DNA from: Acidimicrobiales bacterium
GTDB lineage: Bacteria > Actinomycetota > Acidimicrobiia > Acidimicrobiales > Aldehydirespiratoraceae
DNA: 64,000 bases
NCBI GenBank assembly: GCA_965207755.1
Contig: OZ242297.1
Span: 2,311,406 to 2,375,405 of the forward strand
Reading direction: 5' to 3'
This document shows, piece after piece, positions 1 to 64,000 of the stretch; position 1 is the stretch's first letter; every line of letters starts with the position of its first letter. The position numbers and the translations under genes were made by a program. The notes under the pieces were generated by a model that saw only the letters and a list, made by a program, of their open reading frames with translations, had not been told where the DNA came from and ran no database searches.

Positions 1-1354
1 CCTCGGCCAGCGCGGCCCTCAACACCTCGGTGGCGGCCCGGTCGAGCGGGGCGTGCCGCTCCAGGTCCGGTCCGGACAGTTCGCCGTTGCTGACGGCGCC
101 CCGCTCACGGGCTCTGGCCCGGACGGCCGCCACCCGTTCGGCGACCTCGGCGCTGGGGGTGCTCGGCCCGGCGTCGAGCAGGTCGGCAGGGTCAGGCCGG
201 TCCACCCGGACAACCAGGTCGAGGCGGTCGACGAAGGGGCCCGACAGCCTGCGCTGGTAGCGGGCCAGCGCTCCCGGTGCGCACCGGCAGCCGACCGTGC
301 CGCCCGCGCCGCACGGGCACGGGTTCATGGCCGCCACCAGCAGGAAGCGGGCCGGGTGCTCGACCATGCCCTGGGAGCGGGCCACCCGGATCATGCCCTC
401 CTCCAGCGGCTGGCGCAGCGCATCCAGCACCGACGGCGCGAACTCCCCGAGCTCGTCGAGGAAGAGGACCCCGCCGGTGGCCGCGCTCACCTCCCCCGGC
501 CTGGCCCGGGCCGTGCCCCCGCCCACCAGCGCGGCCATCGACGACGAGTGGTGGGGCGCCCGGAACGGGGGGCGGGTGATCAGGCCGCCGGGAAGGGCCA
601 GCCCGCCCGCGGAGTGGACACGGGTGACCTCCAAGGACTCCGCGTGCGACAGGTCCGGCAGAACACCGACGAGGCGGCGGGCCAGCATGGTCTTGCCCGC
701 GCCGGGGGGCCCGACCAGCAGCAGGTGGTGCCCGCCGGCGGCCGCCACCTCCAGGGCCCACCGGGCCAGCGGCTGGCCCGCGATGTCGGAGAGGTCGGGC
801 TCGGACTCGGCGGGGGGCGCGCTACGGGCGACGGGCGGAACGGGCCAGGGCTCCGTGCCGGCCAGCGCCTCGAACACCTCCTTGAGGCAGTTGACGGGCC
901 GGACCCGCTCGGGGGCCGCCAGTTCGGCCACCGCGCTGTCGCGGGCGGCCACCACGATCGACGAGTTCTCCATGGCGTCGACCAGGGGCAGCGCCCCCGG
1001 CACCGGCCGAACCGACCCGTCGAGGCCCAGCTGCCCGAGCACTCCGAGGTCGGCGATCGAAGCGGCTTCGAGCTGCCCGTCGGCGACGAGCACGCCCACG
1101 GCCACGGCCAGATCGAGACCGGCGCCCGACTTGGGCACGTCGCTCGGGGCCAGGTTGACCGTGATGCGCTTCGGCGGCCATGTGAGCTTGCTGGACACGA
1201 TGGCGGCCCGGACCCGGTCGCGGGCCTCTCGGCAGGAGGCGTCGGGCAGGCCGACGATGGTGAATCCGGGCAGCCCGTCGGCGACGTGGACCTCCACGGA
1301 CACGGGATGGCCCCAGACCCCTACGAGGGTGGCGGAGCGGACGGTAGCGAGCAT
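1..1354 (-). CDS. comM: YifB/ComM-family Mg-chelatase-like AAA+ ATPase (C-terminal end runs off the window)
   Basis: Missing from the ORF track because the ORF is open to the window edge. My reverse translation from the ATG at 1354..1352 reads MLATVRSATLVGVWGHPVSVEVHVADGLPGFTIVGLPDASCREARDRVRAAI... A Walker A motif HHLLLVGPPGAGKT lies near 700-740. Confidence 0.85.
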   Translation of the reverse strand, partial: MLATVRSATLVGVWGHPVSVEVHVADGLPGFTIVGLPDASCREARDRVRAAIVSSKLTWPPKRITVNLAPSDVPKSGAGLDLAVAVGVLVADGQLEAASIADLGVLGQLGLDGSVRPVPGALPLVDAMENSSIVVAARDSAVAELAAPERVRPVNCLKEVFEALAGTEPWPVPPVARSAPPAESEPDLSDIAGQPLARWALEVAAAGGHHLLLVGPPGAGKTMLARRLVGVLPDLSHAESLEVTRVHSAGGLALPGGLITRPPFRAPHHSSSMAALVGGGTARARPGEVSAATGGVLFLDELGEFAPSVLDALRQPLEEGMIRVARSQGMVEHPARFLLVAAMNPCPCGAGGTVGCRCAPGALARYQRRLSGPFVDRLDLVVRVDRPDPADLLDAGPSTPSAEVAERVAAVRARARERGAVSNGELSGPDLERHAPLDRAATEVLRAALAE

Positions 1355-1449
1355 TGGCGGCCTCCGTGGCTTGGGGAGCGGAGGCCGCCGTCAACTCGGC
1401 CGGCGGCTAGCCGTGGGACTATGCCTGCGTCAAGGCAGGCATACCGGGA

Positions 1450-1818
1450 CTATAGCACTTCTCGTGTATATCTGACTACCGCCGCGATCTGTTCGGGGTC
1501 GAGCACCTCCGCGAACCCGGGCATGGCTCGCACCCCTTCGACGACGACCTCGGCCTGATCACCAGCAACTGGGTACAGCGTGACCATCCGACCGTCGGAG
1601 AGTCTCGTGCCCCGTCCCCCGCCCCCGTCGTTGCCGTGGCAGTTGGCGCACCGGTCGATGTAGACCTGCCGCCCCGCCACCAGCTCCCGGTCCGGGAAGC
1701 CGTCCGGTCCGACGGGAACCTCCGGAACGTCGTCGGCCGCGCAGGCGCCGGTCGCCGCGGCCGCGGCGACCAGGGCCGCTGCCAGGAGGCGGAGAGGGAG
1801 TCGACGGCGTCGGGTCAT
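1450..1818 (-). CDS. Small class I c-type cytochrome, probable lipoprotein
   Basis: Heme motif CANCHG. The internal start MTRRRRLPLRLLAAALVAAAAATGAC has a lipobox-like signal. The C-terminal part resembles cytochrome c (MPGF..., ...IAAVVRYTREVL). Confidence 0.75.
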   Translation of the reverse strand: MTRRRRLPLRLLAAALVAAAAATGACAADDVPEVPVGPDGFPDRELVAGRQVYIDRCANCHGNDGGGGRGTRLSDGRMVTLYPVAGDQAEVVVEGVRAMPGFAEVLDPEQIAAVVRYTREVL

Positions 1819-1973
1819 GGCGCGGAGGAGTGCGGACGGCTCGCCGCCCAACGATACTTGCGCCATGGGATTCGACCCCACCCGTCCCCACCGGCGGCGG
1901 CCCGCCGACCTCGTCTTCGTGGCCGCGGGGCTGCTGGTGGCGGTCGGCCTGGTTGTCTGGGCACTCCTGGGGT

Positions 1974-2020
1974 TTCTGTGAGCAGCGAAGCCGCCACAGG
2001 CGGCAAATCTGCTCACAGAA
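1974..2020. repeat. Nested-hairpin palindromic element, family 2 (TTCTGTGAGCAG-N-CTGCTCACAGAA); putative terminator after yraN
   Basis: Outer stem CTGTGAGCAG/CTGCTCACAG and inner stem GCCGCC-ACA-GGCGGC. The same element occurs in reverse orientation at 40358..40403. Confidence 0.7.
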
Positions 2021-2025
2021 GGGGG

Positions 2026-2448
2026 CTAGAAGGCGTTCTCGATCACTTCGACTTCGACGCCGGTGACGGTGGCCACGTCGAAGCGGACCCGGCCCCGGCG
2101 GTCGTTGGCCTGCAGCCATTGGACGGCCAGCGACCTTATCCTGACCTGCTTGCGACGGTCGACCGCCTCGGCCGCTGCGCCGTAGCGCTCGGAACGGCGG
2201 GCCTTCACCTCGCAGAACACGATCTCGCCATGCCGGAGCAGGACCAGGTCCAGTTCGCCCGAGCGCACCCGCCAGTTCTGGTCCAGGACCTCGTAGCCGG
2301 CCTCCCGGTACCACTGGGCGACCTTGCGCTCGCCCCAGGCGCCGCGTGCCTGCCTCGAACGGTCCGGTGACCGGCCACTGCGGGCCGCGGCGCCGGGCCG
2401 GGGGTCAGCGATAGCGCTTTTCCTTGACCTTGGCCGCCTTGCCGACAC
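2026..2448 (-). CDS. yraN: YraN/UPF0102-family endonuclease-like protein (start uncertain)
   Basis: [47 protein letters not shown]... is the typical YraN core. A start at 2448 would overlap the rplS 3' end, so the true start may be further downstream. Confidence 0.75.
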
Positions 2449-2752
2449 GGTCGCGCAGGTAGTACAGCTTCGCCCGGCGCACGTCGCCCCGGATGGTGCG
2501 CTCGATGCGGTCGATCACCGGGGTGTGCACTGGGAACGTCCGCTCCACGCCCACACCGAAGCTCACCTTGCGCACGGTGAAGGTCTCGCGCACTCCGCTG
2601 CCCTGGCGCCGGATCACCACGCCCTCGAACACCTGGGTGCGGGCCCGGTTGCCCTCCACGACCCGCACGTGCACGCGGACGGTGTCGCCCGGCTGGAACT
2701 CCGGGATGTCGTCGCGGAGGCTCCGCGCATCGACGAGGTCGGTGGGGTTCAT
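2405..2752 (-). CDS. rplS: 50S ribosomal protein L19
   Basis: 115 aa. [44 protein letters not shown] is canonical L19. Confidence 0.97.
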
Positions 2753-2841
2753 GGATGTCTCCGCTCACATCGGCCGCTGCGGCCGGGCAAGAGCGAGTCT
2801 ACGAGCACCACAACTCCCCTCCACCGGCGGGCACGACGAAC

Positions 2842-3597
2842 CTACGAGGTCCGTGACTCCCCCGTGGCCGGGTCGAGGCCGTGGGCTGCGAGCAGCTCCC
2901 GCTCCTCGTCGCTGAGGCCGCCGCGGGCTTCGATAAGGTCGGGACGGCGCTCGATGGTGCGGGCCAGCGAATGGGCCCGGCGCCAGCGGGCCACCCGCCC
3001 GTGGTCGCCGGACAGCAGCACCTCGGGCACGGACCATCCCCGGAAGCTCGCCGGCCGGGTGTATTGCGGGTATTCCAGCAGCCCGTCGCTGAAGGACTCC
3101 TCGGCGGTGGAGGCCTCGTTGGAGAGCACTCCCGGCACGCAGCGCGCCACCGCCTCCATCACCACTAGGGCGGCTGCCTCACCGCCCGAGAGGACAACAT
3201 CGCCGATCGAGACCTCGCCGTCCACCAGGTGCTCGCAGACCCGCTCGTCGACGCCCTCGTAGCGCCCGCAGAGCATCGAGAACCCGGTGGAGGAGGCCAG
3301 TTCGCCCGCCATGGCCTGGTCGAAGCGGCGACCTGCCGGCGACAGGCAGAAGAGCGGTCGGGGCGGATCGACCGCCTCCACCGCGTCGAACAGGGGCTGG
3401 GGCGTCATCACCATTCCCGCTCCCCCGCCGAAGGGCGCGTCATCGGTGCTCCGGCGGCGGTCGGTGGCGGCCGTCCTGAGGTCGTGGACCCTCACGTCGA
3501 GCGTTCCGGCGGAGCGGCTGCGCCCGATGACCGAGGCCGAGGCCATCGCCTCCACCAGGTCCGGGAAGATCGTGAAGACGTCGATGCGGAAGCTCAT
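2842..3597 (-). CDS. trmD: tRNA (guanine37-N1)-methyltransferase
   Basis: The internal ATG at 3597 gives MSFRIDVFTIFPDLVEAM...; also GGGAGMVM and SIGDVVLSGGE motifs. The start overlaps the rimM stop (ATGA-type junction). Confidence 0.95.
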   Translation of the reverse strand: MSFRIDVFTIFPDLVEAMASASVIGRSRSAGTLDVRVHDLRTAATDRRRSTDDAPFGGGAGMVMTPQPLFDAVEAVDPPRPLFCLSPAGRRFDQAMAGELASSTGFSMLCGRYEGVDERVCEHLVDGEVSIGDVVLSGGEAAALVVMEAVARCVPGVLSNEASTAEESFSDGLLEYPQYTRPASFRGWSVPEVLLSGDHGRVARWRRAHSLARTIERRPDLIEARGGLSDEERELLAAHGLDPATGESRTS

Positions 3598-4097
3598 GTC
3601 GCCTCGAACAGCCCGTCGGGAACCTCCACCTCGATCCGCTCGCCGGGCACCGAACGGACGAGGAAGCGCAGCGGCACGAGGGCGCCGCCGGCGAGCTCGA
3701 GCAGGTCTCCGGCCGGACCGGCCACAACCGACGACACCAAGCCCCGGTCCGTGCCCGACTGGTCGACCACCCGGGCGCCGATCAGCTCGTGGACCCACAG
3801 CTCATCGGGGTCCGCGATCGGCGCGGCCCGCAGCACCAACCCCCTCAGAGCCTCGGCCTGGCTGCGGTCGTCGACACCGTCGAAGGCCACCAGATGGCGC
3901 CCGCTGTGGGGCCGGGCCGACGACACCCGCAGGATCCCCACATCGGTCCGCAGCTCCGATCCGGGCGCCAGGCGCTCGGGCCGGTTCGACACCAGCGTGA
4001 CGGCCACCTCGCCGCCGGTGCCGTGGGGCCGCCCGACGCGGCCGACCTCCAGCAACGACGCCGTCCCGGCGCCGGACGAGTCGACGCTCTCAGCCAC
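3594..4097 (-). CDS. rimM: 16S rRNA processing protein RimM
   Basis: LLEVGRVGRPHGTGGEVAVTLVSNRPERL... followed by a PRC-barrel C-terminal part. It sits in the conserved rpsP-KH-rimM-trmD-rplS context. Confidence 0.93.
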   Translation of the reverse strand: MAESVDSSGAGTASLLEVGRVGRPHGTGGEVAVTLVSNRPERLAPGSELRTDVGILRVSSARPHSGRHLVAFDGVDDRSQAEALRGLVLRAAPIADPDELWVHELIGARVVDQSGTDRGLVSSVVAGPAGDLLELAGGALVPLRFLVRSVPGERIEVEVPDGLFEAT

Positions 4098-4192
4098 GCC
4101 CGCCCTTGTTCGCTTCGCACACAGGCCGCTCGGGCCACCGCCGCGCTCGACGCCCCCCGAGAATCACGAGGCTGGCGCCCGCCCGCCCGGCC

Positions 4193-4447
4193 TCAGTCGA
4201 CGAACTCGACCTCGACGTCGACATCGTCGCGCGATCCGGCGGCGCGCACCAGGGTGCGTATGGCGTGCGCCACCCGGCCCCGCTTGCCTATCACCCTGCC
4301 CATCTCGCCCTGAGCGACACGGACGTCGAGGCGCACCGCGTCGGGGCCGGCCGGGCTGGCGGTTACCTGAACCGCGTCAGTGTCGTCGACGATGCTGGCG
4401 ACGACGTGACGGCACATCGCCTGGGCGGTGGGGGCCAGATCGCTCAT
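4193..4447 (-). CDS. KH-domain RNA-binding protein (UPF0109)
   Basis: 84 aa with the GxxG-type motif GRVIGKRGRVAHAIRTL. Conserved position between rpsP and rimM. Confidence 0.9.
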   Translation of the reverse strand: MSDLAPTAQAMCRHVVASIVDDTDAVQVTASPAGPDAVRLDVRVAQGEMGRVIGKRGRVAHAIRTLVRAAGSRDDVDVEVEFVD

Positions 4448-4755
4448 GAGGCTGAGTCCCCGGTGCCGGCTGCCTCGGGCTCGGCCGCGGCCATTCCCTT
4501 GCCCCGGAAGGTCTCCCAGGCGCCGCTGATCTTCAGCAGCTTCTCCACCCGCTCGGTGGGCTGGGCGCCATGACGCAGCCAGTGCAGGGCGCGGTCGTTG
4601 TCGATCCGCACCACCGACGGGTCCTGGCGGGGCTCGTAGATCCCGATGATCTCGATGAAGCGCCCGTTGCGGGGGGCTCGTGCGTCTGCCGCCACCACGC
4701 GATAGGTGGGCTGCTTCTTCTTCCCCATCCGCATGAGGCGCAACTTGACAGCCAA
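4444..4755 (-). CDS. rpsP: 30S ribosomal protein S16
   Basis: The TTG start at 4755 gives (M)AVKLRLMRMGKKKQPTYRVVAADARAPRNGRFIEIIG. A GAGGAA Shine-Dalgarno lies just upstream. Confidence 0.93.
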   Translation of the reverse strand: MAVKLRLMRMGKKKQPTYRVVAADARAPRNGRFIEIIGIYEPRQDPSVVRIDNDRALHWLRHGAQPTERVEKLLKISGAWETFRGKGMAAAEPEAAGTGDSAS

Positions 4756-4793
4756 TGTGATTCCTCTGATCTCTCGACGTCTCGGGCGTTGGG

Positions 4794-6263
4794 TCAATTC
4801 AACCCGGGCCACTCGCCCTTTTCCAACCCTGGCAGAGTCAGAGGCGCCTTGGAGACCGGCACCGGCCCCTTGGGGGTGGTCCGGCCGCCGGCGCCGCGCC
4901 GCTTGGAGGCCGACGACTTTCCCCCCGGCCGCCCCGCCTGCCTGGACGACCGGGCCTTCGAGGCGGCCGTCCGCTTGCCGCCGAGCCCTCCGAGCCCCTT
5001 CATCATCGACCGCATCTGCTTGAACTGATCGACCAGGGCCTTCACGTCGCTGGGACGGCAGCCCGAACCGGCCGCGATGCGCCGCCGGCGGGAGGCGTCG
5101 ATGATGTCGGGCTCGGCGCGCTCCTGCGGCGTCATCGAGTGGATCATGCCGGTGATGCGGCCGATGCGGCCCTCGTCGACCTCGGCGCCCCGCAGTTCCC
5201 GCGGCACCCCTGGCATCATGCCGAGAAGGCTGCGCAGGCTGCCCATGCCGAGGACCTGCTGCATCGTGGCCAGGAAGTCGTCGAACGTGAAGGTCCCCTC
5301 CAGCAGCCGGGCCGCGGTCTCTTCCGCCTCCTCGGCCTCGAAAGCGGATTCGGCCTTGTCGATCAGCGTCTCGACGTCGCCCATCCCCAGGATGCGGCTG
5401 GCGAGGCGATCGGGATGGAACGGCTCGAAGTCATCGAGCTTCTCGCCGACCGAGGCGAAGGCTATAGGCCGGCCCACCACCTCCTTGACCGACAGCGCCG
5501 CCCCGCCCCGGGCGTCGCCGTCCAGCTTGGTGAGGATCACGCCGTCGAGGGCGAGCGTGTCGTGGAAGGTCCTCGCCGAGTTCACGGCATCCTGGCCGAC
5601 CGTGGCGTCGACCACCAGGAACGTGTAGTGGGGCCGCACCGCCTTGGAGATCCGGCGCACCTGGTCCATCATCTCGGCGTCGACGGCCAGACGGCCCGCA
5701 GTGTCGACGATGACCACGTCGCGCCCCGTGCGGGTTGCTTCGGCCAGCGAGGCCGACGCGGCCTTGACCGGGCCGCGGCGGTGGCTGAACACCGGCACGC
5801 CGGCACGCTCGCCCAGCGTCCGCAGCTGCTCGACCGCGGCGGGCCGCTGCAGGTCGGCGCCGACCAGCAGCGGGCTGCGGCCCTGGCGCAGGAACCACTG
5901 GGCCAGCTTGGCCGCATTGGTGGTCTTGCCCGAGCCCTGAAGGCCGGCCAGCAGCACCACAGTGGGCGGCTTCGACGCGTAGGTGATGGCGAGCCGCTCG
6001 CCCCCGAGGCTGGCGGTGAGCTCCGAGAGCACGATCTTGACCACCTGCTGGGCGGGGTTGAGAGCCCGCGAGAGCTCCTCGCCGACGGCTCGCCGGCGGA
6101 TGCGCCCGGTGAGGCCGGTGACCACATCCAGGTCGACGTCGGCCTCGAGCAGGGCCACACGTATCTCGCGCAGCGCGGCGTCGACGTCGTCGGCGGACAG
6201 CCTCCCGCGGCCGCGCAGCTTCGCGAAGGCAGCCTCGAAGCGGCCGGTCAGCGTGTCGAACAT
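4794..6263 (-). CDS. ffh: Signal recognition particle protein Ffh
   Basis: The ATG at 6263 gives MFDTLTGRFEAAFAKLRGRG... Also GLQGSGKTT, DTAGR and TKLDGDARGG motifs, an M-domain and a basic tail. The 927-aa track ORF is a read-through of upstream non-coding DNA. Confidence 0.96.
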   Translation of the reverse strand: MFDTLTGRFEAAFAKLRGRGRLSADDVDAALREIRVALLEADVDLDVVTGLTGRIRRRAVGEELSRALNPAQQVVKIVLSELTASLGGERLAITYASKPPTVVLLAGLQGSGKTTNAAKLAQWFLRQGRSPLLVGADLQRPAAVEQLRTLGERAGVPVFSHRRGPVKAASASLAEATRTGRDVVIVDTAGRLAVDAEMMDQVRRISKAVRPHYTFLVVDATVGQDAVNSARTFHDTLALDGVILTKLDGDARGGAALSVKEVVGRPIAFASVGEKLDDFEPFHPDRLASRILGMGDVETLIDKAESAFEAEEAEETAARLLEGTFTFDDFLATMQQVLGMGSLRSLLGMMPGVPRELRGAEVDEGRIGRITGMIHSMTPQERAEPDIIDASRRRRIAAGSGCRPSDVKALVDQFKQMRSMMKGLGGLGGKRTAASKARSSRQAGRPGGKSSASKRRGAGGRTTPKGPVPVSKAPLTLPGLEKGEWPGLN

Positions 6264-6290
6264 GGCCGGGCCACCATACCGACCAGGGAG

Positions 6291-6426
6291 CCCCGCACGT
6301 TCGAACCGGCAACCCGGAACGCCCGGACAGGAACCCTTCCGCTGCCAGTCCGGGAACCCACAACCCCCGCACGTTCGAACCGGCAGCCCGGAACGCCCGA
6401 ACGGGAACCCCCGCTGCCAGTCCGGG
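6291..6426. repeat. Two direct copies (about 64 bp each, 9-bp spacer) of an intergenic element between ftsY and ffh
   Basis: CCCCGCACGTTCGAACCGGCA(A/G)CCCGGAACGCCCG..GCTGCCAGTCCGGG occurs twice. Each copy has a GGCA(A/G)C...GCTGCC imperfect hairpin related to the family-1 REP core. Confidence 0.8.
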
Positions 6427-6427
6427 C

Positions 6428-7507
6428 TCAGGCGAACAGCGCCTCCACGAACTCCGAGGCGTCGAAGGGCACCAGGTCGGCGATCCCCTCGCCGACTCCG
6501 ACGAGCTTCACCGGCACCCCGAGCTCGGCCTGCACGGCCACCACGATCCCGCCCTTGGCCGAGCCGTCCAGCTTGGTGAGCACGACCCCGGTCACATCGA
6601 CGGCCTCGGTGAACTGCCGGGCCTGGGCCAAGCCGTTCTGGCCGGTCGTGGCGTCGAGCACCAGAAGGGTCTCGGTCACCACCCCCGACCCCTTGCCGGC
6701 CACCCGCCGCACCTTCTGGAGCTCGGCCATGAGGTTGCGCTCGGTGTGGAACCGGCCGGCCGTGTCGGCCAGGACCAGATCCGCCCCCCGGGCCGCCGCC
6801 GACTCCACCGCGTCGTACACCACCGACGCGGGATCGGCACCGGCCGAGCCCCGCACGACGTGCGCCGAGGAGCGCTCCGCCCACATGGCCAGCTGGTCCG
6901 CGGCGGCGGCCCGGAAGGTGTCGCCCGCGGCCATCACCACCCCGGCGCCGGCGTCGGCCTCGCGCTTGGCCAGCTTGCCGATGGTGGTGGTCTTTCCGGT
7001 GCCGTTGACCCCGACGAACAGCCACACCGACGGCCGTCCGCCGTCGCGGCGGCCGGCCAGCGACCGGTCGAAGCCGCCGAGCCGTTCCCGCAGCTCGGCC
7101 TTCAGGGCCGCAGTCGCCTCCTGGGCCCGGTTCCCGCCCGAAGCAGCCCGCGATCTGGCCGCCTCGACTATCTCGGAACTGGTCGTCAGCCCGACGTCGG
7201 CCCGGATCAGGGCCTCGGTGACCTCGGTCCAGGCCTCCTCGGTGGACGAGGCCCGCTCCAGCGCCGAGGCCAGCGGCCCGCCCAGCGCAGCCCGCGCCTT
7301 CGACAGGCGGTCGCGCAGCGAGGGCGCCGGGCCCTCGGTTCCGGCTCTGCCGGCCAGCCGGCCGACCACCCGGTCCGCCGCCTCGCCGGCGGCGGCCTGC
7401 GGGTCCGGGGCCGCGGTCGCCGACGGCCGGCGGCGCCGGCGGGCCACCACGACCGCGACCAGTGCCGCCGCCAACGCGACCAGTACGACAACGAGGATCA
7501 GCGTCAT
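6428..7507 (-). CDS. ftsY: SRP receptor FtsY with N-terminal membrane anchor
   Basis: MTLILVVVLVALAAALVAVVVARRRRR anchor, plus GVNGTGKTTT, DTAGR and TKLDGSAKGG motifs. Confidence 0.96.
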   Translation of the reverse strand: MTLILVVVLVALAAALVAVVVARRRRRPSATAAPDPQAAAGEAADRVVGRLAGRAGTEGPAPSLRDRLSKARAALGGPLASALERASSTEEAWTEVTEALIRADVGLTTSSEIVEAARSRAASGGNRAQEATAALKAELRERLGGFDRSLAGRRDGGRPSVWLFVGVNGTGKTTTIGKLAKREADAGAGVVMAAGDTFRAAAADQLAMWAERSSAHVVRGSAGADPASVVYDAVESAAARGADLVLADTAGRFHTERNLMAELQKVRRVAGKGSGVVTETLLVLDATTGQNGLAQARQFTEAVDVTGVVLTKLDGSAKGGIVVAVQAELGVPVKLVGVGEGIADLVPFDASEFVEALFA

Positions 7508-7702
7508 CGGCGGTCGATGCTACCCGGGGTCCCGAGGCGGCGGCCGGGCTGGGCAGGGAACCGTGCGGCCTGGACAACGTACGCAGGACCAGGAGGCTGA
7601 GAGGCCGCCGGCCGCGCCGCGACCTGGCCCAAACCCCGGCCCTCGACGGCCGGCCGGCGGTCGCTCACGACGGCTCGCCGCAGAGGACCAGCCCCGGGCG
7701 TG

Positions 7703-9388
7703 TCAGGGGTCTGCTGGGTCTGGGCGTGTCCAGGGGCCTGCGCCGCCTATGTGGGTCACGGTCTCGGCTCGGGGCGGGTCGTATTGGCTGTGGGCGGCCC
7801 AGTGGAAGTCCAGGCCGAAGTCGTGGCGGCGGTTGCCGTCGTCGTCGGTGGCGGGCAGCCCCCGCAGCGGCTGGTCGGGGCCGGCCCGGCGGTCGATGGG
7901 GACCAGCCGATGCACCGCGAGGACCCTGTGGTGCTCGTCGAGGAACGTCAGGTAGGCGCGCACGTCCTCGATGACGAGGTCCTGGAGTGTCTCGGTGTCG
8001 ACGGCGCCGGGATGCGAGGTCGGCGCCGCGAGGTCCACCCGGGTGCTCCACTGGCGGATCGCGGCGTGGTCTCCGGGCCCGAGCGACGGATCCAGGGGCG
8101 CCCAGTTCGCGCCGAAAGCGGGGTCGGCCGCTTGTCGCAGCACCCAGGAGACGCCCCACGGCGACGTGCGTGCCGGGTCGACCGCGAGGCTGGGGTCTCC
8201 GCGGAAGGAGCGGCTCAGGTCCGGCCGCGGCGACATCTCGGCGCTCACCGCGAGCTCGAAGCGCTGCGGCATCTCAGTCACCGCCGCCGCGTCCAGCACG
8301 AACGGCGCCACCTCCCCGGGCTGCAGCGTCAACGCGAACACCGACTCCTGTTCGCCCCACGTCACCGTCACCCGGCGCGCGAACAGCGCCGCGGATCTGT
8401 TCTGCACCAGCCCCAGCAACTCGCCGCCGCGCAACGCAGCGGTGTCCCACAACAGCACCACCTCATCGGCGGGCGCCTCCACCGCGAACACGCCGAGAGG
8501 CGCCCGATAGCCCAGCAGTTCGCCCCCGTAGCCCAGACTGTGGCCGCAGCCGTACAGGCACGCCGTCTCCCGCGCGGTCCGCTGCGCGGCCTCCGTCGCG
8601 GCCTGCGGCGACTCCCTGGGCGGCCCGAACCCGTCCCAGGTCACGTGCGCGTACAGCGGGGCGCCTTCGACGCCGCACCCGGGCCGCAGCTCGAAGACCT
8701 CGCCGAAGATCACGTTGAGGTCGGCCTGTCCGGGGCTGGGACCGACACGCCAGATCTCGTCATAGACCGCCGTCAGGGTGTCGTCGGTGTCGCCGCACAG
8801 CCAGAGGACCTTGCCCAGCAGCGGTTCCCAAGGCGACTGCTGCTCGACGCGCAGCGGGCCCGCGCCCTTCCCGACCACCGCGCCGGGCCGCCCCGGCCGG
8901 GCCACCAGCCCGCCGGGCCGACCCGACCCGTCCGAACCCCCCGACCAGAAGACACCCGCCCCGCCGGGGCCCTCCCGGCCGACATCGACGCTCCCCGCAC
9001 CGTCATCGACGCTCCCCGCACCGTCATCGACCCCGCCGCCGCCGACAGCGACGCTGGAGGAACGGGACCCGTCGAGCGGTCCCTCACCCGAACCCGGCCC
9101 GGGCACATCCCCGGCCGGCACCACCCCGCCGACAGGCACGCCGCCGGGCACAGCGGGCTCGGGCTCGTCCCGCGGACCAGGGAACCATCCGCTGCCGGGC
9201 TCGGCCGCGGCCGGGGCTGCCGGCGGCGTCGCCGCGCCCTGGCCGACAGGCTCGGGCGACGCGCACGACACGGCACCGGCCAGCGCCAGCGCCGCCCCCG
9301 CCGCGCCCCATGGCGCCCGGCGCGCACGGCGGCCGTGTCCCGCAAGCGCGCGACGGCGCGCCGCGGCCGCTCTCAGCGGATGTGGCAT
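7703..9388 (-). CDS. Uncharacterised lipoprotein, family X copy 1 (Cys-rich N-domain plus one LVQN/QPGEVAPF module)
   Basis: The ATG at 9388 gives MPHPLRAAAARRR...AALALAGAVSC, a lipobox. It is paralogous along its whole length to 13170..14978 and shares a module with the 766/768-aa proteins. Its start overlaps the upstream gene's stop by 16 nt. Confidence 0.8.
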   Translation of the reverse strand: MPHPLRAAAARRRALAGHGRRARRAPWGAAGAALALAGAVSCASPEPVGQGAATPPAAPAAAEPGSGWFPGPRDEPEPAVPGGVPVGGVVPAGDVPGPGSGEGPLDGSRSSSVAVGGGGVDDGAGSVDDGAGSVDVGREGPGGAGVFWSGGSDGSGRPGGLVARPGRPGAVVGKGAGPLRVEQQSPWEPLLGKVLWLCGDTDDTLTAVYDEIWRVGPSPGQADLNVIFGEVFELRPGCGVEGAPLYAHVTWDGFGPPRESPQAATEAAQRTARETACLYGCGHSLGYGGELLGYRAPLGVFAVEAPADEVVLLWDTAALRGGELLGLVQNRSAALFARRVTVTWGEQESVFALTLQPGEVAPFVLDAAAVTEMPQRFELAVSAEMSPRPDLSRSFRGDPSLAVDPARTSPWGVSWVLRQAADPAFGANWAPLDPSLGPGDHAAIRQWSTRVDLAAPTSHPGAVDTETLQDLVIEDVRAYLTFLDEHHRVLAVHRLVPIDRRAGPDQPLRGLPATDDDGNRRHDFGLDFHWAAHSQYDPPRAETVTHIGGAGPWTRPDPADP

Positions 9389-9837
9389 GACGGTTTGTGC
9401 TTGTCGAGCGGCCCCCAGCCGCTGCCGCCGGTGTAGGTGCCCTCGTAGGCCTCTGCTGTCAGCGTGATGCCGCTGTAGATGATCCCGACCTGCAGGCATC
9501 TGTTCCTGTAGCGGCGGTTGATCTCATCGGCGTCGGCGCCGCTGGCGGGAGTCTCCTGCTGCCACCGCTCCGCCAGCGTCGTCACCGCCAGGTCAGCGGC
9601 CCTCTGACGGGCATCGCTCGAGCGGACCCTCTCCGCGGCGCCGCCCACCGTGTCGCCCATGAGCACCACCGCAACCGCGGCGATCCCCGCCACCGCGGCC
9701 ACCACCAGCAGCCACTCCAGAGTCGTCAACCCCTCCTCGCGCCCGGGCCGCGCACCGGTCCTGCCGCGCCGGCCGATGCCCGGGCCGCCGCCGACCGGGC
9801 GCAGGCCGCCGCGGCGTCGCCTACCCGGCGCCGTCAT
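9373..9837 (-). CDS. Type-IV/Flp-pilin-like protein, copy 1 (basic leader, G/LTTLEW motif, hydrophobic helix, C-terminal Cys pair)
   Basis: MTAPGRRRRGGLRPVGGGPGIGRRGRTGARPGREEG|LTTLEWLLVVAAVAGIAAVAVVL, with Glu at +5 after the Gly. The start was chosen by alignment with copy 2. Two conserved Cys lie near the C-terminus. Confidence 0.75.
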   Translation of the reverse strand: MTAPGRRRRGGLRPVGGGPGIGRRGRTGARPGREEGLTTLEWLLVVAAVAGIAAVAVVLMGDTVGGAAERVRSSDARQRAADLAVTTLAERWQQETPASGADADEINRRYRNRCLQVGIIYSGITLTAEAYEGTYTGGSGWGPLDKHKPSCHIR

Positions 9838-12121
9838 GCACGCCGCCCACGGTGATGGCGAAGTCGTGGTATTCGTAGTTCGGCAGGAACACCACCAGGA
9901 AGGACGAGTCCAGGCCGATGCGATGCACTTGGACCGGGCCATACGTGCCGTCATCGCGGGTTGTCTCTATGTAGGGGGTCAACTCGCTCACGTCGAGGAC
10001 CCTGTCTTCGTCGTCGAGCCGGGTCAGGTAGACCCGCAGGTCCTCGACCACCAGGTCCGCCACCTCGCCGGCGACGCTGGGATGCGAGGTCGGCTCCTCA
10101 AGCCGGATGAGCGTCTCGTAGGCTTGGACCCAGTCGTCGCGCGACACGCCCTCGGGGCGGACGATGTGGGGGTACCATCCCAGCACGTGCTCGACCTGAC
10201 CCCAGGTGTCGGCCCAGATGCCGGGCAGTCCCGAGACTAGGAACGAACGCCGCAGGTCCGGCTCGGGCGTCAACTGCGCGCTCACCTCCAAGCCGATCGA
10301 CTCAGGGTCTGAGGGCCCCTGATATCCCCCTATCTCGAAGGGCGCCACCTCGCCGGGCTGCACCGTCAACGGGAACACCCACCTGCCTTCGCCCGCAGAC
10401 ACCGTCACATGGCGAGCGAACAGCCTGTCGGACATGTTCTGCACCAGGCCCCTGACCGTCTCGCCGTCCACCAGCACCGAATCCAGCCGCACCGCCACCT
10501 CGTCGCTGAACACGTCTGAGTCGTAGCGGTCAGGCCAGTAGTCCGCGTACCCGAACTCGATGATGCTCCAAGGCTGGGCCTTCCTCAGCGGCCCCGGAAG
10601 ATCAGCAGCCGCGCCGTCGCCGCCGGGCGTCTCAGAGCCCGGCCGCGGACTCCCATCGGGCCCGTCGGCGCCCTCGGCGCCGTCGTGGGCGCCGCCCACG
10701 GTGATGCCGAGGTTGAATCTGCCGTAGGTGCTGCCCGGGGTCGGCAGGAACACCACTAGGCGGTGTCTGTTCTCGCGGTCGGCTCGGCGCGCCGGGACCA
10801 CGCGGCGTCTGCCGTCGTTGCCGGTCACCTGTGCGTAGGGGGTCAACTCGCTCACGTCGAGGACCCTGTCCTCGTCGTCGAGCCGGGTCAGATAGACCCG
10901 CAGGTCCTCGACCACCAGGTCCGCCGCCTCGCCGGCGACGCTGGGATGCGAGGTCGGCTCCTGAAGCGAGACGGACGTCTCGTAGGCGTGGCCCCTGTCG
11001 CCGCGCGACACGCCCTCAGGGCGCACGATGTGGGGGAACCGGCGATACACCTCCTCGATGTGGTCCCAGGTGCCGGCCCAGACGCCGGGCAATCCCGAGA
11101 CCCGGAACGAACGCCGCAGATCCGGCTCAGGCGTCAACTGCGCGCTCACCTCCAAACCGATCGACTCAGGGTCTGCCGGCCCGCGGTAGCCGTCGATCTC
11201 GAAGGGCGCCACCTCGCCGGGCTGCACCGTCAACGGGAACACCCACCTGCCTTCGCCCGCAGACACCGTCACATGGCGAGCGAACAGCCTGTCGGACATG
11301 TTCTGCACCAGGCCCCTGACCGTATCGCCGTCCACCAGCACCGAATCCAGCCGCACCGCCACCTCGTCGCTGAACACTTCTGAGTCGTAGCGGTCAGGCC
11401 AGCCGTCCAAGTACCCCAACTCAAAGAAGGCCCCATTTCCCAGCGCGCGCCTCAGCGGCCCCGGACCATCAGCAACCGCACCGTCGCCGCCCGGCGCCTC
11501 AGAGCCCGGCCGCGAACCCCCATCCGGCGCCTCGGCGCCCGCGCCGGGCTCTCGGGCGCCCCCGACGCCGTCAGGCCCGGCATCACCGGACGGATCCTCC
11601 CCATCAGCCGGGCCGGCAGCATCCCCGGACACCGCGGCCCGCCCCACCGCCACCGCACCAACCCCCCGACCGGGCATCCCGCCAGCGGACCCGTCGCCGG
11701 GCGCGAGCGCCTCCGCGGCGGCGTCACGGACCCCGGCCCCCGCACCGGGCATCCCGCCAGCGGACCCGTCGCCGGCGCCTCCCGCCGCTGCGACCGCACC
11801 CGCAGCATCGCCGGCGTCCCGGCGTGGGTCAGCGATCCCGAAGCCGTCAACGGCACCGGAGCCGGCGTCCTCGAACCACCCGCCGCCGGCGCCGGAGCCC
11901 GTGCCGTCGAACCACTCCGCACCACCGCCGGGCGTGTCAAGCGGATCGCCCGCACCGGACGCGGCGTCGGGCCGCCCGCAGCCCGCCAACAACACAGCCG
12001 CAACCCACCAGACCAGCAGCCGCCTCCGCCCAGTACCGCACCCCCGGCCAAGCACAGCAACGTCGCCCGCCCGCTCGGCCCCATCCGCCCCGACACGCCC
12101 CGCGGGCGTCCGGCCCCGCAT
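9821..12121 (-). CDS. Uncharacterised lipoprotein with two tandem LVQN/QPGEVAPF modules, copy A (766 aa from MRGRTP; alternative ATG at 12145)
   Basis: Signal and lipobox RRRLLVWWVAAVLLAGCG, a Gly/Ala/Asp-rich linker, then two modules of about 270 aa. Near-identical to 15822..18128 except for the last 135 aa or so. Confidence 0.8.
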   Translation of the reverse strand: MRGRTPAGRVGADGAERAGDVAVLGRGCGTGRRRLLVWWVAAVLLAGCGRPDAASGAGDPLDTPGGGAEWFDGTGSGAGGGWFEDAGSGAVDGFGIADPRRDAGDAAGAVAAAGGAGDGSAGGMPGAGAGVRDAAAEALAPGDGSAGGMPGRGVGAVAVGRAAVSGDAAGPADGEDPSGDAGPDGVGGAREPGAGAEAPDGGSRPGSEAPGGDGAVADGPGPLRRALGNGAFFELGYLDGWPDRYDSEVFSDEVAVRLDSVLVDGDTVRGLVQNMSDRLFARHVTVSAGEGRWVFPLTVQPGEVAPFEIDGYRGPADPESIGLEVSAQLTPEPDLRRSFRVSGLPGVWAGTWDHIEEVYRRFPHIVRPEGVSRGDRGHAYETSVSLQEPTSHPSVAGEAADLVVEDLRVYLTRLDDEDRVLDVSELTPYAQVTGNDGRRRVVPARRADRENRHRLVVFLPTPGSTYGRFNLGITVGGAHDGAEGADGPDGSPRPGSETPGGDGAAADLPGPLRKAQPWSIIEFGYADYWPDRYDSDVFSDEVAVRLDSVLVDGETVRGLVQNMSDRLFARHVTVSAGEGRWVFPLTVQPGEVAPFEIGGYQGPSDPESIGLEVSAQLTPEPDLRRSFLVSGLPGIWADTWGQVEHVLGWYPHIVRPEGVSRDDWVQAYETLIRLEEPTSHPSVAGEVADLVVEDLRVYLTRLDDEDRVLDVSELTPYIETTRDDGTYGPVQVHRIGLDSSFLVVFLPNYEYHDFAITVGGVHDGAG

Positions 12122-12123
12122 CG

Positions 12124-12479
12124 TCACACTCGGTGCCAGCTGCATGTCCCCTGTGTGGGGCAGTGCTTGATGTAGAGGACCCTGGTACCCACAGCATTCA
12201 CGAACCCTTCACCGAGAACCCTCCGGGCAGCGCACGTCGGCCGCCGCGGACCCCGCACCGAGACGCCGCAGCCGCTCCGGCGCGCCCTCCAGCCCAGGAA
12301 ACCCCACCAGACCGAACACCGCCGCCGACACCGCCGGCAGCCACAACAGACCCGGACGCGCCCGACCTGTCCGCCGGACCGCCCCGCATCTGCACGGCGA
12401 CCGTCGCTGCACCCCCAAAACTGTACACAACCCTCACCGGCCGCCACAGCCGCCCACCCCGGACACGCCGGCTGCCATG
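12124..12479 (-). pseudogene. Deletion derivative of the leader-ORF plus 884-aa gene: 73-aa leader ORF copy (12209..12430) joined to the last 27 codons or so of the large gene
   Basis: The DNA about 12205-12479 matches about 20775-21055. The 12124-12210 segment encodes ...FVNAVGTRVLYIKHCPTQGTCSWHRV, identical to the C-terminus of the 18131..20785 protein. The roughly 2.5 kb in between is absent. Confidence 0.75.
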
Positions 12480-12486
12480 CGCCCGG

Positions 12487-12862
12487 GCCGGACCGGCCAC
12501 GACCGACGCCACCAAGCCCCGGTCCGTGCCCGACTGGTCGACCACCCGGGCGCCGATCAGCTCGTGGACCCACAGCTCATCGGGGTCCGCGATCGGCGCG
12601 GCCCGCAGCACCAGCCCCCTCAGAGCCTCGGCCTGGATGCGGTCGCCGATGCCGGCGAAGGCCACCAGGTGGCGCTTGTTGTGGGGTCGGGCCGAGGAGA
12701 CCTGCAGGGTCCCCGAGTCGGTCCGCAGCTCCGATCCGGGCGCCAGGCGCTCGGGCCGGTTCGACACCAGAGTGACGGTCACCTCGCCGCCGGTGCCGTG
12801 GGGCCGCCCGACGCGGCCGACCTCCAGCAGCGGCGCCGTCCCGGCGCCGGACGAGTCGGCCT
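12487..12862 (-). pseudogene. Partial copy of rimM (roughly residues 5-128), lacking its own start and the C-terminal PRC-barrel end
   Basis: The DNA aligns base for base with 3709-4083, with scattered substitutions. It encodes DSSGAGTAPLLEVGRVGRPHGTGGEVTVTLVSNRPERLAPGSELRTD...IADPDELWVHELIGARVVDQSGTDRGLV. Confidence 0.85.
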
Positions 12863-12882
12863 GTTCAGTCACGCAGCCCGGA

Positions 12883-13137
12883 AGGCGCCCGATAGCCCAA
12901 CTCCTCGCCGCCGAAGCCGAGACTGTGGCCACAGCCGTACAGACACCCCGCCTGCTGCGCCGCGTCGGTCGCCTCCTCCGGCGACGCCCTCGCCGAGCCG
13001 AACCCGTCCCAGGTCACGTGCGCGTACAGCGCAGCGCCCTCGCGGCCACGCTCGGGCCGGATCTCGAACAGCTCGCCGAAGATCACATTGATGTCGGCCT
13101 GCCCAGGGCTGGGACCCACACGAACCGTCTCATTCCA
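12883..13137 (-). pseudogene. Fragment of a family-X lipoprotein gene (part of the Cys-rich N-domain only)
   Basis: Encodes VRVGPSPGQADINVIFGELFEIRP...LYAHVTWDGFGSARASPEEATDAAQQAGCLYGCGHSLGFGGEELGYRAP, matching the interior of 7703..9388 (DNA about 8490-8760). It has no signal peptide and no module. Confidence 0.8.
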
Positions 13138-13169
13138 GGCGCGCATGAGCGGACGGGTGCCTGTGTGCG

Positions 13170-14978
13170 TCACGGGCCCGCCGCGTCTGCGCGTGTCCAC
13201 GGGCCTGCGCCGCCTATGTGCAGCACGGCCTCGACTTCGATCGGGTCGTATTCGCTGTCGGCGGCCCAGTAGAACTCCAGACCGAAGTCGTAGATCAACT
13301 CGCCCATGCCGTTGTACTGGAGGTTGCCGTCTTCGTCGCGCACAGGCAGCCCCCTCAGCGGCTCGTCAGGGTCGGCCCAGCCGTTCTCGGGGACCAGCCG
13401 ATGCACCGCGAACACTCTGCCGTGCCCGTCGAGGAACGTCAGATAGGCGCGCATTTCCTCAACGACCAGATCCTCCAACCCGGCCACCACATCGGGATGC
13501 GACTCCGGCGCCACCAACTCCACAGAGATGTTCCACTCGCGCATATTGACCTCATCGCCGGGTCCCAGCGACGGATCCAGAGGCGCCCAGTTCGCGCCGA
13601 AGTCCGGGTCCGCCATCTGCTGCTGCACCCAGCCGACGTCCCAATACGACGAATGCAGCGCACCGAACGGGAAATCGGCGAAGAACGAGCGGCTCAGGTC
13701 AGGCTGCGGCGACAGCGCCGCGCTCACCTCGACCTCAGACGGCTCCGGCAGCACAGAGGACCCGGCGGCGTCCAGCACGAACGGCGCCACCTCCCCGGGC
13801 TGCAACGTCAACGCGAACACCGACTCCCGCCCGCCCCACCTCACCGTCACCTCACGCGCGAACAACTCCGCGGACATGTTCTGCACCAGCCCCAGCATCT
13901 CGCCGCCGCGCAGCGCCACCGAATCCCACAACAGCACCACCTCATCGACAGGCGCCTCCACCGCGAACGCCCCATAGGGCGCCTCATAGCCCAACAACTG
14001 GCCGCCGTAGCCGAGATTGTGGCCACAGCCATACAGGCACGCCCCCTCCTGCACCGCCTCCGTCGCCTCCTCGGGCGACCCCCTCGCCGGCCCGAACCCG
14101 CGCCAAGTCAAATGCACATACAACCGGCCGCGGTCGCCGCCGCACTCACCGTCTTGGAAATCGGCGATCTTCAGGCCCATCAGATACAGATCAGACGACG
14201 GCGGATCGGCGACACGCACCACCTTCTCGAACATCGCCGCCACCGCGTCGGCGTCACAAACCTCCAAGACATCGCCCATAACCGCATCCCAAGGTAGATA
14301 CCCCCAGGGCTCGTCGCTGCGAAGCGGACCCTGACCATTCGCAACCACCGCCCCGCGCTGGTGCGGCCGGCCAACCAACTCGCCAGGCTCACGGAACCCG
14401 CCCGAACCCCCCGACCCAGACACCGAAACCTCCTCCGAAACACCCACCCCGCCGCCATCAACAACAGCCCCGACATCATCAACGGCCCCGCCATCGACGG
14501 ATCCGCCATCATCAACGGCCCCATCACCGGCCCCGCCATCATCAACAACCCGTCCGCCGTCAGCGACACCGCCGCCAACAGCATCACCGCCGCCGCCGTC
14601 AACGACCACGACACTGGAAGGCATGCGCTCGTCGGACAGGCCCCCACCAGCACCCGTATCCGACACATCCCCAGCCGACACCGCCCCGCCGCCGGCTCCT
14701 GCAGCGGCATCGGCTGCGGGCCCATGCCCGTGCCCCGGATCAGAGAACGAGCGACCGTCGACTGCCTCACCGCCGCCGGGCTCGGCTGCGGGCTCAGAGA
14801 TGTGCCCCCGATCAGAGAACCAGCCGCCGACACGCTCGTCCACGGCCGGGGGCGCCGCCTCGCCTCCGCCGTCAGGCTCAGACGGCGCGCACGACACGGC
14901 CCCGACCAGCGCCGCCAACACCAACCCCGCGCCGCCCAGGACCCGAAGCCGGCCATCCTTCACCGTCGAAGCTCGCAT
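13170..14978 (-). CDS. Uncharacterised lipoprotein, family X copy 2
   Basis: The ATG at 14978 gives MRASTVKDGRLRVLGGAGLVLAALVGAVSC, a lipobox. It has a Gly/Asp/Val low-complexity linker, a CLYGCGHNLGYGG N-domain and one LVQN/QPGEVAPF module. It ends HIGGAGPWTRADAAGP, like copy 1. Confidence 0.8.
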   Translation of the reverse strand: MRASTVKDGRLRVLGGAGLVLAALVGAVSCAPSEPDGGGEAAPPAVDERVGGWFSDRGHISEPAAEPGGGEAVDGRSFSDPGHGHGPAADAAAGAGGGAVSAGDVSDTGAGGGLSDERMPSSVVVVDGGGGDAVGGGVADGGRVVDDGGAGDGAVDDGGSVDGGAVDDVGAVVDGGGVGVSEEVSVSGSGGSGGFREPGELVGRPHQRGAVVANGQGPLRSDEPWGYLPWDAVMGDVLEVCDADAVAAMFEKVVRVADPPSSDLYLMGLKIADFQDGECGGDRGRLYVHLTWRGFGPARGSPEEATEAVQEGACLYGCGHNLGYGGQLLGYEAPYGAFAVEAPVDEVVLLWDSVALRGGEMLGLVQNMSAELFAREVTVRWGGRESVFALTLQPGEVAPFVLDAAGSSVLPEPSEVEVSAALSPQPDLSRSFFADFPFGALHSSYWDVGWVQQQMADPDFGANWAPLDPSLGPGDEVNMREWNISVELVAPESHPDVVAGLEDLVVEEMRAYLTFLDGHGRVFAVHRLVPENGWADPDEPLRGLPVRDEDGNLQYNGMGELIYDFGLEFYWAADSEYDPIEVEAVLHIGGAGPWTRADAAGP

Positions 14979-15374
14979 CACGACAGCAGCGAGCCGACGG
15001 CCGGGTCGATCCACTCGCAGGCCGCCGCAGTCGCGGCCACAGCCGCGCCGCATTCCTCGTTGTCGCCCGCCCTCACATAGAGCACCCTTCCGTCCACGTT
15101 GCCGACGTACCAGCCGTTGCCGTGCGGTCCCAGCCTCGACGCTCGCGCGTACTGGTCGTCTGGGACGGCCTTGATCAGCGTGTGGGCGTAGCCGGTGTGC
15201 GCCTTGGGGAACACCGCGTACTTGGTGCCTTCGTGCGCGATCTTGTCCGGGTTGGTCAACGAGACGAACGCGACCTGTCCTCTTGGCGAACCTGTAGACG
15301 CTGCCCGCGGGGTTGCACGACCCGCCGTAGACGCGCAGCCCGCCGTCGCCGCACGCCTCGACCGGCGCCGTCAT
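14978..15374 (-). pseudogene. Stand-alone paralog of the C-terminal domain of the 884-aa protein; apparently split by a 1-nt frame change
   Basis: The ATG at 15374 (ATGA overlap with the pilin-like stop) gives MTAPVEACGDGGLRVYGGSCNPAGSVYRFAKRTG. Homology then continues in the next frame: VAFVSLTNPDKIAHEGTKYAVFPKAHTGYAHTLIKAVP...GWYVGNVDGRVLYVRAG. Compare ...GGATVYHPDG...LGFVSFTDTDGTKYAAFP...GWFVNAVGTRVLYIKHC in the large protein. Confidence 0.6.
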
Positions 15375-15838
15375 CGGATCGCGAGAATGCTGCACAGCGG
15401 CGTGTTGTGCCAGCCGGTCGGCCGGTCGGGGTCATAGATGCCTTCGACGATGTCGGTTCCCGCCAAAACGTCGGCGTAGATGATCTCCAGTCGCCGGCAC
15501 CGCCGCCGGTAGCGGGCGTTGATCTGGTCGGCGTCGCTCTGTGTGGAGGGCCGCTGCTGCTGCCAGGCGTCCTCGAGCTCGGTGGCCGCGAGGTCCGCGG
15601 CCTCCTGACGCGCGCTGTGGGATCCGACCTGCTCGGCCGTGCCGCCGACCACGCTCTGCACCAGCACCACGCCCAGCGCGGCCAGCCCCGCCACCGCGGC
15701 CACCACCAGCAGCCACTCCAGAGTCGTCAACCCCTCATCGCGCCCGGGCCGCGCACCGGTCCTGCCGCGCCGGCCGGTGCCCGGGCCACCGCCGACCGGG
15801 CGCAGGCCACCACGGCGTCGCCTACCCGGCGCCGTCAT
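15371..15838 (-). CDS. Type-IV/Flp-pilin-like protein, copy 2
   Basis: MTAPGRRRRGGLRPVGGGPGTGRRGRTGARPGRDEG|LTTLEWLLVVAAVAGLAALGVVL. The first 50 aa or so are nearly identical to copy 1 and the mature part is divergent. The Cys pair is conserved. Confidence 0.78.
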   Translation of the reverse strand: MTAPGRRRRGGLRPVGGGPGTGRRGRTGARPGRDEGLTTLEWLLVVAAVAGLAALGVVLVQSVVGGTAEQVGSHSARQEAADLAATELEDAWQQQRPSTQSDADQINARYRRRCRRLEIIYADVLAGTDIVEGIYDPDRPTGWHNTPLCSILAIR

Positions 15839-18128
15839 GCACGCCGCCCACGGTGATGGCGAAGTCGTAGTCGTCGTAGTTCAGCAGAAACACCACCAGG
15901 AAGTACCTGTTCTCGCGGTCGATTCGGCGCACCTGGATCGGGCCGTAGGTCCCGTCGTCGCGGGTTGTCTCCTTGTAGGGGGTCAGCTCGCTCACATCGA
16001 CGATGCGGTCGGCGTCGTCGAGCCGGGTCAGGTACACCCGCAGGTCCTCGACCACGAAGTCCGCCGCCTCGCCGACGACGCTGGGATGCGAGGTCGGCTC
16101 CTCCTCAAACTCGATGAACGTCTGGTAGACGTAGGCCAACTCGTCGCGCGACACGCCCTCGGGGCGGACGATGTGGGGGTACCATCCCAGCACGTGCTCG
16201 ACCTGATCCCAGGTGTCGGCCCAGAACCCCGGACTGTTCTCGACCCAGAACGAACGCCGCAGGTCCGGCTCGGGCGTCAGCTGCGCGCTCACCTCCAAGC
16301 CGATCGACTCAGGGTCTGAGGGCCCCTGATATCCCCCTATCTCGAAGGGCGCCACCTCGCCGGGCTGCACCGTCAACGGGAACACCCACCTGCCTTCGCC
16401 CGCAGACACCGTCACATGGCGAGCGAACAGCCTGTCGGACATGTTCTGCACCAGGCCCCTGACCGTATCGCCGTCCACCAGCACCGAATCCAGCCGCACC
16501 GCCACCTCGTCGCTGAACACGTCTGAGTCGTAGCGGTCAGGCCAGTGGTCCGAGTACCCGAACTCGATGATGCTCCAAGGCTGGGCCTTCCTCAGCGGCC
16601 CCGGAAGATCAGCAGCCGCACCGTCGCCGCCGGGCGTCTCAGAGCCCGGCCGCGGACTCCCATCGGGCCCGTCGGCGCCCTCGGCGCCGTCGTGGGCGCC
16701 GCCCACGGTGATGCCGAGGTTGAATCTGCCGTAGGTGCTGCCCGGGGTCGGCAGGAACACCACTAGGCGGTGTCTGTTCTCGCGGTCGGCTCGGCGCGCC
16801 GGGACCACGCGGCGTCTGCCGTCGTTGCCGGTCACCTGTGCGTAGGGGGTCAACTCGCTCACGTCGAGGACCCTGTCCTCGTCGTCGAGCCGGGTCAGAT
16901 AGACCCGCAGGTCCTCGACCACCAGGTCCGCCGCCTCGCCGGCGACGCTGGGATGCGAGGTCGGCTCCTGAAGCGAGACGGACGTCTCGTAGGCGTGGCC
17001 CCTGTCGCCGCGCGACACGCCCTCAGGGCGCACGATGTGGGGGAACCGGCGATACACCTCCTCGATGTGGTCCCAGGTGCCGGCCCAGACGCCGGGCAAT
17101 CCCGAGACCCGGAACGAACGCCGCAGATCCGGCTCAGGCGTCAACTGCGCGCTCACCTCCAAACCGATCGACTCAGGGTCTGACGGCCCCTGATATCCCC
17201 CTATCTCGAAGGGCGCCACCTCGCCGGGCTGCACCGTCAACGGGAACACCCACCTGCCTTCGCCCGCAGACACCGTCACATGGCGAGCGAACAGCCTGTC
17301 GGACATGTTCTGCACCAGGCCCCTGACCGTATCGCCGTCCACCAGCACCGAATCCAGCCGCACCGCCACCTCGTCGCTGAACACTTCTGAGTCGTAGCGG
17401 TCAGGCCAGCCGTCCAAGTACCCCAACTCAAAGAAGGCCCCATTTCCCAGCGCGCGCCTCAGCGGCCCCGGACCATCAGCAACCGCACCGTCGCCGCCCG
17501 GCGCCTCAGAGCCCGGCCGCGAACCCCCATCCGGCGCCTCGGCGCCCGCGCCGGGCTCTCGGGCGCCCCCGACGCCGTCAGGCCCGGCATCACCGGACGG
17601 ATCCTCCCCATCAGCCGGGCCGGCAGCATCCCCGGACACCGCGGCCCGCCCCACCGCCACCGCACCAACCCCCCGACCGGGCATCCCGCCAGCGGACCCG
17701 TCGCCGGGCGCGAGCGCCTCCGCGGCGGCGTCACGGACCCCGGCCCCCGCACCGGGCATCCCGCCAGCGGACCCGTCGCCGGCGCCTCCCGCCGCTGCGA
17801 CCGCACCCGCAGCATCGCCGGCGTCCCGGCGTGGGTCAGCGATCCCGAAGCCGTCAACGGCACCGGAGCCGGCGTCCTCGAACCACCCGCCGCCGGAGCC
17901 GGAGCCCGTGCCGTCGAACCACTCCGCACCACCGCCGGGCGTGTCGGGCGTGTCGCCCGCACCGGACGCGGCGTCGGGCCGCCCGCAGCCCGCCAACAAC
18001 ACAGCCGCAACCCACCAGACCAGCAGCCGCCTCCGCCCAGTACCGCACCCCCGGCCAAGCACAGCAACGTCGCCCGCCCGCTCGGCCCCATCCGCCCCGA
18101 CACGCCCCGCGGGCGTCCGGCCCCGCAT
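15822..18128 (-). CDS. Uncharacterised lipoprotein with two tandem LVQN/QPGEVAPF modules, copy B (768 aa; alternative ATG at 18152)
   Basis: Same architecture as 9821..12121. The ATG at 18128 lies 2 nt after the stop of the 884-aa gene. Confidence 0.8.
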   Translation of the reverse strand: MRGRTPAGRVGADGAERAGDVAVLGRGCGTGRRRLLVWWVAAVLLAGCGRPDAASGAGDTPDTPGGGAEWFDGTGSGSGGGWFEDAGSGAVDGFGIADPRRDAGDAAGAVAAAGGAGDGSAGGMPGAGAGVRDAAAEALAPGDGSAGGMPGRGVGAVAVGRAAVSGDAAGPADGEDPSGDAGPDGVGGAREPGAGAEAPDGGSRPGSEAPGGDGAVADGPGPLRRALGNGAFFELGYLDGWPDRYDSEVFSDEVAVRLDSVLVDGDTVRGLVQNMSDRLFARHVTVSAGEGRWVFPLTVQPGEVAPFEIGGYQGPSDPESIGLEVSAQLTPEPDLRRSFRVSGLPGVWAGTWDHIEEVYRRFPHIVRPEGVSRGDRGHAYETSVSLQEPTSHPSVAGEAADLVVEDLRVYLTRLDDEDRVLDVSELTPYAQVTGNDGRRRVVPARRADRENRHRLVVFLPTPGSTYGRFNLGITVGGAHDGAEGADGPDGSPRPGSETPGGDGAAADLPGPLRKAQPWSIIEFGYSDHWPDRYDSDVFSDEVAVRLDSVLVDGDTVRGLVQNMSDRLFARHVTVSAGEGRWVFPLTVQPGEVAPFEIGGYQGPSDPESIGLEVSAQLTPEPDLRRSFWVENSPGFWADTWDQVEHVLGWYPHIVRPEGVSRDELAYVYQTFIEFEEEPTSHPSVVGEAADFVVEDLRVYLTRLDDADRIVDVSELTPYKETTRDDGTYGPIQVRRIDRENRYFLVVFLLNYDDYDFAITVGGVHDGAG

Positions 18129-18130
18129 CG

Positions 18131-20785
18131 TCACACTCGGTGCCAGCTGCATGTCCCCTGTGTGGGGCAGTGCTTGATGTAGAGGACCCTGGTACCCACA
18201 GCATTCACGAACCAGCCGTAACCATCACCGACACCAGCGCCCACTTCGCGGGCGTACTTGTTCTTGGGGACGCCCCTGATGAGGGTCTCGGCGTAGCCGG
18301 TGCCGGTGCCGGCCTCGCCGATGTCGTTGGCCGGGAACGCCGCGTACTTGGTGCCGTCGGTGTCGGTGAAGGACACGAACCCCAACGGCAGCGGGGTTAT
18401 GTCATACCAGATCTCGAAAGTTCCGCAGCCGGCGTCCTTGCAGTGCTTCCTGGTCCTGCCGTCGGGGTGATAGACCGTCGCGCCGCCCTCGGCGTTGGCG
18501 ATGTCATACCAGTGGCAGTCGAAGGGCTCGCCGCCGGTGCCCCACCGGCAGCGGCGATCCTGCACCCCTCCGTCGGGATCTGAGCCCGCCACCCGGCGGA
18601 CCCTCAACGCGTCGTTGGCGTCGTCATAGATGGTCTCAGCTATAGGGATGCAGTGATTGATGTCGGGATCCTCCCCGAACCGCTTCTGCGCCTTGCACGC
18701 AAGCCAGGTCTCAAGCTGTTTCTTGAGTTTCTCCTCGCTCGCGCAGAGCCCGCCGAAGAGGTGCTTCGCGACCTCGACGGCGGCGTGGTTGACGTTGGCC
18801 CGTTTGGCGTGGTGCCACTCCTTGACCGGCTCCCACAAGTCGAGTTGCCACGGGCCCACGCCGGGGCTCCAGTGCGCGCGCGGCTCGCCGGTCTGGGTGC
18901 CCTTGGAGAACAGGCCGGTGCTCTCATCGTTGGTGAACAGCGAATCCCACCGCGACAGGTCCATCAGCGACGGGTTGTCCTTGTGGAGTTCGCGGATCGG
19001 TATGGCCAGCACGTACGCGGCCAACTCGTTGGCGGTGACCGGATCGCTGTCTCGTGTGACGCACTCCCTGCCGGCGTTGCCGTCGATCACCCGGCGAGCC
19101 GCGGACATGACCCCGTCGATGATCGCGGCGCCGTACCGGTAGGCCGCGGTGCGGCACCGCTGGTCGGCGGGGTTCCTGAACAGCGGAGAAGCGCACACGC
19201 GGGGCCGGCAGCCGTCGTCGGAGCCCCTGGCGAACGCCGACATGTAGGTCTGATCAGACGGGCACACGTTCACCGCGGACACCGAGAGGGTGAACCCGCC
19301 CGGGTTCCGGTCGGCGCGTCTGGCTACCTCGACGGTGTAGCGGCCCACCATCCCCTCGGGGTTGAGCAGCGCGCTGACGGTCGCGGCGCGGGCTTCGCCG
19401 CCGGGGCTGGAGGCCGTGTGCAGCGGCTTGGCGCTGCCGGCGTCGCCGTCATGCACATACACATCGATGGCATGGTCAGAAACCGCCACGACGGTGACCG
19501 TCGCCGCCTCCGCCAGCGTGAGCGTGTAGCGCTTGGCGTAGTAAGGGGTCTGGTCGCCGTGCTGCGACGACTTGCACGACGACACCCACACGTTGCCCAC
19601 CCGGGCCCCGCCGAGGGTGATCCGCAACTCGCAGACAACCGGCGACACCACGGTGAAGACCGCCGTCTTGCGGGCGGCGGCGTAGCCGTCGCTAAAGCAC
19701 CTGACCGTGACCTGCACTTCGCCCACCGCCGATCCGGTGTCCAACCTCACGCTGCGCTGCGTGCCGTCGTCGTCGGGGATCGGCAGCGGCGCCGACAGCG
19801 GGCCCGACCCCTGCCACGCATAACAGTTCGCGTCGCCTGGAACCACACCGAAGTCCGCATCGATCGGCGACACGTCCGAGACGTCCCCCAAGCCGGTGAT
19901 CGCGACCCTGGCGGGTGTGGCGGGCTCAGGCTCGTCTGAGTCCGTGTCAGGCTCGTCTGAGTCCGTGTCAGGCTCGTCTGAGTCCGTGTCAGGCTCGTCT
20001 GAGTCCGTGTCAGGCTCGTCTGAGTCCGTGTCAGGCTCGTCTGAGTCCGTGTCAGGCTCAGGCGTGTCAGGCTCGGGCTCGTCTGAGTCCGTGTCAGGCT
20101 CGTCTGAGTCCGTGTCAGGCTCAGGCGTGTCAGGCTCGGGCTCGTCTGAGTCCGTGTCAGGCTCAGGCGTGTCAGGCTCGGGCTCGTCTGAGTCTGTGTC
20201 GGGCTCAGGCAGGGTCGTCGTGGTGGTGGTACTCGTCGTTGTTGTGCTCGTCGTGGTGGTCGTGGTGGTGGTGCTGGTCGTTGTTGTGGTCGTGGTGGTC
20301 GTGCTGGTACTGGTCGTGGTGGTGGGGTGGGTGTGGGGCACTGGGTCCGCGGTCACGTAGCGGTAGCAGGAGATGGCGCGCCCGTAGGCCTCCTGGGTGT
20401 AGCCGCCGGGGCAGCGCATCGACGTGCGCGTCGACCACGCGTCCACCGTCTTGTAGCAGCCAGCCCCGATCCTGCGATACCCCGCCGAGCACACATAGCG
20501 GGTCTCAGTCACGGTGCGGGTGCGGCCCCTCACCCAGCACCCCGTGCCCGAAGTCGCCGACGTGCTGCAATAGCGCGTGCCCCTGATCCCGCGCCAGTAG
20601 CCCTGACGCACGCACCCCGCCCGCGTCGCCATGTCGACACACACCGTCTTCGTCGTCGTCCTCGCAGTGGCGTCCACCCGCACGCTGCGGGTACACGACG
20701 GACCGCTCCGCACCCCGAGACAGACCCTCACCGTCGTCACCACCACCGGCGCGTACTCGCGTTTGCGGCAGCCCGAACCCTTCAC
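18131..20785 (-). CDS. 884-aa multidomain protein: Cys-rich repeats, poly-Thr/Ser linker, DTDSDEP acidic heptad repeats, a PPC-like beta domain (tentative), a possible lysozyme-like region (tentative) and a conserved C-terminal domain
   Basis: Long ORF with coding-type repeats and visibly lower GC than its neighbours. The GTG start overlaps the stop of the 72-aa leader ORF (GTGA). No signal peptide at the annotated start. Confidence 0.75.
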   Translation of the reverse strand: MKGSGCRKREYAPVVVTTVRVCLGVRSGPSCTRSVRVDATARTTTKTVCVDMATRAGCVRQGYWRGIRGTRYCSTSATSGTGCWVRGRTRTVTETRYVCSAGYRRIGAGCYKTVDAWSTRTSMRCPGGYTQEAYGRAISCYRYVTADPVPHTHPTTTTSTSTTTTTTTTTSTTTTTTTTSTTTTSTTTTTTLPEPDTDSDEPEPDTPEPDTDSDEPEPDTPEPDTDSDEPDTDSDEPEPDTPEPDTDSDEPDTDSDEPDTDSDEPDTDSDEPDTDSDEPDTDSDEPEPATPARVAITGLGDVSDVSPIDADFGVVPGDANCYAWQGSGPLSAPLPIPDDDGTQRSVRLDTGSAVGEVQVTVRCFSDGYAAARKTAVFTVVSPVVCELRITLGGARVGNVWVSSCKSSQHGDQTPYYAKRYTLTLAEAATVTVVAVSDHAIDVYVHDGDAGSAKPLHTASSPGGEARAATVSALLNPEGMVGRYTVEVARRADRNPGGFTLSVSAVNVCPSDQTYMSAFARGSDDGCRPRVCASPLFRNPADQRCRTAAYRYGAAIIDGVMSAARRVIDGNAGRECVTRDSDPVTANELAAYVLAIPIRELHKDNPSLMDLSRWDSLFTNDESTGLFSKGTQTGEPRAHWSPGVGPWQLDLWEPVKEWHHAKRANVNHAAVEVAKHLFGGLCASEEKLKKQLETWLACKAQKRFGEDPDINHCIPIAETIYDDANDALRVRRVAGSDPDGGVQDRRCRWGTGGEPFDCHWYDIANAEGGATVYHPDGRTRKHCKDAGCGTFEIWYDITPLPLGFVSFTDTDGTKYAAFPANDIGEAGTGTGYAETLIRGVPKNKYAREVGAGVGDGYGWFVNAVGTRVLYIKHCPTQGTCSWHRV
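19915..20210. repeat. Coding tandem repeat (21-nt unit GGCTCGTCTGAGTCCGTGTCA and longer variants) encoding DTDSDEP / PEPDTPEP; followed by a poly-Thr-encoding tract at about 20215-20335
   Basis: Read directly in the DNA. The units are contiguous with no spacers, and they lie in frame inside 18131..20785. Confidence 0.9.
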
Positions 20786-21000
20786 CGAGAACCCTCCGGG
20801 CAGCGCACATCGGCCGCCGCTGACCCCGCACCGAGACGCCGCAGCCGCTCAGGCGCGCCCTCCAGCCCAGGAAACCCCACCAGACCGAACACCGCCACCG
20901 ACACCGCCAGCAGCCACAACAGACCCCGACGCGCCCAGCCCCGCCGGGCCGCCCCGCCTCCGCACGGCGACCGTCGCTGCACCCCCAAAACTGTACACAA
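20782..21000 (-). CDS. 72-aa leader ORF with a signal-peptide-like hydrophobic segment (may be the detached N-terminus of the 884-aa protein)
   Basis: ...RRGWARRGLLWLLAVSVAVFGLVGFPG... The same ORF is conserved in the remnant at 12209..12430. Its stop overlaps the downstream GTG. Confidence 0.5.
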   Translation of the reverse strand: MCTVLGVQRRSPCGGGAARRGWARRGLLWLLAVSVAVFGLVGFPGLEGAPERLRRLGAGSAAADVRCPEGSR

Positions 21001-21089
21001 CCCTCACCGGCCGCCACAGCCGCCCACCCCCGACACACCGGCTGCCATGCGCCCGGCCGCCGCACGGCCGTCGTGCAGGCGGCCGCCGG

Positions 21090-22481
21090 TCAGCCCAGAG
21101 CGTCCAGAACCGCGGTGGCCACGAAGAGGTCGCCGCCCCGCTTGATCGTCAGCTCGACGGGCTCGCCCGGCCTGCGCAGCTTGATCGCGGCCGAGAGCTC
21201 CGTGATGTCGTGCATCGGCTCGCCGCCGAGGCTGACGATCACGTCGCCGGCCTCCAGCCCGGCCTCCGCGGCCGGGGATCCGGGCAGGACTTCGGCCACC
21301 AACACCCCCACGTCGTCGCCCTCGGACGCCTGGCCGCTGATGCCGAGATACCCGAGTTCCAGCGACTCCCCGTTGATGATGCGGGTGGCGATCAAGTCGA
21401 CGGTGTCGCTGGGGACAGCGAAGCCCAGACCGATGCTGCCGCCCGTGGTGGTCTGGATCATGGTGTTCATCCCGATGACCCGGCCCTGCCAGTCGGCCAG
21501 CGCCCCGCCGGAGTTGCCCCGGTTGATGGCGGCGTCGGTCTGGATCATCTCCACCGGCACCGGCGAGCTCGGGTCGGCGCCGCCCTGGACCTGGATCCTG
21601 ACCGCGCTCACGATCCCCGCGGTGACCGTGCCGGTAAGGCCGAGCGGACTGCCGATGGCCACCGCCAGCTGACCCACCCTCACCGACGAGACCGGCGCGA
21701 AGGTGGCGGCCACCAATCCAGCGGCCCCCGGATCGACCCGCACCACCGCCACGTCGTGCCCGGACGACCCGCCGACGACCTCGCCGTCGAGACGGGTGCC
21801 GTCCGACAAGTGGACGGTCACGCTCTCGGCGCCCTCCACGACATGCTGGTTGGTGACGATGTAGCCGTCGTCGGCGTCCCAGACGATGCCGGAGCCCAGA
21901 CCGAAACCGATCTGGGCATCGACCTCGACGAGCACCACCGACGGGCTCAGCGCCTCGGCCACGGCCACCACCGGCTCATCGGAGACGGCCGGCGCCGGAT
22001 ACTCCGAAGCCGCGGCCGGGTCCCCGGCCGCCGCAGCCGAAGCCGCCCGCCCGTCAGGGGCCGAGCCCTCGACGGCGGGCTGTTCCGCGACCGGGGATCC
22101 TCCGGCGCCGAGCAGCCCGGCGGCCGGCGGCTCGCCCGCGGCCCCCTCGGCGGCTGCGGCGGATTGGGATCCGGTCACCGCCGCGACCTCCTCGGGAGAG
22201 GCCGGCCGCAGCGACGGGGACGCCCCGCCGTCCTGCGAGCCACCGAGGAGCGCCGCCGCGACGGCGACCGCCGCGACGGCGGCGAGACACGCCGACAACA
22301 GCGCCGCGGCGAGCACCCTGGCGGGCCGCCGGGGCGCGGGCGGCGGGGCGGCGGCAGCCTCGGGCGGACGCAACACCGCCGTCCGGGCCGGCCGGGGGCC
22401 GGCGCGGCCCGCCGCTCCGGCCGCGGCGGCCTGCGGCGGCCGCACCACCGCGGTGCGGCTGCGAGGGTCCGGATCCTGCAT
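21090..22481 (-). CDS. htrA: HtrA/DegP-family serine protease with N-terminal membrane anchor and C-terminal PDZ domain
   Basis: The ATG at 22481 gives MQDPDPRS... Features: TM segment LAAALLSACLAAVAAVAVAAALL, GSGIVWDADDGYIVTNQHVV (His), HDVAVVRV (Asp), TDAAINRGNSGGAL (Ser), and a PDZ domain GVLVAEVLPGSPAAEAGLEAGDVIVSLGG. Confidence 0.92.
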   Translation of the reverse strand: MQDPDPRSRTAVVRPPQAAAAGAAGRAGPRPARTAVLRPPEAAAAPPPAPRRPARVLAAALLSACLAAVAAVAVAAALLGGSQDGGASPSLRPASPEEVAAVTGSQSAAAAEGAAGEPPAAGLLGAGGSPVAEQPAVEGSAPDGRAASAAAAGDPAAASEYPAPAVSDEPVVAVAEALSPSVVLVEVDAQIGFGLGSGIVWDADDGYIVTNQHVVEGAESVTVHLSDGTRLDGEVVGGSSGHDVAVVRVDPGAAGLVAATFAPVSSVRVGQLAVAIGSPLGLTGTVTAGIVSAVRIQVQGGADPSSPVPVEMIQTDAAINRGNSGGALADWQGRVIGMNTMIQTTTGGSIGLGFAVPSDTVDLIATRIINGESLELGYLGISGQASEGDDVGVLVAEVLPGSPAAEAGLEAGDVIVSLGGEPMHDITELSAAIKLRRPGEPVELTIKRGGDLFVATAVLDALG

Positions 22482-22666
22482 CTCGCCATAGAAGCTAGAC
22501 CGAGCCGGTGAGAGATCGGTAAACCCGGCCCCGGCGACACCCCGGACAGCGACGAGGAGGCGGACCGGGCTGCGACTCGCTCGGCGGGTTTTCGTCCACG
22601 AGCGGTTCGAGCCGGAAGCGGTGCTCGGGAAACTCGCCCGAGGCTCGGGTTGCGCCGCGATCCGAC

Positions 22667-25600
22667 TCAGGCGGCGTCGGAGACCCGCTCCGACACCACC
22701 ATCGACGAGCCGCCGGGCTTCATCGAGACCCCCTGCAGGCAGTCGGCGGCCTCCATGGTGCGCTTCTGGTGGGTGACGATCACCAGCTGGGCGTCGGAGC
22801 GGAACTCGTCGATGAGGGTCAGGAAGCGGTGCAGGTTCACGTCGTCGAGAGCGGCCTCCACCTCGTCCATCACGTAGAAGGGAGACGGCCGGCTGCGGAA
22901 CACCGCGAACAGGAAGGCCAGCGCGGCCAATGTCCGCTCGCCGCCGGAGAGCAGCGACAACCGCTTCACGTTCTTGCCTGACGGCTTGGCCGAGATCTCG
23001 ATGCCGGTGTCGAGGAGGTCGTCGGGCTCGGTGAGGCTGAGGCGCCCCTCGCCGCCCGGGAACAACGCCTCGAACAGCACCTCGAAGTTGGCGGCCACAT
23101 CGACGAAGGCCGAGCTGAACACCGTCCTGATCTCGCCGTCGATCGAGCGGATCACCCGGTTGAGGTCGCGGCGGGCGGCGCGGATATCGTCCAGTTGGCC
23201 CCTCAGCAGTTCGTGGCGCTCGTAGAGTTCGTCGTACTCGGCCAGAGCCAGAGGATTGACCGGGCCCATGATCTCCAACTCGGCGGCCAGCTGATCCACC
23301 CGCTGTGCGGGGTCGAGCCCGTCGGGCAGCTCCGGCAGCGGCGCGGACACAGCCTCCTGCGGGGTCAGGCCGTGGGTGTCGCGCAGACGCTCGACCGCCG
23401 TCTGCAACCGCGTGCGGAGCTCGGCCTCCTCGACGTCGTGCCGGCTCTCGGTCCCGCGGAGGGTCTCGTAGCGACTCTCGGCATCGGCCTGCCGGCGCCG
23501 CAGGTCGTCGAGGCCCGCAGCCAGCGCCCTGACCTCGTCGGAGTGCCTGCGACGGGCGTCGCGTATCTCGGCGAGCCCGGCGTTCAGTATCCCCGTCCGC
23601 TCCTCCACCGCCCGCCTGAGCGTCTCGAGCACCGTCGCCTCGCGCTCCAGCACGGCCAGACGACGGGCGGACTCGGCCCGGGAGGAGCGGTAGACGGCCA
23701 GCCGCGCCTCCAAGTCTGTGACGCGGGCGCCCAGCATCTGCCGGCGCTGCTCCAACCCGGCGTCGGTGGCGCTCTGGTCGGCCGCCCGGGCCGCCAACTC
23801 CGACGCACGCCGGTCGAGGCCGGCTCGCTCCTCGTCCGCCCGGCGGTTCCGCTGGAGTGCCTGCGCCTCCGCAGCCTCCAGCCCGGGCAGGCGGGACTCG
23901 ATCTCTGCGACCCGCGAGACGGCCTCCCCCAGCCGGCGGGAGGTCTCCGCCAAGTGGTCGCGCAGGGCACTGGCGGCGGTGCGGAGGTCGCGCCGGTCGG
24001 ACTCGGCGCGACCGACGGCGCCGGCCGACGAAGACGCGGCTAGCTCGGACGCGGCCAGCCGGCGGCCGAGTTCGTCGACACGCGCCCGACTCTCCCCCAG
24101 CCTGCTCCGGGCCAGACCGCATCCGGCCTCCGCCTGTTCGACGGCCGCCCTCGCAGCCTCGCGCCTCTGGTCCGCCTCCGCCAGCGCGGGCCGGAGCCCG
24201 GCGGCGCCGTGTACGCCGAGCCGCCAGCCTCTGCTGCTCAGCCGGTCGCCGGCCGGTGTGACCACCACGACGCCGGGGTGCCGCATCCACACGTCGGCCG
24301 CGGCGCGCCAGTCGCCGTCGACGAGGACCGTCGAGTCGAGCAGCACGTCCAGCAGGCGGTCCACATCCGGATCGGCGGCCCGCACCCGGCCCCTCAACGG
24401 CGCCAGCCCGAGCCGGGCCACCGGCACGGGCCTCGCGCCGCCGACGCCGCCGGCCTCCAGCGCGATCACCGTCGCGCCGGCGTCGCCGGCCTCCACGCTG
24501 TCGAGCAGGCGGCGCGCCGCGGCGGCGCGCCTCACGACGACGGCGCCGACCGTGTCCCCCGCGGCGGCCGCGAAGGCCGCTTCGAGGCCGGAGTCCACCT
24601 CCACGAGGTCGCCCAGCAGCCCCAGGACGCCATCGGCTGCGCCCTGCACGGCGGCCGGCACCGGCCCGGCGGACTGGTCGAGGGCCATGGCGAGCGCCTC
24701 GCTTCGCGCCGCCCAGTGCCGCAAGTCGCTCTCGGCCGCTGAACGGGCCCCGACGGCGCCCTCCAGGGCGCTCTCGTCGTCGGCCCGAGCCGTTTCCGCC
24801 GCCGCGAGCTCCGCACGGAGGGCGGTGATCCCGTCGCTGCGCTCCTGCTGCTCGCTGCGATGCCGATCAAGCTGGGCGTCCACCTCCTGCAGGCGACGCT
24901 CGGATGCCTCCAAGCGCATGGCGAGACGGTCCCGCTCCGACTCGTTGAGCCCCATCGTCGACTGGAGCGCAGCCAACTCGCCCCTGGCCTCGGACGCATC
25001 GCCGGCCGCGCCCAGGCCGAACCCGCCGTGGCCGCCCCATCGGGCCTCGAAGGCGGCCCGGTCCGCTTCCAGTCGCTCCTTCGTCTCCTCCAGACGGAGG
25101 CGGTCCGTGTCGGCCGCGCCCGCGGACAGCACCACCGCGGAGAGCTCGCTCCGGCTGCGCTCCAGCTCCGCCTGCAGGCCCGCGGCCAGATCGTGGTCGG
25201 CGAGGGCGGCCCTCTGATGCTCGATGCCGCGCCGGCGCTCGACCGCGACCGCAGCCAGCCCCGCCGCCCTGGCCCGCAGGCCCTCGATGCGGGCCAGCCG
25301 CTCGGAATGATCGTCCATCCCGTGGCGGGCCAGCCGCTGCTCGTCGGCGGCAACCCTGACACTGAGAGCGTCGAGCTCGGTCCGCAGGCCGGCTTGCCGT
25401 GTCGCCAGAGCCTCGCTCACGTCCCTGTGGGCGCGCAGCCGCTCCCGCAGATCCGAGATCTCGCAGCCGGCAAGATGCACCCTCAGCACCTCCAGCTCAG
25501 CGAGCAGGCCGGCGTGGCGCCGGGCCGCCTCAGCCTGCTTCTGCAGGGGGCGCAACCGCCGTCGCACCTCCCTCAGCAGGTCGCTCATCCGGGTCAGGTC

Positions 25601-26158
25601 GCCGTCGGTGGCGAGCAGGCGCCGCTCGGCCCGCTCCCGCCTCCTGCGGTACTTGAGGATCCCCGCCGCCTCCTCCACCACCACCCTGCGATCGGTGGGA
25701 CGGGCGTTGAGCACCGCGTCTATCTGGCTCTGCGACACGATCATGTGCTGCTGGCGGCCCACGCCCGTGTCGGACAGCAGCTCGAGGATGTCCAGCAGCC
25801 GGCACGGAGTGCCGTTCAGCCCGTAGGCCGACTCGCCGTTGCGGAACAGGGTGCGGGTTATCCGGACCTCGCTGGCCGCCGAGGGCAGCATGCCGTCGGA
25901 GTTGTCGATGGTGAGCGACACCTCGGCCCGGCCCAGCGGAGGCTTGTGGGCGGTGCCCGCGAAGATCACATCGTCCATCCGTGAGGAGCGGACCGCGCTC
26001 GGCGCCTGGGCGCCCAGGACCCACGCCACCGCGTCCACCACGTTCGACTTGCCGCTGCCGTTGGGCCCGACGACCACGGTGACGCCAGGCTCCAGCCGGA
26101 TGGAGGCCGGCTCGGCGAAGGACTTGAAGCCCTTCAGCGTCAGCGTCTTCAGATGCAC
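22667..26158 (-). CDS. smc: Chromosome segregation protein SMC
   Basis: 1163 aa. MHLKTLTLKGFKSFA...VVGPNGSGKSNVVDA, long coiled coils, a hinge, and C-terminal LSGGERTLAALAFLFAVF...FYVMDEVEAALD. Confidence 0.97.
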   Translation of the reverse strand: MHLKTLTLKGFKSFAEPASIRLEPGVTVVVGPNGSGKSNVVDAVAWVLGAQAPSAVRSSRMDDVIFAGTAHKPPLGRAEVSLTIDNSDGMLPSAASEVRITRTLFRNGESAYGLNGTPCRLLDILELLSDTGVGRQQHMIVSQSQIDAVLNARPTDRRVVVEEAAGILKYRRRRERAERRLLATDGDLTRMSDLLREVRRRLRPLQKQAEAARRHAGLLAELEVLRVHLAGCEISDLRERLRAHRDVSEALATRQAGLRTELDALSVRVAADEQRLARHGMDDHSERLARIEGLRARAAGLAAVAVERRRGIEHQRAALADHDLAAGLQAELERSRSELSAVVLSAGAADTDRLRLEETKERLEADRAAFEARWGGHGGFGLGAAGDASEARGELAALQSTMGLNESERDRLAMRLEASERRLQEVDAQLDRHRSEQQERSDGITALRAELAAAETARADDESALEGAVGARSAAESDLRHWAARSEALAMALDQSAGPVPAAVQGAADGVLGLLGDLVEVDSGLEAAFAAAAGDTVGAVVVRRAAAARRLLDSVEAGDAGATVIALEAGGVGGARPVPVARLGLAPLRGRVRAADPDVDRLLDVLLDSTVLVDGDWRAAADVWMRHPGVVVVTPAGDRLSSRGWRLGVHGAAGLRPALAEADQRREAARAAVEQAEAGCGLARSRLGESRARVDELGRRLAASELAASSSAGAVGRAESDRRDLRTAASALRDHLAETSRRLGEAVSRVAEIESRLPGLEAAEAQALQRNRRADEERAGLDRRASELAARAADQSATDAGLEQRRQMLGARVTDLEARLAVYRSSRAESARRLAVLEREATVLETLRRAVEERTGILNAGLAEIRDARRRHSDEVRALAAGLDDLRRRQADAESRYETLRGTESRHDVEEAELRTRLQTAVERLRDTHGLTPQEAVSAPLPELPDGLDPAQRVDQLAAELEIMGPVNPLALAEYDELYERHELLRGQLDDIRAARRDLNRVIRSIDGEIRTVFSSAFVDVAANFEVLFEALFPGGEGRLSLTEPDDLLDTGIEISAKPSGKNVKRLSLLSGGERTLAALAFLFAVFRSRPSPFYVMDEVEAALDDVNLHRFLTLIDEFRSDAQLVIVTHQKRTMEAADCLQGVSMKPGGSSMVVSERVSDAA

Positions 26159-26279
26159 GGGCGCGACGCTAGTTCCGTGAAGCGCCGCATCCGGGCACCC
26201 CTCGCCCGGCTGGAGGGCTCAGACGACCGCTTTGGCGTGGAGGACGCCGGATGGGGCATCCCTGGCCCGGCTGGCGGGC

Positions 26280-27128
26280 TCAGACCTGGGTGTCGCAATA
26301 GTAGGTCCAGCCGCCGCGGAACTTGGTCCGCTTGATCGGCGCCCTGGACCGCTCGCTCAGCGCGCCGTGCCGGCCCCACACCTTGAGGTGGCCCGCGTAG
26401 CCGCCCGGCTGGCCGAACGGATCCAGGAAGGGGCGGTCCGGCACCGACGTCCCCCGGTACTTCATGGCGTCGTGCATGGTGCCGACCAGCGACCGGTGAA
26501 GGCGGCGGATCTCCTGGGTGGACAGCGTGTTGGCGACCCGGTCGAAGCGCAGCCCCGCCTCGAACAGGATCTCGTCGGCGTAGATGTCGCCGATGCCGAC
26601 CACGAAGCTGTCGTCGGTGATCAGGGGCTTGAGCTTCGTGTTCCTGCGGAGCAGCAGACGGCCCATCTCGGTCCAGGAGATGGGGGTGGCCACCGGATCG
26701 AGGCCGTAGCCCGCCACTTCGGGCACAGCCGACAGGAAGTCATCGGCGGGCACCACGAACATCTGGCCGGTGCCCTCGGTGTCCACGAAGCGAAGCTGGC
26801 CGTACTGGGTGAACGAGATCACCACCTCGGTTCCCGCCACCTCGGGATGCTTGTTGGCGTTGCGGCGAGGAGAGCCAGACGAGCCGAGCGACAGCACGAG
26901 CAGCAACCCGTTGCTCAGCTCGATCACCAGGTAGAGGCCGACCCGCCTCACGTCGGTGATCTTCGCCCCCTCCAGCTGCGAGGTGAAGGCCTTGCGGGTG
27001 TGGTAGCGGCGCAGGCACTTCATGCTCGCCGCCTCCGCCGTCTTGATCTTGCGGGTGACGATCTCACGTTCGAGGTCCCGCCGCACGGTCTCGACTTCCG
27101 GCAGCTCGAAGGAGAGGCCCTTGCTCAT
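26280..27128 (-). CDS. Fpg/Nei-family (H2TH) protein with degenerate catalytic and zinc-finger residues
   Basis: MSKGLSFELPEVETVRRDLE..., GIGDIYADEILFEAGL (H2TH). It lacks the N-terminal Pro, has G in place of the RRxKYL lysine, and its C-terminal end VWGRHGALSERSRAPIKRTKFRGGWTYYCDTQV has one Cys instead of four. Confidence 0.8.
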   Translation of the reverse strand: MSKGLSFELPEVETVRRDLEREIVTRKIKTAEAASMKCLRRYHTRKAFTSQLEGAKITDVRRVGLYLVIELSNGLLLVLSLGSSGSPRRNANKHPEVAGTEVVISFTQYGQLRFVDTEGTGQMFVVPADDFLSAVPEVAGYGLDPVATPISWTEMGRLLLRRNTKLKPLITDDSFVVGIGDIYADEILFEAGLRFDRVANTLSTQEIRRLHRSLVGTMHDAMKYRGTSVPDRPFLDPFGQPGGYAGHLKVWGRHGALSERSRAPIKRTKFRGGWTYYCDTQV

Positions 27129-27213
27129 GGACGGGCCTCTGGTCGCCCGCTCCTGCTCGCTGCGCCCGCGGGCCGCTCCGGCCAAGGCCTCGCCCGGCGC
27201 ATCGCAAGAAACC

Positions 27214-27936
27214 TCATGGACCGCTCCCTACCCGCTCGGCCTCTGAGGCTAGGGCCGAGAAGGCGATCTGGGCCGCCTGCTGCTCGGCGTCCTTCTTGGT
27301 GCTTCCCCTGCCCGTGCCGCTGGCCCGGCCGGCCTGGACCTCGGCCTCGAACGACATCTGGTGCGCGGGCCCGCTGGTGGTCACGTCGTAGGTGGGAGGG
27401 GCGAAACCGAGACGGGCGACCAGCTCCTGGAGCCGTGTCTTGAAGTCGGCATGGCCGGGCGCGGTGGCCTCGGCTTCGAGGCGCGAACCGAGGATCCGGC
27501 CGATCGCTTCGTCGGCCGCGTCGATTCCGCCGTCGAGATACACGGCCCCGATGACCGCCTCCACCGCGTCGGCCAGGATCGACGACTTCAGCCGGCCGCC
27601 GGACGCGGCCTCCCCCCGGCCCAAGCGCAGCAGCCCGCCGATGCCGATCGACCGAGCCACCTCCGCCAGCGTGGCCGAGTTCACAAGCGAGGCACGGGTC
27701 TTGGCCAGGTCGCCTTCGGACCAGTGGCCGAAACGCGAGTAGAGCCTCTGCGTCACCGCGAGGCCCAGGACCGCGTCGCCGAGGAACTCCAGCCGTTCGT
27801 TGGAGGACGACCCCGAGTGCTCAGCGCACCAGGAGCGGTGGGTGAGGGCGAGCTCGAGCAGCGCGGCGTCGCCGAACCGGTGGCCGAGCCGGTCCATGAG
27901 CGCTGCAGCGCCCGCAGGAGCGGTGCGGACCGTCAA
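27214..27936 (-). CDS. rnc: Ribonuclease III
   Basis: ALTHRSWCAE...NERLEFLGDAVLGLAV signature plus a C-terminal dsRBD. Confidence 0.95.
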   Translation of the reverse strand: MTVRTAPAGAAALMDRLGHRFGDAALLELALTHRSWCAEHSGSSSNERLEFLGDAVLGLAVTQRLYSRFGHWSEGDLAKTRASLVNSATLAEVARSIGIGGLLRLGRGEAASGGRLKSSILADAVEAVIGAVYLDGGIDAADEAIGRILGSRLEAEATAPGHADFKTRLQELVARLGFAPPTYDVTTSGPAHQMSFEAEVQAGRASGTGRGSTKKDAEQQAAQIAFSALASEAERVGSGP

Positions 27937-28223
27937 CCCAGCTTCGCTACGACGTAGTCGACGGCATCTCGGACAGAACGCAGGTCCTCCAGGTCCTCGT
28001 CCTCTATGCGAAACCCGACCGCGCGCTCGGCCAACTCCTCCTCGATCCCCTCCACCAGCTCTATGAGCGCCAGCGAATCGGCATCGAGGTCGTCGGCGAA
28101 CGAGGCGCCCTCCGCGATGTCGGAGGGATCGATCTCCAGGATGTCGGCAAGACGGTCCCGAATCAGCGCCAGAACCTCGTCACGCCCCATAGGCGCCTGC
28201 TCAACATGGGTTTCTGCGGGCAT
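27933..28223 (-). CDS. acpP: Acyl carrier protein (start could also be the internal Met at 28190)
   Basis: LDADSLALIELVEGIEEE contains the DSL phosphopantetheine attachment site. About 96 aa, acidic. Confidence 0.9.
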   Translation of the reverse strand: MPAETHVEQAPMGRDEVLALIRDRLADILEIDPSDIAEGASFADDLDADSLALIELVEGIEEELAERAVGFRIEDEDLEDLRSVRDAVDYVVAKLG

Positions 28224-28264
28224 CGGCGCCTCCGTGCGTCGCTCCGTCGATGCAGCCGACAACC

Positions 28265-29287
28265 TTATCGTTGGGGAGTCGACCAGCCTCCGGCACCCGG
28301 CTGTCCGCGGGCGACGGCCGCGATGTGGTCCACCATGCCCGCGGCGACCATCTCCCGGGCCACCCTGATGGCGTTCATCACTGCGGCGGCGCCGCTGGCG
28401 CCGTGCGAGATCACGCAGACGCCCCGAACCCCCAGCAGCAGCGCGCCGCCGACGCCGTCGGGATGCAGCTCCCGCGCCATCTCGTCGAGGGCCGGGGCCA
28501 GCATTCCCCCGGCCCGGCGCGAGGTGTCGTCGGTGTCGATGGCCACCAGCAACCGGCCGAACAGGGCCCGCAGCGCCCCCTCCAGCGCCTTGAGGGTCAC
28601 GTTGCCGGTGAAGCCGTCGGTCACGACCACGTCGACGGTGGGGGTCATGACGTCGCGGCCCTCCACGTTGCCGATCCATTCCGCTCCGACGTCGCCGGCC
28701 CACCGGCCGTTCGAGAGCAGTTCGAACACGGTCTTGGTGAAGTCGTTGCCCTTGCCGGCCTCCTCGCCGATCGACAGCAGGCCCACCCGGGGCTGCTCGA
28801 CGCCGAAGCGGTCGCGGGCGTAGACCGCGCCCATCCGGGCGAACTGCACGAGCCACTCCGGGCGGCACTCCGCGTTGGCGCCCGCGTCGAGCAAGGTGGT
28901 GGGGCTGGCTCCCGGGGTGGGGATCGGCGTGGCGATGGCCGGGCGGGCTATGCCGCGAATGCGGCCCATGCGCAGCAGCGCCGAGCCCATGGCCGCGCCG
29001 GTGTTGCCTGCCGACACCATCGCCGAAGCCCGTCCGTCCCGCACCGCCTCGGCCGCCCGCACGAGCGACGAATCCTTCATCGTGCGCACGCTCGATCCCG
29101 GCTCCGCGTCCATCGGGATCACCTCGGAGGCCCCTATCACCTCCAGGCCGCCGGTGTCGCCCAACTCGTCGGGCCGACCCACCAGCACCACCGGGATCCC
29201 CAGCTCGTCGGCGGCGCGCCGGGCGCCGGCCACGATCTCCGCAGGGGCGCGATCGCCCCCCATGGCGTCAACCGCTACCGGTTCCAC
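28265..29287 (-). CDS. plsX: Phosphate acyltransferase PlsX
   Basis: MEPVAVDAMGGDRAPAEIV... and GNTGA motifs; 340 aa. Confidence 0.95.
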   Translation of the reverse strand: MEPVAVDAMGGDRAPAEIVAGARRAADELGIPVVLVGRPDELGDTGGLEVIGASEVIPMDAEPGSSVRTMKDSSLVRAAEAVRDGRASAMVSAGNTGAAMGSALLRMGRIRGIARPAIATPIPTPGASPTTLLDAGANAECRPEWLVQFARMGAVYARDRFGVEQPRVGLLSIGEEAGKGNDFTKTVFELLSNGRWAGDVGAEWIGNVEGRDVMTPTVDVVVTDGFTGNVTLKALEGALRALFGRLLVAIDTDDTSRRAGGMLAPALDEMARELHPDGVGGALLLGVRGVCVISHGASGAAAVMNAIRVAREMVAAGMVDHIAAVARGQPGAGGWSTPQR

Positions 29288-29376
29288 GGAGGTTCAGACC
29301 ATTCGACGCCGACAAAAGTTCCATCCCTGCCCCCGAGGCCTGAAACACGACTGCGAGCCAGCGTTCCAGAGGCCGG

Positions 29377-29556
29377 CTACTCGACGTCTATGGCCTGCCG
29401 GTCGTGGTACCACCCGCAGTTGGCGCACACGCGGTGGGGACGCTTGACGGCGCCGCAGCGGCTGCATGCGCTGCGGCCGCCGGGACGGATCCGCCACGCG
29501 GACGCCCTTCGGCTGCGGCCCTTCGCCTTTGAGGTCTTCTTCTTGGGGACAGCCAT
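29377..29556 (-). CDS. rpmF: 50S ribosomal protein L32
   Basis: MAVPKKKTSKAKGRSRRASAW... with a CxxC...CxxC zinc ribbon. Confidence 0.95.
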   Translation of the reverse strand: MAVPKKKTSKAKGRSRRASAWRIRPGGRSACSRCGAVKRPHRVCANCGWYHDRQAIDVE

Positions 29557-29632
29557 GGGGGATCCTGATCTTCGGCGGCCGATCGGACAATCGGACAACC
29601 CGGCCCGGCAGCCTACCGGGGAGCTGTGGGGC

Positions 29633-30079
29633 CTACACGCCGCCGCCGGCTGTGAAGTCGGCCGCCGCCGGCCCGGTCGGGAACCGGCCCGGAACCGGTC
29701 CCGCGCAGTCCTCGGAGCACAGGGGCGCCAGCGGCAGGGCCAGCACGGCGGCCTCGCGGGCCGCGGGCGCCAGATCGATGCGATGATCGTCGATCGGCCA
29801 GGTCTCACCCTCGGTCGGTTCCCATTCGAACACCTCCTGCAGCGGCGCCTCCAGGGGGCCCCTCACCTCCTCCAGGCAGCGGCGGCACTCCGCGGCCCAC
29901 ACCCCAACTACCCGCCCGTCCGCCACAAGGGACCCTCCGGCCGCTCGTACCACTGCCTCCAGGCGCACGGCGCCGTCCACCACCAGAGCCCCCGGGACGC
30001 CGGGCTCGTGCAGGATGCACTCGTCGTCGACCTCGATGCGGTCGACCGAGCCGGCGTCGAGCCGCACACAGTCCACCAC
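29633..30079 (-). CDS. yceD: YceD/DUF177-family protein (start set at the GTG at 30079, downstream of the 43-bp repeat array)
   Basis: WAAECRRCLEEV...PLAPLCSEDCAG is the typical DUF177 Cys pattern. Conserved position upstream of rpmF. The track start at 30163 lies inside a non-triplet tandem repeat. Confidence 0.8.
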   Translation of the reverse strand: MVDCVRLDAGSVDRIEVDDECILHEPGVPGALVVDGAVRLEAVVRAAGGSLVADGRVVGVWAAECRRCLEEVRGPLEAPLQEVFEWEPTEGETWPIDDHRIDLAPAAREAAVLALPLAPLCSEDCAGPVPGRFPTGPAAADFTAGGGV

Positions 30080-30097
30080 CAGCCGCCGCCGAGTGGG

Positions 30098-30264
30098 CCG
30101 CTCCTGCCCGCTGCGCTCACGGGCCGCTCGGGCCGTGAAGCCGCTCCTGCCCGCTGCGCTCACGGGCCGCTCGGGCCGTGAGGCCGCTCCTGCCCGCTGC
30201 GCTCACGGGCCGCTCGGGCCGTGAGGCCGCTCCTGCCCGCTGCGCTCACGGGCCGCTCGGGCCC
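30098..30264. repeat. 43-bp tandem repeat, about 3.9 copies; each unit carries a hairpin CTCACGGGCC-GCTC-GGGCCGTGAG
   Basis: Units start at 30098, 30141, 30184 and 30227. They are nearly identical and directly abutting. The period is not a multiple of 3. Confidence 0.9.
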
Positions 30265-30295
30265 AAGGGGCTCGTACGCTCGGCGTCTGGTTCGT

Positions 30296-30880
30296 TCAAC
30301 CCATGTCCTGGTCGAATATGTCGTCGTCGGGCTCGGCAGGCGCGGGCGCCGGCGCCGGGCGCGGCAACCGGGTGTCCTGGAGTCGCTGGCGCCCCGTCGA
30401 CACGGCGGTGGCCGTCTTGTGCAGCATCGCCTCGAAGGCCGCCAGCCGCTGGTCGCACCAGTCCTCGGTCTCGAGCTTCATCCTCCTGGCCCGCTCCTCG
30501 GCCTCGTCGACCGTCCGCCTCGCCCGCATCTCGGCGGCCTTGACGACCTCGCTGCGCTGGACCATCTGCTCCGCACGGGCCCGGGCCGCCGCGATGATGT
30601 CCTCGCCCTCTCTCTGCGTGCGGAGCCGGATGTCGTCGCGCTCCTTCAGCATCCAACGAGCAGCCCGCAACTCCTCGGGAAGGGCCGCGAACGCCTTCTG
30701 CAGTATCCCCAGCAGCTCCTCGCCGTTGATCATCACCGAGGTCGAGAACGGCATCGGCCGCGACCTCTCCACCATCCGGACGGCCTGGGCGAGCAACTGC
30801 TCCACGGCCAGCCGTCGAGCCTCGGACGAACTCTCGGCCGATCCCGTCCCCGCAGGCGGGACCAGGTCGCTCGTACTCAT
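30296..30880 (-). CDS. Coiled-coil protein (DivIVA/ATP-synthase-B-like), conserved between coaD and DUF177 in actinobacteria
   Basis: The ATG at 30880 (ATGA overlap with the coaD stop) gives MSTSDLVPPAG... Also a charged heptad-rich region ...AARARAEQMVQRSEVVKAAEMRARRTVDEAEERARRMKLETEDW. Confidence 0.7.
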   Translation of the reverse strand: MSTSDLVPPAGTGSAESSSEARRLAVEQLLAQAVRMVERSRPMPFSTSVMINGEELLGILQKAFAALPEELRAARWMLKERDDIRLRTQREGEDIIAAARARAEQMVQRSEVVKAAEMRARRTVDEAEERARRMKLETEDWCDQRLAAFEAMLHKTATAVSTGRQRLQDTRLPRPAPAPAPAEPDDDIFDQDMG

Positions 30881-31368
30881 CGCTCCCGGTCGGCCTCTAC
30901 GCGACCGGCCAGCCGGACCTGCACCGGCTCGGGCACCATCGACGACACGTCCCCACCCAGGCGGACGACCTCCCGGATCAGCTTGGAGGCCACGAACGAC
31001 CGCTTGCTGGCCGAGGGGATGAAGATCGTCTGCACCCCGGCGAGGGCGTGGTTCATCTGCGCCATCTGAAGCTCGTTCTCGAAGTCGGACACTGCTCGCA
31101 GCCCCTTCACGATGAAGTCGGCCTCGACCTCCCGGGCCAGATTGACCACCAGGTTGGAGAACATCGCCACCGAGACATTGGGAAGATGGGCGACACACTC
31201 CTTGAGCAGCTGCTCGCGCTCGTGCAGGCTGAACAGGCCCTCCCCCTTCTGCGGGTTGCGCGTGGCCGCCACCACCACTTCGTCGAAGAGCTGGGCGATC
31301 GTCTCGATGATCTCGAGATGGCCGTCGTGGATCGGGTCGAAGGATCCGGGGTAGAGCACACGGGTCAC
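30877..31368 (-). CDS. coaD: Phosphopantetheine adenylyltransferase
   Basis: MTRVLYPGSFDPIHDGHLEII (T/HxGH motif); 163 aa. Confidence 0.95.
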   Translation of the reverse strand: MTRVLYPGSFDPIHDGHLEIIETIAQLFDEVVVAATRNPQKGEGLFSLHEREQLLKECVAHLPNVSVAMFSNLVVNLAREVEADFIVKGLRAVSDFENELQMAQMNHALAGVQTIFIPSASKRSFVASKLIREVVRLGGDVSSMVPEPVQVRLAGRVEADRER

Positions 31369-31922
31369 TGATCGGCTCCAGTTCCGCTCGGCCTCTCGGC
31401 AGCTCTTGCGAACGTCACCACGGTACCGCCGTGACGCCTGCGATGGTGGATGGCAAAGCGGGGTCCCACATCCACCGGACGATCCGACTCGGCCACGACC
31501 AGTCGGGCCGGCACCCGCGACAGCAGCTGCGGCCAGTCGTCGAAGGCGTACGGCGGGTCCGCCAGAGCGACGTCGAAGCGGTGCCGAGCCAGCTCGTCGA
31601 GGGCGGCATCGACGGCGGCGACCATCACCGTCGCGCCTGCAGCCAGGCCGGTCGACTCGAGGTTGCGCCGCAGCAGCGAGGCCACGGCCGGGTCGCGCTC
31701 CACGAACGTCGCGGCGGACGCGCCGCGGCTCAGCGCCTCGATCCCCAGCGCGCCGGTTCCGGCGAAGAGGTCGAGCACGCTGGCTCCCTCGACGGCGCCG
31801 AGGGAGCAGAGCGAGTTGAACACCGCCTCGCGCACCCGGTCGGGGGTGGGGCGGGTTACGCCGCCCGCCGGCGCTTGCAGCCGGCGGCGCTTGGCCGACC
31901 CCGCCACGACACGGATGCTCAC
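31365..31922 (-). CDS. rsmD: 16S rRNA (guanine966-N2)-methyltransferase RsmD
   Basis: RPTPDRVREAVFNSL, LDLFAGTGALGIEALSRGA and DPPY motifs. Confidence 0.9.
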   Translation of the reverse strand: MSIRVVAGSAKRRRLQAPAGGVTRPTPDRVREAVFNSLCSLGAVEGASVLDLFAGTGALGIEALSRGASAATFVERDPAVASLLRRNLESTGLAAGATVMVAAVDAALDELARHRFDVALADPPYAFDDWPQLLSRVPARLVVAESDRPVDVGPRFAIHHRRRHGGTVVTFARAAERPSGTGADQ

Positions 31923-31949
31923 GATCGTCGGCCCAACTCCGTCTTCATC

Positions 31950-31996
31950 GAATTGGCAGCATTATGGCCCCATAGCGTGCATAACGCTGCCAATTC
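31950..31996. repeat. REP-like palindrome, family 1 (GAATTGGCAGC-N25-GCTGCCAATTC)
   Basis: Perfect 11-bp terminal inverted repeats. Intergenic, between recG and rsmD. Confidence 0.85.
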
Positions 31997-32021
31997 CCGA
32001 ACAGCCTCGACCGGTCCGAGC

Positions 32022-32068
32022 GAATTGGCAGCATTACGGCCCCATAGCATGCACAACGCTGCCAATTC
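32022..32068. repeat. REP-like palindrome, family 1
   Basis: Second copy, 72 bp downstream of the first. Same termini with a slightly different loop. Confidence 0.85.
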
Positions 32069-32073
32069 CCGGG

Positions 32074-34218
32074 CTAGCTCTTTAGCAGGTACTCGGCGTC
32101 GGTGTCACCGAGCAGCAACTCGATCTCGTCGGCCAGCTCCCGGTGACCGAGCAGGTCCGGGTCGGCGTCGAGCATCTCGATCGCGACGTCGCGGGCTACA
32201 GCAACCCACTCCTTGTCCCGGCGCAGCGAAGCGAGGCGCAGGTCGTTGCGACCCCTCTGACGCTCGCCCATGATCGTGCCCTCTCCCCGCAGCTCGAGGT
32301 CCGCCTCGGCCAGCTCGAAGCCGTCGTTGGAGGCCACCACCGCCTCCAGCCGGGCCTCGGCCTCGGCGGTGACAGCCTCGCCCAGCAGGTAGCAGCTGGA
32401 CGCCAGACGGGAGCGGCCCACCCGGCCCCGCAGCTGGTGGAGTTGGGCGATGCCGAACCGGCCCGGATCGACGACGACCATGACGGTCGCGTTGGGGACG
32501 TCCACCCCGACTTCGATGACGGTGGTGGCCACCAGGACCTCCAGCCGGCCGGACCGGAACAACTCCATGGTCGCCTCCTTCTCTGCGGGCGTCACCCGGC
32601 CGTGCAGGAGGCCGACGCGCAGGCCCGCGAGCTCGCCACCGCCCGCGGTCAGCCGCTCATGCGTCTCGATGGCCGACCGGACGTCGAGCACGTCCGACTC
32701 CTCGATGACCGGGCACACGACATAGGCCTGGCGACCCTCGGAGACTGCGGCCCGCACCGCCGCCCAGACCCGGGCCTCCTCCAACGGCCCGCGTGCCCAT
32801 GAGGTGGCCACCGGAGTGCGGCCCGCGGGGAGCTCGTCGAGCACCGACACGTCCAGATCGCCGTAGACGGTCATGGCCGCGGTGCGCGGGATGGGGGTGG
32901 CCGTCATGACCAGCAGGTCGGGCATCACCGATCCGGGGCCGCGACCGCGCAGCACAGCCCGCTGCTCGACGCCGAAGCGGTGCTGCTCGTCGATCACCAC
33001 CACACCCAGAGCCCGGTACTCCAAGCCCTCGGAGATCAGGGCATGGGTACCCACGACGATTTCGACGTCTCCTGTCGCCAGTCCCGCGACCGCTCGGCGC
33101 CGGTCGGCTGCGCCCCGGCTCCCCGACAGCAGCTCGACCTTGAGGGGCCGCTCCCCTCCCAGCCGCCTCTCGTCGGGCACTGTCAGGTCGCCGAGCAGCG
33201 AGACCATCGTCTCGAAGTGCTGCTCGGCCAGCACCTCGGTCGGGGCCATCAACGCGCCCTGGAAGCCGCCCTGCACCGCGGTGAGCAGGGCGCACAGGGC
33301 CACCACCGTCTTGCCCGCACCCACGTCGCCCTGCATGAGCCGGTGCATGGGGTGGGGCAGGGCCAGATCGCCGGCGATCTCCTCGATCACCCGCTGCTGG
33401 GCACCGGTCAGCGGGAACGGCAGACGGGCGAGGAACCGGTCGAGCAGCTCGCCGCCGGTGGCATGGGACAGACCGGCAGTATGGCGCTCCAGCCGGCGCT
33501 TGCGCCTGACCAGCTCCACCTGCACCCGCAGGAGCTCGTCGAACACGAGCCGTCGCCGGGCCTCGCTCGATTCTCCCATGGCGGCCGGCCGGTGGATCCC
33601 GTTGAGCGCGGTGTGCCGGCCCATGAAGTCGAATCTCTGCAGCACGCCGGCGGGAACCGGGTCGGCTATCCCGCGAGGCTGGCAGCGGTTGAGGGCCTGG
33701 TCGACGAACTTGGCTATCTCCCACGTGCTGACGCTCGCCTTCTCCGACTGCGGGTACACGGGAACGAATCGCCCGGTGCGGTCGCCGACCAGATCGACCA
33801 CCGGATTCGTCATCCGGAGGGAGCCCCGGTATCGCGTCGGCCGGCCGTGGACGATCACTTGACGGCCCGGTCGCAGGCTCTGCTCCTGCCAGGGCTGGTT
33901 GAAGAACGTGAGCTTGAGGCGGCCGGTGTCGTCGGAGATGACCACCTCGACCAGCATGCGGCGCTGCTTGATGCGCCTCGACGAACTCCGCTCCACACAG
34001 CCCTCCACGAAGACCTCCTCGCCTTGGGCGAGCTCCGCGATGCGGGCCTGCTTGGTGCGGTCGATGTAGCGACGCGGGTAGTGCTGCAGCAGGTCCAGCA
34101 CCGAGTTGATCTCCATCTCAGTGAGCGAGGAGGCCCGCTTGCGGCCGACGTTGCGGAGTCGGGTGATGCCGATGGCGTCGAGGTCCCGGAGCGTCAGGGG
34201 CGGATCGCCGGCCGGCAT
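32074..34218 (-). CDS. recG: ATP-dependent DNA helicase RecG
   Basis: 714 aa. Wedge/OB N-terminal part, GDVGAGKT, DEQHRFG, and the helicase C-terminal motif QLHQLRGRVGR. Confidence 0.95.
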   Translation of the reverse strand: MPAGDPPLTLRDLDAIGITRLRNVGRKRASSLTEMEINSVLDLLQHYPRRYIDRTKQARIAELAQGEEVFVEGCVERSSSRRIKQRRMLVEVVISDDTGRLKLTFFNQPWQEQSLRPGRQVIVHGRPTRYRGSLRMTNPVVDLVGDRTGRFVPVYPQSEKASVSTWEIAKFVDQALNRCQPRGIADPVPAGVLQRFDFMGRHTALNGIHRPAAMGESSEARRRLVFDELLRVQVELVRRKRRLERHTAGLSHATGGELLDRFLARLPFPLTGAQQRVIEEIAGDLALPHPMHRLMQGDVGAGKTVVALCALLTAVQGGFQGALMAPTEVLAEQHFETMVSLLGDLTVPDERRLGGERPLKVELLSGSRGAADRRRAVAGLATGDVEIVVGTHALISEGLEYRALGVVVIDEQHRFGVEQRAVLRGRGPGSVMPDLLVMTATPIPRTAAMTVYGDLDVSVLDELPAGRTPVATSWARGPLEEARVWAAVRAAVSEGRQAYVVCPVIEESDVLDVRSAIETHERLTAGGGELAGLRVGLLHGRVTPAEKEATMELFRSGRLEVLVATTVIEVGVDVPNATVMVVVDPGRFGIAQLHQLRGRVGRSRLASSCYLLGEAVTAEAEARLEAVVASNDGFELAEADLELRGEGTIMGERQRGRNDLRLASLRRDKEWVAVARDVAIEMLDADPDLLGHRELADEIELLLGDTDAEYLLKS

Positions 34219-34246
34219 CGGCGCGTCGGTCGAGTGGCGGCTCGGC

Positions 34247-35923
34247 CTACTCCAGGCCGAAGTAGTAGGGGTACAGGGGCTGGCCGCCGTCGCTCACCTC
34301 GACCTCCACGTCGGGATGGCTCTCGCTCACGTGCGCCGCGATCGCGTCCGTGGTGGCTGCATCGGCGTCGGCGCCGACGATGACTGTCAGCAGCTCGTGG
34401 TCGGGCTCCACGATGGCATCCAGGAGCGCCGCCGCCGCCGCCGGCGCATCGGACTCGACCGCCATGATGCCGTCGGGACCGATGCCGAGCCAGTCCCCGG
34501 CGGCGATGGGCCCCGCGGGGCTGGTGGCGTCGCGCACCGCCTGGGTGACCTCGGCCGCGGTCACCGCGGCGGCGGCCTCGGCCATCTGAGCGACGTTGTC
34601 GGCCGCGGTGGCGTCCACCGAGAAGGCCATCAGGCTGGAGATGCCCTCGACGACGCTGCGGGTGGGCACCACGCCGACGGTGCGCCCGGTCTCGCCGTCG
34701 ACCTGCTCGGCCACGCCGATGATGTTCTTGTTGTTGGGCAGCACCACCACATGCCCGCTGGGCAGCGAGTCGACGGCAGCCAGCAGCTCGGCAGTGGAGG
34801 GGTTCATCGACTGTCCTCCGGCGACGACGCGGCTCACCCCCATCGAGGTCAGGATGGCCTCCACCCCCTCGCCGGCGCCGACCGCCACGACCGAGCAGCG
34901 GTCGGCCTCGGTTATCTCCGCCGGCGCCGGCGGCGGTCCGCCCTCGTCGGCGGCCCCGGCGGGCTCCAGGAACGACTCGGAGTGCTCGGCGGCCTGGTCG
35001 AGCAGGTCGGTGACCTGGATCCGGTGGGGTCGCCCGACCGCGATCCCGGCCTCGATGGCCGCCCCGATGTCGTCGGTGTGGATGTGGCAGTTCCAGATGC
35101 CGTCGCCGCCCACCACCACGATCGAGTCCCCGATCCGCTGCCACGCGGCCTTGAAGCCGTCGACGGAGGGGTCGGGCGCGTCCAGCAGGAACATCACCTC
35201 GTACCGCAAGTCGGCAATAGAGGACTCCTCCGCCGGCACGTCGGCGCCGGCCACGGGCGCAGGCGGCGCCGGCGGCTCGGGGGCCTCGGGCATCGGCCGG
35301 CCGTCGATCTCGGCCAGACAGGCGTCGAACAGCAGCAGCAGTCCGGCCCCGCCCGCGTCGACCACCCCGGCCTCGGCGAGCACCGCCAGCATCTGGGGAG
35401 TTCGTTCCAGAGCGTCGTAGCCGCGGTCGCGAGCCGCATCGAAGACCTCAGTCAGACCGCCCCCGGCCGCGGCAGCAGCCTGGGCCGACTCCGAGGCCTC
35501 GCGGATGACCGTGAGGATGGTGCCCTCCACCGGCCGCGCCACGGCCGAGTACGCACCCTCGCTGGCCGCAGCCAGCGCCTGGGCCACCACCGGCGCGTCG
35601 GGCACGGCGCCGGCCGCCGCAGCGTCGCGGAACACGCCGGAAACGCCTCGAAGGATCTGCGCGAGGATCACCCCCGAGTTGCCCCTGGCACCCATGAGCG
35701 CGCCGTGGGCCAATGCCGTGCACAGAGGCTCGAGGTCGTCGGCGACGCCGTCGAGGCTCTCGACGACGGACTTCATGGTGAGCGTCATGTTGGTCCCGGT
35801 GTCGCCGTCCGGGACGGGATAGACGTTGAGGTTGTCGATCACCTGGCGGTGGTCGGCGAGCCCTCCGTGGAATCCGGCGATCACGCGGCGCAGCGCGGCC
35901 GCGTCGAGAACAAGCGGTGCCAT
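34247..35923 (-). CDS. yloV: DAK2-domain fusion protein YloV
   Basis: The ATG at 35923 gives MAPLVLDAAALRR... Also NVYPVPDGDTGTNM. About 558 aa, with a DegV-like C-terminal half. Confidence 0.88.
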   Translation of the reverse strand: MAPLVLDAAALRRVIAGFHGGLADHRQVIDNLNVYPVPDGDTGTNMTLTMKSVVESLDGVADDLEPLCTALAHGALMGARGNSGVILAQILRGVSGVFRDAAAAGAVPDAPVVAQALAAASEGAYSAVARPVEGTILTVIREASESAQAAAAAGGGLTEVFDAARDRGYDALERTPQMLAVLAEAGVVDAGGAGLLLLFDACLAEIDGRPMPEAPEPPAPPAPVAGADVPAEESSIADLRYEVMFLLDAPDPSVDGFKAAWQRIGDSIVVVGGDGIWNCHIHTDDIGAAIEAGIAVGRPHRIQVTDLLDQAAEHSESFLEPAGAADEGGPPPAPAEITEADRCSVVAVGAGEGVEAILTSMGVSRVVAGGQSMNPSTAELLAAVDSLPSGHVVVLPNNKNIIGVAEQVDGETGRTVGVVPTRSVVEGISSLMAFSVDATAADNVAQMAEAAAAVTAAEVTQAVRDATSPAGPIAAGDWLGIGPDGIMAVESDAPAAAAALLDAIVEPDHELLTVIVGADADAATTDAIAAHVSESHPDVEVEVSDGGQPLYPYYFGLE

Positions 35924-36103
35924 GGTGCCGATGATACTGACAGGCCGCCGCGGGTGGGTGAGGATCAGCACGGATGCCGCCGGCCTTCTCGGCGGACCGT
36001 CTCGCCGCCGGGCCCCCATCCGGGCACGCACCGAACCGTGCCGGAGCGTCCCGGCGCGAGCGTCGAAGCGGACGCCGGCGGCGCGCCGCTACGATGCGGC
36101 GCC

Positions 36104-36325
36104 GTGCAGGGCGTCATCAAGAGCTACGACCCCTTGACCGGCGACGGGGTGCTCGTCAACGAAGCCGACCTCGCCGACATCGACCTCGCCGACAACGCCC
36201 TCGAGGGCTCGCTGTTCCGCATGCTCCGCCAGGGTCAGCGGGTGCAGTTCGACCTTGACGACGACGGCAGGGCCACCCGTCTGCGCATCGGCTCCGAGGT
36301 CGACATGGGCACGCCCGAACTCTGA
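36104..36325 (+). CDS. Small (73 aa) hypothetical protein, possibly a cold-shock/OB-like beta-barrel
   Basis: The GTG at 36104 gives VQGVIKSYDPLTGDGVLVNEADLADIDLADNALEGSLFRMLRQGQRVQFDLDDDGRATRLRI. It is the only plausible plus-strand coding segment here. Family not recognised with certainty. Confidence 0.45.
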   Translation: MQGVIKSYDPLTGDGVLVNEADLADIDLADNALEGSLFRMLRQGQRVQFDLDDDGRATRLRIGSEVDMGTPEL

Positions 36326-36402
36326 GGCAGCATGGCGGCTGCCAGCAACGGGCCGACCGCTTCGGAGCGCGTATGGCTCGTCCCGCCGGCTGCGGGCCGG
36401 CG

Positions 36403-36783
36403 CTAGGCCACAGAGTCCAGGATCACCGCCCGGATTCCCAGCCCCATCAGGAACAGGCCGGTGCAGCCGTAGAGCACGTACAGGTGGTCGCGCAACTGCT
36501 GGCGGTAGCTGTAGGCGATGCCGACCGCGACCAGCGCCGAGAAGCCGTAGAGCGCATGCAGATCGGGGGCGGCCCGGCCCTCCCGGACCGTCAGCCAGGT
36601 TCCCAGTCCCGCCTGCACAAAGACGGTGACCTGCGCAGCCGCGGTGGTCACCCACAGCGCGAGCGACCGCAGGCCCGGACGGCGGTGCGCGGCCAGCGCC
36701 CACAGGCCGGCCAGGGCGTTGGACAGGATCACCACCCACGAGAACCAGTCATGGACATCAGCGACAACCGAGGCGGTCGCCAT
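36403..36783 (-). CDS. Small integral membrane protein (about 4 TM segments), unknown function
   Basis: MATASVVADVHDWFSWVVILSNALAGLWALAA... with hydrophobic helices throughout. ATGA overlap with the upstream gene. Confidence 0.65.
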   Translation of the reverse strand: MATASVVADVHDWFSWVVILSNALAGLWALAAHRRPGLRSLALWVTTAAAQVTVFVQAGLGTWLTVREGRAAPDLHALYGFSALVAVGIAYSYRQQLRDHLYVLYGCTGLFLMGLGIRAVILDSVA

Positions 36784-37925
36784 CAGGCGACGGCCCCGGA
36801 CTCCCGGCGCGCCGAGACGGCGGCCGCGTCGAGCCCCAACTCGGCCAGGATCTCGTCGGTGTGCTGGCCGGCGTGGGGCGGCGGGCGGCGGATCGCCCCC
36901 GGGGTACGGCTGAAGCGCGGCGCCGGTCCGGGCTGGACGATTCCGGCCGCTTCGGCGAAGGTTCCCCGCTCGCGGTTGTGGGCGTGCTCGGGCGCCTCCG
37001 CCAGCGACAGCACCGGCGCGAAGCAGGTGTCGGTGCCCTCGAGCAGGTCGCACCACTCGTCGCGGGTGCGCTGCGCGATCACCGCCGCGAGCCTCTCCTT
37101 CAGTTCGGGCCAGCGAGACCGGTCCATCTGCCGGTCCCACTCCGGTCCGCGCAGTCCGAGCCGCTCCCGCAGTTCGGCGTAGAACTGGGGCTCGATCGGT
37201 CCCAGCGAGATGTAGCGGCCGTCGGCGGTCTCGTAGACGTTGTAGAAGTGGGCGCCGGTGTCGAGCATGTTGGTGCCCCGCTCGTCGCTCCAGAAGCCCG
37301 AGCCGGCCATGCCGAAGAAGGCGGTCATCAGCGAGGCGGCCCCGTCCACCATGGCCGCGTCCACAACCTGGCCCCGGCCTGAGTCTCGGGCCTCCAGCAG
37401 GGCGCACACCATCCCGAAGGCGAGGTACATGCCGCCGCCCCCGAAGTCGCCCACCAGGTTGAGGGGCGGCACCGGGGCCTCGCCCTGGCGGCCGATGCCG
37501 TGCAGCGCGCCGGCCAGCGCGATGTAGTTCAGGTCATGGCCGGCGGCCGAGGCGTAGGGACCGTCCTGGCCCCACCCCGTCATCCGGCCGTAGACCAGGC
37601 GCCGGTTGCGTGCCAGGCAGGCTTCCGGCCCGATCCCGAGCCGCTCGGCCACGCCGGGCCGGAACCCCTCCAGCAGGCCGTCTGCGCCCTCCACGAGCGA
37701 CAGCACGATCTCGACACCCTCGCGAGACTTGAGGTCGATGCCGGCTGAGCGCTTGCCCCGGTTGAGAAGGTCGCGCGGCGGGTGGTCGGGATCGCCGCCG
37801 CGCACCGCCGAGGCCCGGTCGACCCGAACGACATCGGCGCCCATGTCGGCCAGCATCATGGCGCAGAACGGGCCCGGCCCGATGCCGGCGATCTCGATCA
37901 CCCGGATTCCTGTCAACGGCCCCAT
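36783..37925 (-). CDS. Family III CoA-transferase, alpha-methylacyl-CoA racemase-like
   Basis: MGPLTGIRVIEIAGIGPGPFCAMMLADMGADVVRVDR is the hallmark CaiB/BaiF/Mcr N-terminus. Confidence 0.88.
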   Translation of the reverse strand: MGPLTGIRVIEIAGIGPGPFCAMMLADMGADVVRVDRASAVRGGDPDHPPRDLLNRGKRSAGIDLKSREGVEIVLSLVEGADGLLEGFRPGVAERLGIGPEACLARNRRLVYGRMTGWGQDGPYASAAGHDLNYIALAGALHGIGRQGEAPVPPLNLVGDFGGGGMYLAFGMVCALLEARDSGRGQVVDAAMVDGAASLMTAFFGMAGSGFWSDERGTNMLDTGAHFYNVYETADGRYISLGPIEPQFYAELRERLGLRGPEWDRQMDRSRWPELKERLAAVIAQRTRDEWCDLLEGTDTCFAPVLSLAEAPEHAHNRERGTFAEAAGIVQPGPAPRFSRTPGAIRRPPPHAGQHTDEILAELGLDAAAVSARRESGAVA

Positions 37926-37947
37926 GGGAGTCCCCTTCCTCTGTTGC

Positions 37948-38775
37948 CTACCAGGCGACGCGGGCCGACAGGGCGGTGACGGCACTGATCATCGGCGCCC
38001 ACACCTGGGGCGGCAGATCGTGGCCCATCCCCTCGATCTCCACGTACTCGGCGCCCGGCACCAGCTCGGCCGTGCGGCGGCCGGCGTCGGGGGCGATCAG
38101 CGGATCCTCACTTCCGTGGATCACCAGGGTGGGAACGTCGAGGCTTCGCAGCGCGTCGGCCCGGCTGCCGCTGCGGGCCGCGGCCTTCGACTGGCGCCCG
38201 GACGCGCCGGGATGCCACGCCCGCCGGTAGCTGCGCTCCAGGTACTCCCGCTCGGCCTGCTCGTTGCGCCAGTCGGGACTGGACCAGATCCGGTACCCGG
38301 CCAGATCGGACTCGATCTGGGCCTCGACAGTCGCGGCGGGCGGGGCGGTCAGCGCCGCGAGGGCCTCGGGAGTGGGGTCGCCGACGCCCGGCTCCCCGGT
38401 GTGCGACGAGATGGAGACCAGCCCGGCCACGCGGTCTCCGAAAGCGGCCGCGGCGACCTGCGCCACCATTCCCCCCAGCGAGTAGCCGCAGACGACGGCC
38501 CGGTCGCGGCCCGCCGCGTCGAGAACCGCGACCGCATCGCCGGCCATGTCTTCGAGGGTGTAGCGGGCGCCGTCGGGCAGCACCGTGGACAGCCCCGAGT
38601 CGCGGTGGTCCATGCGCAGCACGGAGAAGCCGCGGTCGACGAACCCGGCGCACAAGTCCTCCGGGAACACGAGCATGCTCGAACCGAGGCCGTGGAGCAG
38701 CATCAGCGCAGGATCTCCTTCCGTGCCGAAGGTCTCGTAGGCGATCTCGATCTCGCCGTGGCGGGCTGTGCTCAT
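37948..38775 (-). CDS. Alpha/beta-fold hydrolase
   Basis: LLHGLGSS, the nucleophile elbow GYSLGG, and a C-terminal GMGHDLP histidine motif. Confidence 0.85.
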   Translation of the reverse strand: MSTARHGEIEIAYETFGTEGDPALMLLHGLGSSMLVFPEDLCAGFVDRGFSVLRMDHRDSGLSTVLPDGARYTLEDMAGDAVAVLDAAGRDRAVVCGYSLGGMVAQVAAAAFGDRVAGLVSISSHTGEPGVGDPTPEALAALTAPPAATVEAQIESDLAGYRIWSSPDWRNEQAEREYLERSYRRAWHPGASGRQSKAAARSGSRADALRSLDVPTLVIHGSEDPLIAPDAGRRTAELVPGAEYVEIEGMGHDLPPQVWAPMISAVTALSARVAW

Positions 38776-39066
38776 CCGTTCATGTCTACCGGCACCGCCT
38801 CGCCGTCCGCCGCCACCGCGGCGGCGGAACCCCCACCGGGCGCCGTCCCCGGCCGCGCCCGGCCGCGCTCACGTCGATGCCGGATGCCGTGACGCGATGC
38901 CCGGACTGGAGGCGACCGTCGGCGCCGTCCCCGCCGGTGTCTCCGCGTCCGGCGAATCCGCCGTCCATTCGCCTGGGAAGCCATCCCGCCGCCCGCCATT
39001 GGGATAGCGTCGGCCGGTGGCCTCCACCGCGGACCGAGTCCCTGGGCGACGAAGCCGTCGCAGCCC

Positions 39067-40338
39067 ATGACCGGGGCCGCACCGACCGCCACGTACGACC
39101 GGGCCAGGGTCCAGCGGCGCACGGTCGCAGCAACCATGGCCTCGGTGGTTCCCACCACCATGGCCATGGGAGCGTCGTTCGCGGGCTCGGCAGTGCTGGC
39201 CGAGGAGATCACCGGCAGCAAGACGCTGGCCACGCTGGCGGCGGGCTCCATGTCGCTCGGCAGCATGGCGGCCGCCGTTCCCCTGTCGCGCCGCATGGCC
39301 CGCCTGGGCCGGCGCCGGGGCCTGGTGGTGGGATGGGCGCTGGGCGCCGTCGGAGCGATCGCCGCCCTGCTGGCGGCCGTGTTGAACCTGTATCCGTTGG
39401 TGGTGCTGGGCATCATCGGGGTGGGCGTGGGCCAGGCCACCAATCTGGCCGCCCGCTACGCGGTGGCCGATCTCGCTCCCGACGACCGCCGGGCCCGCGC
39501 CATCGGGATGCTGGTGTGGGCCTCCACCTTCGGCGCGGCTGCCGGGCCGACGATCGCGCTGGGGCCGGCTGCCGACTTCGCCCGGTTCATCGGCCTGCCC
39601 GAACTGGCCGGCCCTTACGTGCTGGGCTCGGCGATGTTCCTGTCCGGACTGGCGATCACGCAGACCTGGCTGCGCCCCGACCCGTTGGAAGTGCTGGGCA
39701 CGATGGGGGCGGAGGCGCCCCGCCCAGCATCGCCCGCGGCTGTGATCGGGCGTATCGCGGCCTTGCCGGCGGCCCGTCTCGCCCTGCTGGCCATGCTGGT
39801 GGGGCAGATGGTCATGGTGGCCGTCATGACGGCCACGCCGCTCCACATGACCAGCGGGAATCAGGACATCGCGGTGATCGGCCAGGTCATCTCGCTCCAC
39901 ATCGTCGGGATGTACGCCTTCTCGCCGATCGTGGGATGGCTCGTGGACCGCCTGGGCACCCATACGGTCATCACCCTCGGCGGTCTGATCCTGTTCCTGG
40001 GCGCAGAATTGGCCGGGCACACCGACCCCGAGCACAGCGCCGGACTGTTCAGCGGTCTGACGCTGATCGGAATCGGCTGGAGTTGCGGGCTCATCGCAGG
40101 CAGCGCGCTGCTCACGAACTCGTTCCCGGTGCATCAGAGGGTGGAGGTTCAAGGCGGTGCGGACTTCGTCATGATCACAGGAGGCGCGGTGGGCGGCATG
40201 TCGTCCGGCGCCCTGGTCGAACTCCTCGGCTTCCAGTCACTGAGCCACTACTCCGGCGTCGCCGCCCTGATGCTGGTAGCCGCCGCCGCAGGTGCATGGT
40301 TGACGGCACGCCTGGCCCGCACCCGCCGGCTCGCCTGA
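39067..40338 (+). CDS. MFS transporter
   Basis: 423 aa with about 12 hydrophobic segments and an MFS loop motif (PLSRRMARLGRRRG). Confidence 0.85.
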   Translation: MTGAAPTATYDRARVQRRTVAATMASVVPTTMAMGASFAGSAVLAEEITGSKTLATLAAGSMSLGSMAAAVPLSRRMARLGRRRGLVVGWALGAVGAIAALLAAVLNLYPLVVLGIIGVGVGQATNLAARYAVADLAPDDRRARAIGMLVWASTFGAAAGPTIALGPAADFARFIGLPELAGPYVLGSAMFLSGLAITQTWLRPDPLEVLGTMGAEAPRPASPAAVIGRIAALPAARLALLAMLVGQMVMVAVMTATPLHMTSGNQDIAVIGQVISLHIVGMYAFSPIVGWLVDRLGTHTVITLGGLILFLGAELAGHTDPEHSAGLFSGLTLIGIGWSCGLIAGSALLTNSFPVHQRVEVQGGADFVMITGGAVGGMSSGALVELLGFQSLSHYSGVAALMLVAAAAGAWLTARLARTRRLA

Positions 40339-40357
40339 CATCCCCAGGCCCTCGCGA

Positions 40358-40403
40358 TCTGTGAGCAGATTTGCCGACAGGGGCGGCTCGATTGCTCACA
40401 GAA
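40358..40403. repeat. Nested-hairpin palindromic element, family 2 (reverse orientation of 1974..2020); likely bidirectional terminator between convergent genes
   Basis: TCTGTGAGCAGATTTGCCGACAGGGGCGGCTCGATTGCTCACAGAA. Its reverse complement matches the 1974..2020 element at most positions. Confidence 0.7.
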
Positions 40404-40427
40404 CCGGGGCGCCGCTTGGTCCTGCCC

Positions 40428-41441
40428 TCAGGCGTCTGAAGCGCCGACGGGCATGACGGCAGCGCGGTCGACCGCGTAGCGCAGCCGGTCTCCCTGTGCG
40501 GCACGACGGGGGTCCCGGATCAGCAGTTCGACATCGCCCGGTTCGGTGCGCAGGGTCGTCTCGAAACGGTCTCCCCGGAAGCGGACGTCGGTCACCGTTC
40601 CCGTGACGGCGTCGTCGGCGCCTGCAGGCGAGCCCTCCATGCGGCGGAAGGCATCCGCCCGCACCACCACCAGCCCCGGGGCCACATGGAGACGACCCCA
40701 CGGCACTGAGCCGCCCTGCCCCACCGTCACCACGTTGGCGTGGCCGAGGAACCGGGCCACGTCCGGGTGGCGGGGATCGCGCCAGATCTCGGCCGGGGCG
40801 CCGATCCTGGCGATGCGGCCGGACTGCATGACCGCCACCCGCTCGGCCACTGCGAAGGCCTCGTCGTGGTCGTGGGTGACGTGCAGGACGGTGACACCGA
40901 TGCGGCGCAGCAGGTGCCTGAGCTCCTCGGTGAGCTCCTCGCGGCGGGGCCGGTCGAGCGAGCCGAGGGGCTCGTCGAGCATCAGCAGGCGAGGCTCGGG
41001 CGCCAGCGAGCGGGCCAACGCCACCCGTTGGGCCTCACCTCCCGACAGTGTGGCTATTGCTCGCTCCTGGTAGCCGGCCAGCCCCACCAGCCCGAGCACC
41101 TCTCGTACCCGCCGGATCCGGCCGGCGGCGTCCATCTTCTGCATCCGCAGACCGAAGGCCACGTTGGCGGCCACGTCCCGATGCGAGAACAGTGCGTGCT
41201 CCTGGAACATCAGCCCGAAGTCGCGGCGGTGCACGGGCAGCCCCGCCAAGTCCTCGCCGTTCCAACGAACCTCGCCCGAGTCGAGAGGCTGCAGCCCGGC
41301 CACCGTCCGCAGCAGCGTGCTCTTGCCGCAGCCGCTCGGGCCCAGGATGGCCACCACCTCGCCGGTGGCCACCTCCAGGTCCACGCCGTCGAGGGCTGTG
41401 ACCCGGCCGAACAAGACCGTGGCGCCATCGACCGTCAGCAC
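40428..41441 (-). CDS. thiQ: ABC transporter ATP-binding protein (thiamine-type importer; PotA/FbpC-like with C-terminal regulatory domain)
   Basis: The GTG at 41441 is preceded by GGAGGG. Motifs: GPSGCGKSTLLR, LSGGEAQRVALARSL, LLMLDEPL. Confidence 0.88.
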   Translation of the reverse strand: MLTVDGATVLFGRVTALDGVDLEVATGEVVAILGPSGCGKSTLLRTVAGLQPLDSGEVRWNGEDLAGLPVHRRDFGLMFQEHALFSHRDVAANVAFGLRMQKMDAAGRIRRVREVLGLVGLAGYQERAIATLSGGEAQRVALARSLAPEPRLLMLDEPLGSLDRPRREELTEELRHLLRRIGVTVLHVTHDHDEAFAVAERVAVMQSGRIARIGAPAEIWRDPRHPDVARFLGHANVVTVGQGGSVPWGRLHVAPGLVVVRADAFRRMEGSPAGADDAVTGTVTDVRFRGDRFETTLRTEPGDVELLIRDPRRAAQGDRLRYAVDRAAVMPVGASDA

Positions 41442-41455
41442 TGGGACCCTCCGCC

Positions 41456-41503
41456 GAATTGGCAGCCACCAAGGCCCAAGAGGGCCTCCCCCGCTGCCAA
41501 TTC
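41456..41503. repeat. REP-like palindrome, family 1, with inner hairpin GGCCC-AAGA-GGGCC
   Basis: GAATTGGCAGC...GCTGCCAATTC termini. Lies between the permease and ATPase genes. Confidence 0.85.
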
Positions 41504-41538
41504 CGCCTGCGACCGGGCTTGACAGCGTCCTTCTGGCC

Positions 41539-41586
41539 GAATTGGCAGCCACGGGGGCCCAAGAGGGCCTCCCCCGCTGCCAATTC
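41539..41586. repeat. REP-like palindrome, family 1
   Basis: Second copy, 83 bp from the first, with the same inner hairpin. Confidence 0.85.
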
Positions 41587-41617
41587 CACCGGCTGGCCGG
41601 TTCAGCGGTTCCCGCAT

Positions 41618-43258
41618 CTAGAACGCCCCCCGGCGGGTGTCGCCCCACATGTCCATGACGAAGACTGCCACAGCGGTGAGCACCATGAGTGAGACCGCCA
41701 GGGCCATGGCCTGGCCCCGCAGGGCCTCGCCGGGTGTGCCCAGCAGCCGGAACAGGGCCAGCGGGGCGGTGAGAGTCTCGGGACGGCGGGGAATGAACGA
41801 CGTGGCCCCGAACTCCCCCAGCGACACCGCGAAGGCGAACCCGGCGCCGACTGCGACGCCGCGGGCCGCGACTCGCAGGTCCACCTCGCGGCGCACCCGG
41901 CGGGGTGACGCCCCCAGCACAGCGGCAGCCTCACGAGCCCGAGGATTGACGGTGCGCAGCATCGGCACCAGGGTGCGCACGACGAAGGGTATTCCCACCA
42001 GAGCGTGGGCGACGGGCACCACGACCACCGACGTCCGGATGTCGATCGGTCCACGGCTGAGCACCAGCAGGAACCCGAGCCCGACCGTGACCGCGGACGT
42101 GCCCAGCGGAAGGGTCAGGCCGACGTCGAGAGCGCGGCCGATCCGGCGGCTGCCCCCGCGGCCGGCGCGCACTATTGCCAGGGTGGCCGCTCCGCCCACC
42201 GCCAGGGCCAGGGCCGCGGCCGGCGCCGCGAACATGAGCGAGTTCCCCAGCGCCGCCAGGGCGGTGTCGGGCAGCAGGTTGATGCGCTCGGCCATGGCCG
42301 TGTAGTTGCGCAGCGTGTAGCCGCCACCGCGGCCGGCGGACAGGGAGCGCTCCACCAGCACGCCAACCGGCAACCCCAGGATCACCGCCATGACGGCCAG
42401 GTTGGCGACCAGGCCCGGGCCCCGGCGCCGGGGCGCGGCGGCGGGCGACGAGACCGGCTCGGCAACGGCCCTGCGCCGCTCGAGGGCGTTGGACACGACC
42501 ACGAGCGCGATCACCGCCACCAACTGCACCACCGCCAGCGCCGCCGCGGTGGCCAGGTCGAGCCGGACCACGGCGTACCGGTAGATCTCGGTCTCGATGG
42601 TGGCCCGGGCGGGGCCGCCCAGCACCAGCACCACCCCGAACGAAGTGAACGAGAACAGGAACACGATGGCGGAGGCCGCCGCGATCGACGGCGCCAGCCG
42701 GGGCAGCACCACGCGGCGGAAGACCTCGAGCCGCGACGCCCCGAGCACCCTCGCCTGATCCTCCACCCTGGAGTCGAGGGCGGACCAGTGGGCGCCCACG
42801 GTTCGCAGCACCACCGCGTAGTTGAAGAAGACGTGGGCCATCAGGATGGCCCAGACCGTGTGGCGAAGGCTGACAGCGCCGCCGCCGGCCAGGCCGAACC
42901 GGTCGAAGAGCCCCTCGAAGGCGGCCGCAACCACCACGGTGGGCAGCACGAACGGCACGGTCGCCAGCGCCCGCAGAAGCCGCTGTCCCCGGAAGTTCAG
43001 GCGGGCCATGGCCCCCGCCGCCGGCAGGGCCACGACCACGGTGAGTACCGTCGAGACGGCCGCCTGCCAGACCGTGAACCAGATCACCGAGCGCTGCGAC
43101 GGCGAGCCGAGCACGTCGCCCAGCACCGCGGCCGGACCGCTACCGCCCAGGCCCCGAGCGATCACGCCGCCGATGGGCCACACGAAGAACAGCGCCATGA
43201 ACGCCCCGACCCCGAGCGCGGGAAGCGCCAAGGCCAGAGCGCGCGCCGGGCGCATCAT
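41618..43258 (-). CDS. thiP: ABC transporter permease, fused double-domain (ThiP/FbpB type)
   Basis: 546 aa with two repeats of the six-TM ABC permease fold. Confidence 0.88.
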   Translation of the reverse strand: MMRPARALALALPALGVGAFMALFFVWPIGGVIARGLGGSGPAAVLGDVLGSPSQRSVIWFTVWQAAVSTVLTVVVALPAAGAMARLNFRGQRLLRALATVPFVLPTVVVAAAFEGLFDRFGLAGGGAVSLRHTVWAILMAHVFFNYAVVLRTVGAHWSALDSRVEDQARVLGASRLEVFRRVVLPRLAPSIAAASAIVFLFSFTSFGVVLVLGGPARATIETEIYRYAVVRLDLATAAALAVVQLVAVIALVVVSNALERRRAVAEPVSSPAAAPRRRGPGLVANLAVMAVILGLPVGVLVERSLSAGRGGGYTLRNYTAMAERINLLPDTALAALGNSLMFAAPAAALALAVGGAATLAIVRAGRGGSRRIGRALDVGLTLPLGTSAVTVGLGFLLVLSRGPIDIRTSVVVVPVAHALVGIPFVVRTLVPMLRTVNPRAREAAAVLGASPRRVRREVDLRVAARGVAVGAGFAFAVSLGEFGATSFIPRRPETLTAPLALFRLLGTPGEALRGQAMALAVSLMVLTAVAVFVMDMWGDTRRGAF

Positions 43259-43333
43259 GCCCGCAAAGAGACGGACGGCGGAGGTCAGGCGTCGACCGTC
43301 CCGGCCCGCGCCGGCAACGACACCGCTGGAGGC

Positions 43334-43380
43334 GAATTGGCAGCGCTATGCGCGCATGCCGTGCATGACGCTGCCAATTC
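43334..43380. repeat. REP-like palindrome, family 1
   Basis: GAATTGGCAGCGCTATGCGCGCATGCCGTGCATGACGCTGCCAATTC. Lies between the binding-protein and permease genes. Confidence 0.85.
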
Positions 43381-43403
43381 CGGGTTCGCGGCGAGGGTGG
43401 GGG

Positions 43404-44594
43404 TCACCGCAGGACGATCTCCACCCAGCGGTCGGTCCAGGCGTTGCGCTGAGTCTCGACCTCGGCCGGCTCCAGGATGAACGGGTCCTCCGCGATCTCG
43501 GCGTGGGCCGCGAACTCCGGCGGGAGGGTGGCCGATTCGATCACGGGGAACACGAACATGTTGAGCGGGACGTCGTTCTGGAACGTCTCGGTGAGCATGA
43601 AGTCGATCAGCGCCCGGGCCCCTCCGGGGTTGCCGGCCCCCGCGAGCACGCCCGCGAACTCGATCTGGCGGTAGCAGCTGGCCGTGACCACGCCGGTGGG
43701 CGGCTCGTCGACGGGCGGATCGGCGAAGATGACCTCGGCGGGCGGGCTCGACGCGTACGACACCACTATCGGGCGGTCGCCCCCGCCGGCGGCGAACTCG
43801 CCGTAGTAGGCGTCCTCCCAGCCCGCGGTGACGGCCACGCCGTTGTCGCGCAGCGCGGCCCAGTAGTCCTCCCAGCCGTCGCCGTAGCGGGCGATGGTCG
43901 CCAGCAGGAAGGCCAGACCCGGCGACGATGTCTCCGGGCTCTGGACCACCAGCATTCCCGCGTAGGCGGGGTCGGTCAGGTCGTCGAGCGACGACGGCGG
44001 GGGCAGCGGGTCGCCGAAGGCGTCGACCCAGTAGTTGAGGCACACATCGCCGAAGTCGACGGGCGCGACCCGGTGCTCGGCGTCGAGCTCGAAGCGGTCG
44101 GGCACGTCCGCGAGGCCGGGCGACTCGTAGGACTCGAAGATCCCGCAGTCGAGTCCCCGCTGCAGGAAGGTGTTGTCGATCCCGAAGAGCACGTCGCCCA
44201 GCGGCGCCCCCGCGGTGAGGCACGCTTGGGCCACCAGTGCACCGGCATCGCCTGAAGCGAGTTGCTCCACCGCGATGCCGGTCTCGGCCGTGAACGCCTC
44301 AAGGGTCTCGGGCGACAGGGCGAACGAATCGTGGGTGAGCAGCGTCACCGTGGTTCCGGACGGATCTGATTCGCCCTCAGCCGATGTGGTGACAGCAGTC
44401 GTCGATTCGGTGGTCGAAGCAGCCGTGGGAGCGCCTTCGGTGGGAACGGTCTCGTCAATCGCCCGGTCACCGCTGCAGGCCGCGGCCACTGCGGCGACCG
44501 CGGCCACGGCGATGGTCGCCGCCCGGATCCGCGGACCGGCAGCGCGGCGGGGCGCGCCCGGCTCGCCGGGAGTTGGTGGGGGTTGGTGGTCCAT
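43404..44594 (-). CDS. thiB: ABC transporter substrate-binding lipoprotein (thiamine/TPP-type)
   Basis: The ATG at 44594 gives MDHQPPP...AVAAVAAACSGD, a lipobox. Periplasmic binding fold (VTLLTHDSFAL..., GDVLFGIDN...). Directly preceded by a TPP riboswitch. Confidence 0.85.
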   Translation of the reverse strand: MDHQPPPTPGEPGAPRRAAGPRIRAATIAVAAVAAVAAACSGDRAIDETVPTEGAPTAASTTESTTAVTTSAEGESDPSGTTVTLLTHDSFALSPETLEAFTAETGIAVEQLASGDAGALVAQACLTAGAPLGDVLFGIDNTFLQRGLDCGIFESYESPGLADVPDRFELDAEHRVAPVDFGDVCLNYWVDAFGDPLPPPSSLDDLTDPAYAGMLVVQSPETSSPGLAFLLATIARYGDGWEDYWAALRDNGVAVTAGWEDAYYGEFAAGGGDRPIVVSYASSPPAEVIFADPPVDEPPTGVVTASCYRQIEFAGVLAGAGNPGGARALIDFMLTETFQNDVPLNMFVFPVIESATLPPEFAAHAEIAEDPFILEPAEVETQRNAWTDRWVEIVLR

Positions 44595-44599
44595 CGGGT

Positions 44600-44700
44600 C
44601 TTCCTCCGCTGGCATTACCCAGATCAGGTCGGCGGGTCGACACCGCTGCGGTCGCGTGGATGCCCTCTCAGCCCGGCTGTCCCGAGCTCCCCGGTCTTGT
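44600..44700 (-). promoter_or_regulatory. TPP (THI-box) riboswitch controlling the thiBPQ-like operon
   Basis: The minus-strand RNA reads CCGGGGAGCUCGGGACAGCCGGGCUGAGAGGGCAUCC...GACCUGAUCUGGGUAAUGCCAGCGGAGGAAGACCCGAUG. It contains the conserved CUGAGA and ACCUGAUCUGGxUAAUGCCAGCG boxes. The 3' end includes the SD GGAGGAAG, 5 nt before the ATG. Confidence 0.9.
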
Positions 44701-44844
44701 TTGTCGCCCGAGACTATATGTGCGTCAGCGGCCGGCACCACGCTCGGCCCCGACGAGGCGACGCAGGCCGGGATGCTCCCTGAGAGGTCGTTGCGCCTCA
44801 GCCAGAGCTCGGCCAAGACGGCGAGACCGCCCGATCCTGGTAGA

Positions 44845-47800
44845 ATGCAGCAGATGGAAGACCGCGCCAAGCCGTCCGCAACCGCTGCCGGCCGCTACGC
44901 GGATCTCGAGTCGGCGAGCGTTCCCCTCGGACACCGGCGCGGCCTCGTCGCGCTCGCGCTGCTTCTGGCGACGCTCGCGCTGTGCGGCGCCCTCGGGACG
45001 AATGCAGCCGCGCAGGCTCCGAGCACGCAGCTGCAGTCCTCCATCGTCACTGAGGGCGAGACCGCCGTCCTGCGAATCGTGAACACGCCGGCCGCGACCG
45101 AGCACTTCCTCCGTCTGAAGCCGTTCCAAGCCCCGTACACGGCGAGCCCGTCCGACGTCGAACTGCGAGGCTCCAACGGCGCCGTGATCAGCCCCGGCGC
45201 GCCCGCGCGTGTGACTCGGCAGAGCGACGGCGCCATCGAATTCAGCGTCGTGGCGCACTCGGACAAGGTATCGGACGCGGGCGAGATCTTCGGCGTCCAG
45301 CTCTGCAGTGCTGAGGCGTACTGCAGCGGCGACGCGCTGCTGGGCGAGTGGACAATCGAGATCGTGGAGCCGTCGACCGGTCCCGGAGTCGACGAAGGGC
45401 TGATTCCGGACACTGAGCTCGACGGTCCCCCGCTCGGCGAGCCGACCGGGCCCGTCAGCGTCATCGACTATCTCGGGCCCGACGGCATCTACCGGATGCG
45501 CGACGGCGACGGAGAGCTCCAGCTGCGCCTGCTCTCGGCGATCGGCATCGGGGAATCTCAATCAAGCAGCGCCGCCAGCCTCGAGGGCCTGTTGATCCCC
45601 GACGCCGCGACCTCGACGGAGAGGGTGTCCCAATCGAGCATCGCCGCCAGGCTCGAAGGCCTGGCGGCGGACGGGAACGCAGCTGCAGCACACGGCTATG
45701 CATCGCCGCCGAGCGGCGCCGTGGCCAATGGCAGCGGCTCGACCACGCCGGCCGCGCCGGGCGAGTGGCTGGTTGCCCCCAACGGCCAACTGTTCCTGCT
45801 GGTAGGCGGCGTCAACGTCTACTTCGCGTCGCACCTCGATGAGAGCGAGATCACGGCCGTCCTGGTCCGCCATCAGATCGCGGGAGCCCGCATCGAGCCG
45901 CTGGGGGAACTGCCCAACGCCTACCTGATCCGCACCGTCTCCGACGTCGAGTCGCTGCGCTTGGCCGACGCGCTTGCGGACGAACCGGGCGTCGACAGCG
46001 CCGTGCCGAACCTCTACACACCGCGTACGCTCGGGCCGACTGCACAGCCGAGCTCATACTCAATTCACACGCTGGGAGCACGCATTCGTTGCAGACAGCA
46101 CCTGATGTACCCTGACAAATTGTCCGGATGCCTCTGGCATCTCAACGCCGACACCGACTATCGCTACTTTGGCCAGGATCCGACGATTGACATCAACCTC
46201 GGCAACGTCTGGGACACGACGATGGGCGAGGGGGTTACTGTAGCCGTGATCGACCGAACCTGGGAGGCTACGCATCCGGACCTGGCAGACAACATAGACA
46301 ACACGCGCAGCAAGCACTGGGGCGGACTCACTGGCGAGGATCCCACGAAGGAGGCTCCCTATCACGGCACTGCGGTAGCGGGAATCGTCGCCGCCCGAGA
46401 CAATGGCGTCGGCGGACGCGGCGTCGCGCCGCGCGCGACTCTGGTGAACTACAACTTGCTCGACAATCTGTCCTCGGCGAATGAAGTGGCGGCGATGACG
46501 CTGCACAAGGGGACGATCGCCGTCTACAACATGAGCTACGGGGCATGGGACAGAGCCGGGATCTCGAACTCTGGCGGCGACGGCTGGCGGCGGGCGCTGG
46601 AGGAGGGCTTGAGCCACGGATTCGGCGGCAAGGGATCGTCCTACGTGAAGGCCGCCGGAAACGGCGAGGGAATTCTTGGCGCCGACTGGGCGACGCTCGA
46701 TCAGGAGAACAATCACCGCGGCGTGATCGCGGTCTGCTCTGTCAATGCCCGCGGCGTGTCGGCCAGGTACTCCGAGAACGGACCCAGCCTCTGGGTGTGC
46801 GCTCCCTCGAGAGACTACGGACTGCCCGGGATTCTCACCACGATCGGCACAGGAGACTACTTTGCCGAATTCAGCGGCTCCAGCGCCTCCGCCCCGATCG
46901 TGTCGGGGGTGGTCGCGCTGATGCGCAGCGCCAACAGCGATCTGACTTGGCGTGACGTCAAGATCATTCTCGCCAACACAGCGCAGAAGAATGACGCCGG
47001 CGACAACAGTTGGCAGAGCGGAGCGAAGAAATACGGCTCGACCACGGAGCCGTACTCGTTCAGCAATGAGTACGGCTTCGGCACCGTCGACGCGTCCGCA
47101 GCGGTGCAGGCCGCGAGGGAATGGGTTCTCCTGCCGGCCGAGCGCTCGGCCGAGGTCGCCTCCAGCACCGCCGTGCCGATGCCCACACAGGGTGAGGAGA
47201 TCGAGTTGACTGCGGACGTGACCACTGACATCGATTTCGTCGAACAGGTCACGATTACTGTCGAGGCTGATATCTCCGATATGCGCGACTATCGCTGGTC
47301 GCTGGTCTCGCCGTCCGGCACCGAGTCGCTCCTGTCGCCGCAGTTCTTCGGCTGCATAGGAATCGAGTGCAAATGGAACGGCACGTTCCGTTTCGGCTCG
47401 AACCGGCACTTGGGCGAAGAAGCGTCGGGGGCATGGAAGATCAAGGTGCGTCACTTCCCGCCGTTTCACAACTTCTGCAGCGAAAACAACAGCCGTTCGG
47501 TGGCGAGTGCATTCTGCCGCGGTCTGGGGAGCTTCGACGAGGAGATCAAGTCGTGGACGATGGTCGTGTACGGGCACAAGACCGAAGCCGGCCAACCGGT
47601 CCGCCTGACAGCGACGCCGCAGAACGTGACGGAAGGCAACGAGGTCAGCGTGAACGTCCGAGTGGAAGGCGCAGCGCCGACGGCGGACCTGGTCGTCCCG
47701 CTCAAGCTCACCGACGGCGACACTACCCCGCCGGGCGCGGCCGGCGCCGACTACGCGGCGCTCGCGTCAATCACGATTCCCGCCGGGTCGACATCCGCAA

Positions 47801-49833
47801 CAGCAAAGCTCGCCACCAATGGCGACGCCGTCGACGAACCCGACGAGACCTTCACGATCGGGCTCGGTGCGTTGCCATCGGGCTTCAAGCCGGCCGGCGG
47901 CTCAGCGACAGTGACGATCACGGATGACGATCCGTTGCCGACGGTGAGGTTGAAGACCTCGAGCGCGAGCGTGACCGAGGGCGAGTCCGTCTCGATTACG
48001 GCCAGCCTCAGCAATCCCTCCGCGGAAGCGGTCACGCTCGACGTGAGCATCGCGCCGGTGGCGCCGACGGTCGCGGCGGACGGCTCGATCAGCGCGGCGA
48101 CCACGCTGACGATCGCGGCGGGCGCCCTCGACAGTACAGGAACCGTGACGTTCACGGCGGCACAGAACGAACTCTATGAACTGAGCACGGCGACGGCGAA
48201 GAAGTTCACGGTCTCGGCCACGGCCGGAGGCGGCAGGAATGTCGCTCATCCCGACGCGATCACCGTCGAGATCGAAGACGACGAGTCGAAGCCTGCGGTG
48301 AGCATCACGGCCGGCGCCGGCGGGACTGAGGGTTCCGACGCGGCGTTCACGCTGACAGCGACACCGAAGCCGGCGGACGATCTGGATGTGAACGTGGCGG
48401 TCTCGGCGAGCGGAGACTACGGCGTCTCGGCCGGGACGCAAACAGTGACGATCCCGAGTAGCGGCACGGCGACGCTCACGTTGGCCACCAGCGGGGACGA
48501 CGTCGACGAGCCAGACGGCTCGGTTACGGTCACGGTTCAATCGGGGACCGATTACACGCCGGCTTCAACCGCTTCCGCGAGCGTTGACGTAGCAGACGAC
48601 GACCTCGCAGAGCCGGATTACAGCGACTACCAGACCGTGGTGGATCTGCTCATTGAGGCGCGCGACAACCCCGAGAACGCGCGGGTGCGCAACAATCCCG
48701 CCCACATACGCAAATTGAACCGGGTGCTCGCCGCCATCGGCTACGACAGCGGCGAACAGCCGATGCCGGCATCGCAGATCCACGGCAACGCCGCCAAATG
48801 GCCCCACAGCCCCTTCAAGGCCGCCTCCGACTACCTCAACAGCCAGCAGGCCCAGCAGAAGCCGGAGGTCACCGTCACCGGCGCAGGCGACATCACCGAG
48901 GGCGGCACCGCCACCTTCACCATCACCGCCAACCCCGGCCCCGCAGCAGACCTCACCGTCAGCGTCACCGCCGCCACGACGGGCGACTTCGGGTACGGCC
49001 CGCTGCCCGCCAGCGTCACCATCCCCGCCTCCGGCAGCGCCACGGTCACCGTCACCACCACCGACGACCAAACCGACGAACCCGACGGCTCGGTCACCCT
49101 GACGATAAACGCGGGCAGCGGCTACACCGTGGGCGCGCAGTCCTCGGAAACGGCCGCCGTCGCCGACGACGACGTGCCGGAGGTGTCGATCACCGCCGCA
49201 GGCGACATCACCGAGGGCGGCACCGCCACCTTCACCATCACCGCCGGCCCGGCCCCGGCGGCGGCGCTGCCGGTGAGCGTCACCGTCACACAGAACGGCG
49301 ACCACGGCGCCGGCCCCGGCCCGCGCACCGTCACCGTCCCCACGACGGGCAGCGCCACCCTCACCGTCGCCACCACCGACGACACGAACGACGAGCCCGA
49401 CGGATCGGTCACCGTCACCATCAACAGCGGAGGCGGCTACACCGTCTCCGCCACCCAGGGCGCAGCCACCGTCGCAGTCACCGACGACGACGACCCGCCG
49501 GTCGACCAGGATCAGCCCGACCGGCAGGAGCCGGTCGCCTGCACCGGCGATCCGACGCTGACGGTCAACAGCCCCGAAGCCAGCCGCAACGACCAGACAG
49601 TCGACTTCGAGGTCAGCCTCGACTGCATCCCCAGCGGCCGCGCCATGATCCTGCTGACCCCGGTCCGCGACGGCGAAATCGGCCAAAACATATTCGTCTC
49701 CCTCTCAGCCGAGGAGACCACCGCCACCGTCACCGTCACCATCGGCAACGAAGAGCAGCTCGGCCTAGCCCTCGTCTGGAGCAGCGGCCTCGCCAACCGC
49801 GCAGCCCAAGGAGACGTCACCTACACCGACTAG
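44845..49833 (+). CDS. 1662-aa secreted kexin/furin-like subtilase (S8B) with P-domain and about 8-9 Calx-beta-like repeats
   Basis: Signal GLVALALLLATLALCGALGTNAAAQA. Catalytic residues: VTVAVIDRTWEATHPDL (Asp), YHGTAVAGIVAA (His), AAGNGEG (Asn), SGSSASAPIVSGVVALM (Ser). P-domain ...DYRWSLVSPSGTESLL...GAWKIKV...MVVYGH. Repeated units of the form ...TEG..A.F.....DL.V.V.....GDYG.....VTIP.SG.AT.T..T..D..DEPDGSVT.T... Confidence 0.88.
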   Translation: MQQMEDRAKPSATAAGRYADLESASVPLGHRRGLVALALLLATLALCGALGTNAAAQAPSTQLQSSIVTEGETAVLRIVNTPAATEHFLRLKPFQAPYTASPSDVELRGSNGAVISPGAPARVTRQSDGAIEFSVVAHSDKVSDAGEIFGVQLCSAEAYCSGDALLGEWTIEIVEPSTGPGVDEGLIPDTELDGPPLGEPTGPVSVIDYLGPDGIYRMRDGDGELQLRLLSAIGIGESQSSSAASLEGLLIPDAATSTERVSQSSIAARLEGLAADGNAAAAHGYASPPSGAVANGSGSTTPAAPGEWLVAPNGQLFLLVGGVNVYFASHLDESEITAVLVRHQIAGARIEPLGELPNAYLIRTVSDVESLRLADALADEPGVDSAVPNLYTPRTLGPTAQPSSYSIHTLGARIRCRQHLMYPDKLSGCLWHLNADTDYRYFGQDPTIDINLGNVWDTTMGEGVTVAVIDRTWEATHPDLADNIDNTRSKHWGGLTGEDPTKEAPYHGTAVAGIVAARDNGVGGRGVAPRATLVNYNLLDNLSSANEVAAMTLHKGTIAVYNMSYGAWDRAGISNSGGDGWRRALEEGLSHGFGGKGSSYVKAAGNGEGILGADWATLDQENNHRGVIAVCSVNARGVSARYSENGPSLWVCAPSRDYGLPGILTTIGTGDYFAEFSGSSASAPIVSGVVALMRSANSDLTWRDVKIILANTAQKNDAGDNSWQSGAKKYGSTTEPYSFSNEYGFGTVDASAAVQAAREWVLLPAERSAEVASSTAVPMPTQGEEIELTADVTTDIDFVEQVTITVEADISDMRDYRWSLVSPSGTESLLSPQFFGCIGIECKWNGTFRFGSNRHLGEEASGAWKIKVRHFPPFHNFCSENNSRSVASAFCRGLGSFDEEIKSWTMVVYGHKTEAGQPVRLTATPQNVTEGNEVSVNVRVEGAAPTADLVVPLKLTDGDTTPPGAAGADYAALASITIPAGSTSATAKLATNGDAVDEPDETFTIGLGALPSGFKPAGGSATVTITDDDPLPTVRLKTSSASVTEGESVSITASLSNPSAEAVTLDVSIAPVAPTVAADGSISAATTLTIAAGALDSTGTVTFTAAQNELYELSTATAKKFTVSATAGGGRNVAHPDAITVEIEDDESKPAVSITAGAGGTEGSDAAFTLTATPKPADDLDVNVAVSASGDYGVSAGTQTVTIPSSGTATLTLATSGDDVDEPDGSVTVTVQSGTDYTPASTASASVDVADDDLAEPDYSDYQTVVDLLIEARDNPENARVRNNPAHIRKLNRVLAAIGYDSGEQPMPASQIHGNAAKWPHSPFKAASDYLNSQQAQQKPEVTVTGAGDITEGGTATFTITANPGPAADLTVSVTAATTGDFGYGPLPASVTIPASGSATVTVTTTDDQTDEPDGSVTLTINAGSGYTVGAQSSETAAVADDDVPEVSITAAGDITEGGTATFTITAGPAPAAALPVSVTVTQNGDHGAGPGPRTVTVPTTGSATLTVATTDDTNDEPDGSVTVTINSGGGYTVSATQGAATVAVTDDDDPPVDQDQPDRQEPVACTGDPTLTVNSPEASRNDQTVDFEVSLDCIPSGRAMILLTPVRDGEIGQNIFVSLSAEETTATVTVTIGNEEQLGLALVWSSGLANRAAQGDVTYTD

Positions 49834-51522
49834 CCCCAATCGTTCACGAGAATTCGTGAGCGGTCGGTGAGAGTGTATTTTGGTGTGTTTTGGGGGCGGG
49901 TGGTATGTGGGGCGGGTGTTCGCGCCGGTGGTGTTGTGGCCTGTTTGGAGTGTCGGGCCGGTTTCGGGGGGTTCGTTGGGGTTTTGGGCGCGTGGCGCCA
50001 GGGGTTTCGCGGCCGGTGGCGCTCGGGGCGGTGTGGGCCGTTATGGGGGGCCGCAGTTGCGGTGTGCGGCGAGGAGTTGGGGGGCGGCGGGCCACCAGTC
50101 GAGGGTGCGCAGGGTCCATGTTCTTGCGGAGCGCACGAGCCTGCCGGGGGCGTGCCAGAGCTGCCATCTGAGGCGTTTGGGGGCGGCTTTGGCGAGGGGG
50201 CCTGTGAGGCAGAGTCGCTGGAACCATCTCACCACCGCGGACGAGAGCGCGACGAGCTGGGTCCAGGCGCTGTTGGCGTCGTAGTCGCTGAAGGGCATGC
50301 GCTCAAGGCCGGAGTCTTTGAGCCGGTCGATGGTGTCCTCGACGCAGGCGTGGGCGCGGTGGTGCGCGTCGAGTTCGGCGGGGTCTCCGGCGGCGTCGGT
50401 GTAGAACCCGCGGTAGCGCCACAGGTCCGAGTCGAACAGGCTGCGCTGCGCGCCGGGGTGGCGCCGCTCGCGGCGGGCGATGAACCTGGTGCCTCGGGGC
50501 CAGTCTTTGAGCTCGACGAGGGCGCTGAGGTCCGCGACCTGGGCGCTGTCGTCGAGCTCGCCGTCGGCGCGCCGCGCCGGCTGCCAGCCCTCGCGGTCGA
50601 AGCGGCTGTGGTCTATGGCCGCAGTGACCTCGTTGTTGGAGCGCGCCGTCAACAAGAACTCGATGTTGCGGGCCCGGCAGGCGGCCGCGATCTCCGTCGA
50701 GCACCCGGCGGCGTCTGTGCGCAACTGCATCTTTCGCGCCGCCGCGGCGGCGCCGTCGCCTTCTCGGTGCCCGGCCGCCGCCGCGGCGGGAAGCTGCTCC
50801 ACAGCCGCGTCGAGCACCGCAATGTGGTCACCGATGCTGTTGGCGGCCGCGTTGCCGGGGCGCAGCATCACCGACAGCGGCTCGCCGTCTGCGGCGCACA
50901 GCATCGGATGGAACCCGAACCCTCCCTTGAAATGCGCCGCCGCGCCCTGCTTGTTCTCAGAGTGGACCTCCACCAGCGTCGAGTCGATGTCGAGCACCAC
51001 CGGCGCATCGCCCGACACCCCGCCGCCGCGCTCCCACACAGCGGCGCGCACCTCAGCCGCCGCCGCCAACAAGTTCGCCACCACATCAGGGCTCAGCTCC
51101 CGCAGCGTGCGATACAGCGTCGAGTCCGACGCCACCTCGCCGAACAACACAGGCTGAGCCCGCAGATGCTCGATGTCCGCGCAGCACTCCCAGCCGCCCG
51201 CCAACATCAACAGAGCATGCACCAGCACCCTGCCCCGATCATGAACAGGCGCCCGCTCACCCCTCGGCGCAACCGCAGCCGACAACGCAGACCCCAGCCC
51301 CAAACCATCACAGAAACGCCCCAGAACGAACAACCCCCCATACGCCGCGACCTGCCCGCCGCCGCCTGTCACCCTCACATCGCCAACACTGTTAGACTTC
51401 ATCTCGGAGATGCCCCTTCCCGTGGGTCAGATACGTGGTCTACAACACGCATCATCCCACATCGGAGGGGCTTTTCCGCGGACCCGCAACCACCGCAGCC
51501 GCACCTTCGTGAACGATCAGGG
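49834..51522. mobile_element. IS1380-family insertion sequence (1689 bp) with imperfect terminal IRs and a 4-bp CTAG target duplication
   Basis: Left end CCCCAATCGTTCACGAG; right end reverse complement CCCTGATCGTTCACGAAG. CTAG is found at 49830-49833 and 51523-51526. Single transposase ORF. Confidence 0.85.
50041..51402 (-). CDS. IS1380-family DDE transposase
   Basis: 453 aa. VVLDIDSTLVEVHSENKQGAAAHFKGGFGFHPML, LRTDAAGCS, and HHRAHACVEDTIDRLKDSGLERMPFSDYDANSAWTQLVALS are typical IS1380 motifs. Confidence 0.88.
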   Translation of the reverse strand: MKSNSVGDVRVTGGGGQVAAYGGLFVLGRFCDGLGLGSALSAAVAPRGERAPVHDRGRVLVHALLMLAGGWECCADIEHLRAQPVLFGEVASDSTLYRTLRELSPDVVANLLAAAAEVRAAVWERGGGVSGDAPVVLDIDSTLVEVHSENKQGAAAHFKGGFGFHPMLCAADGEPLSVMLRPGNAAANSIGDHIAVLDAAVEQLPAAAAAGHREGDGAAAAARKMQLRTDAAGCSTEIAAACRARNIEFLLTARSNNEVTAAIDHSRFDREGWQPARRADGELDDSAQVADLSALVELKDWPRGTRFIARRERRHPGAQRSLFDSDLWRYRGFYTDAAGDPAELDAHHRAHACVEDTIDRLKDSGLERMPFSDYDANSAWTQLVALSSAVVRWFQRLCLTGPLAKAAPKRLRWQLWHAPGRLVRSARTWTLRTLDWWPAAPQLLAAHRNCGPP

Positions 51523-51572
51523 CTAGCGCTCCTGCGCGTGAGTCTTGTAGCTGTTGTTCGGCCTGTGAACGC

Positions 51573-51917
51573 TCAGTCCCAGCCGAGGTGGTGCAGGGTC
51601 TGGTCGTCGATGCCGAAGTGATGGGCCACCTCATGCACCACGGTGACCATGATCTCGTCGCGCAGATCGTCCTCGTTGTCGCAGATCTCGCAGATGGGCA
51701 GCCGGTAGACGGTCACCCGGTCGGGCATGGCCAGTCCGCCGTAGTCCTCCCGCTCCGTCAGGGGAACCCCCTCGTAGAGGCCGAGGAGGTCCTCGTCGGG
51801 ATGGGCGTCCTCCACCACGACCGCGATGTTCTCCATCATCTCGCCCAGCGCGGCGGGCAGAGCGTCGAGGGCCTCGCCCACCAACCGCTCGAAACGGACC
51901 TCGTCGATCAGGAACAC
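51573..51917 (-). CDS. Small zinc metallopeptidase-like protein (zincin, DUF1025-type)
   Basis: The GTG at 51917. HEVAHHFG zinc-binding motif near the C-terminus. About 114 aa. Confidence 0.7.
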   Translation of the reverse strand: MFLIDEVRFERLVGEALDALPAALGEMMENIAVVVEDAHPDEDLLGLYEGVPLTEREDYGGLAMPDRVTVYRLPICEICDNEDDLRDEIMVTVVHEVAHHFGIDDQTLHHLGWD

Positions 51918-51958
51918 GGGCGAGACGATACCGGCGCCGCCGAGAGCGCAGGAGGGCG

Positions 51959-53914
51959 TCAGGCGATGGCGCCCCGGTCGTCGCCAGCGCCGAACGGACT
52001 GTCCCGGCGGATGCTGACATCGGCCTCGGGCACGCCCAGCAGGCCGGCCAGATACGACCGCGCATCGCAGTGGAACGACCGGATCGGATCCTGGTCCTCT
52101 CCCGGGCGGCCGTCCACCCGCTCGAAGACAGTTCGCGCCGCCCCCGTTCGGCCCTTGGCGTCCGAGAAGAAGAACTCGATGACTCCGAGCCCGTCGACGA
52201 ACTCTGCGGAGGATCCCTCGGGAGCCGCCGGATCGTCGGTGAGGAGACCGACCCATACCGGCAGGAACGAGATGCCGTGACCGCTCGACTCTGCCTCGGA
52301 GACGGCCTGCTCCCACTGTTCCATTCCCATCGCGGTGGCTTCCACCAGCTCGCGGTACGAGTACGTGACCGCCGCCAGCCGGCTGCACGCGTTCTCCTTC
52401 CCGAAGAACTCGAGGAAGGAGCCTGCACGAGGTCCCTCCGGCCAACCGAAGAACACCTCGTACAGGGCGGCGAAGGCCTCGGCCGGATCGATCCCGACCA
52501 TGCGAGCGGCGTCGAACAGAGCGCCCTGGATGTCGGGGGCGTTCCAGACCTGGAGACGGTGCAGCAGCCTTGACGCAACCGAGAGGAACGACCGCTGGTG
52601 GTTGGTGAGCCCGCGGGCCGCCGACCGGTAGTCCTCAATGACAGTCAGACGCTCCGCAATGTCGGAGAATCGCTTCGACCACGACTCGGCGGTCCTGCGC
52701 TTGCGCTCCATCCACTCGCGCTCGACACTCGACAGGCTCGTGCGCCCAAGACTCGCCAGGTGTTCGACGAGATCCATGTGCGGCTGCTGCACGACGCTCA
52801 CCATCGTGTCGAACGGCGGGCTGTAGCCGGGCGGGGGCGGACAGCTGTCGCGGGGGTCGGGCTGTGACAGCGCGAAGAGCTGCCGTTGCGCCTCCCCGGC
52901 ATCGGAGAGGGTGCGCCACAAGCGCTCGTACTCCGCGAACGCCCTCGTGACGCCCGCTAGGTCGACCGCGAAATCGACAGCCTTGCGAGGCTGGACTCTG
53001 AGTACGAGATAGCGGAGCAGCTCCGGGGGCAGCACGGCAGCCAACTCGCCCGCGGTGGAGCCGATCCCCTTCGACGAACTCATCTTGGCCCCCGCGAGGG
53101 TGAAGAACTCGTAGCTGAACGAGGAGGGCACGTCGCACATGAGGACCTCCCGTGCCAGCGCGGACGCGACCCGGTGCGACCCTCCCGCGCCCATGTGGTC
53201 CTTGCCGCCCCCTTCGAGCAGCACGCCGAACACCTTCCACTTCGCAGCCCATTCGAGCTTCCACGGCAGCTTGCCGTTGCCGCCGAACGGGCTCCGGCGC
53301 CCTCTCGTGCCGCACCCCTCCGCCCACTCGACGAGGTCCGGCCTGCACTCGTAGGCGACAGTCTCGCCGTCGTAGTCGGATGCGTAGGTCGTGCCGATCC
53401 GACCGCACGCCTCGCAGATGGGCTGGAACGGCAGCCAGTCCGGCGACCTCACACTGCCGGTCTCGCGCCGGTAGACGTCCCTCACCTTCGAGGCGGCCCG
53501 CAGGTAGGCGTCGATCGTCTGGTCGAGCCGTCCCGACCGGTAGACCTCGCTCATGAAGTAGAAGTCGGCATCCACTCCCAGGGGACCGAAAGTGGAGGTG
53601 AACTCGCCGAAATACGCTCCGGCCATGCTCTCGCCCGCCAGCCCGGGCGGCGGGGGCGCTTGGAACAGCGGCACGCCCAGGTAGCCGCGGAAGTGCTCGC
53701 CGGTGCCGTGGGGTATCTCGTCGACGGGATCCATGTCGTCGCATCCGTAGATGAACCGGGCGCCCATCCCGCGCCGGCGCGCCGTCCGGGCCAGGGCGTC
53801 GTGGATGAGAACGCCGCGCAGCGAGCCGACATGGGCCAGCCCGCTCGGCGTCTTGGAGTCGTTTATGACCACCGGGGACGCACACCCGTCGAGGATCGCG
53901 TCAATCCAAGTCAT
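51959..53914 (-). CDS. lysK: Class I lysyl-tRNA synthetase with an extended C-terminus (651 aa)
   Basis: The ATG at 53914 gives MTWIDAILDG... HIGH-like PSGLAHVGSLRG and KMSKS-like KMSSSKG. GKLPWKLEWAAKW and a Zn-like CEACG...C..D...W..GCG insertion. Confidence 0.85.
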   Translation of the reverse strand: MTWIDAILDGCASPVVINDSKTPSGLAHVGSLRGVLIHDALARTARRRGMGARFIYGCDDMDPVDEIPHGTGEHFRGYLGVPLFQAPPPPGLAGESMAGAYFGEFTSTFGPLGVDADFYFMSEVYRSGRLDQTIDAYLRAASKVRDVYRRETGSVRSPDWLPFQPICEACGRIGTTYASDYDGETVAYECRPDLVEWAEGCGTRGRRSPFGGNGKLPWKLEWAAKWKVFGVLLEGGGKDHMGAGGSHRVASALAREVLMCDVPSSFSYEFFTLAGAKMSSSKGIGSTAGELAAVLPPELLRYLVLRVQPRKAVDFAVDLAGVTRAFAEYERLWRTLSDAGEAQRQLFALSQPDPRDSCPPPPGYSPPFDTMVSVVQQPHMDLVEHLASLGRTSLSSVEREWMERKRRTAESWSKRFSDIAERLTVIEDYRSAARGLTNHQRSFLSVASRLLHRLQVWNAPDIQGALFDAARMVGIDPAEAFAALYEVFFGWPEGPRAGSFLEFFGKENACSRLAAVTYSYRELVEATAMGMEQWEQAVSEAESSGHGISFLPVWVGLLTDDPAAPEGSSAEFVDGLGVIEFFFSDAKGRTGAARTVFERVDGRPGEDQDPIRSFHCDARSYLAGLLGVPEADVSIRRDSPFGAGDDRGAIA

Positions 53915-54046
53915 GGCACCTCTCCGGGGTCTGTGCGCCGCACGTCCAGCAGGATGCGACTCTAGCCCCGCGGGACATGTCAGCCTGTCGCAGGCCCGGC
54001 GACGGTCGCACGCCACGGCGCAGCGGTCTGCTCGTAGGGTCGGGCG

Positions 54047-55792
54047 GTGACCGAACCCGGGCACCCGCTGCTGGAGGGCCTGACGCCCGAGCAGCGCGAC
54101 GCGGTGACGACCCGGGCGTCGCCGCTGTGCGTCATCGCCGGAGCCGGTTCCGGCAAGACCCGGGTCCTGACCAGGCGCATCGCCTGGCAGGCCGGCGAGG
54201 GCCACGCCGACCCGCGGCGCACCCTGGCCGTGACCTTCACCCGCCGGGCCGCCCGCGAGCTGCGGTGGAGGCTGCGAGGGCTCGGCCTCAACGACGCGGT
54301 GCGGGCCGGGACCTTCCATGCCGTCGCTCTGGCCCAGCTGCGCCGCCACGCGGCCGACTCCGGCCGGCGCCCGCCCAGGATCCTGGAGAACTCCGGCGGG
54401 CTGATCTCCGAACTGCGGCCCAGGGCCGACCGCGCCGCGGTGGCCGACATCGTCAACGAGATCGGCTGGTGCCGGGCCCGGCTCGTACCGCCCGAGGACT
54501 ACCCGTCGGCGGCGCGGGCCGCGGGCCGGCGGCCCCCTGTGGGGCGGGCCGACCGCTTCGTCCAGATCTACGCCGACTACGAGTCGGCCAAGCGCAAGCG
54601 CCGCCTGCTCGACTTCGACGACGTGCTGGCCCGGTCGCTGGAGGTGATGGAGACCGAGCCCAAGCATGCGGCAGCCCACCGCTGGCTCCACCAGCACATG
54701 CTCGTCGACGAGTTCCAGGACATCAACCCGCTGCAGTTCGCCCTGCTCAAGTCCTGGCTGGGCCCGGACTCGACGCTGGTGATGGTGGGCGACCCCGACC
54801 AGGCGATCTACGGATGGAACGGCGCCGACCCCGGACTGATCAACACCGTCGGCAACCACCTGCCCGGCTGCGCGGTGCTGCACATGCGCGCCAACTTCAG
54901 GTCCACGCCCGAAGTCCTCGCCGCGGCCGGACGGATCCTCGGCCGGGCGCCCCAGCCCGCGGCGCGGCCGTCGGGGGAGGACCCGACGGTCACCGTGTGC
55001 GACGGAGCCAACGAGGCCGCGGTGCTGGCCCGAGCGGTGCGGCAACGCCACCGGCCCGGCTCATCGTGGCGACGGCAGGCTGTGCTGGCCCGCACCAACG
55101 CTCAGCTCGACCCGCTCCGCAAGGCGCTGGTGCGCCAGAACATCCCGGTGGCCACCGTCTCCGAAGGCAGCCTGCTCCGCCGGCCCGAGATAGCGGCCGT
55201 GCTCGAGTCCTGGCCCCCCGGCGACAGCCTCGCCTCCTGCGCGGCCGACACCCGCCAGCGGCTGCGCGAGCCGGCGGACGCCGGGGCGGATCCCCAGAAG
55301 CCGACCACCCCGGACACGCCCGCGGCCCGGGCCGGCGCCGAGGCCTTCCTGGAGTTCGCCGAGGACCACCTGTCGCTCGACCCCGACTCCACGGTGGACG
55401 CCTTCATTGCTGCGCTGAGAGCCGACAGCCGCTCGGCGCCGTCAGCGGACGGTGTGGACCTGATGACCTTCCACGCCGCCAAGGGACTGGAGTGGCCCGT
55501 CGTCCATCTCGTGGGCTTGGAGGACGGGCTCGTGCCCATCGCCCACGCCCGCACCGCCGCGGCCCGGGCCGAGGAGCGCCGCCTGCTCCATGTGGCCGTC
55601 ACCAGAGCCGAACAGGAACTGCACGTCCTGTGGTGCGACCGCCGGGACCTGGGGGGACAAACCGTCGAGCGAGAGCCGTCGCCGTGGCTGGAGGCGATCG
55701 CCTCGGCGGGGAACCCGAGGGACTCCGGGTCGCAACGCTCCCGCAACCTCGAGGGGATCGCCCGAAGCCGGAGGACGCTGCACGGCGACTGA
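54047..55792 (+). CDS. UvrD/Rep-family (SF1) ATP-dependent DNA helicase, short form
   Basis: LTPEQRDAV, AGAGSGKTRVL, VDEFQDINPLQ, GDPDQAIYGWNGA, TFHAAKGLEWPVV, VAVTRA. Confidence 0.88.
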   Translation: MTEPGHPLLEGLTPEQRDAVTTRASPLCVIAGAGSGKTRVLTRRIAWQAGEGHADPRRTLAVTFTRRAARELRWRLRGLGLNDAVRAGTFHAVALAQLRRHAADSGRRPPRILENSGGLISELRPRADRAAVADIVNEIGWCRARLVPPEDYPSAARAAGRRPPVGRADRFVQIYADYESAKRKRRLLDFDDVLARSLEVMETEPKHAAAHRWLHQHMLVDEFQDINPLQFALLKSWLGPDSTLVMVGDPDQAIYGWNGADPGLINTVGNHLPGCAVLHMRANFRSTPEVLAAAGRILGRAPQPAARPSGEDPTVTVCDGANEAAVLARAVRQRHRPGSSWRRQAVLARTNAQLDPLRKALVRQNIPVATVSEGSLLRRPEIAAVLESWPPGDSLASCAADTRQRLREPADAGADPQKPTTPDTPAARAGAEAFLEFAEDHLSLDPDSTVDAFIAALRADSRSAPSADGVDLMTFHAAKGLEWPVVHLVGLEDGLVPIAHARTAAARAEERRLLHVAVTRAEQELHVLWCDRRDLGGQTVEREPSPWLEAIASAGNPRDSGSQRSRNLEGIARSRRTLHGD

Positions 55793-55836
55793 CACGGCGA
55801 CCCCTCCTGAGCCTGGGGCACCCGCAGAACCGCGGG

Positions 55837-58065
55837 CTAGCCGCCCTCGGCGCGGGGCATGGCCACCACCGCGACGTTGGCGGTGCAGCGCTCCAGCACC
55901 GTCTCGACGGTGTGGCCCAGGAAGGGGCGACCGTCCACGTTGCGCAGCGAGGCGCCCAGCACCACCAGGTCGGCCTCCTGCTCCTCGGCCACCGACACCA
56001 GCGTCGACGCCGGCGACGAGCCCGGCCGCACCAGAGTGCGGGCCTCCACGCCCATCTCCGCGCCCCTGGCCCGGGCTGCCTCCATGAGTGCGTCGACCAC
56101 CGGCTGAGCCGCTTCGGGATGGGCCTCTCCGAGCACGCGGGCAGCCAGCCTGCTGCCGGTCAGCCGCCTGGGCAGGATCCGCATGTCCTGCCAATGCCGC
56201 TGCACCACGTGGGTCAACACCACCTCCGTGCCCAGCTGGCTGCTCACCCCGAAGGCGACTTCCTGGGCGGCCCTCGATGACCGCGTCCCGGTGACCGGCA
56301 CGATTGCACGGGTGAAGGCGCCCGGAAGCGGAGTCTCAAGACCGTCGGCCCGCCTGACGATCACCACCGGCAGGGGCGAGTGCAGCAGCAGCTCGTCGAC
56401 CAGCGGCGAGTACAGCTGGCCCTCGTGGCGGCCGGCCACCCCGACGCAGATCGCCCCGTAGCCGAGGCGGGCCTCGGCCACGATGGCCGACGCCACGACT
56501 GCGCCGGCTGCGCTGGGTGCCCGCACCTGGCGATGATCGACCTCCCGCCCGTCGAGGACGCTGCGGACGATGGTGATGTCGGGCCAGTGGCCCCTGGCTG
56601 CGCCGTCGGAGTGGTAGGAGCCGTCGCCGAGGCTCTCGGGCGCCACCGAGATCACGGTGACGGGCACCTGTACCGGCCAGGCGAAGTGCATGAGCTGCGC
56701 GGCCGCGATGGAAGCGGGCTCGGCCCGCGAGGCGAGCAGCAGCCGCGACGAGCGCACCACGAGGTTGCGACTGAGGGCCTCCTCACGCTCGAGTCGCTCC
56801 TGCTCGTCCGGCGACCCCATCCAGTCGCGCACCGCCAGCCGCAGGCTCGCGGCGGCGAACACCGAGGTCACCAGGGGCACTATCACGATGACGGTGTAGG
56901 CCGTCTCGCTGAACACGCCCAGCGACAGCCCCACCGATGCGATGACGATCTCCAAGGCGCCCCTGGCGTTCAGGCCTGCCCCCAGGGCCACCGCAGCCCG
57001 CTGGGACTGCCCGGCCAGCCTCGCGCCCACGAAGGCCCCCGCGAACTTGGCCACGATGGCCACCACCATCACCACGCCCGCCCATGCCAGCGCCTCGCCC
57101 TCGCCGAGCAGGGCGAGGTCGACTCGCAGTCCGGCCATGGCGAAGAAAACCGGGGCGAGGAAGGCGTTGGTGAGCGACTCGATGTGATGGACGACCTCGT
57201 GCTGCTGGAAGCGCGAGCGGTTCAGGACCACTCCGGCCACGAAGGCCCCGAGCACGGCCTCGATGCCCAGAGCCTGGGTGGCCACGCCGAAGGCGAGCAT
57301 CGTGAACACCGCGATGCCGAGCGCGCCGTGCAGGTTGGGGCCGTCGCGCCTGACGCGGCGCAGGCCGGCGTCGATGGCCCGCTGGCCCAGTGTCATCGCC
57401 AGCAGCAGGAACGCGGCCAGGCCGATCACGGTCCGCAGCGTTCCGGTCACCGATACCTGGCCTGCGGTGGCGAAGCCTGTGAAGACGGCCAGCATCACCC
57501 AGCCGACCACATCGTTGGCCATGCCGGCGGCCACCGTGATCTGGCCGAAGTCGCGCCTCATGAGCCCGAGTTCCGACAGGATCCGTGCGATCACGGCCAG
57601 AGCCGACACTGACAGCGCCAGGGCCACGAACAGGGCGAACACGGTGCGGTCGGCGCCCCCGCCGATGAAGTCCGCCGGCAGCAGGACACCGATCACCAGG
57701 CCTCCCGCCAGCGGCACGACGAGGCTGAAGCCGGTGACCAGCGCGGCGGCGCGCCCCAGGCGCCGTATCAGCGCCAGGTCCGTCTCGAACCCGGCCGTGA
57801 CCAGCAGCAGCGCCACCCCGAGCCAGGTGACGGCGAACAGGGCCCCCGAGGAGATCTCCTCGTGGGGGATGAACCACTCGAACCCGCTCGGCCACACCGC
57901 TCCGAACACCGAGGGCCCGAGGACCACGCCGGCAGCCAGCTGGCCGACAACCGACGGCAGCCCCACGCGACGCATCAGGTATCCCACCGCCCGAGCTGCC
58001 GCCACCAGCACCAGCAGCTGCGTCCAGAAGACGAGCAGGGCGTGCTCGTCGAGAGGCGTCAGCAC
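55837..58065 (-). CDS. CPA2-family cation/proton antiporter fused to tandem universal-stress-protein-like domains
   Basis: The N-terminal 400 aa or so are polytopic (GLPSVVGQLAAGVVLGP...). The C-terminal half has two USP-like alpha/beta units (...DLVVLGAS...). Confidence 0.85.
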   Translation of the reverse strand: MLTPLDEHALLVFWTQLLVLVAAARAVGYLMRRVGLPSVVGQLAAGVVLGPSVFGAVWPSGFEWFIPHEEISSGALFAVTWLGVALLLVTAGFETDLALIRRLGRAAALVTGFSLVVPLAGGLVIGVLLPADFIGGGADRTVFALFVALALSVSALAVIARILSELGLMRRDFGQITVAAGMANDVVGWVMLAVFTGFATAGQVSVTGTLRTVIGLAAFLLLAMTLGQRAIDAGLRRVRRDGPNLHGALGIAVFTMLAFGVATQALGIEAVLGAFVAGVVLNRSRFQQHEVVHHIESLTNAFLAPVFFAMAGLRVDLALLGEGEALAWAGVVMVVAIVAKFAGAFVGARLAGQSQRAAVALGAGLNARGALEIVIASVGLSLGVFSETAYTVIVIVPLVTSVFAAASLRLAVRDWMGSPDEQERLEREEALSRNLVVRSSRLLLASRAEPASIAAAQLMHFAWPVQVPVTVISVAPESLGDGSYHSDGAARGHWPDITIVRSVLDGREVDHRQVRAPSAAGAVVASAIVAEARLGYGAICVGVAGRHEGQLYSPLVDELLLHSPLPVVIVRRADGLETPLPGAFTRAIVPVTGTRSSRAAQEVAFGVSSQLGTEVVLTHVVQRHWQDMRILPRRLTGSRLAARVLGEAHPEAAQPVVDALMEAARARGAEMGVEARTLVRPGSSPASTLVSVAEEQEADLVVLGASLRNVDGRPFLGHTVETVLERCTANVAVVAMPRAEGG

Positions 58066-58256
58066 CCCGAAACCTCTCGGCTATCCCATGAGTCCAAGGT
58101 CACGAGGGACGGGGCCAGATGTCGACATCCATGCTGACCTCCGAGGTCGAGCGTTGAGTGGGCCAGTAGCAGGCAAGCGGAAGGTGAGATCGGCACTGAC
58201 TCATCCAGCCTATCGGGGCGGATGCAACGGGTCGGGTGGAGGCGGCGAGCTGATCG

Positions 58257-58790
58257 TCAAGCGAGCCGGCGGAGACGTTCGAGGCGGTGGTCGTCGGCAC
58301 CGAGGTAGTCGACTATCACAGCACTGACGGCCTCGACATCGAGTGTGCCCGCCTCCGCCATGCGCTCGAGGTCCGCCCAGTCCTGCGTACGGTCGAAGAA
58401 CACCTTGAACACGGCGATGTCCCGGCAGGAGAGGAATGGCAGGCGATGTCCGGCGAACGATTCGTGCCGCACTCTGAGAACGGCATCGTCGTGGAAAGGC
58501 GTGGTATTGAAGAAGAGATCGACGGGAACATGGTCCCACCAGAGGCGGGTCTGGCCGTCATCGGCGAGCGCCCGGCGAGCCGTGTCTCCGACCTCGATGC
58601 CTTCGGGCAGCCCGTCTAGCGCCTCGTCTGCATCATGGAGTCCGACGAAGATGTTGATGTCGATGTCGATTGTGGCGCGAGGACGCCCTGTGCACCAAGC
58701 AAGCGCCAGCGCGCCGCCGAACGCATGGGGCACTCCGGCGGCCTTGAGTGCTTCGTGGAGCACGATGATCCGCTGGGTGAACGTCAACAT
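58257..58790 (-). CDS. Minimal nucleotidyltransferase-fold protein (toxin-antitoxin-like module, component 2)
   Basis: MLTFTQRIIVLHEALKAAGVPHAFGGALALAWCTGRPRATIDIDINI carries the GG-x(n)-DxD NTase signature. 177 aa. Starts 26 nt downstream of the HTH gene. Confidence 0.7.
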   Translation of the reverse strand: MLTFTQRIIVLHEALKAAGVPHAFGGALALAWCTGRPRATIDIDINIFVGLHDADEALDGLPEGIEVGDTARRALADDGQTRLWWDHVPVDLFFNTTPFHDDAVLRVRHESFAGHRLPFLSCRDIAVFKVFFDRTQDWADLERMAEAGTLDVEAVSAVIVDYLGADDHRLERLRRLA

Positions 58791-58816
58791 GGGACGGCGC
58801 TGGTCATTTCCGTCGG

Positions 58817-59155
58817 TCATCGACCAGAGCCATCGGTATTGCGGCCGAAGACTGGCTTGCGAGGATCGCCGGAGTGTCGAGCCGGGAACTCCTCGGCCGC
58901 CCCCAGCACTTCCTCCAGTTCGACGCCGCGGTCGACCTTGTCGCCGAAGACGCGCCGGCTCAAGGTGACGTCGAGCGCGAAGCCGGCGGCCCGCAGGATC
59001 CGATCGAGCGTGGCGGTTGTGGGCGAGCGCCGACCAGCCTCGTAGGCCGCGACGGCCGAGTGCGAGGTACCCGCCCTGCGAGCCAGGTCGCGCAGCGACA
59101 TTCCGGCCCGCAGCCGTGCCTCCCGTACGATTGCCGCCGCATCCACGTTCGACAT
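58817..59155 (-). CDS. XRE-family helix-turn-helix protein (toxin-antitoxin-like module, component 1)
   Basis: IVREARLRAGMSLRDLARRAGTSHSAVAAYEAGRRSPTTATLDRIL is a canonical Cro/C1-type HTH. Confidence 0.8.
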   Translation of the reverse strand: MSNVDAAAIVREARLRAGMSLRDLARRAGTSHSAVAAYEAGRRSPTTATLDRILRAAGFALDVTLSRRVFGDKVDRGVELEEVLGAAEEFPARHSGDPRKPVFGRNTDGSGR

Positions 59156-59183
59156 GGTATCTCATCAGATACCAGCCGTGCGC

Positions 59184-59987
59184 TCACCTTCGAAAGCCCC
59201 CGATATCGAGATCGAGATCGACGAACAGGGGCGCGTGGTCGCTGGGCGGGTCGTCCTTGGGGCCCTTGCGCTCGTTGCGGTCGATCAGCGCGAAGCGGGC
59301 CGCTCCGGCCACGGCACGGGTCCCGAGCGCTAGATCGATGCGCATGCCCTTGCGCTTGTGGAAGTCGCCACCCCGGTAGTCCCACCACGTGAACAGACCC
59401 TCATCGGGGTAATGCTCGCGGAACAGGTCGACCAGTCCCCACTCGAGCAGGCCGGCGAGGCGCTCCCTCTCGGCCGCGCTGGTGTGAGTGCTGCCGGTGA
59501 AGGCGGCGGGGTCGTACACGTCCCGGTCGTCGGGGGCGATGTTGAAGTCGCCGCACACCAGCGCGAGGGCGGCGGGATCGGCCTGGACATCCAGCGAGGC
59601 CCTTAGGCGCTGGAGCCAGTCGAGTTTGTAGTGGTAGTGGTCGTGGTCCACGGCGCGGCCGTTGGGCACGTAGCACGACGCCACCCGCACCCCCGCGCAT
59701 GTGGCCCAAGCCAGGCGAGCGTCGGGGTCGGGCTCGATGCCGTCCCCGAACCCGGCCACCGGATCGGCGAGCCCCACCCGGCTCAGAATGGCGACGCCGT
59801 TCCAGCGTCCCTCTCCGTTGTGGAAGCAGTCGTAGCCCAGCGACTGGAACGTCAGCGCGGGGAAGGCGTCGTCGGCGAGCTTGGTCTCCTGCAGGCACAC
59901 CACATCGGGGGAGAAGGCCTCGATCCAGCGCTGCACCCGGCCGAGGCGCGCCTTCAACGAGTTGACGTTCCAGGTCACGACCCGCAC
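59184..59987 (-). CDS. xthA: Exodeoxyribonuclease III
   Basis: MRVVTWNVNSLKARL...VVCLQETK...DHAPLFVDL. Confidence 0.93.
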   Translation of the reverse strand: MRVVTWNVNSLKARLGRVQRWIEAFSPDVVCLQETKLADDAFPALTFQSLGYDCFHNGEGRWNGVAILSRVGLADPVAGFGDGIEPDPDARLAWATCAGVRVASCYVPNGRAVDHDHYHYKLDWLQRLRASLDVQADPAALALVCGDFNIAPDDRDVYDPAAFTGSTHTSAAERERLAGLLEWGLVDLFREHYPDEGLFTWWDYRGGDFHKRKGMRIDLALGTRAVAGAARFALIDRNERKGPKDDPPSDHAPLFVDLDLDIGGFRR

Positions 59988-60033
59988 GGTGCGACCCTAT
60001 ACCGGCATCCCGGCCGGGAAGTAGGATCGCGGC

Positions 60034-63000
60034 ATGAACGACCGGACTCGCTCCGAGCCCAGCGACTCTCTCGGCGCCAACGCCTGGGTCATCGACGAGA
60101 TGCGCGACCTGTGGGCTGCCGACCCTGCCTCGGTGGACGAAGCCTGGCGGGCCCTGTTCGAGGGCGAGACGCCGGATTCGCCGATGACCTCGGCCCCTCC
60201 GCAGGCCTCGGCCGCGACCCGGACCACCATCGACACGGTCGCCACCGACGTGACCGCGCCGTCAGCGGGCTCCACCGACATGACCACGCCGCTCGCCGGC
60301 AGGCCGCCCCCGTCGCCCGCACCGAGGGAGGCGCGGAAGGAACCGGCAGCGGACACGCCCATCGGCGAGCCGATCAGGGGCGTCGGCGCCCGCATCGTCT
60401 CCAACATGGAGGCCAGCCTCGCCGTGCCCACCGCCACGAGCTTCCGGGACGTCCCCGCCAAGCTCCTGGAGGTCAACCGCAAGATCATCAACGGCCACCT
60501 CAGCCGCAAGATGGTCCGGAAGGTCTCGTTCACCCACCTGATCGGCTACGCGGTGGTGCGGGCCATCACCGACACGGTCCCGGCCATGAACAACATCTAC
60601 GCCACCGACGCCGCGGGCAAGCCGAGGATGGTGCGGCCCGAGCACATCGGTCTCGGCATCGCGGTCGACGTCGCCCGCGACGACGGCACGCGGTCGCTGA
60701 TGGTGCCGTGCATCCGCGACGCCGACACCCTCGACTTCGCCACCTTCGTGGAGCGGTACGACGAGCAGATCGCCAAGATCCGCGAGAGCAGGCTCAGTGC
60801 CGACGACATGCGGGGCGTGACCGTCACCGTCACCAACCCCGGCACGATCGGCACCCAGCAGTCGGTGCCCAGGCTGATGACCGGACAGGGAACGATCGTG
60901 GGCGTCGGGGCGCTGGCGTTCCCCACCGAGTACGAGGCCGCCGACCCGTCGTTGCTGGCGGACCTGGGGGTGAGCAAGCTGGTGACGATCAGCAGCACCT
61001 ACGACCACCGGGTCATCCAGGGCGCCGAGTCGGGGCTGTTCCTGCAGCGGGTACACGACCTGCTGCTGGGCGCCGACGACTTCTACGGCCAGGCCTTCCG
61101 GTCGCTGCACATCCCGTACGAGGCGGTGAAGTGGCGGCGCGACTTCAACCCCGTGGACCGCGAGGCGGCCATGCTCGAGAAGCAGGCCAAGGTCAACCAG
61201 CTCATCAACCAGTACAGGGTGCGGGGTCATCTGATCGCCGACCTCAACCCGCTGCGCGACGAGGCGCCCGTGATGCACTCCGAGCTCGATCCGGCCACCT
61301 ACGGGCTCACCATCTGGGACCTGGACCGCGAGTTCCTGACCGGCAGCGAGACAGGCATCTACGCCACCGTCGGCCCGGACCGCCGGATGAAGCTCGGCGA
61401 CCTGCTGGGCGTGCTGCGCGACGCCTACTGCCGCACCGTCGGCGTGGAGTACATGCACATCCAGGAGCCCGACGAGAAGCGGTGGATCCAGGAGCAGATC
61501 GAGGGCGCCGACACCGCGCTCAAGTCCGAGGACCAGCACCGCATCCTCAGCCAGCTCAACGCGGCTGAGGCCCTCAGCAACTTCCTGGGCGCCAAGTACG
61601 TCGGCCAGAAGCGCTTCGGCCTGGAGGGCGCCGAGTCGGCCATCCCGCTGCTGGACGCCCTGCTGACGTGCGCGGCGGACACGCCGCTGGCGGAGGTGGT
61701 GATGGGCATGGCCCACCGGGGGCGGCTGAACGTGCTCGTCAACCTGGTGGGCAAGACCTACCACGAGCTGTTCAAGGAGTTCGAGGGGGCAATCACCGAG
61801 GACCAGATCCAGGGCAGCGGCGACGTGAAGTACCACCTCGGCCAGATCGGCGCCTACACCAGCCCGTCGGGCAAGCACCTGCTGGTGGAGCTGGCCGCCA
61901 ACCCGTCCCACCTCGAGGCCGTCGACCCGGTGGTGGTGGGCATGGCCCGGGCCCGCATGGACAACATCCCGCCCGACAGCAGCTACGGCCCCTACCCGGT
62001 GATGCCGCTGCTGATCCACGGCGACGCCGCCTTCGCGGGCCAGGGCGTGGTGGCCGAGACCTTCAACCTGAGCCTCATCAGGGGATACCGCGTCGGCGGG
62101 ACCATCCACCTGGTGATCAACAACCAGCTCGGGTTCACCACCACGCCCGACGCGGCCCGCTCCACCCAGTACTCCACCGACGTGGCCAAGATGGTGGGCG
62201 CGCCGATCTTCCATGTCAACGGCGACGACCCCGAGGCCTGCGTGCGAGCGGCCCGCCTGGCCTTCGCCTACCGCCAGCGGTTCAACAAGGACGCCGTCAT
62301 CGACATGATCTGCTACCGGCGCCACGGGCACAACGAGGGCGACGACCCCAGCTACACGCTGCCGGAGATGTACCGCCGCATCGATGCCAAGCCGACGGTG
62401 CGAACCCAGTACCGGGAGTCGCTGCTGAAGCGGGGCGACATAAGCGCCGAGGACGCCGACGCCTCCCTGGCCGAGTTCCGCGACCAGCTCCAGGCCGCCC
62501 TGGACGAGACCCGCGACGCCGCTGGTGGCCACAACATCCGCGCCCGGCGCCCGCCCGAGCCGATGGGGGTGATGCCCCACGTGCGCACCGCCATCGACTC
62601 GGTGACCGTGGAGCGCGTCTACCAGGCGCTGAACACCGTGCCCGACGGGTTCACCGTTCACCCGAAGCTGGCCCGGCAGTTCGAGCAGCGCAACAAGGTG
62701 TTCCGCAGCGGCGAGTTCGACTGGGGCACGGGCGAGGCGATGGCCTTCGGATCGCTGCTCATGGAGGGCACTCCGGTGCGGCTAAGCGGCCAGGACAGCC
62801 GCCGGGGGACCTTCTCGCACCGGCACTCCACCCTGGTGGACTACGTGACCAGCCAGGAGTACGTGCCGCTGGCGGCCCTGTGCGCGCGCGAGGCCGAACT
62901 GTGGGTCTACGACTCCCTGCTGTCGGAGTACGCCGCTCTGGGCTTCGAGTACGGCTACGCGGTGGCCAAACCGGAGGCGCTGGTCATGTGGGAGGCCCAG

Positions 63001-63753
63001 TTCGGCGACTTCGCCAACGGCGCCCAGATCGTCATCGACCAGTTCATCGTGGCCGCCGAGGACAAGTGGGACCAGCACTGTGGGATCGTGCTGCTGCTCC
63101 CCCACGGCATGGAGGGCCAGGGCCCGGAGCACTCGTCGGCCCGCATCGAGAGGTTCCTGACGCTGGCCGCGGAGGACAACATGCACGTGTGCCAGCCCAC
63201 CACCGCGGGGCAGTACTTCCATCTGCTGCGCCGCCAGATGATCCACCGCGCCCGCAAACCCATGATCCTGTTCACGCCCAAGTCGCTGCTGCGGGCCAAG
63301 GCCGCCCGCTCGAAGGTGGCCGACCTGTCCTCGGGCACGTTCGAGGAGGTGCTCGGCGACCCCGGGGCCGAGGCTGGGACCGTGGACGCGGAGGCCGTGA
63401 CCAGGGTGGTCTTCTGCAGCGGCAAGGTGGCCTACGCGGCGATGGAACTGCGCGACGAGCATCAGGCCCCGCTGGCCGTGTGCCGGGTCGAGCAGCTCTT
63501 CCCGTGGCCGTACGGGGCGGTCGACTACGAACTGCGCCGGTACCCGAACGCGACCGAGATCGTCTGGCTGCAGGAGGAGCCCGAGAACATGGGCGCCTGG
63601 AACGGGATCAAGGGGCGCCTCTACGAGGCCCACGGCGACGGCTACGAGATCCGCAGGGTCAGCCGGCCCGAGTCGGGCAGCCCCGCCGGCGGCAGCCCCA
63701 CCGTGCACGGCCAGGAACAGCAGGACCTGCTCGACGCGGCCGTGCTGGCTTGA
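60034..63753 (+). CDS. kgd: Multifunctional 2-oxoglutarate dehydrogenase E1 / decarboxylase, actinobacterial Kgd type with fused E2-like acyltransferase segment
   Basis: 1239 aa. NAWVIDEMRDLW N-terminus, E2-like ...TYDHRVIQGAESGLFL, then the E1o core (GMAHRGRLNVL, HGDAAFAGQGVV, LLLPHGMEGQGPEHSS). Confidence 0.93.
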   Translation: MNDRTRSEPSDSLGANAWVIDEMRDLWAADPASVDEAWRALFEGETPDSPMTSAPPQASAATRTTIDTVATDVTAPSAGSTDMTTPLAGRPPPSPAPREARKEPAADTPIGEPIRGVGARIVSNMEASLAVPTATSFRDVPAKLLEVNRKIINGHLSRKMVRKVSFTHLIGYAVVRAITDTVPAMNNIYATDAAGKPRMVRPEHIGLGIAVDVARDDGTRSLMVPCIRDADTLDFATFVERYDEQIAKIRESRLSADDMRGVTVTVTNPGTIGTQQSVPRLMTGQGTIVGVGALAFPTEYEAADPSLLADLGVSKLVTISSTYDHRVIQGAESGLFLQRVHDLLLGADDFYGQAFRSLHIPYEAVKWRRDFNPVDREAAMLEKQAKVNQLINQYRVRGHLIADLNPLRDEAPVMHSELDPATYGLTIWDLDREFLTGSETGIYATVGPDRRMKLGDLLGVLRDAYCRTVGVEYMHIQEPDEKRWIQEQIEGADTALKSEDQHRILSQLNAAEALSNFLGAKYVGQKRFGLEGAESAIPLLDALLTCAADTPLAEVVMGMAHRGRLNVLVNLVGKTYHELFKEFEGAITEDQIQGSGDVKYHLGQIGAYTSPSGKHLLVELAANPSHLEAVDPVVVGMARARMDNIPPDSSYGPYPVMPLLIHGDAAFAGQGVVAETFNLSLIRGYRVGGTIHLVINNQLGFTTTPDAARSTQYSTDVAKMVGAPIFHVNGDDPEACVRAARLAFAYRQRFNKDAVIDMICYRRHGHNEGDDPSYTLPEMYRRIDAKPTVRTQYRESLLKRGDISAEDADASLAEFRDQLQAALDETRDAAGGHNIRARRPPEPMGVMPHVRTAIDSVTVERVYQALNTVPDGFTVHPKLARQFEQRNKVFRSGEFDWGTGEAMAFGSLLMEGTPVRLSGQDSRRGTFSHRHSTLVDYVTSQEYVPLAALCAREAELWVYDSLLSEYAALGFEYGYAVAKPEALVMWEAQFGDFANGAQIVIDQFIVAAEDKWDQHCGIVLLLPHGMEGQGPEHSSARIERFLTLAAEDNMHVCQPTTAGQYFHLLRRQMIHRARKPMILFTPKSLLRAKAARSKVADLSSGTFEEVLGDPGAEAGTVDAEAVTRVVFCSGKVAYAAMELRDEHQAPLAVCRVEQLFPWPYGAVDYELRRYPNATEIVWLQEEPENMGAWNGIKGRLYEAHGDGYEIRRVSRPESGSPAGGSPTVHGQEQQDLLDAAVLA

Positions 63754-63863
63754 CAGCCGGTGACCGCAACGTTGCGTTCGGCGGCTGCCGCCCGCCGCTC
63801 GACGATTCTCGATGTAGTTGTTCCGCCCAGAGCAGGTCAACTGCATCAAGAAGGCGCAGATCG

Positions 63864-64000
63864 TTGAGCGCTGAGCGTCGCCCCGCCGACGACCACCGCC
63901 TGGCGGCCGACCTGGCCCGCCGCGCCGGAGAGCGGCTGGTCGAGTTGCGGGCCCGGCTGGCCGGAGAGGGCGCGCCCACCGCGGTTGTGCGGGCCGAGGG
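63864..64000 (+). CDS. 5' end of a possible inositol-monophosphatase/CysQ-family gene (partial, weak)
   Basis: A TTG at 63864 opens a frame reading ...DDHRLAADLARRAGERLVELRARL..., which resembles the N-terminal helix of CysQ/SuhB proteins. Only about 45 codons are visible. Confidence 0.3.
   Translation, partial: MSAERRPADDHRLAADLARRAGERLVELRARLAGEGAPTAVVRAE

Follow-up and report, generated by a model that had tools for sequence, protein, structure and literature searches.

The 72-codon and the 884-codon open reading frame (ORF) described here very probably make up a single ancestral gene of a sponge-associated actinobacterium, now in two parts. Judging from its sequence and that of its relatives, this gene would have been frameshifted by the loss of a single G and would have encoded an exported or membrane-anchored product. 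The frameshift is a real, strain-polymorphic allele; it does not stem from faulty assembly, nor does it represent a conserved recoding signal. The split as such is ordinary; mildly interesting are the gene pair to which the large gene belongs and the repeated decay of this pair. All positions refer to the window, i.e. the whole 64,000-nt stretch of DNA that was analysed (Table 1).

Table 1. Features of the split gene and its surroundings in the window.
Feature	Position	Strand	Remarks
5' part of the gene, 72-aa ORF, TTG start	20782..21000	-	ORF list, orthologue homology
Remainder of the gene, 884-codon ORF from internal Val codon (GTG)	18131..20785	-	ORF list; single-ORF relatives
GGG run (CCC on the + strand), 1-nt deletion site	20792..20794	-	orthologue frame switch; X1 contig
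Cys-rich N-terminal module, residues 1-150, 11 Cys	20336..20785	-	repeated C-x2-G-aromatic ... C motifs
Low-complexity linkers: Thr/Ser run and acidic repeat	19926..20323	-	
Middle region, residues about 292-510: Ig-like-looking segment, then PPC-like beta domain (putative)	19256..19912	-	
Conserved C-terminal domain, residues 540-884, 345 aa	18134..19168	-	
Helical lobe of the C-terminal domain	about 18599-19153	-	
Beta-rich lobe of the C-terminal domain, about 155 residues	about 18134-18598	-	
Downstream 776-aa lipoprotein-like gene	15822..18152	-	LLAGC lipobox at residue 52; two about 250-aa units
155-aa protein, Flp-pilin-like N-terminus	15371..15838	-	weak DUF4244 match; near the pair in some relatives
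Array of three more lipoprotein paralogues	7703-9499, 9821-12145, 13170-15395 (span 7703..15395)	-	
Remnant copy: duplicated leader with GGG frameshift and last about 26 codons of the large gene	12124..12498	-	
Second, older remnant of the end of the C-terminal domain	14978..15259	-	54% identical to residues 802-872

The 72-codon ORF encodes a stretch of positive charge, a hydrophobic segment of 17 residues, a conserved G-L-x-G-F-P motif and the N-terminal half of the first Cys motif, and it terminates at a premature TGA (20782-20784). The 884-codon ORF lies in the -1 frame relative to it, and the two overlap in the sequence GTGA. The G run is located 27 codons past the hydrophobic segment, the junction reading CCG GAG GGT TCT CGG TGA. 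In agreement with the original prediction, the export signal resides in the short ORF and is missing from the long one: the best 15-residue Kyte-Doolittle window of the 72-aa ORF reaches 2.67, at LLWLLAVSVAVFGLV and preceded by RRGWARRG, whereas residues 1-100 of the 884-aa ORF do not exceed 1.61. The RRGWARRG n-region followed by the hydrophobic h-region LLWLLAVSVAVFGLVGF corresponds to a signal sequence. By eye, no clear A-x-A is seen past the h-region, and the conserved G-L-x-G-F-P motif may indicate that the leader serves as an uncleaved anchor. The frame of the 72-aa ORF is homologous to residues 9-53 of an orthologue from the same genus as well as to the N-termini of two further family members (P0007 and L021), and a hydrophobic N-terminus with a 15-residue Kyte-Doolittle value of at least 2.1 is present in 25 of the 50 related ORFs. 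A protein search for the 72-aa ORF among longer proteins gave no match at E <= 0.01 in 1748 candidates, which is weak evidence.

In several relatives, leader and body share one reading frame. The orthologue in the same-genus genome G008 is a single ORF of 1183 aa with the leader in frame; its N-terminus aligns with the window leader in one frame until CPAG/CPEG (window 20928-20791), and from PAGFSPSGSGC/PGGFSVKGSGC on the alignment proceeds in the -1 frame, with the switch exactly at the G run. The paralogue in the same genome is also one uninterrupted ORF (...ECPDGYSAGGGGCRKRSF). Its two Cys are separated by 10 residues, and the window gene attains this spacing only with an additional base in the G run. 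A homologous leader (…YGLVGFP…) is likewise found in frame in four distant homologues that are single ORFs, P0007 (945 aa), P0010 (1014 aa), L021 and L024. The two-gene design with an alternative export route that had been considered is thus contradicted by the orthologue, the paralogue and these four relatives alike.

The added base was also observed directly. A contig from X1, a further run of sponge metagenome data (record 3; 864 nt, depth 86), carries an additional C after 20791, and the two ORFs are thereby fused. The extra base and the position of the lesion within a homopolymer would be compatible with a sequencing or assembly indel, in which case the organism would truly carry GGGG and an intact gene and the window's GGG would be a consensus error in a short homopolymer; we regard this as unlikely. 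The X1 contig also differs from the window at other positions, with three substitutions over 20686-21400 (99.4% identity) and a 3-nt indel, and is therefore from another strain. The same GGG is found in a contig from run X18 (record 4; no differences over 639 nt), in one from run X3 of a different study (record 12; 281 nt, depth 3, two substitutions) as well as in the window's own paralogous remnant, and a run of 3 vs 4 bases is short for a systematic error. As X18 may be the window's source sample, it is not independent, and GGG is independently supported by a single contig, of 281 nt and depth 3. Contigs lose rare variants, and the presence of the alleles in X1, X18 and X3 says nothing about their frequency. 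These contigs agree with the earlier view that the split is not a one-off error, which had been based on the remnant copy. It had also been expected that an indel joining the ORFs would turn the gene into an ordinary secreted-protein gene; this is half correct, as the extra base in X1 does fuse the ORFs and the relatives are single ORFs, while GGG is a genuine allele elsewhere. From the intact relatives and the fused X1 allele it follows that this is an ordinary secreted-protein gene with a genuine frameshift allele.

Programmed recoding, either by -1 ribosomal frameshifting or by termination-reinitiation at the GTGA, would yield a little full-length exported protein or, by design, two separate products. 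In line with it, GGAGG is located 7 nt upstream of the GTG of the 884-codon ORF, the stop overlaps the start, and the leader is severed from the body in four relatives as well, by an in-frame TAG in L018 and by frameshifts in L035, L040 and L065. However, recoding is very unlikely. No slippery heptamer of the form X XXY YYZ is present at the site, and the 111 nt starting there fold no more stably than shuffled sequences (MFE -45.1 vs -45.8 on average for the shuffles, z = 0.19). The frame is continuous in the orthologue, in the paralogue and in the X1 allele of the gene itself, and the lesions of the relatives vary in kind and position, as with independent mutations. Even less probable are two genuine genes, one for a membrane peptide of 72 aa and the other for an 884-aa protein that lacks a signal and uses another export route or acts in the cytoplasm. 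Both ORFs are open, the large one for all of its 884 codons, but chance alone keeps long ORFs free of stops in a genome with 71% GC and a GC3 of 0.87. In addition, the junction bisects a Cys motif that is conserved in the orthologue and the paralogue, the large ORF resembles extracytoplasmic proteins in its 29 Cys and its mucin-like linker, and a two-gene arrangement at the same place is seen in no relative.

According to the favoured explanation of a single frameshifted gene, the ancestral gene would have had about 956 codons, and its product would have been a multi-domain envelope protein composed of an N-terminal signal or signal-anchor, the Cys-rich module, Thr-rich and acidic linkers, Ig-like and PPC-like beta domains and the C-terminal domain. 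In the window genome one G would have been lost (GGGG -> GGG); translation of the leader would halt at the TGA after 72 codons, with the rest of the gene left in the -1 frame. The GGG allele would represent a null or crippled form, i.e. a young pseudogene. A product started from the internal GTG would lack an export signal and be retained in the cytoplasm, the GGAGG upstream would be a chance occurrence, and the GTGA overlap would arise from Ser-Val-Lys codons and not be a designed coupling site. The locus should be annotated as one frameshifted gene (pseudogene or null allele) rather than as a small membrane protein and a signal-less giant, and there is no need to invoke an unusual export route.

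The body of the protein is indeed built like that of an exported protein, with the leader upstream, the Cys-rich module and the linkers. The Cys-rich module shares 70% identity with the orthologue and 56% with the paralogue from the same genome. Of the three Cys mini-repeats originally described, two follow the strict pattern (residues 99 and 125) and one, CVRQGYWRGIRGTRYC, is looser; a fourth straddles the ORF junction. The run of about 40 Thr/Ser was found to comprise 37 residues (155-191; 20213-20323), and the roughly 14 acidic repeats correspond to 13.4 copies with a 21-nt period (19926-20206), ten DTDSDEP and three EPDTPEP units. A Pfam scan of the 884-aa protein identified no family at E <= 0.1, PPC and SLT included. 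The PPC-like segment is hence unmatched in the window protein but is recognized in homologues, with PPC (PF04151) matching 2 of 37 family members (best E 1.5e-7) and P0010 scoring 20.9 bits, under the cut-off of 25.9, in a stretch homologous to window residues about 415-480. The lower GC content noted before is real but modest (67.6% in the gene vs 71.1% in the window). It results from GC1 (0.60), fitting the amino acid composition (Thr 12.3%, Asp 9.4%). A foreign origin of the gene was considered on account of the low GC and rejected, its GC3 of 0.87 being the same as in the neighbouring genes.

The C-terminal domain belongs to a family with 119 homologues, and its AF2 model has a pLDDT of 92.8. 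The family is marked by an invariant Glu (residue 599, domain position 60, in IRELHK), followed by a Leu, and by a GVGxWQLD motif. The model suggests that the helical lobe is weakly akin to lysozyme and lytic-transglycosylase folds: these account for 14 of the top 16 matches in a VIA wide search (Z 4.5-5.6), and in a second structure search, with 996 entries, the first seven matches all have lysozyme-like folds (Z 4.5-5.1) before Z drops to 3.2, with all Z values below the tool's caution line of 8. The best neighbour is MltF (5aa1; Z 5.6, rmsd 4.0, 125 aligned), followed by DslA (5.5), MltC (5.4), the GH23 chitinase 3w6e (5.1), MltE (5.0/4.8) and g-type lysozyme (4.7). Foldseek retrieved nothing for the domain at E <= 0.001 in PDB or BFVD, the non-significant rows holding a few SLT, LT_GEWL and tail-lysozyme entries. 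The family profile gave no matches to PDB sequences at E <= 1, no Pfam family covers the domain in 37 family members, and Pfam SLT (PF01464) has matches in none of 13 genomes of the genus. In the ESM Atlas the best score was 0.85 (line 0.9), and one cluster with 11% SLT scored 0.83; these are leads only. The lysozyme-like fold proposed earlier is therefore reflected in weak structural neighbours, while the E-S pair noted at that time (NDEST, residue 619) is not conserved and the invariant Glu is residue 599. None of the few papers found on Aldehydirespirator and on pseudogenes of Acidimicrobiia sponge symbionts deals with this family; the relevant passages of PMC11706023 cover taxonomy only and mention no lysozyme, lipoprotein or pseudogene.

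The downstream 776-aa lipoprotein ORF overlaps the end of the 884-codon ORF by 22 nt. The model of a lipoprotein unit (pLDDT 88.6) consists of two beta-sandwiches, for which the fold searches returned generic beta-sandwich matches only (Foldseek TM <= 0.22 for the whole model, VIA Z <= 4.2). A homologue of this unit adjoins the C-terminal-domain gene in 38 of 50 related loci; it follows immediately on the same strand in 30 of the 38 (gap -187 to +41 nt) and immediately precedes that gene in 4. A complex prediction for the C-terminal domain with two lipoprotein units scored 0.00 (mark 0.32), which speaks neither for nor against binding. The array of lipoprotein paralogues in the window was produced via segmental duplication. 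Upstream of the 774-aa paralogue, the remnant copy joins the leader to the end of the large gene at a GGTTCG microhomology; it matches the gene to 93% over 300 nt (12201-12498 vs 20774-21069), with an identical GGG and an identical stop. Two paralogous copies with an identity of no more than about 93-96% thus have GGG in common, yet the 99.4% identical X1 allele of the full copy has GGGG; to account for this distribution, gene conversion, recurrent loss or reversion must be assumed. The second remnant stands upstream of the 741-aa paralogue. Overall, 6 lipoprotein units, in the window's array of 4 genes, stand against 1 broken candidate enzyme gene in this genome.

Across the family, at least 10 of 39 genes are disrupted, and the neighbouring lipoprotein ORFs stay long; L030 looked split, but is uninformative, as its frame change spans a run of N. 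Five lesions in the family fall within about 60 codons past the leader, which could hint at more than random decay. By analogy with antagonistic systems, the pair may constitute an undescribed two-gene module, widespread and present in several copies in sponge-associated Acidimicrobiia, of a secreted enzyme whose C-terminal domain is divergent but lysozyme-like and a tightly linked lipoprotein of beta-sandwich units as its inhibitor or immunity partner, a reading that we offer as possible but doubtful. The enzyme gene would have been broken repeatedly and independently, often by uncoupling of signal and body (window, L018, L035, L040, L065), and the lipoprotein genes would have been retained and amplified, as in the window's array beside effector remnants, like the orphan-immunity arrays of interbacterial antagonism. 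What is defined here in sponge symbionts is a C-terminal domain without Pfam or PDB sequence match, yet with 119 relatives and a linked lipoprotein partner, and about a quarter of the family genes are broken, in differing ways. If the domain were a cell-wall hydrolase checked by the lipoprotein, the module would bear on how these uncultured symbionts compete or remodel their envelope in the host, and the strain-level on/off alleles would provide a handle for population studies.

Compared with known systems, the helical lobe has its best structural neighbours, at Z values below 8, among GH23/SLT transglycosylases and goose-type lysozymes, and the single invariant Glu together with the G-x-G-x-W-Q-L-D motif recalls GLMQ, the motif of the SLT/GH23 group. 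The family deviates from this group by having no Pfam SLT or PDB sequence match and by the extra beta lobe of about 155 residues after the helical lobe. In addition, the catalytic Glu of SLT domains stands in an E-S motif, whereas in the family Leu takes the place of the Ser, and the Glu lies 43 residues ahead of the Gly-rich motif, a gap that is shorter in SLT domains. Pairs of a lysozyme or muramidase with a membrane-bound inhibitor or immunity protein, as exemplified by the MliC/PliG inhibitors and Tse3-Tsi3, are resembled by the tight linkage of the candidate enzyme gene to a lipoprotein gene (38/50 loci) and by the excess of lipoprotein over enzyme copies in the window genome; Tse3-Tsi3 (4luq) and PliG (4g9s) were entries in the structure search with the helical lobe. 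Unlike in these pairs, the lipoproteins of the family are large (400-950 aa), with generic beta-sandwich units unmatched to known inhibitors. The conserved C-terminus and variable N-terminus of the enzyme gene are opposite to the layout of polymorphic toxins.

With phase-variable contingency genes the locus has in common that on and off alleles are one homopolymer base apart, just past the signal peptide. Tracts of reversible slippage have about 7 or more units, whereas the run here has only 3 or 4 bases (GGG in the window, GGGG in X1), and the lesions of the relatives include irreversible nonsense codons and deletions. From pseudogenes or null alleles of secreted proteins that result from a frameshift, through loss of a single base in a short homopolymer, the locus differs in that the same lesion is also present in the window's diverged paralogous remnant and about a quarter of the family members in other genomes are independently disrupted. 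The locus shares with them one base gone from a G run, a signal peptide stranded on a short upstream ORF, a long downstream ORF that is open in a high-GC genome, and an intact allele in the population.

In the window, the small and the large ORF share the overlap GTGA, and relative to the small ORF the large one is read in the -1 frame. In the small ORF, RRGWARRG precedes LLWLLAVSVAVFGLVGF. Kyte-Doolittle averages over 15 residues peak at 2.67 in this ORF and at 1.61 in residues 1-100 of the large ORF, in agreement with the original prediction of a signal-like segment in the former and none in the latter. The large protein contains 29 Cys, 11 of them within the first 150 residues, and several of the features ascribed to it are present: a Thr/Ser run of 37 residues (155-191; about 40 were expected), an acidic repeat with a 21-nt period in 13.4 copies (about 14 expected) and a lower GC content (67.6%, with the window at 71.1%). 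At third codon positions the gene resembles its neighbours (GC3 0.87); the shortfall is located in GC1, which fits the Thr/Asp-rich composition of the protein. Searches of the large ORF against Pfam and NCBIfam gave no meaningful family match.

Four concordant lines of evidence show the two ORFs to be one gene. L002, a paralogue encoded at another place in the genome, is a single ORF in which the signal peptide continues in frame into ...ECPDGYSAGGGGCRKRSF; in the window the leader frame reads ...RCPEGSR-stop and the other frame VKGSGCRKREY, and the junction cuts a Cys-x10-Cys motif. A true orthologue was found in one of the 30 relatives searched, and any match in 12 of 31 genomes, G000 included. 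The orthologue in the same-genus genome G008 is one 1183-aa ORF starting with MMSRLGRVRALLWGLAVSVVVYGLAGF...AAADVRCPAGFSPSGSGCRKKQY. In tblastn its residues 9-53 match the leader frame of the window as far as CPEG (20928-20791), and the protein from PAGFS on matches the -1 frame (PGGFSVKGSGC...), which places the switch at the GGG run, 20792-20794. A homologous leader (…YGLVGFP…) is in frame in the distant homologues P0007 (945 aa), P0010 (1014 aa), L021 and L024. The original prediction had left it to orthologues whether the gene is normally a single ORF, and all of these, like the G008 orthologue and L002, are. A hydrophobic N-terminus is carried on the ORF in 25 of 50 related loci.

Contigs of public metagenome runs were compared over window 20330-21400. 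A contig of run X1 (864 nt, depth 86), with three substitutions across 20686-21400, contains an additional C behind 20791; this gives GGGG on the coding strand, and the resulting in-frame reading ...CPEGFSVKGSGC... agrees with CPDGYS in the paralogue. GGG is found in a 639-nt contig of X18, which is identical to the window and possibly its own source, and in a 281-nt contig of X3, a run of a different study (depth 3, two substitutions, 20605-20885). Sponge-metagenome runs of two studies contain the window stretch besides the possible source run. A one-base indel fusing the ORFs, which had been anticipated as a sequencing error, is thus seen in X1, but the X18 and X3 contigs argue against an error, and an assembly slip is rejected as the cause of GGG. 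The frameshift represents a real allele that varies between samples, and the comparison indicates that the intact state is ancestral. Recoding at the junction is unlikely, since the site lacks an X XXY YYZ heptamer, the 111 nt downstream fold like shuffled sequence (z = 0.19), and orthologue, paralogue and X1 allele are all uninterrupted. As the GTG is preceded at 7 nt by GGAGG, which derives from Pro-Glu-Gly codons, a signal-less product, predicted from sequence, could be initiated there; nothing points to design. In a second allele of the window's species, X1 record 2, position 20653 is fused out of frame to the acidic repeat, so that the Thr run and the remainder of the Cys module are missing; P0001, a MAG protein (99% identical), begins in the wrong frame of this allele.

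The split had been described as preserved in the remnant copy, which indeed has the same GGG and stop as the full gene. Its leader is fused at a GGTTCG microhomology, in a third frame, to the final ~26 codons of the large gene, a 774-aa lipoprotein paralogue comes next, and the copy is part of a larger duplication. The full and remnant copies sharing GGG are 4-7% apart; the X1 full-copy allele with GGGG differs from the window by ~0.6%. Conversion between the full gene and its remnant, recurrent loss of a G, or reversion would each account for this pattern. Upstream of the remnant, a fragment of the housekeeping gene rimM has been carried into the rearranged array. This array is a patchwork of segmental duplications between an SRP-GTPase gene and protease/SMC genes, and its lipoprotein genes have 864-nt internal repeats. 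The long N-terminal part of the adjoining 1066-codon protease ORF probably reflects a spuriously open frame in high-GC sequence, the true start probably being near 22.6 kb.

Coordinates of features in the window and of lesions in related loci (L numbers)
Feature	Position	Strand	Description
Small ORF	20782..21000	-	72 codons; TTG at 21000, stop 20782-20784 (ORF reading)
Large ORF	18131..20785	-	884 codons; GTG at 20785, stop 18131-18133 (ORF reading)
Lipoprotein-like gene	15822-18152	-	776 aa; LLAGC lipobox at residue 52; two ~250-aa units
Flp-pilin-like proteins	15371-15838; 9373-9954		N-terminus …GLTTLEWLLVVAAVAG…; ~100-aa C-terminal extension
Remnant copy	12124..12498	-	12201-12498 vs 20774-21069: 93% over 300 nt, 96% in ungapped blocks
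Duplication with remnant	9475-12206 vs 15476-18213		2.7 kb, 94%
Copy of rimM 5' part	12486-12874 vs 3711-4099		389 nt, 92%; directly upstream of remnant leader
rpsP-KH-rimM-(trmD)-rplS cluster	~2400-4800		Complete rimM
Older remnant of large gene's end	14978-15259		Second remnant
SRP-GTPase gene	6428-7507
Patchwork	7700-21070		7702-8956 vs 13169-14424: 72%
1066-codon ORF	21090-24290		C-terminal trypsin-like protease + PDZ domain; ~1.6 kb overlap with SMC gene
SMC gene	22667-26158
1887-codon ORF	44170-49833	+	Lowest-GC part of window (63-68% at 46-49 kb); several short opposite-strand ORFs
L018	~5085-5165		In-frame TAG, 8 codons past GFP motif
L025	nt 975		TAG at codon 241
L041	nt 5768		TAG at codon 399
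L035			Frameshift directly after leader; second within C-terminal domain
L040			Frameshift ~10 codons past signal's AQS
L065			Frameshift ~45 codons past hydrophobic segment
L037			Frameshift near residue 400
L027			~400 codons lost out of frame, beside leader
L022			5' truncation

The last 345 residues of the large ORF (540-884) are a conserved domain, for which 119 relatives were found at E <= 0.001 in a set of 1.84 billion representatives; some are free-standing (~310-350 aa) and others C-terminal in larger proteins. Glu 599 (IRELHK), a GVGxWQLD motif and several Cys and Trp are invariant; the E-S pair singled out originally (NDEST, residue 619) is unconserved. The AlphaFold model (pLDDT 92.8, pTM 0.90) divides into a helical lobe spanning domain residues 10-180 and a beta lobe spanning 190-345. 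For the suggested lysozyme fold the structural evidence is divided: Foldseek against PDB and BFVD gave no significant match, whereas the VIA search, which does not rely on Foldseek, ranked lysozyme-like folds first for the helical lobe, all below the caution line of Z 8: MltF 5aa1 (Z 5.6; rmsd 4.0, 125 aligned), DslA (5.5), MltC (5.4), a GH23-type muramidase and Slt (both 5.2), MltE (5.0), g-type lysozyme (4.7), lambda lysozyme (4.6) and Slt70 (4.5). In a second-look search of 996 chains the top seven were all lysozyme-like (Z 4.5-5.1), the next scoring 3.2. The modelled helical lobe is hence probably lysozyme-like; the domain was not assigned to GH23/SLT because it has no HMM match and its Glu lies outside an E-S motif. 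Pfam SLT (PF01464) had no matches in 13 genomes of the genus, compared with 8 of 14 well-known genomes as control. Support for the proposed PPC-likeness comes from homologues (2 of 37 members match PF04151, and P0010 sub-threshold in the homologous stretch); the large ORF itself gave no Pfam match.

A homologue of the lipoprotein unit adjoins the domain gene in 38 of the 50 loci, immediately downstream and on the same strand in 30, immediately upstream in four and displaced or within ~0.7 kb in four; the other 12 are the most distant relatives or contig ends. The modelled unit consists of two beta-sandwiches (pLDDT 88.6) with generic matches only. A Flp-pilin-like small protein lies near the pair in six distinct loci (L017/L019 as one, L018, L020, L021, L054, L065); the two in the window match Pfam DUF4244 weakly (E 3e-4, below cut-off). 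The window's array holds all six lipoprotein units (four genes) of the genome, whose sole full domain gene is the broken one. By record title, the relatives are sponge-associated Acidimicrobiia (Candidatus Aldehydirespirator, Poriferisocius, Poriferisodalis) and one Pirellulaceae MAG.

To locate lesions, family ORFs were mapped against intact relatives. At least 10 of 39 family genes (38 paired loci plus the window) are disrupted, and the lipoprotein ORFs beside them are still long. Left outside this count were L030, whose frame change spans a stretch of Ns, nine ORFs lacking a hydrophobic N-terminus (L026, L031, L044, L049, L053, L054, L055, L058, L067) and four at contig ends (L036, L039, L059, L064); the signals of L023 and L034 are weaker yet plausible. 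L025, L027, L037 and L065 come from short-read MAGs, and some of the lesions could therefore be errors of assembly; those of L035, L040 and L041 come from records labelled chromosomes. Five lesions lie within ~60 codons past the leader, seemingly more than an even distribution would place there, but the G/C-rich, low-complexity sequence of that stretch may just mutate more readily. The single in-frame stop in three family genes is TAG each time, as expected from high-GC gene codon usage.

Roles for the domain and its lipoprotein neighbour, and the meaning of the inactivation pattern, are hypotheses. An unnamed, probably lysozyme-like domain, a conserved lipoprotein neighbour and frequent independent inactivation are modest by-products of the analysis. 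In the window, an ordinary gene for an exported protein is present as a genuine frameshift allele; the frameshift accounts for the missing signal peptide, and the case is not novel in kind.
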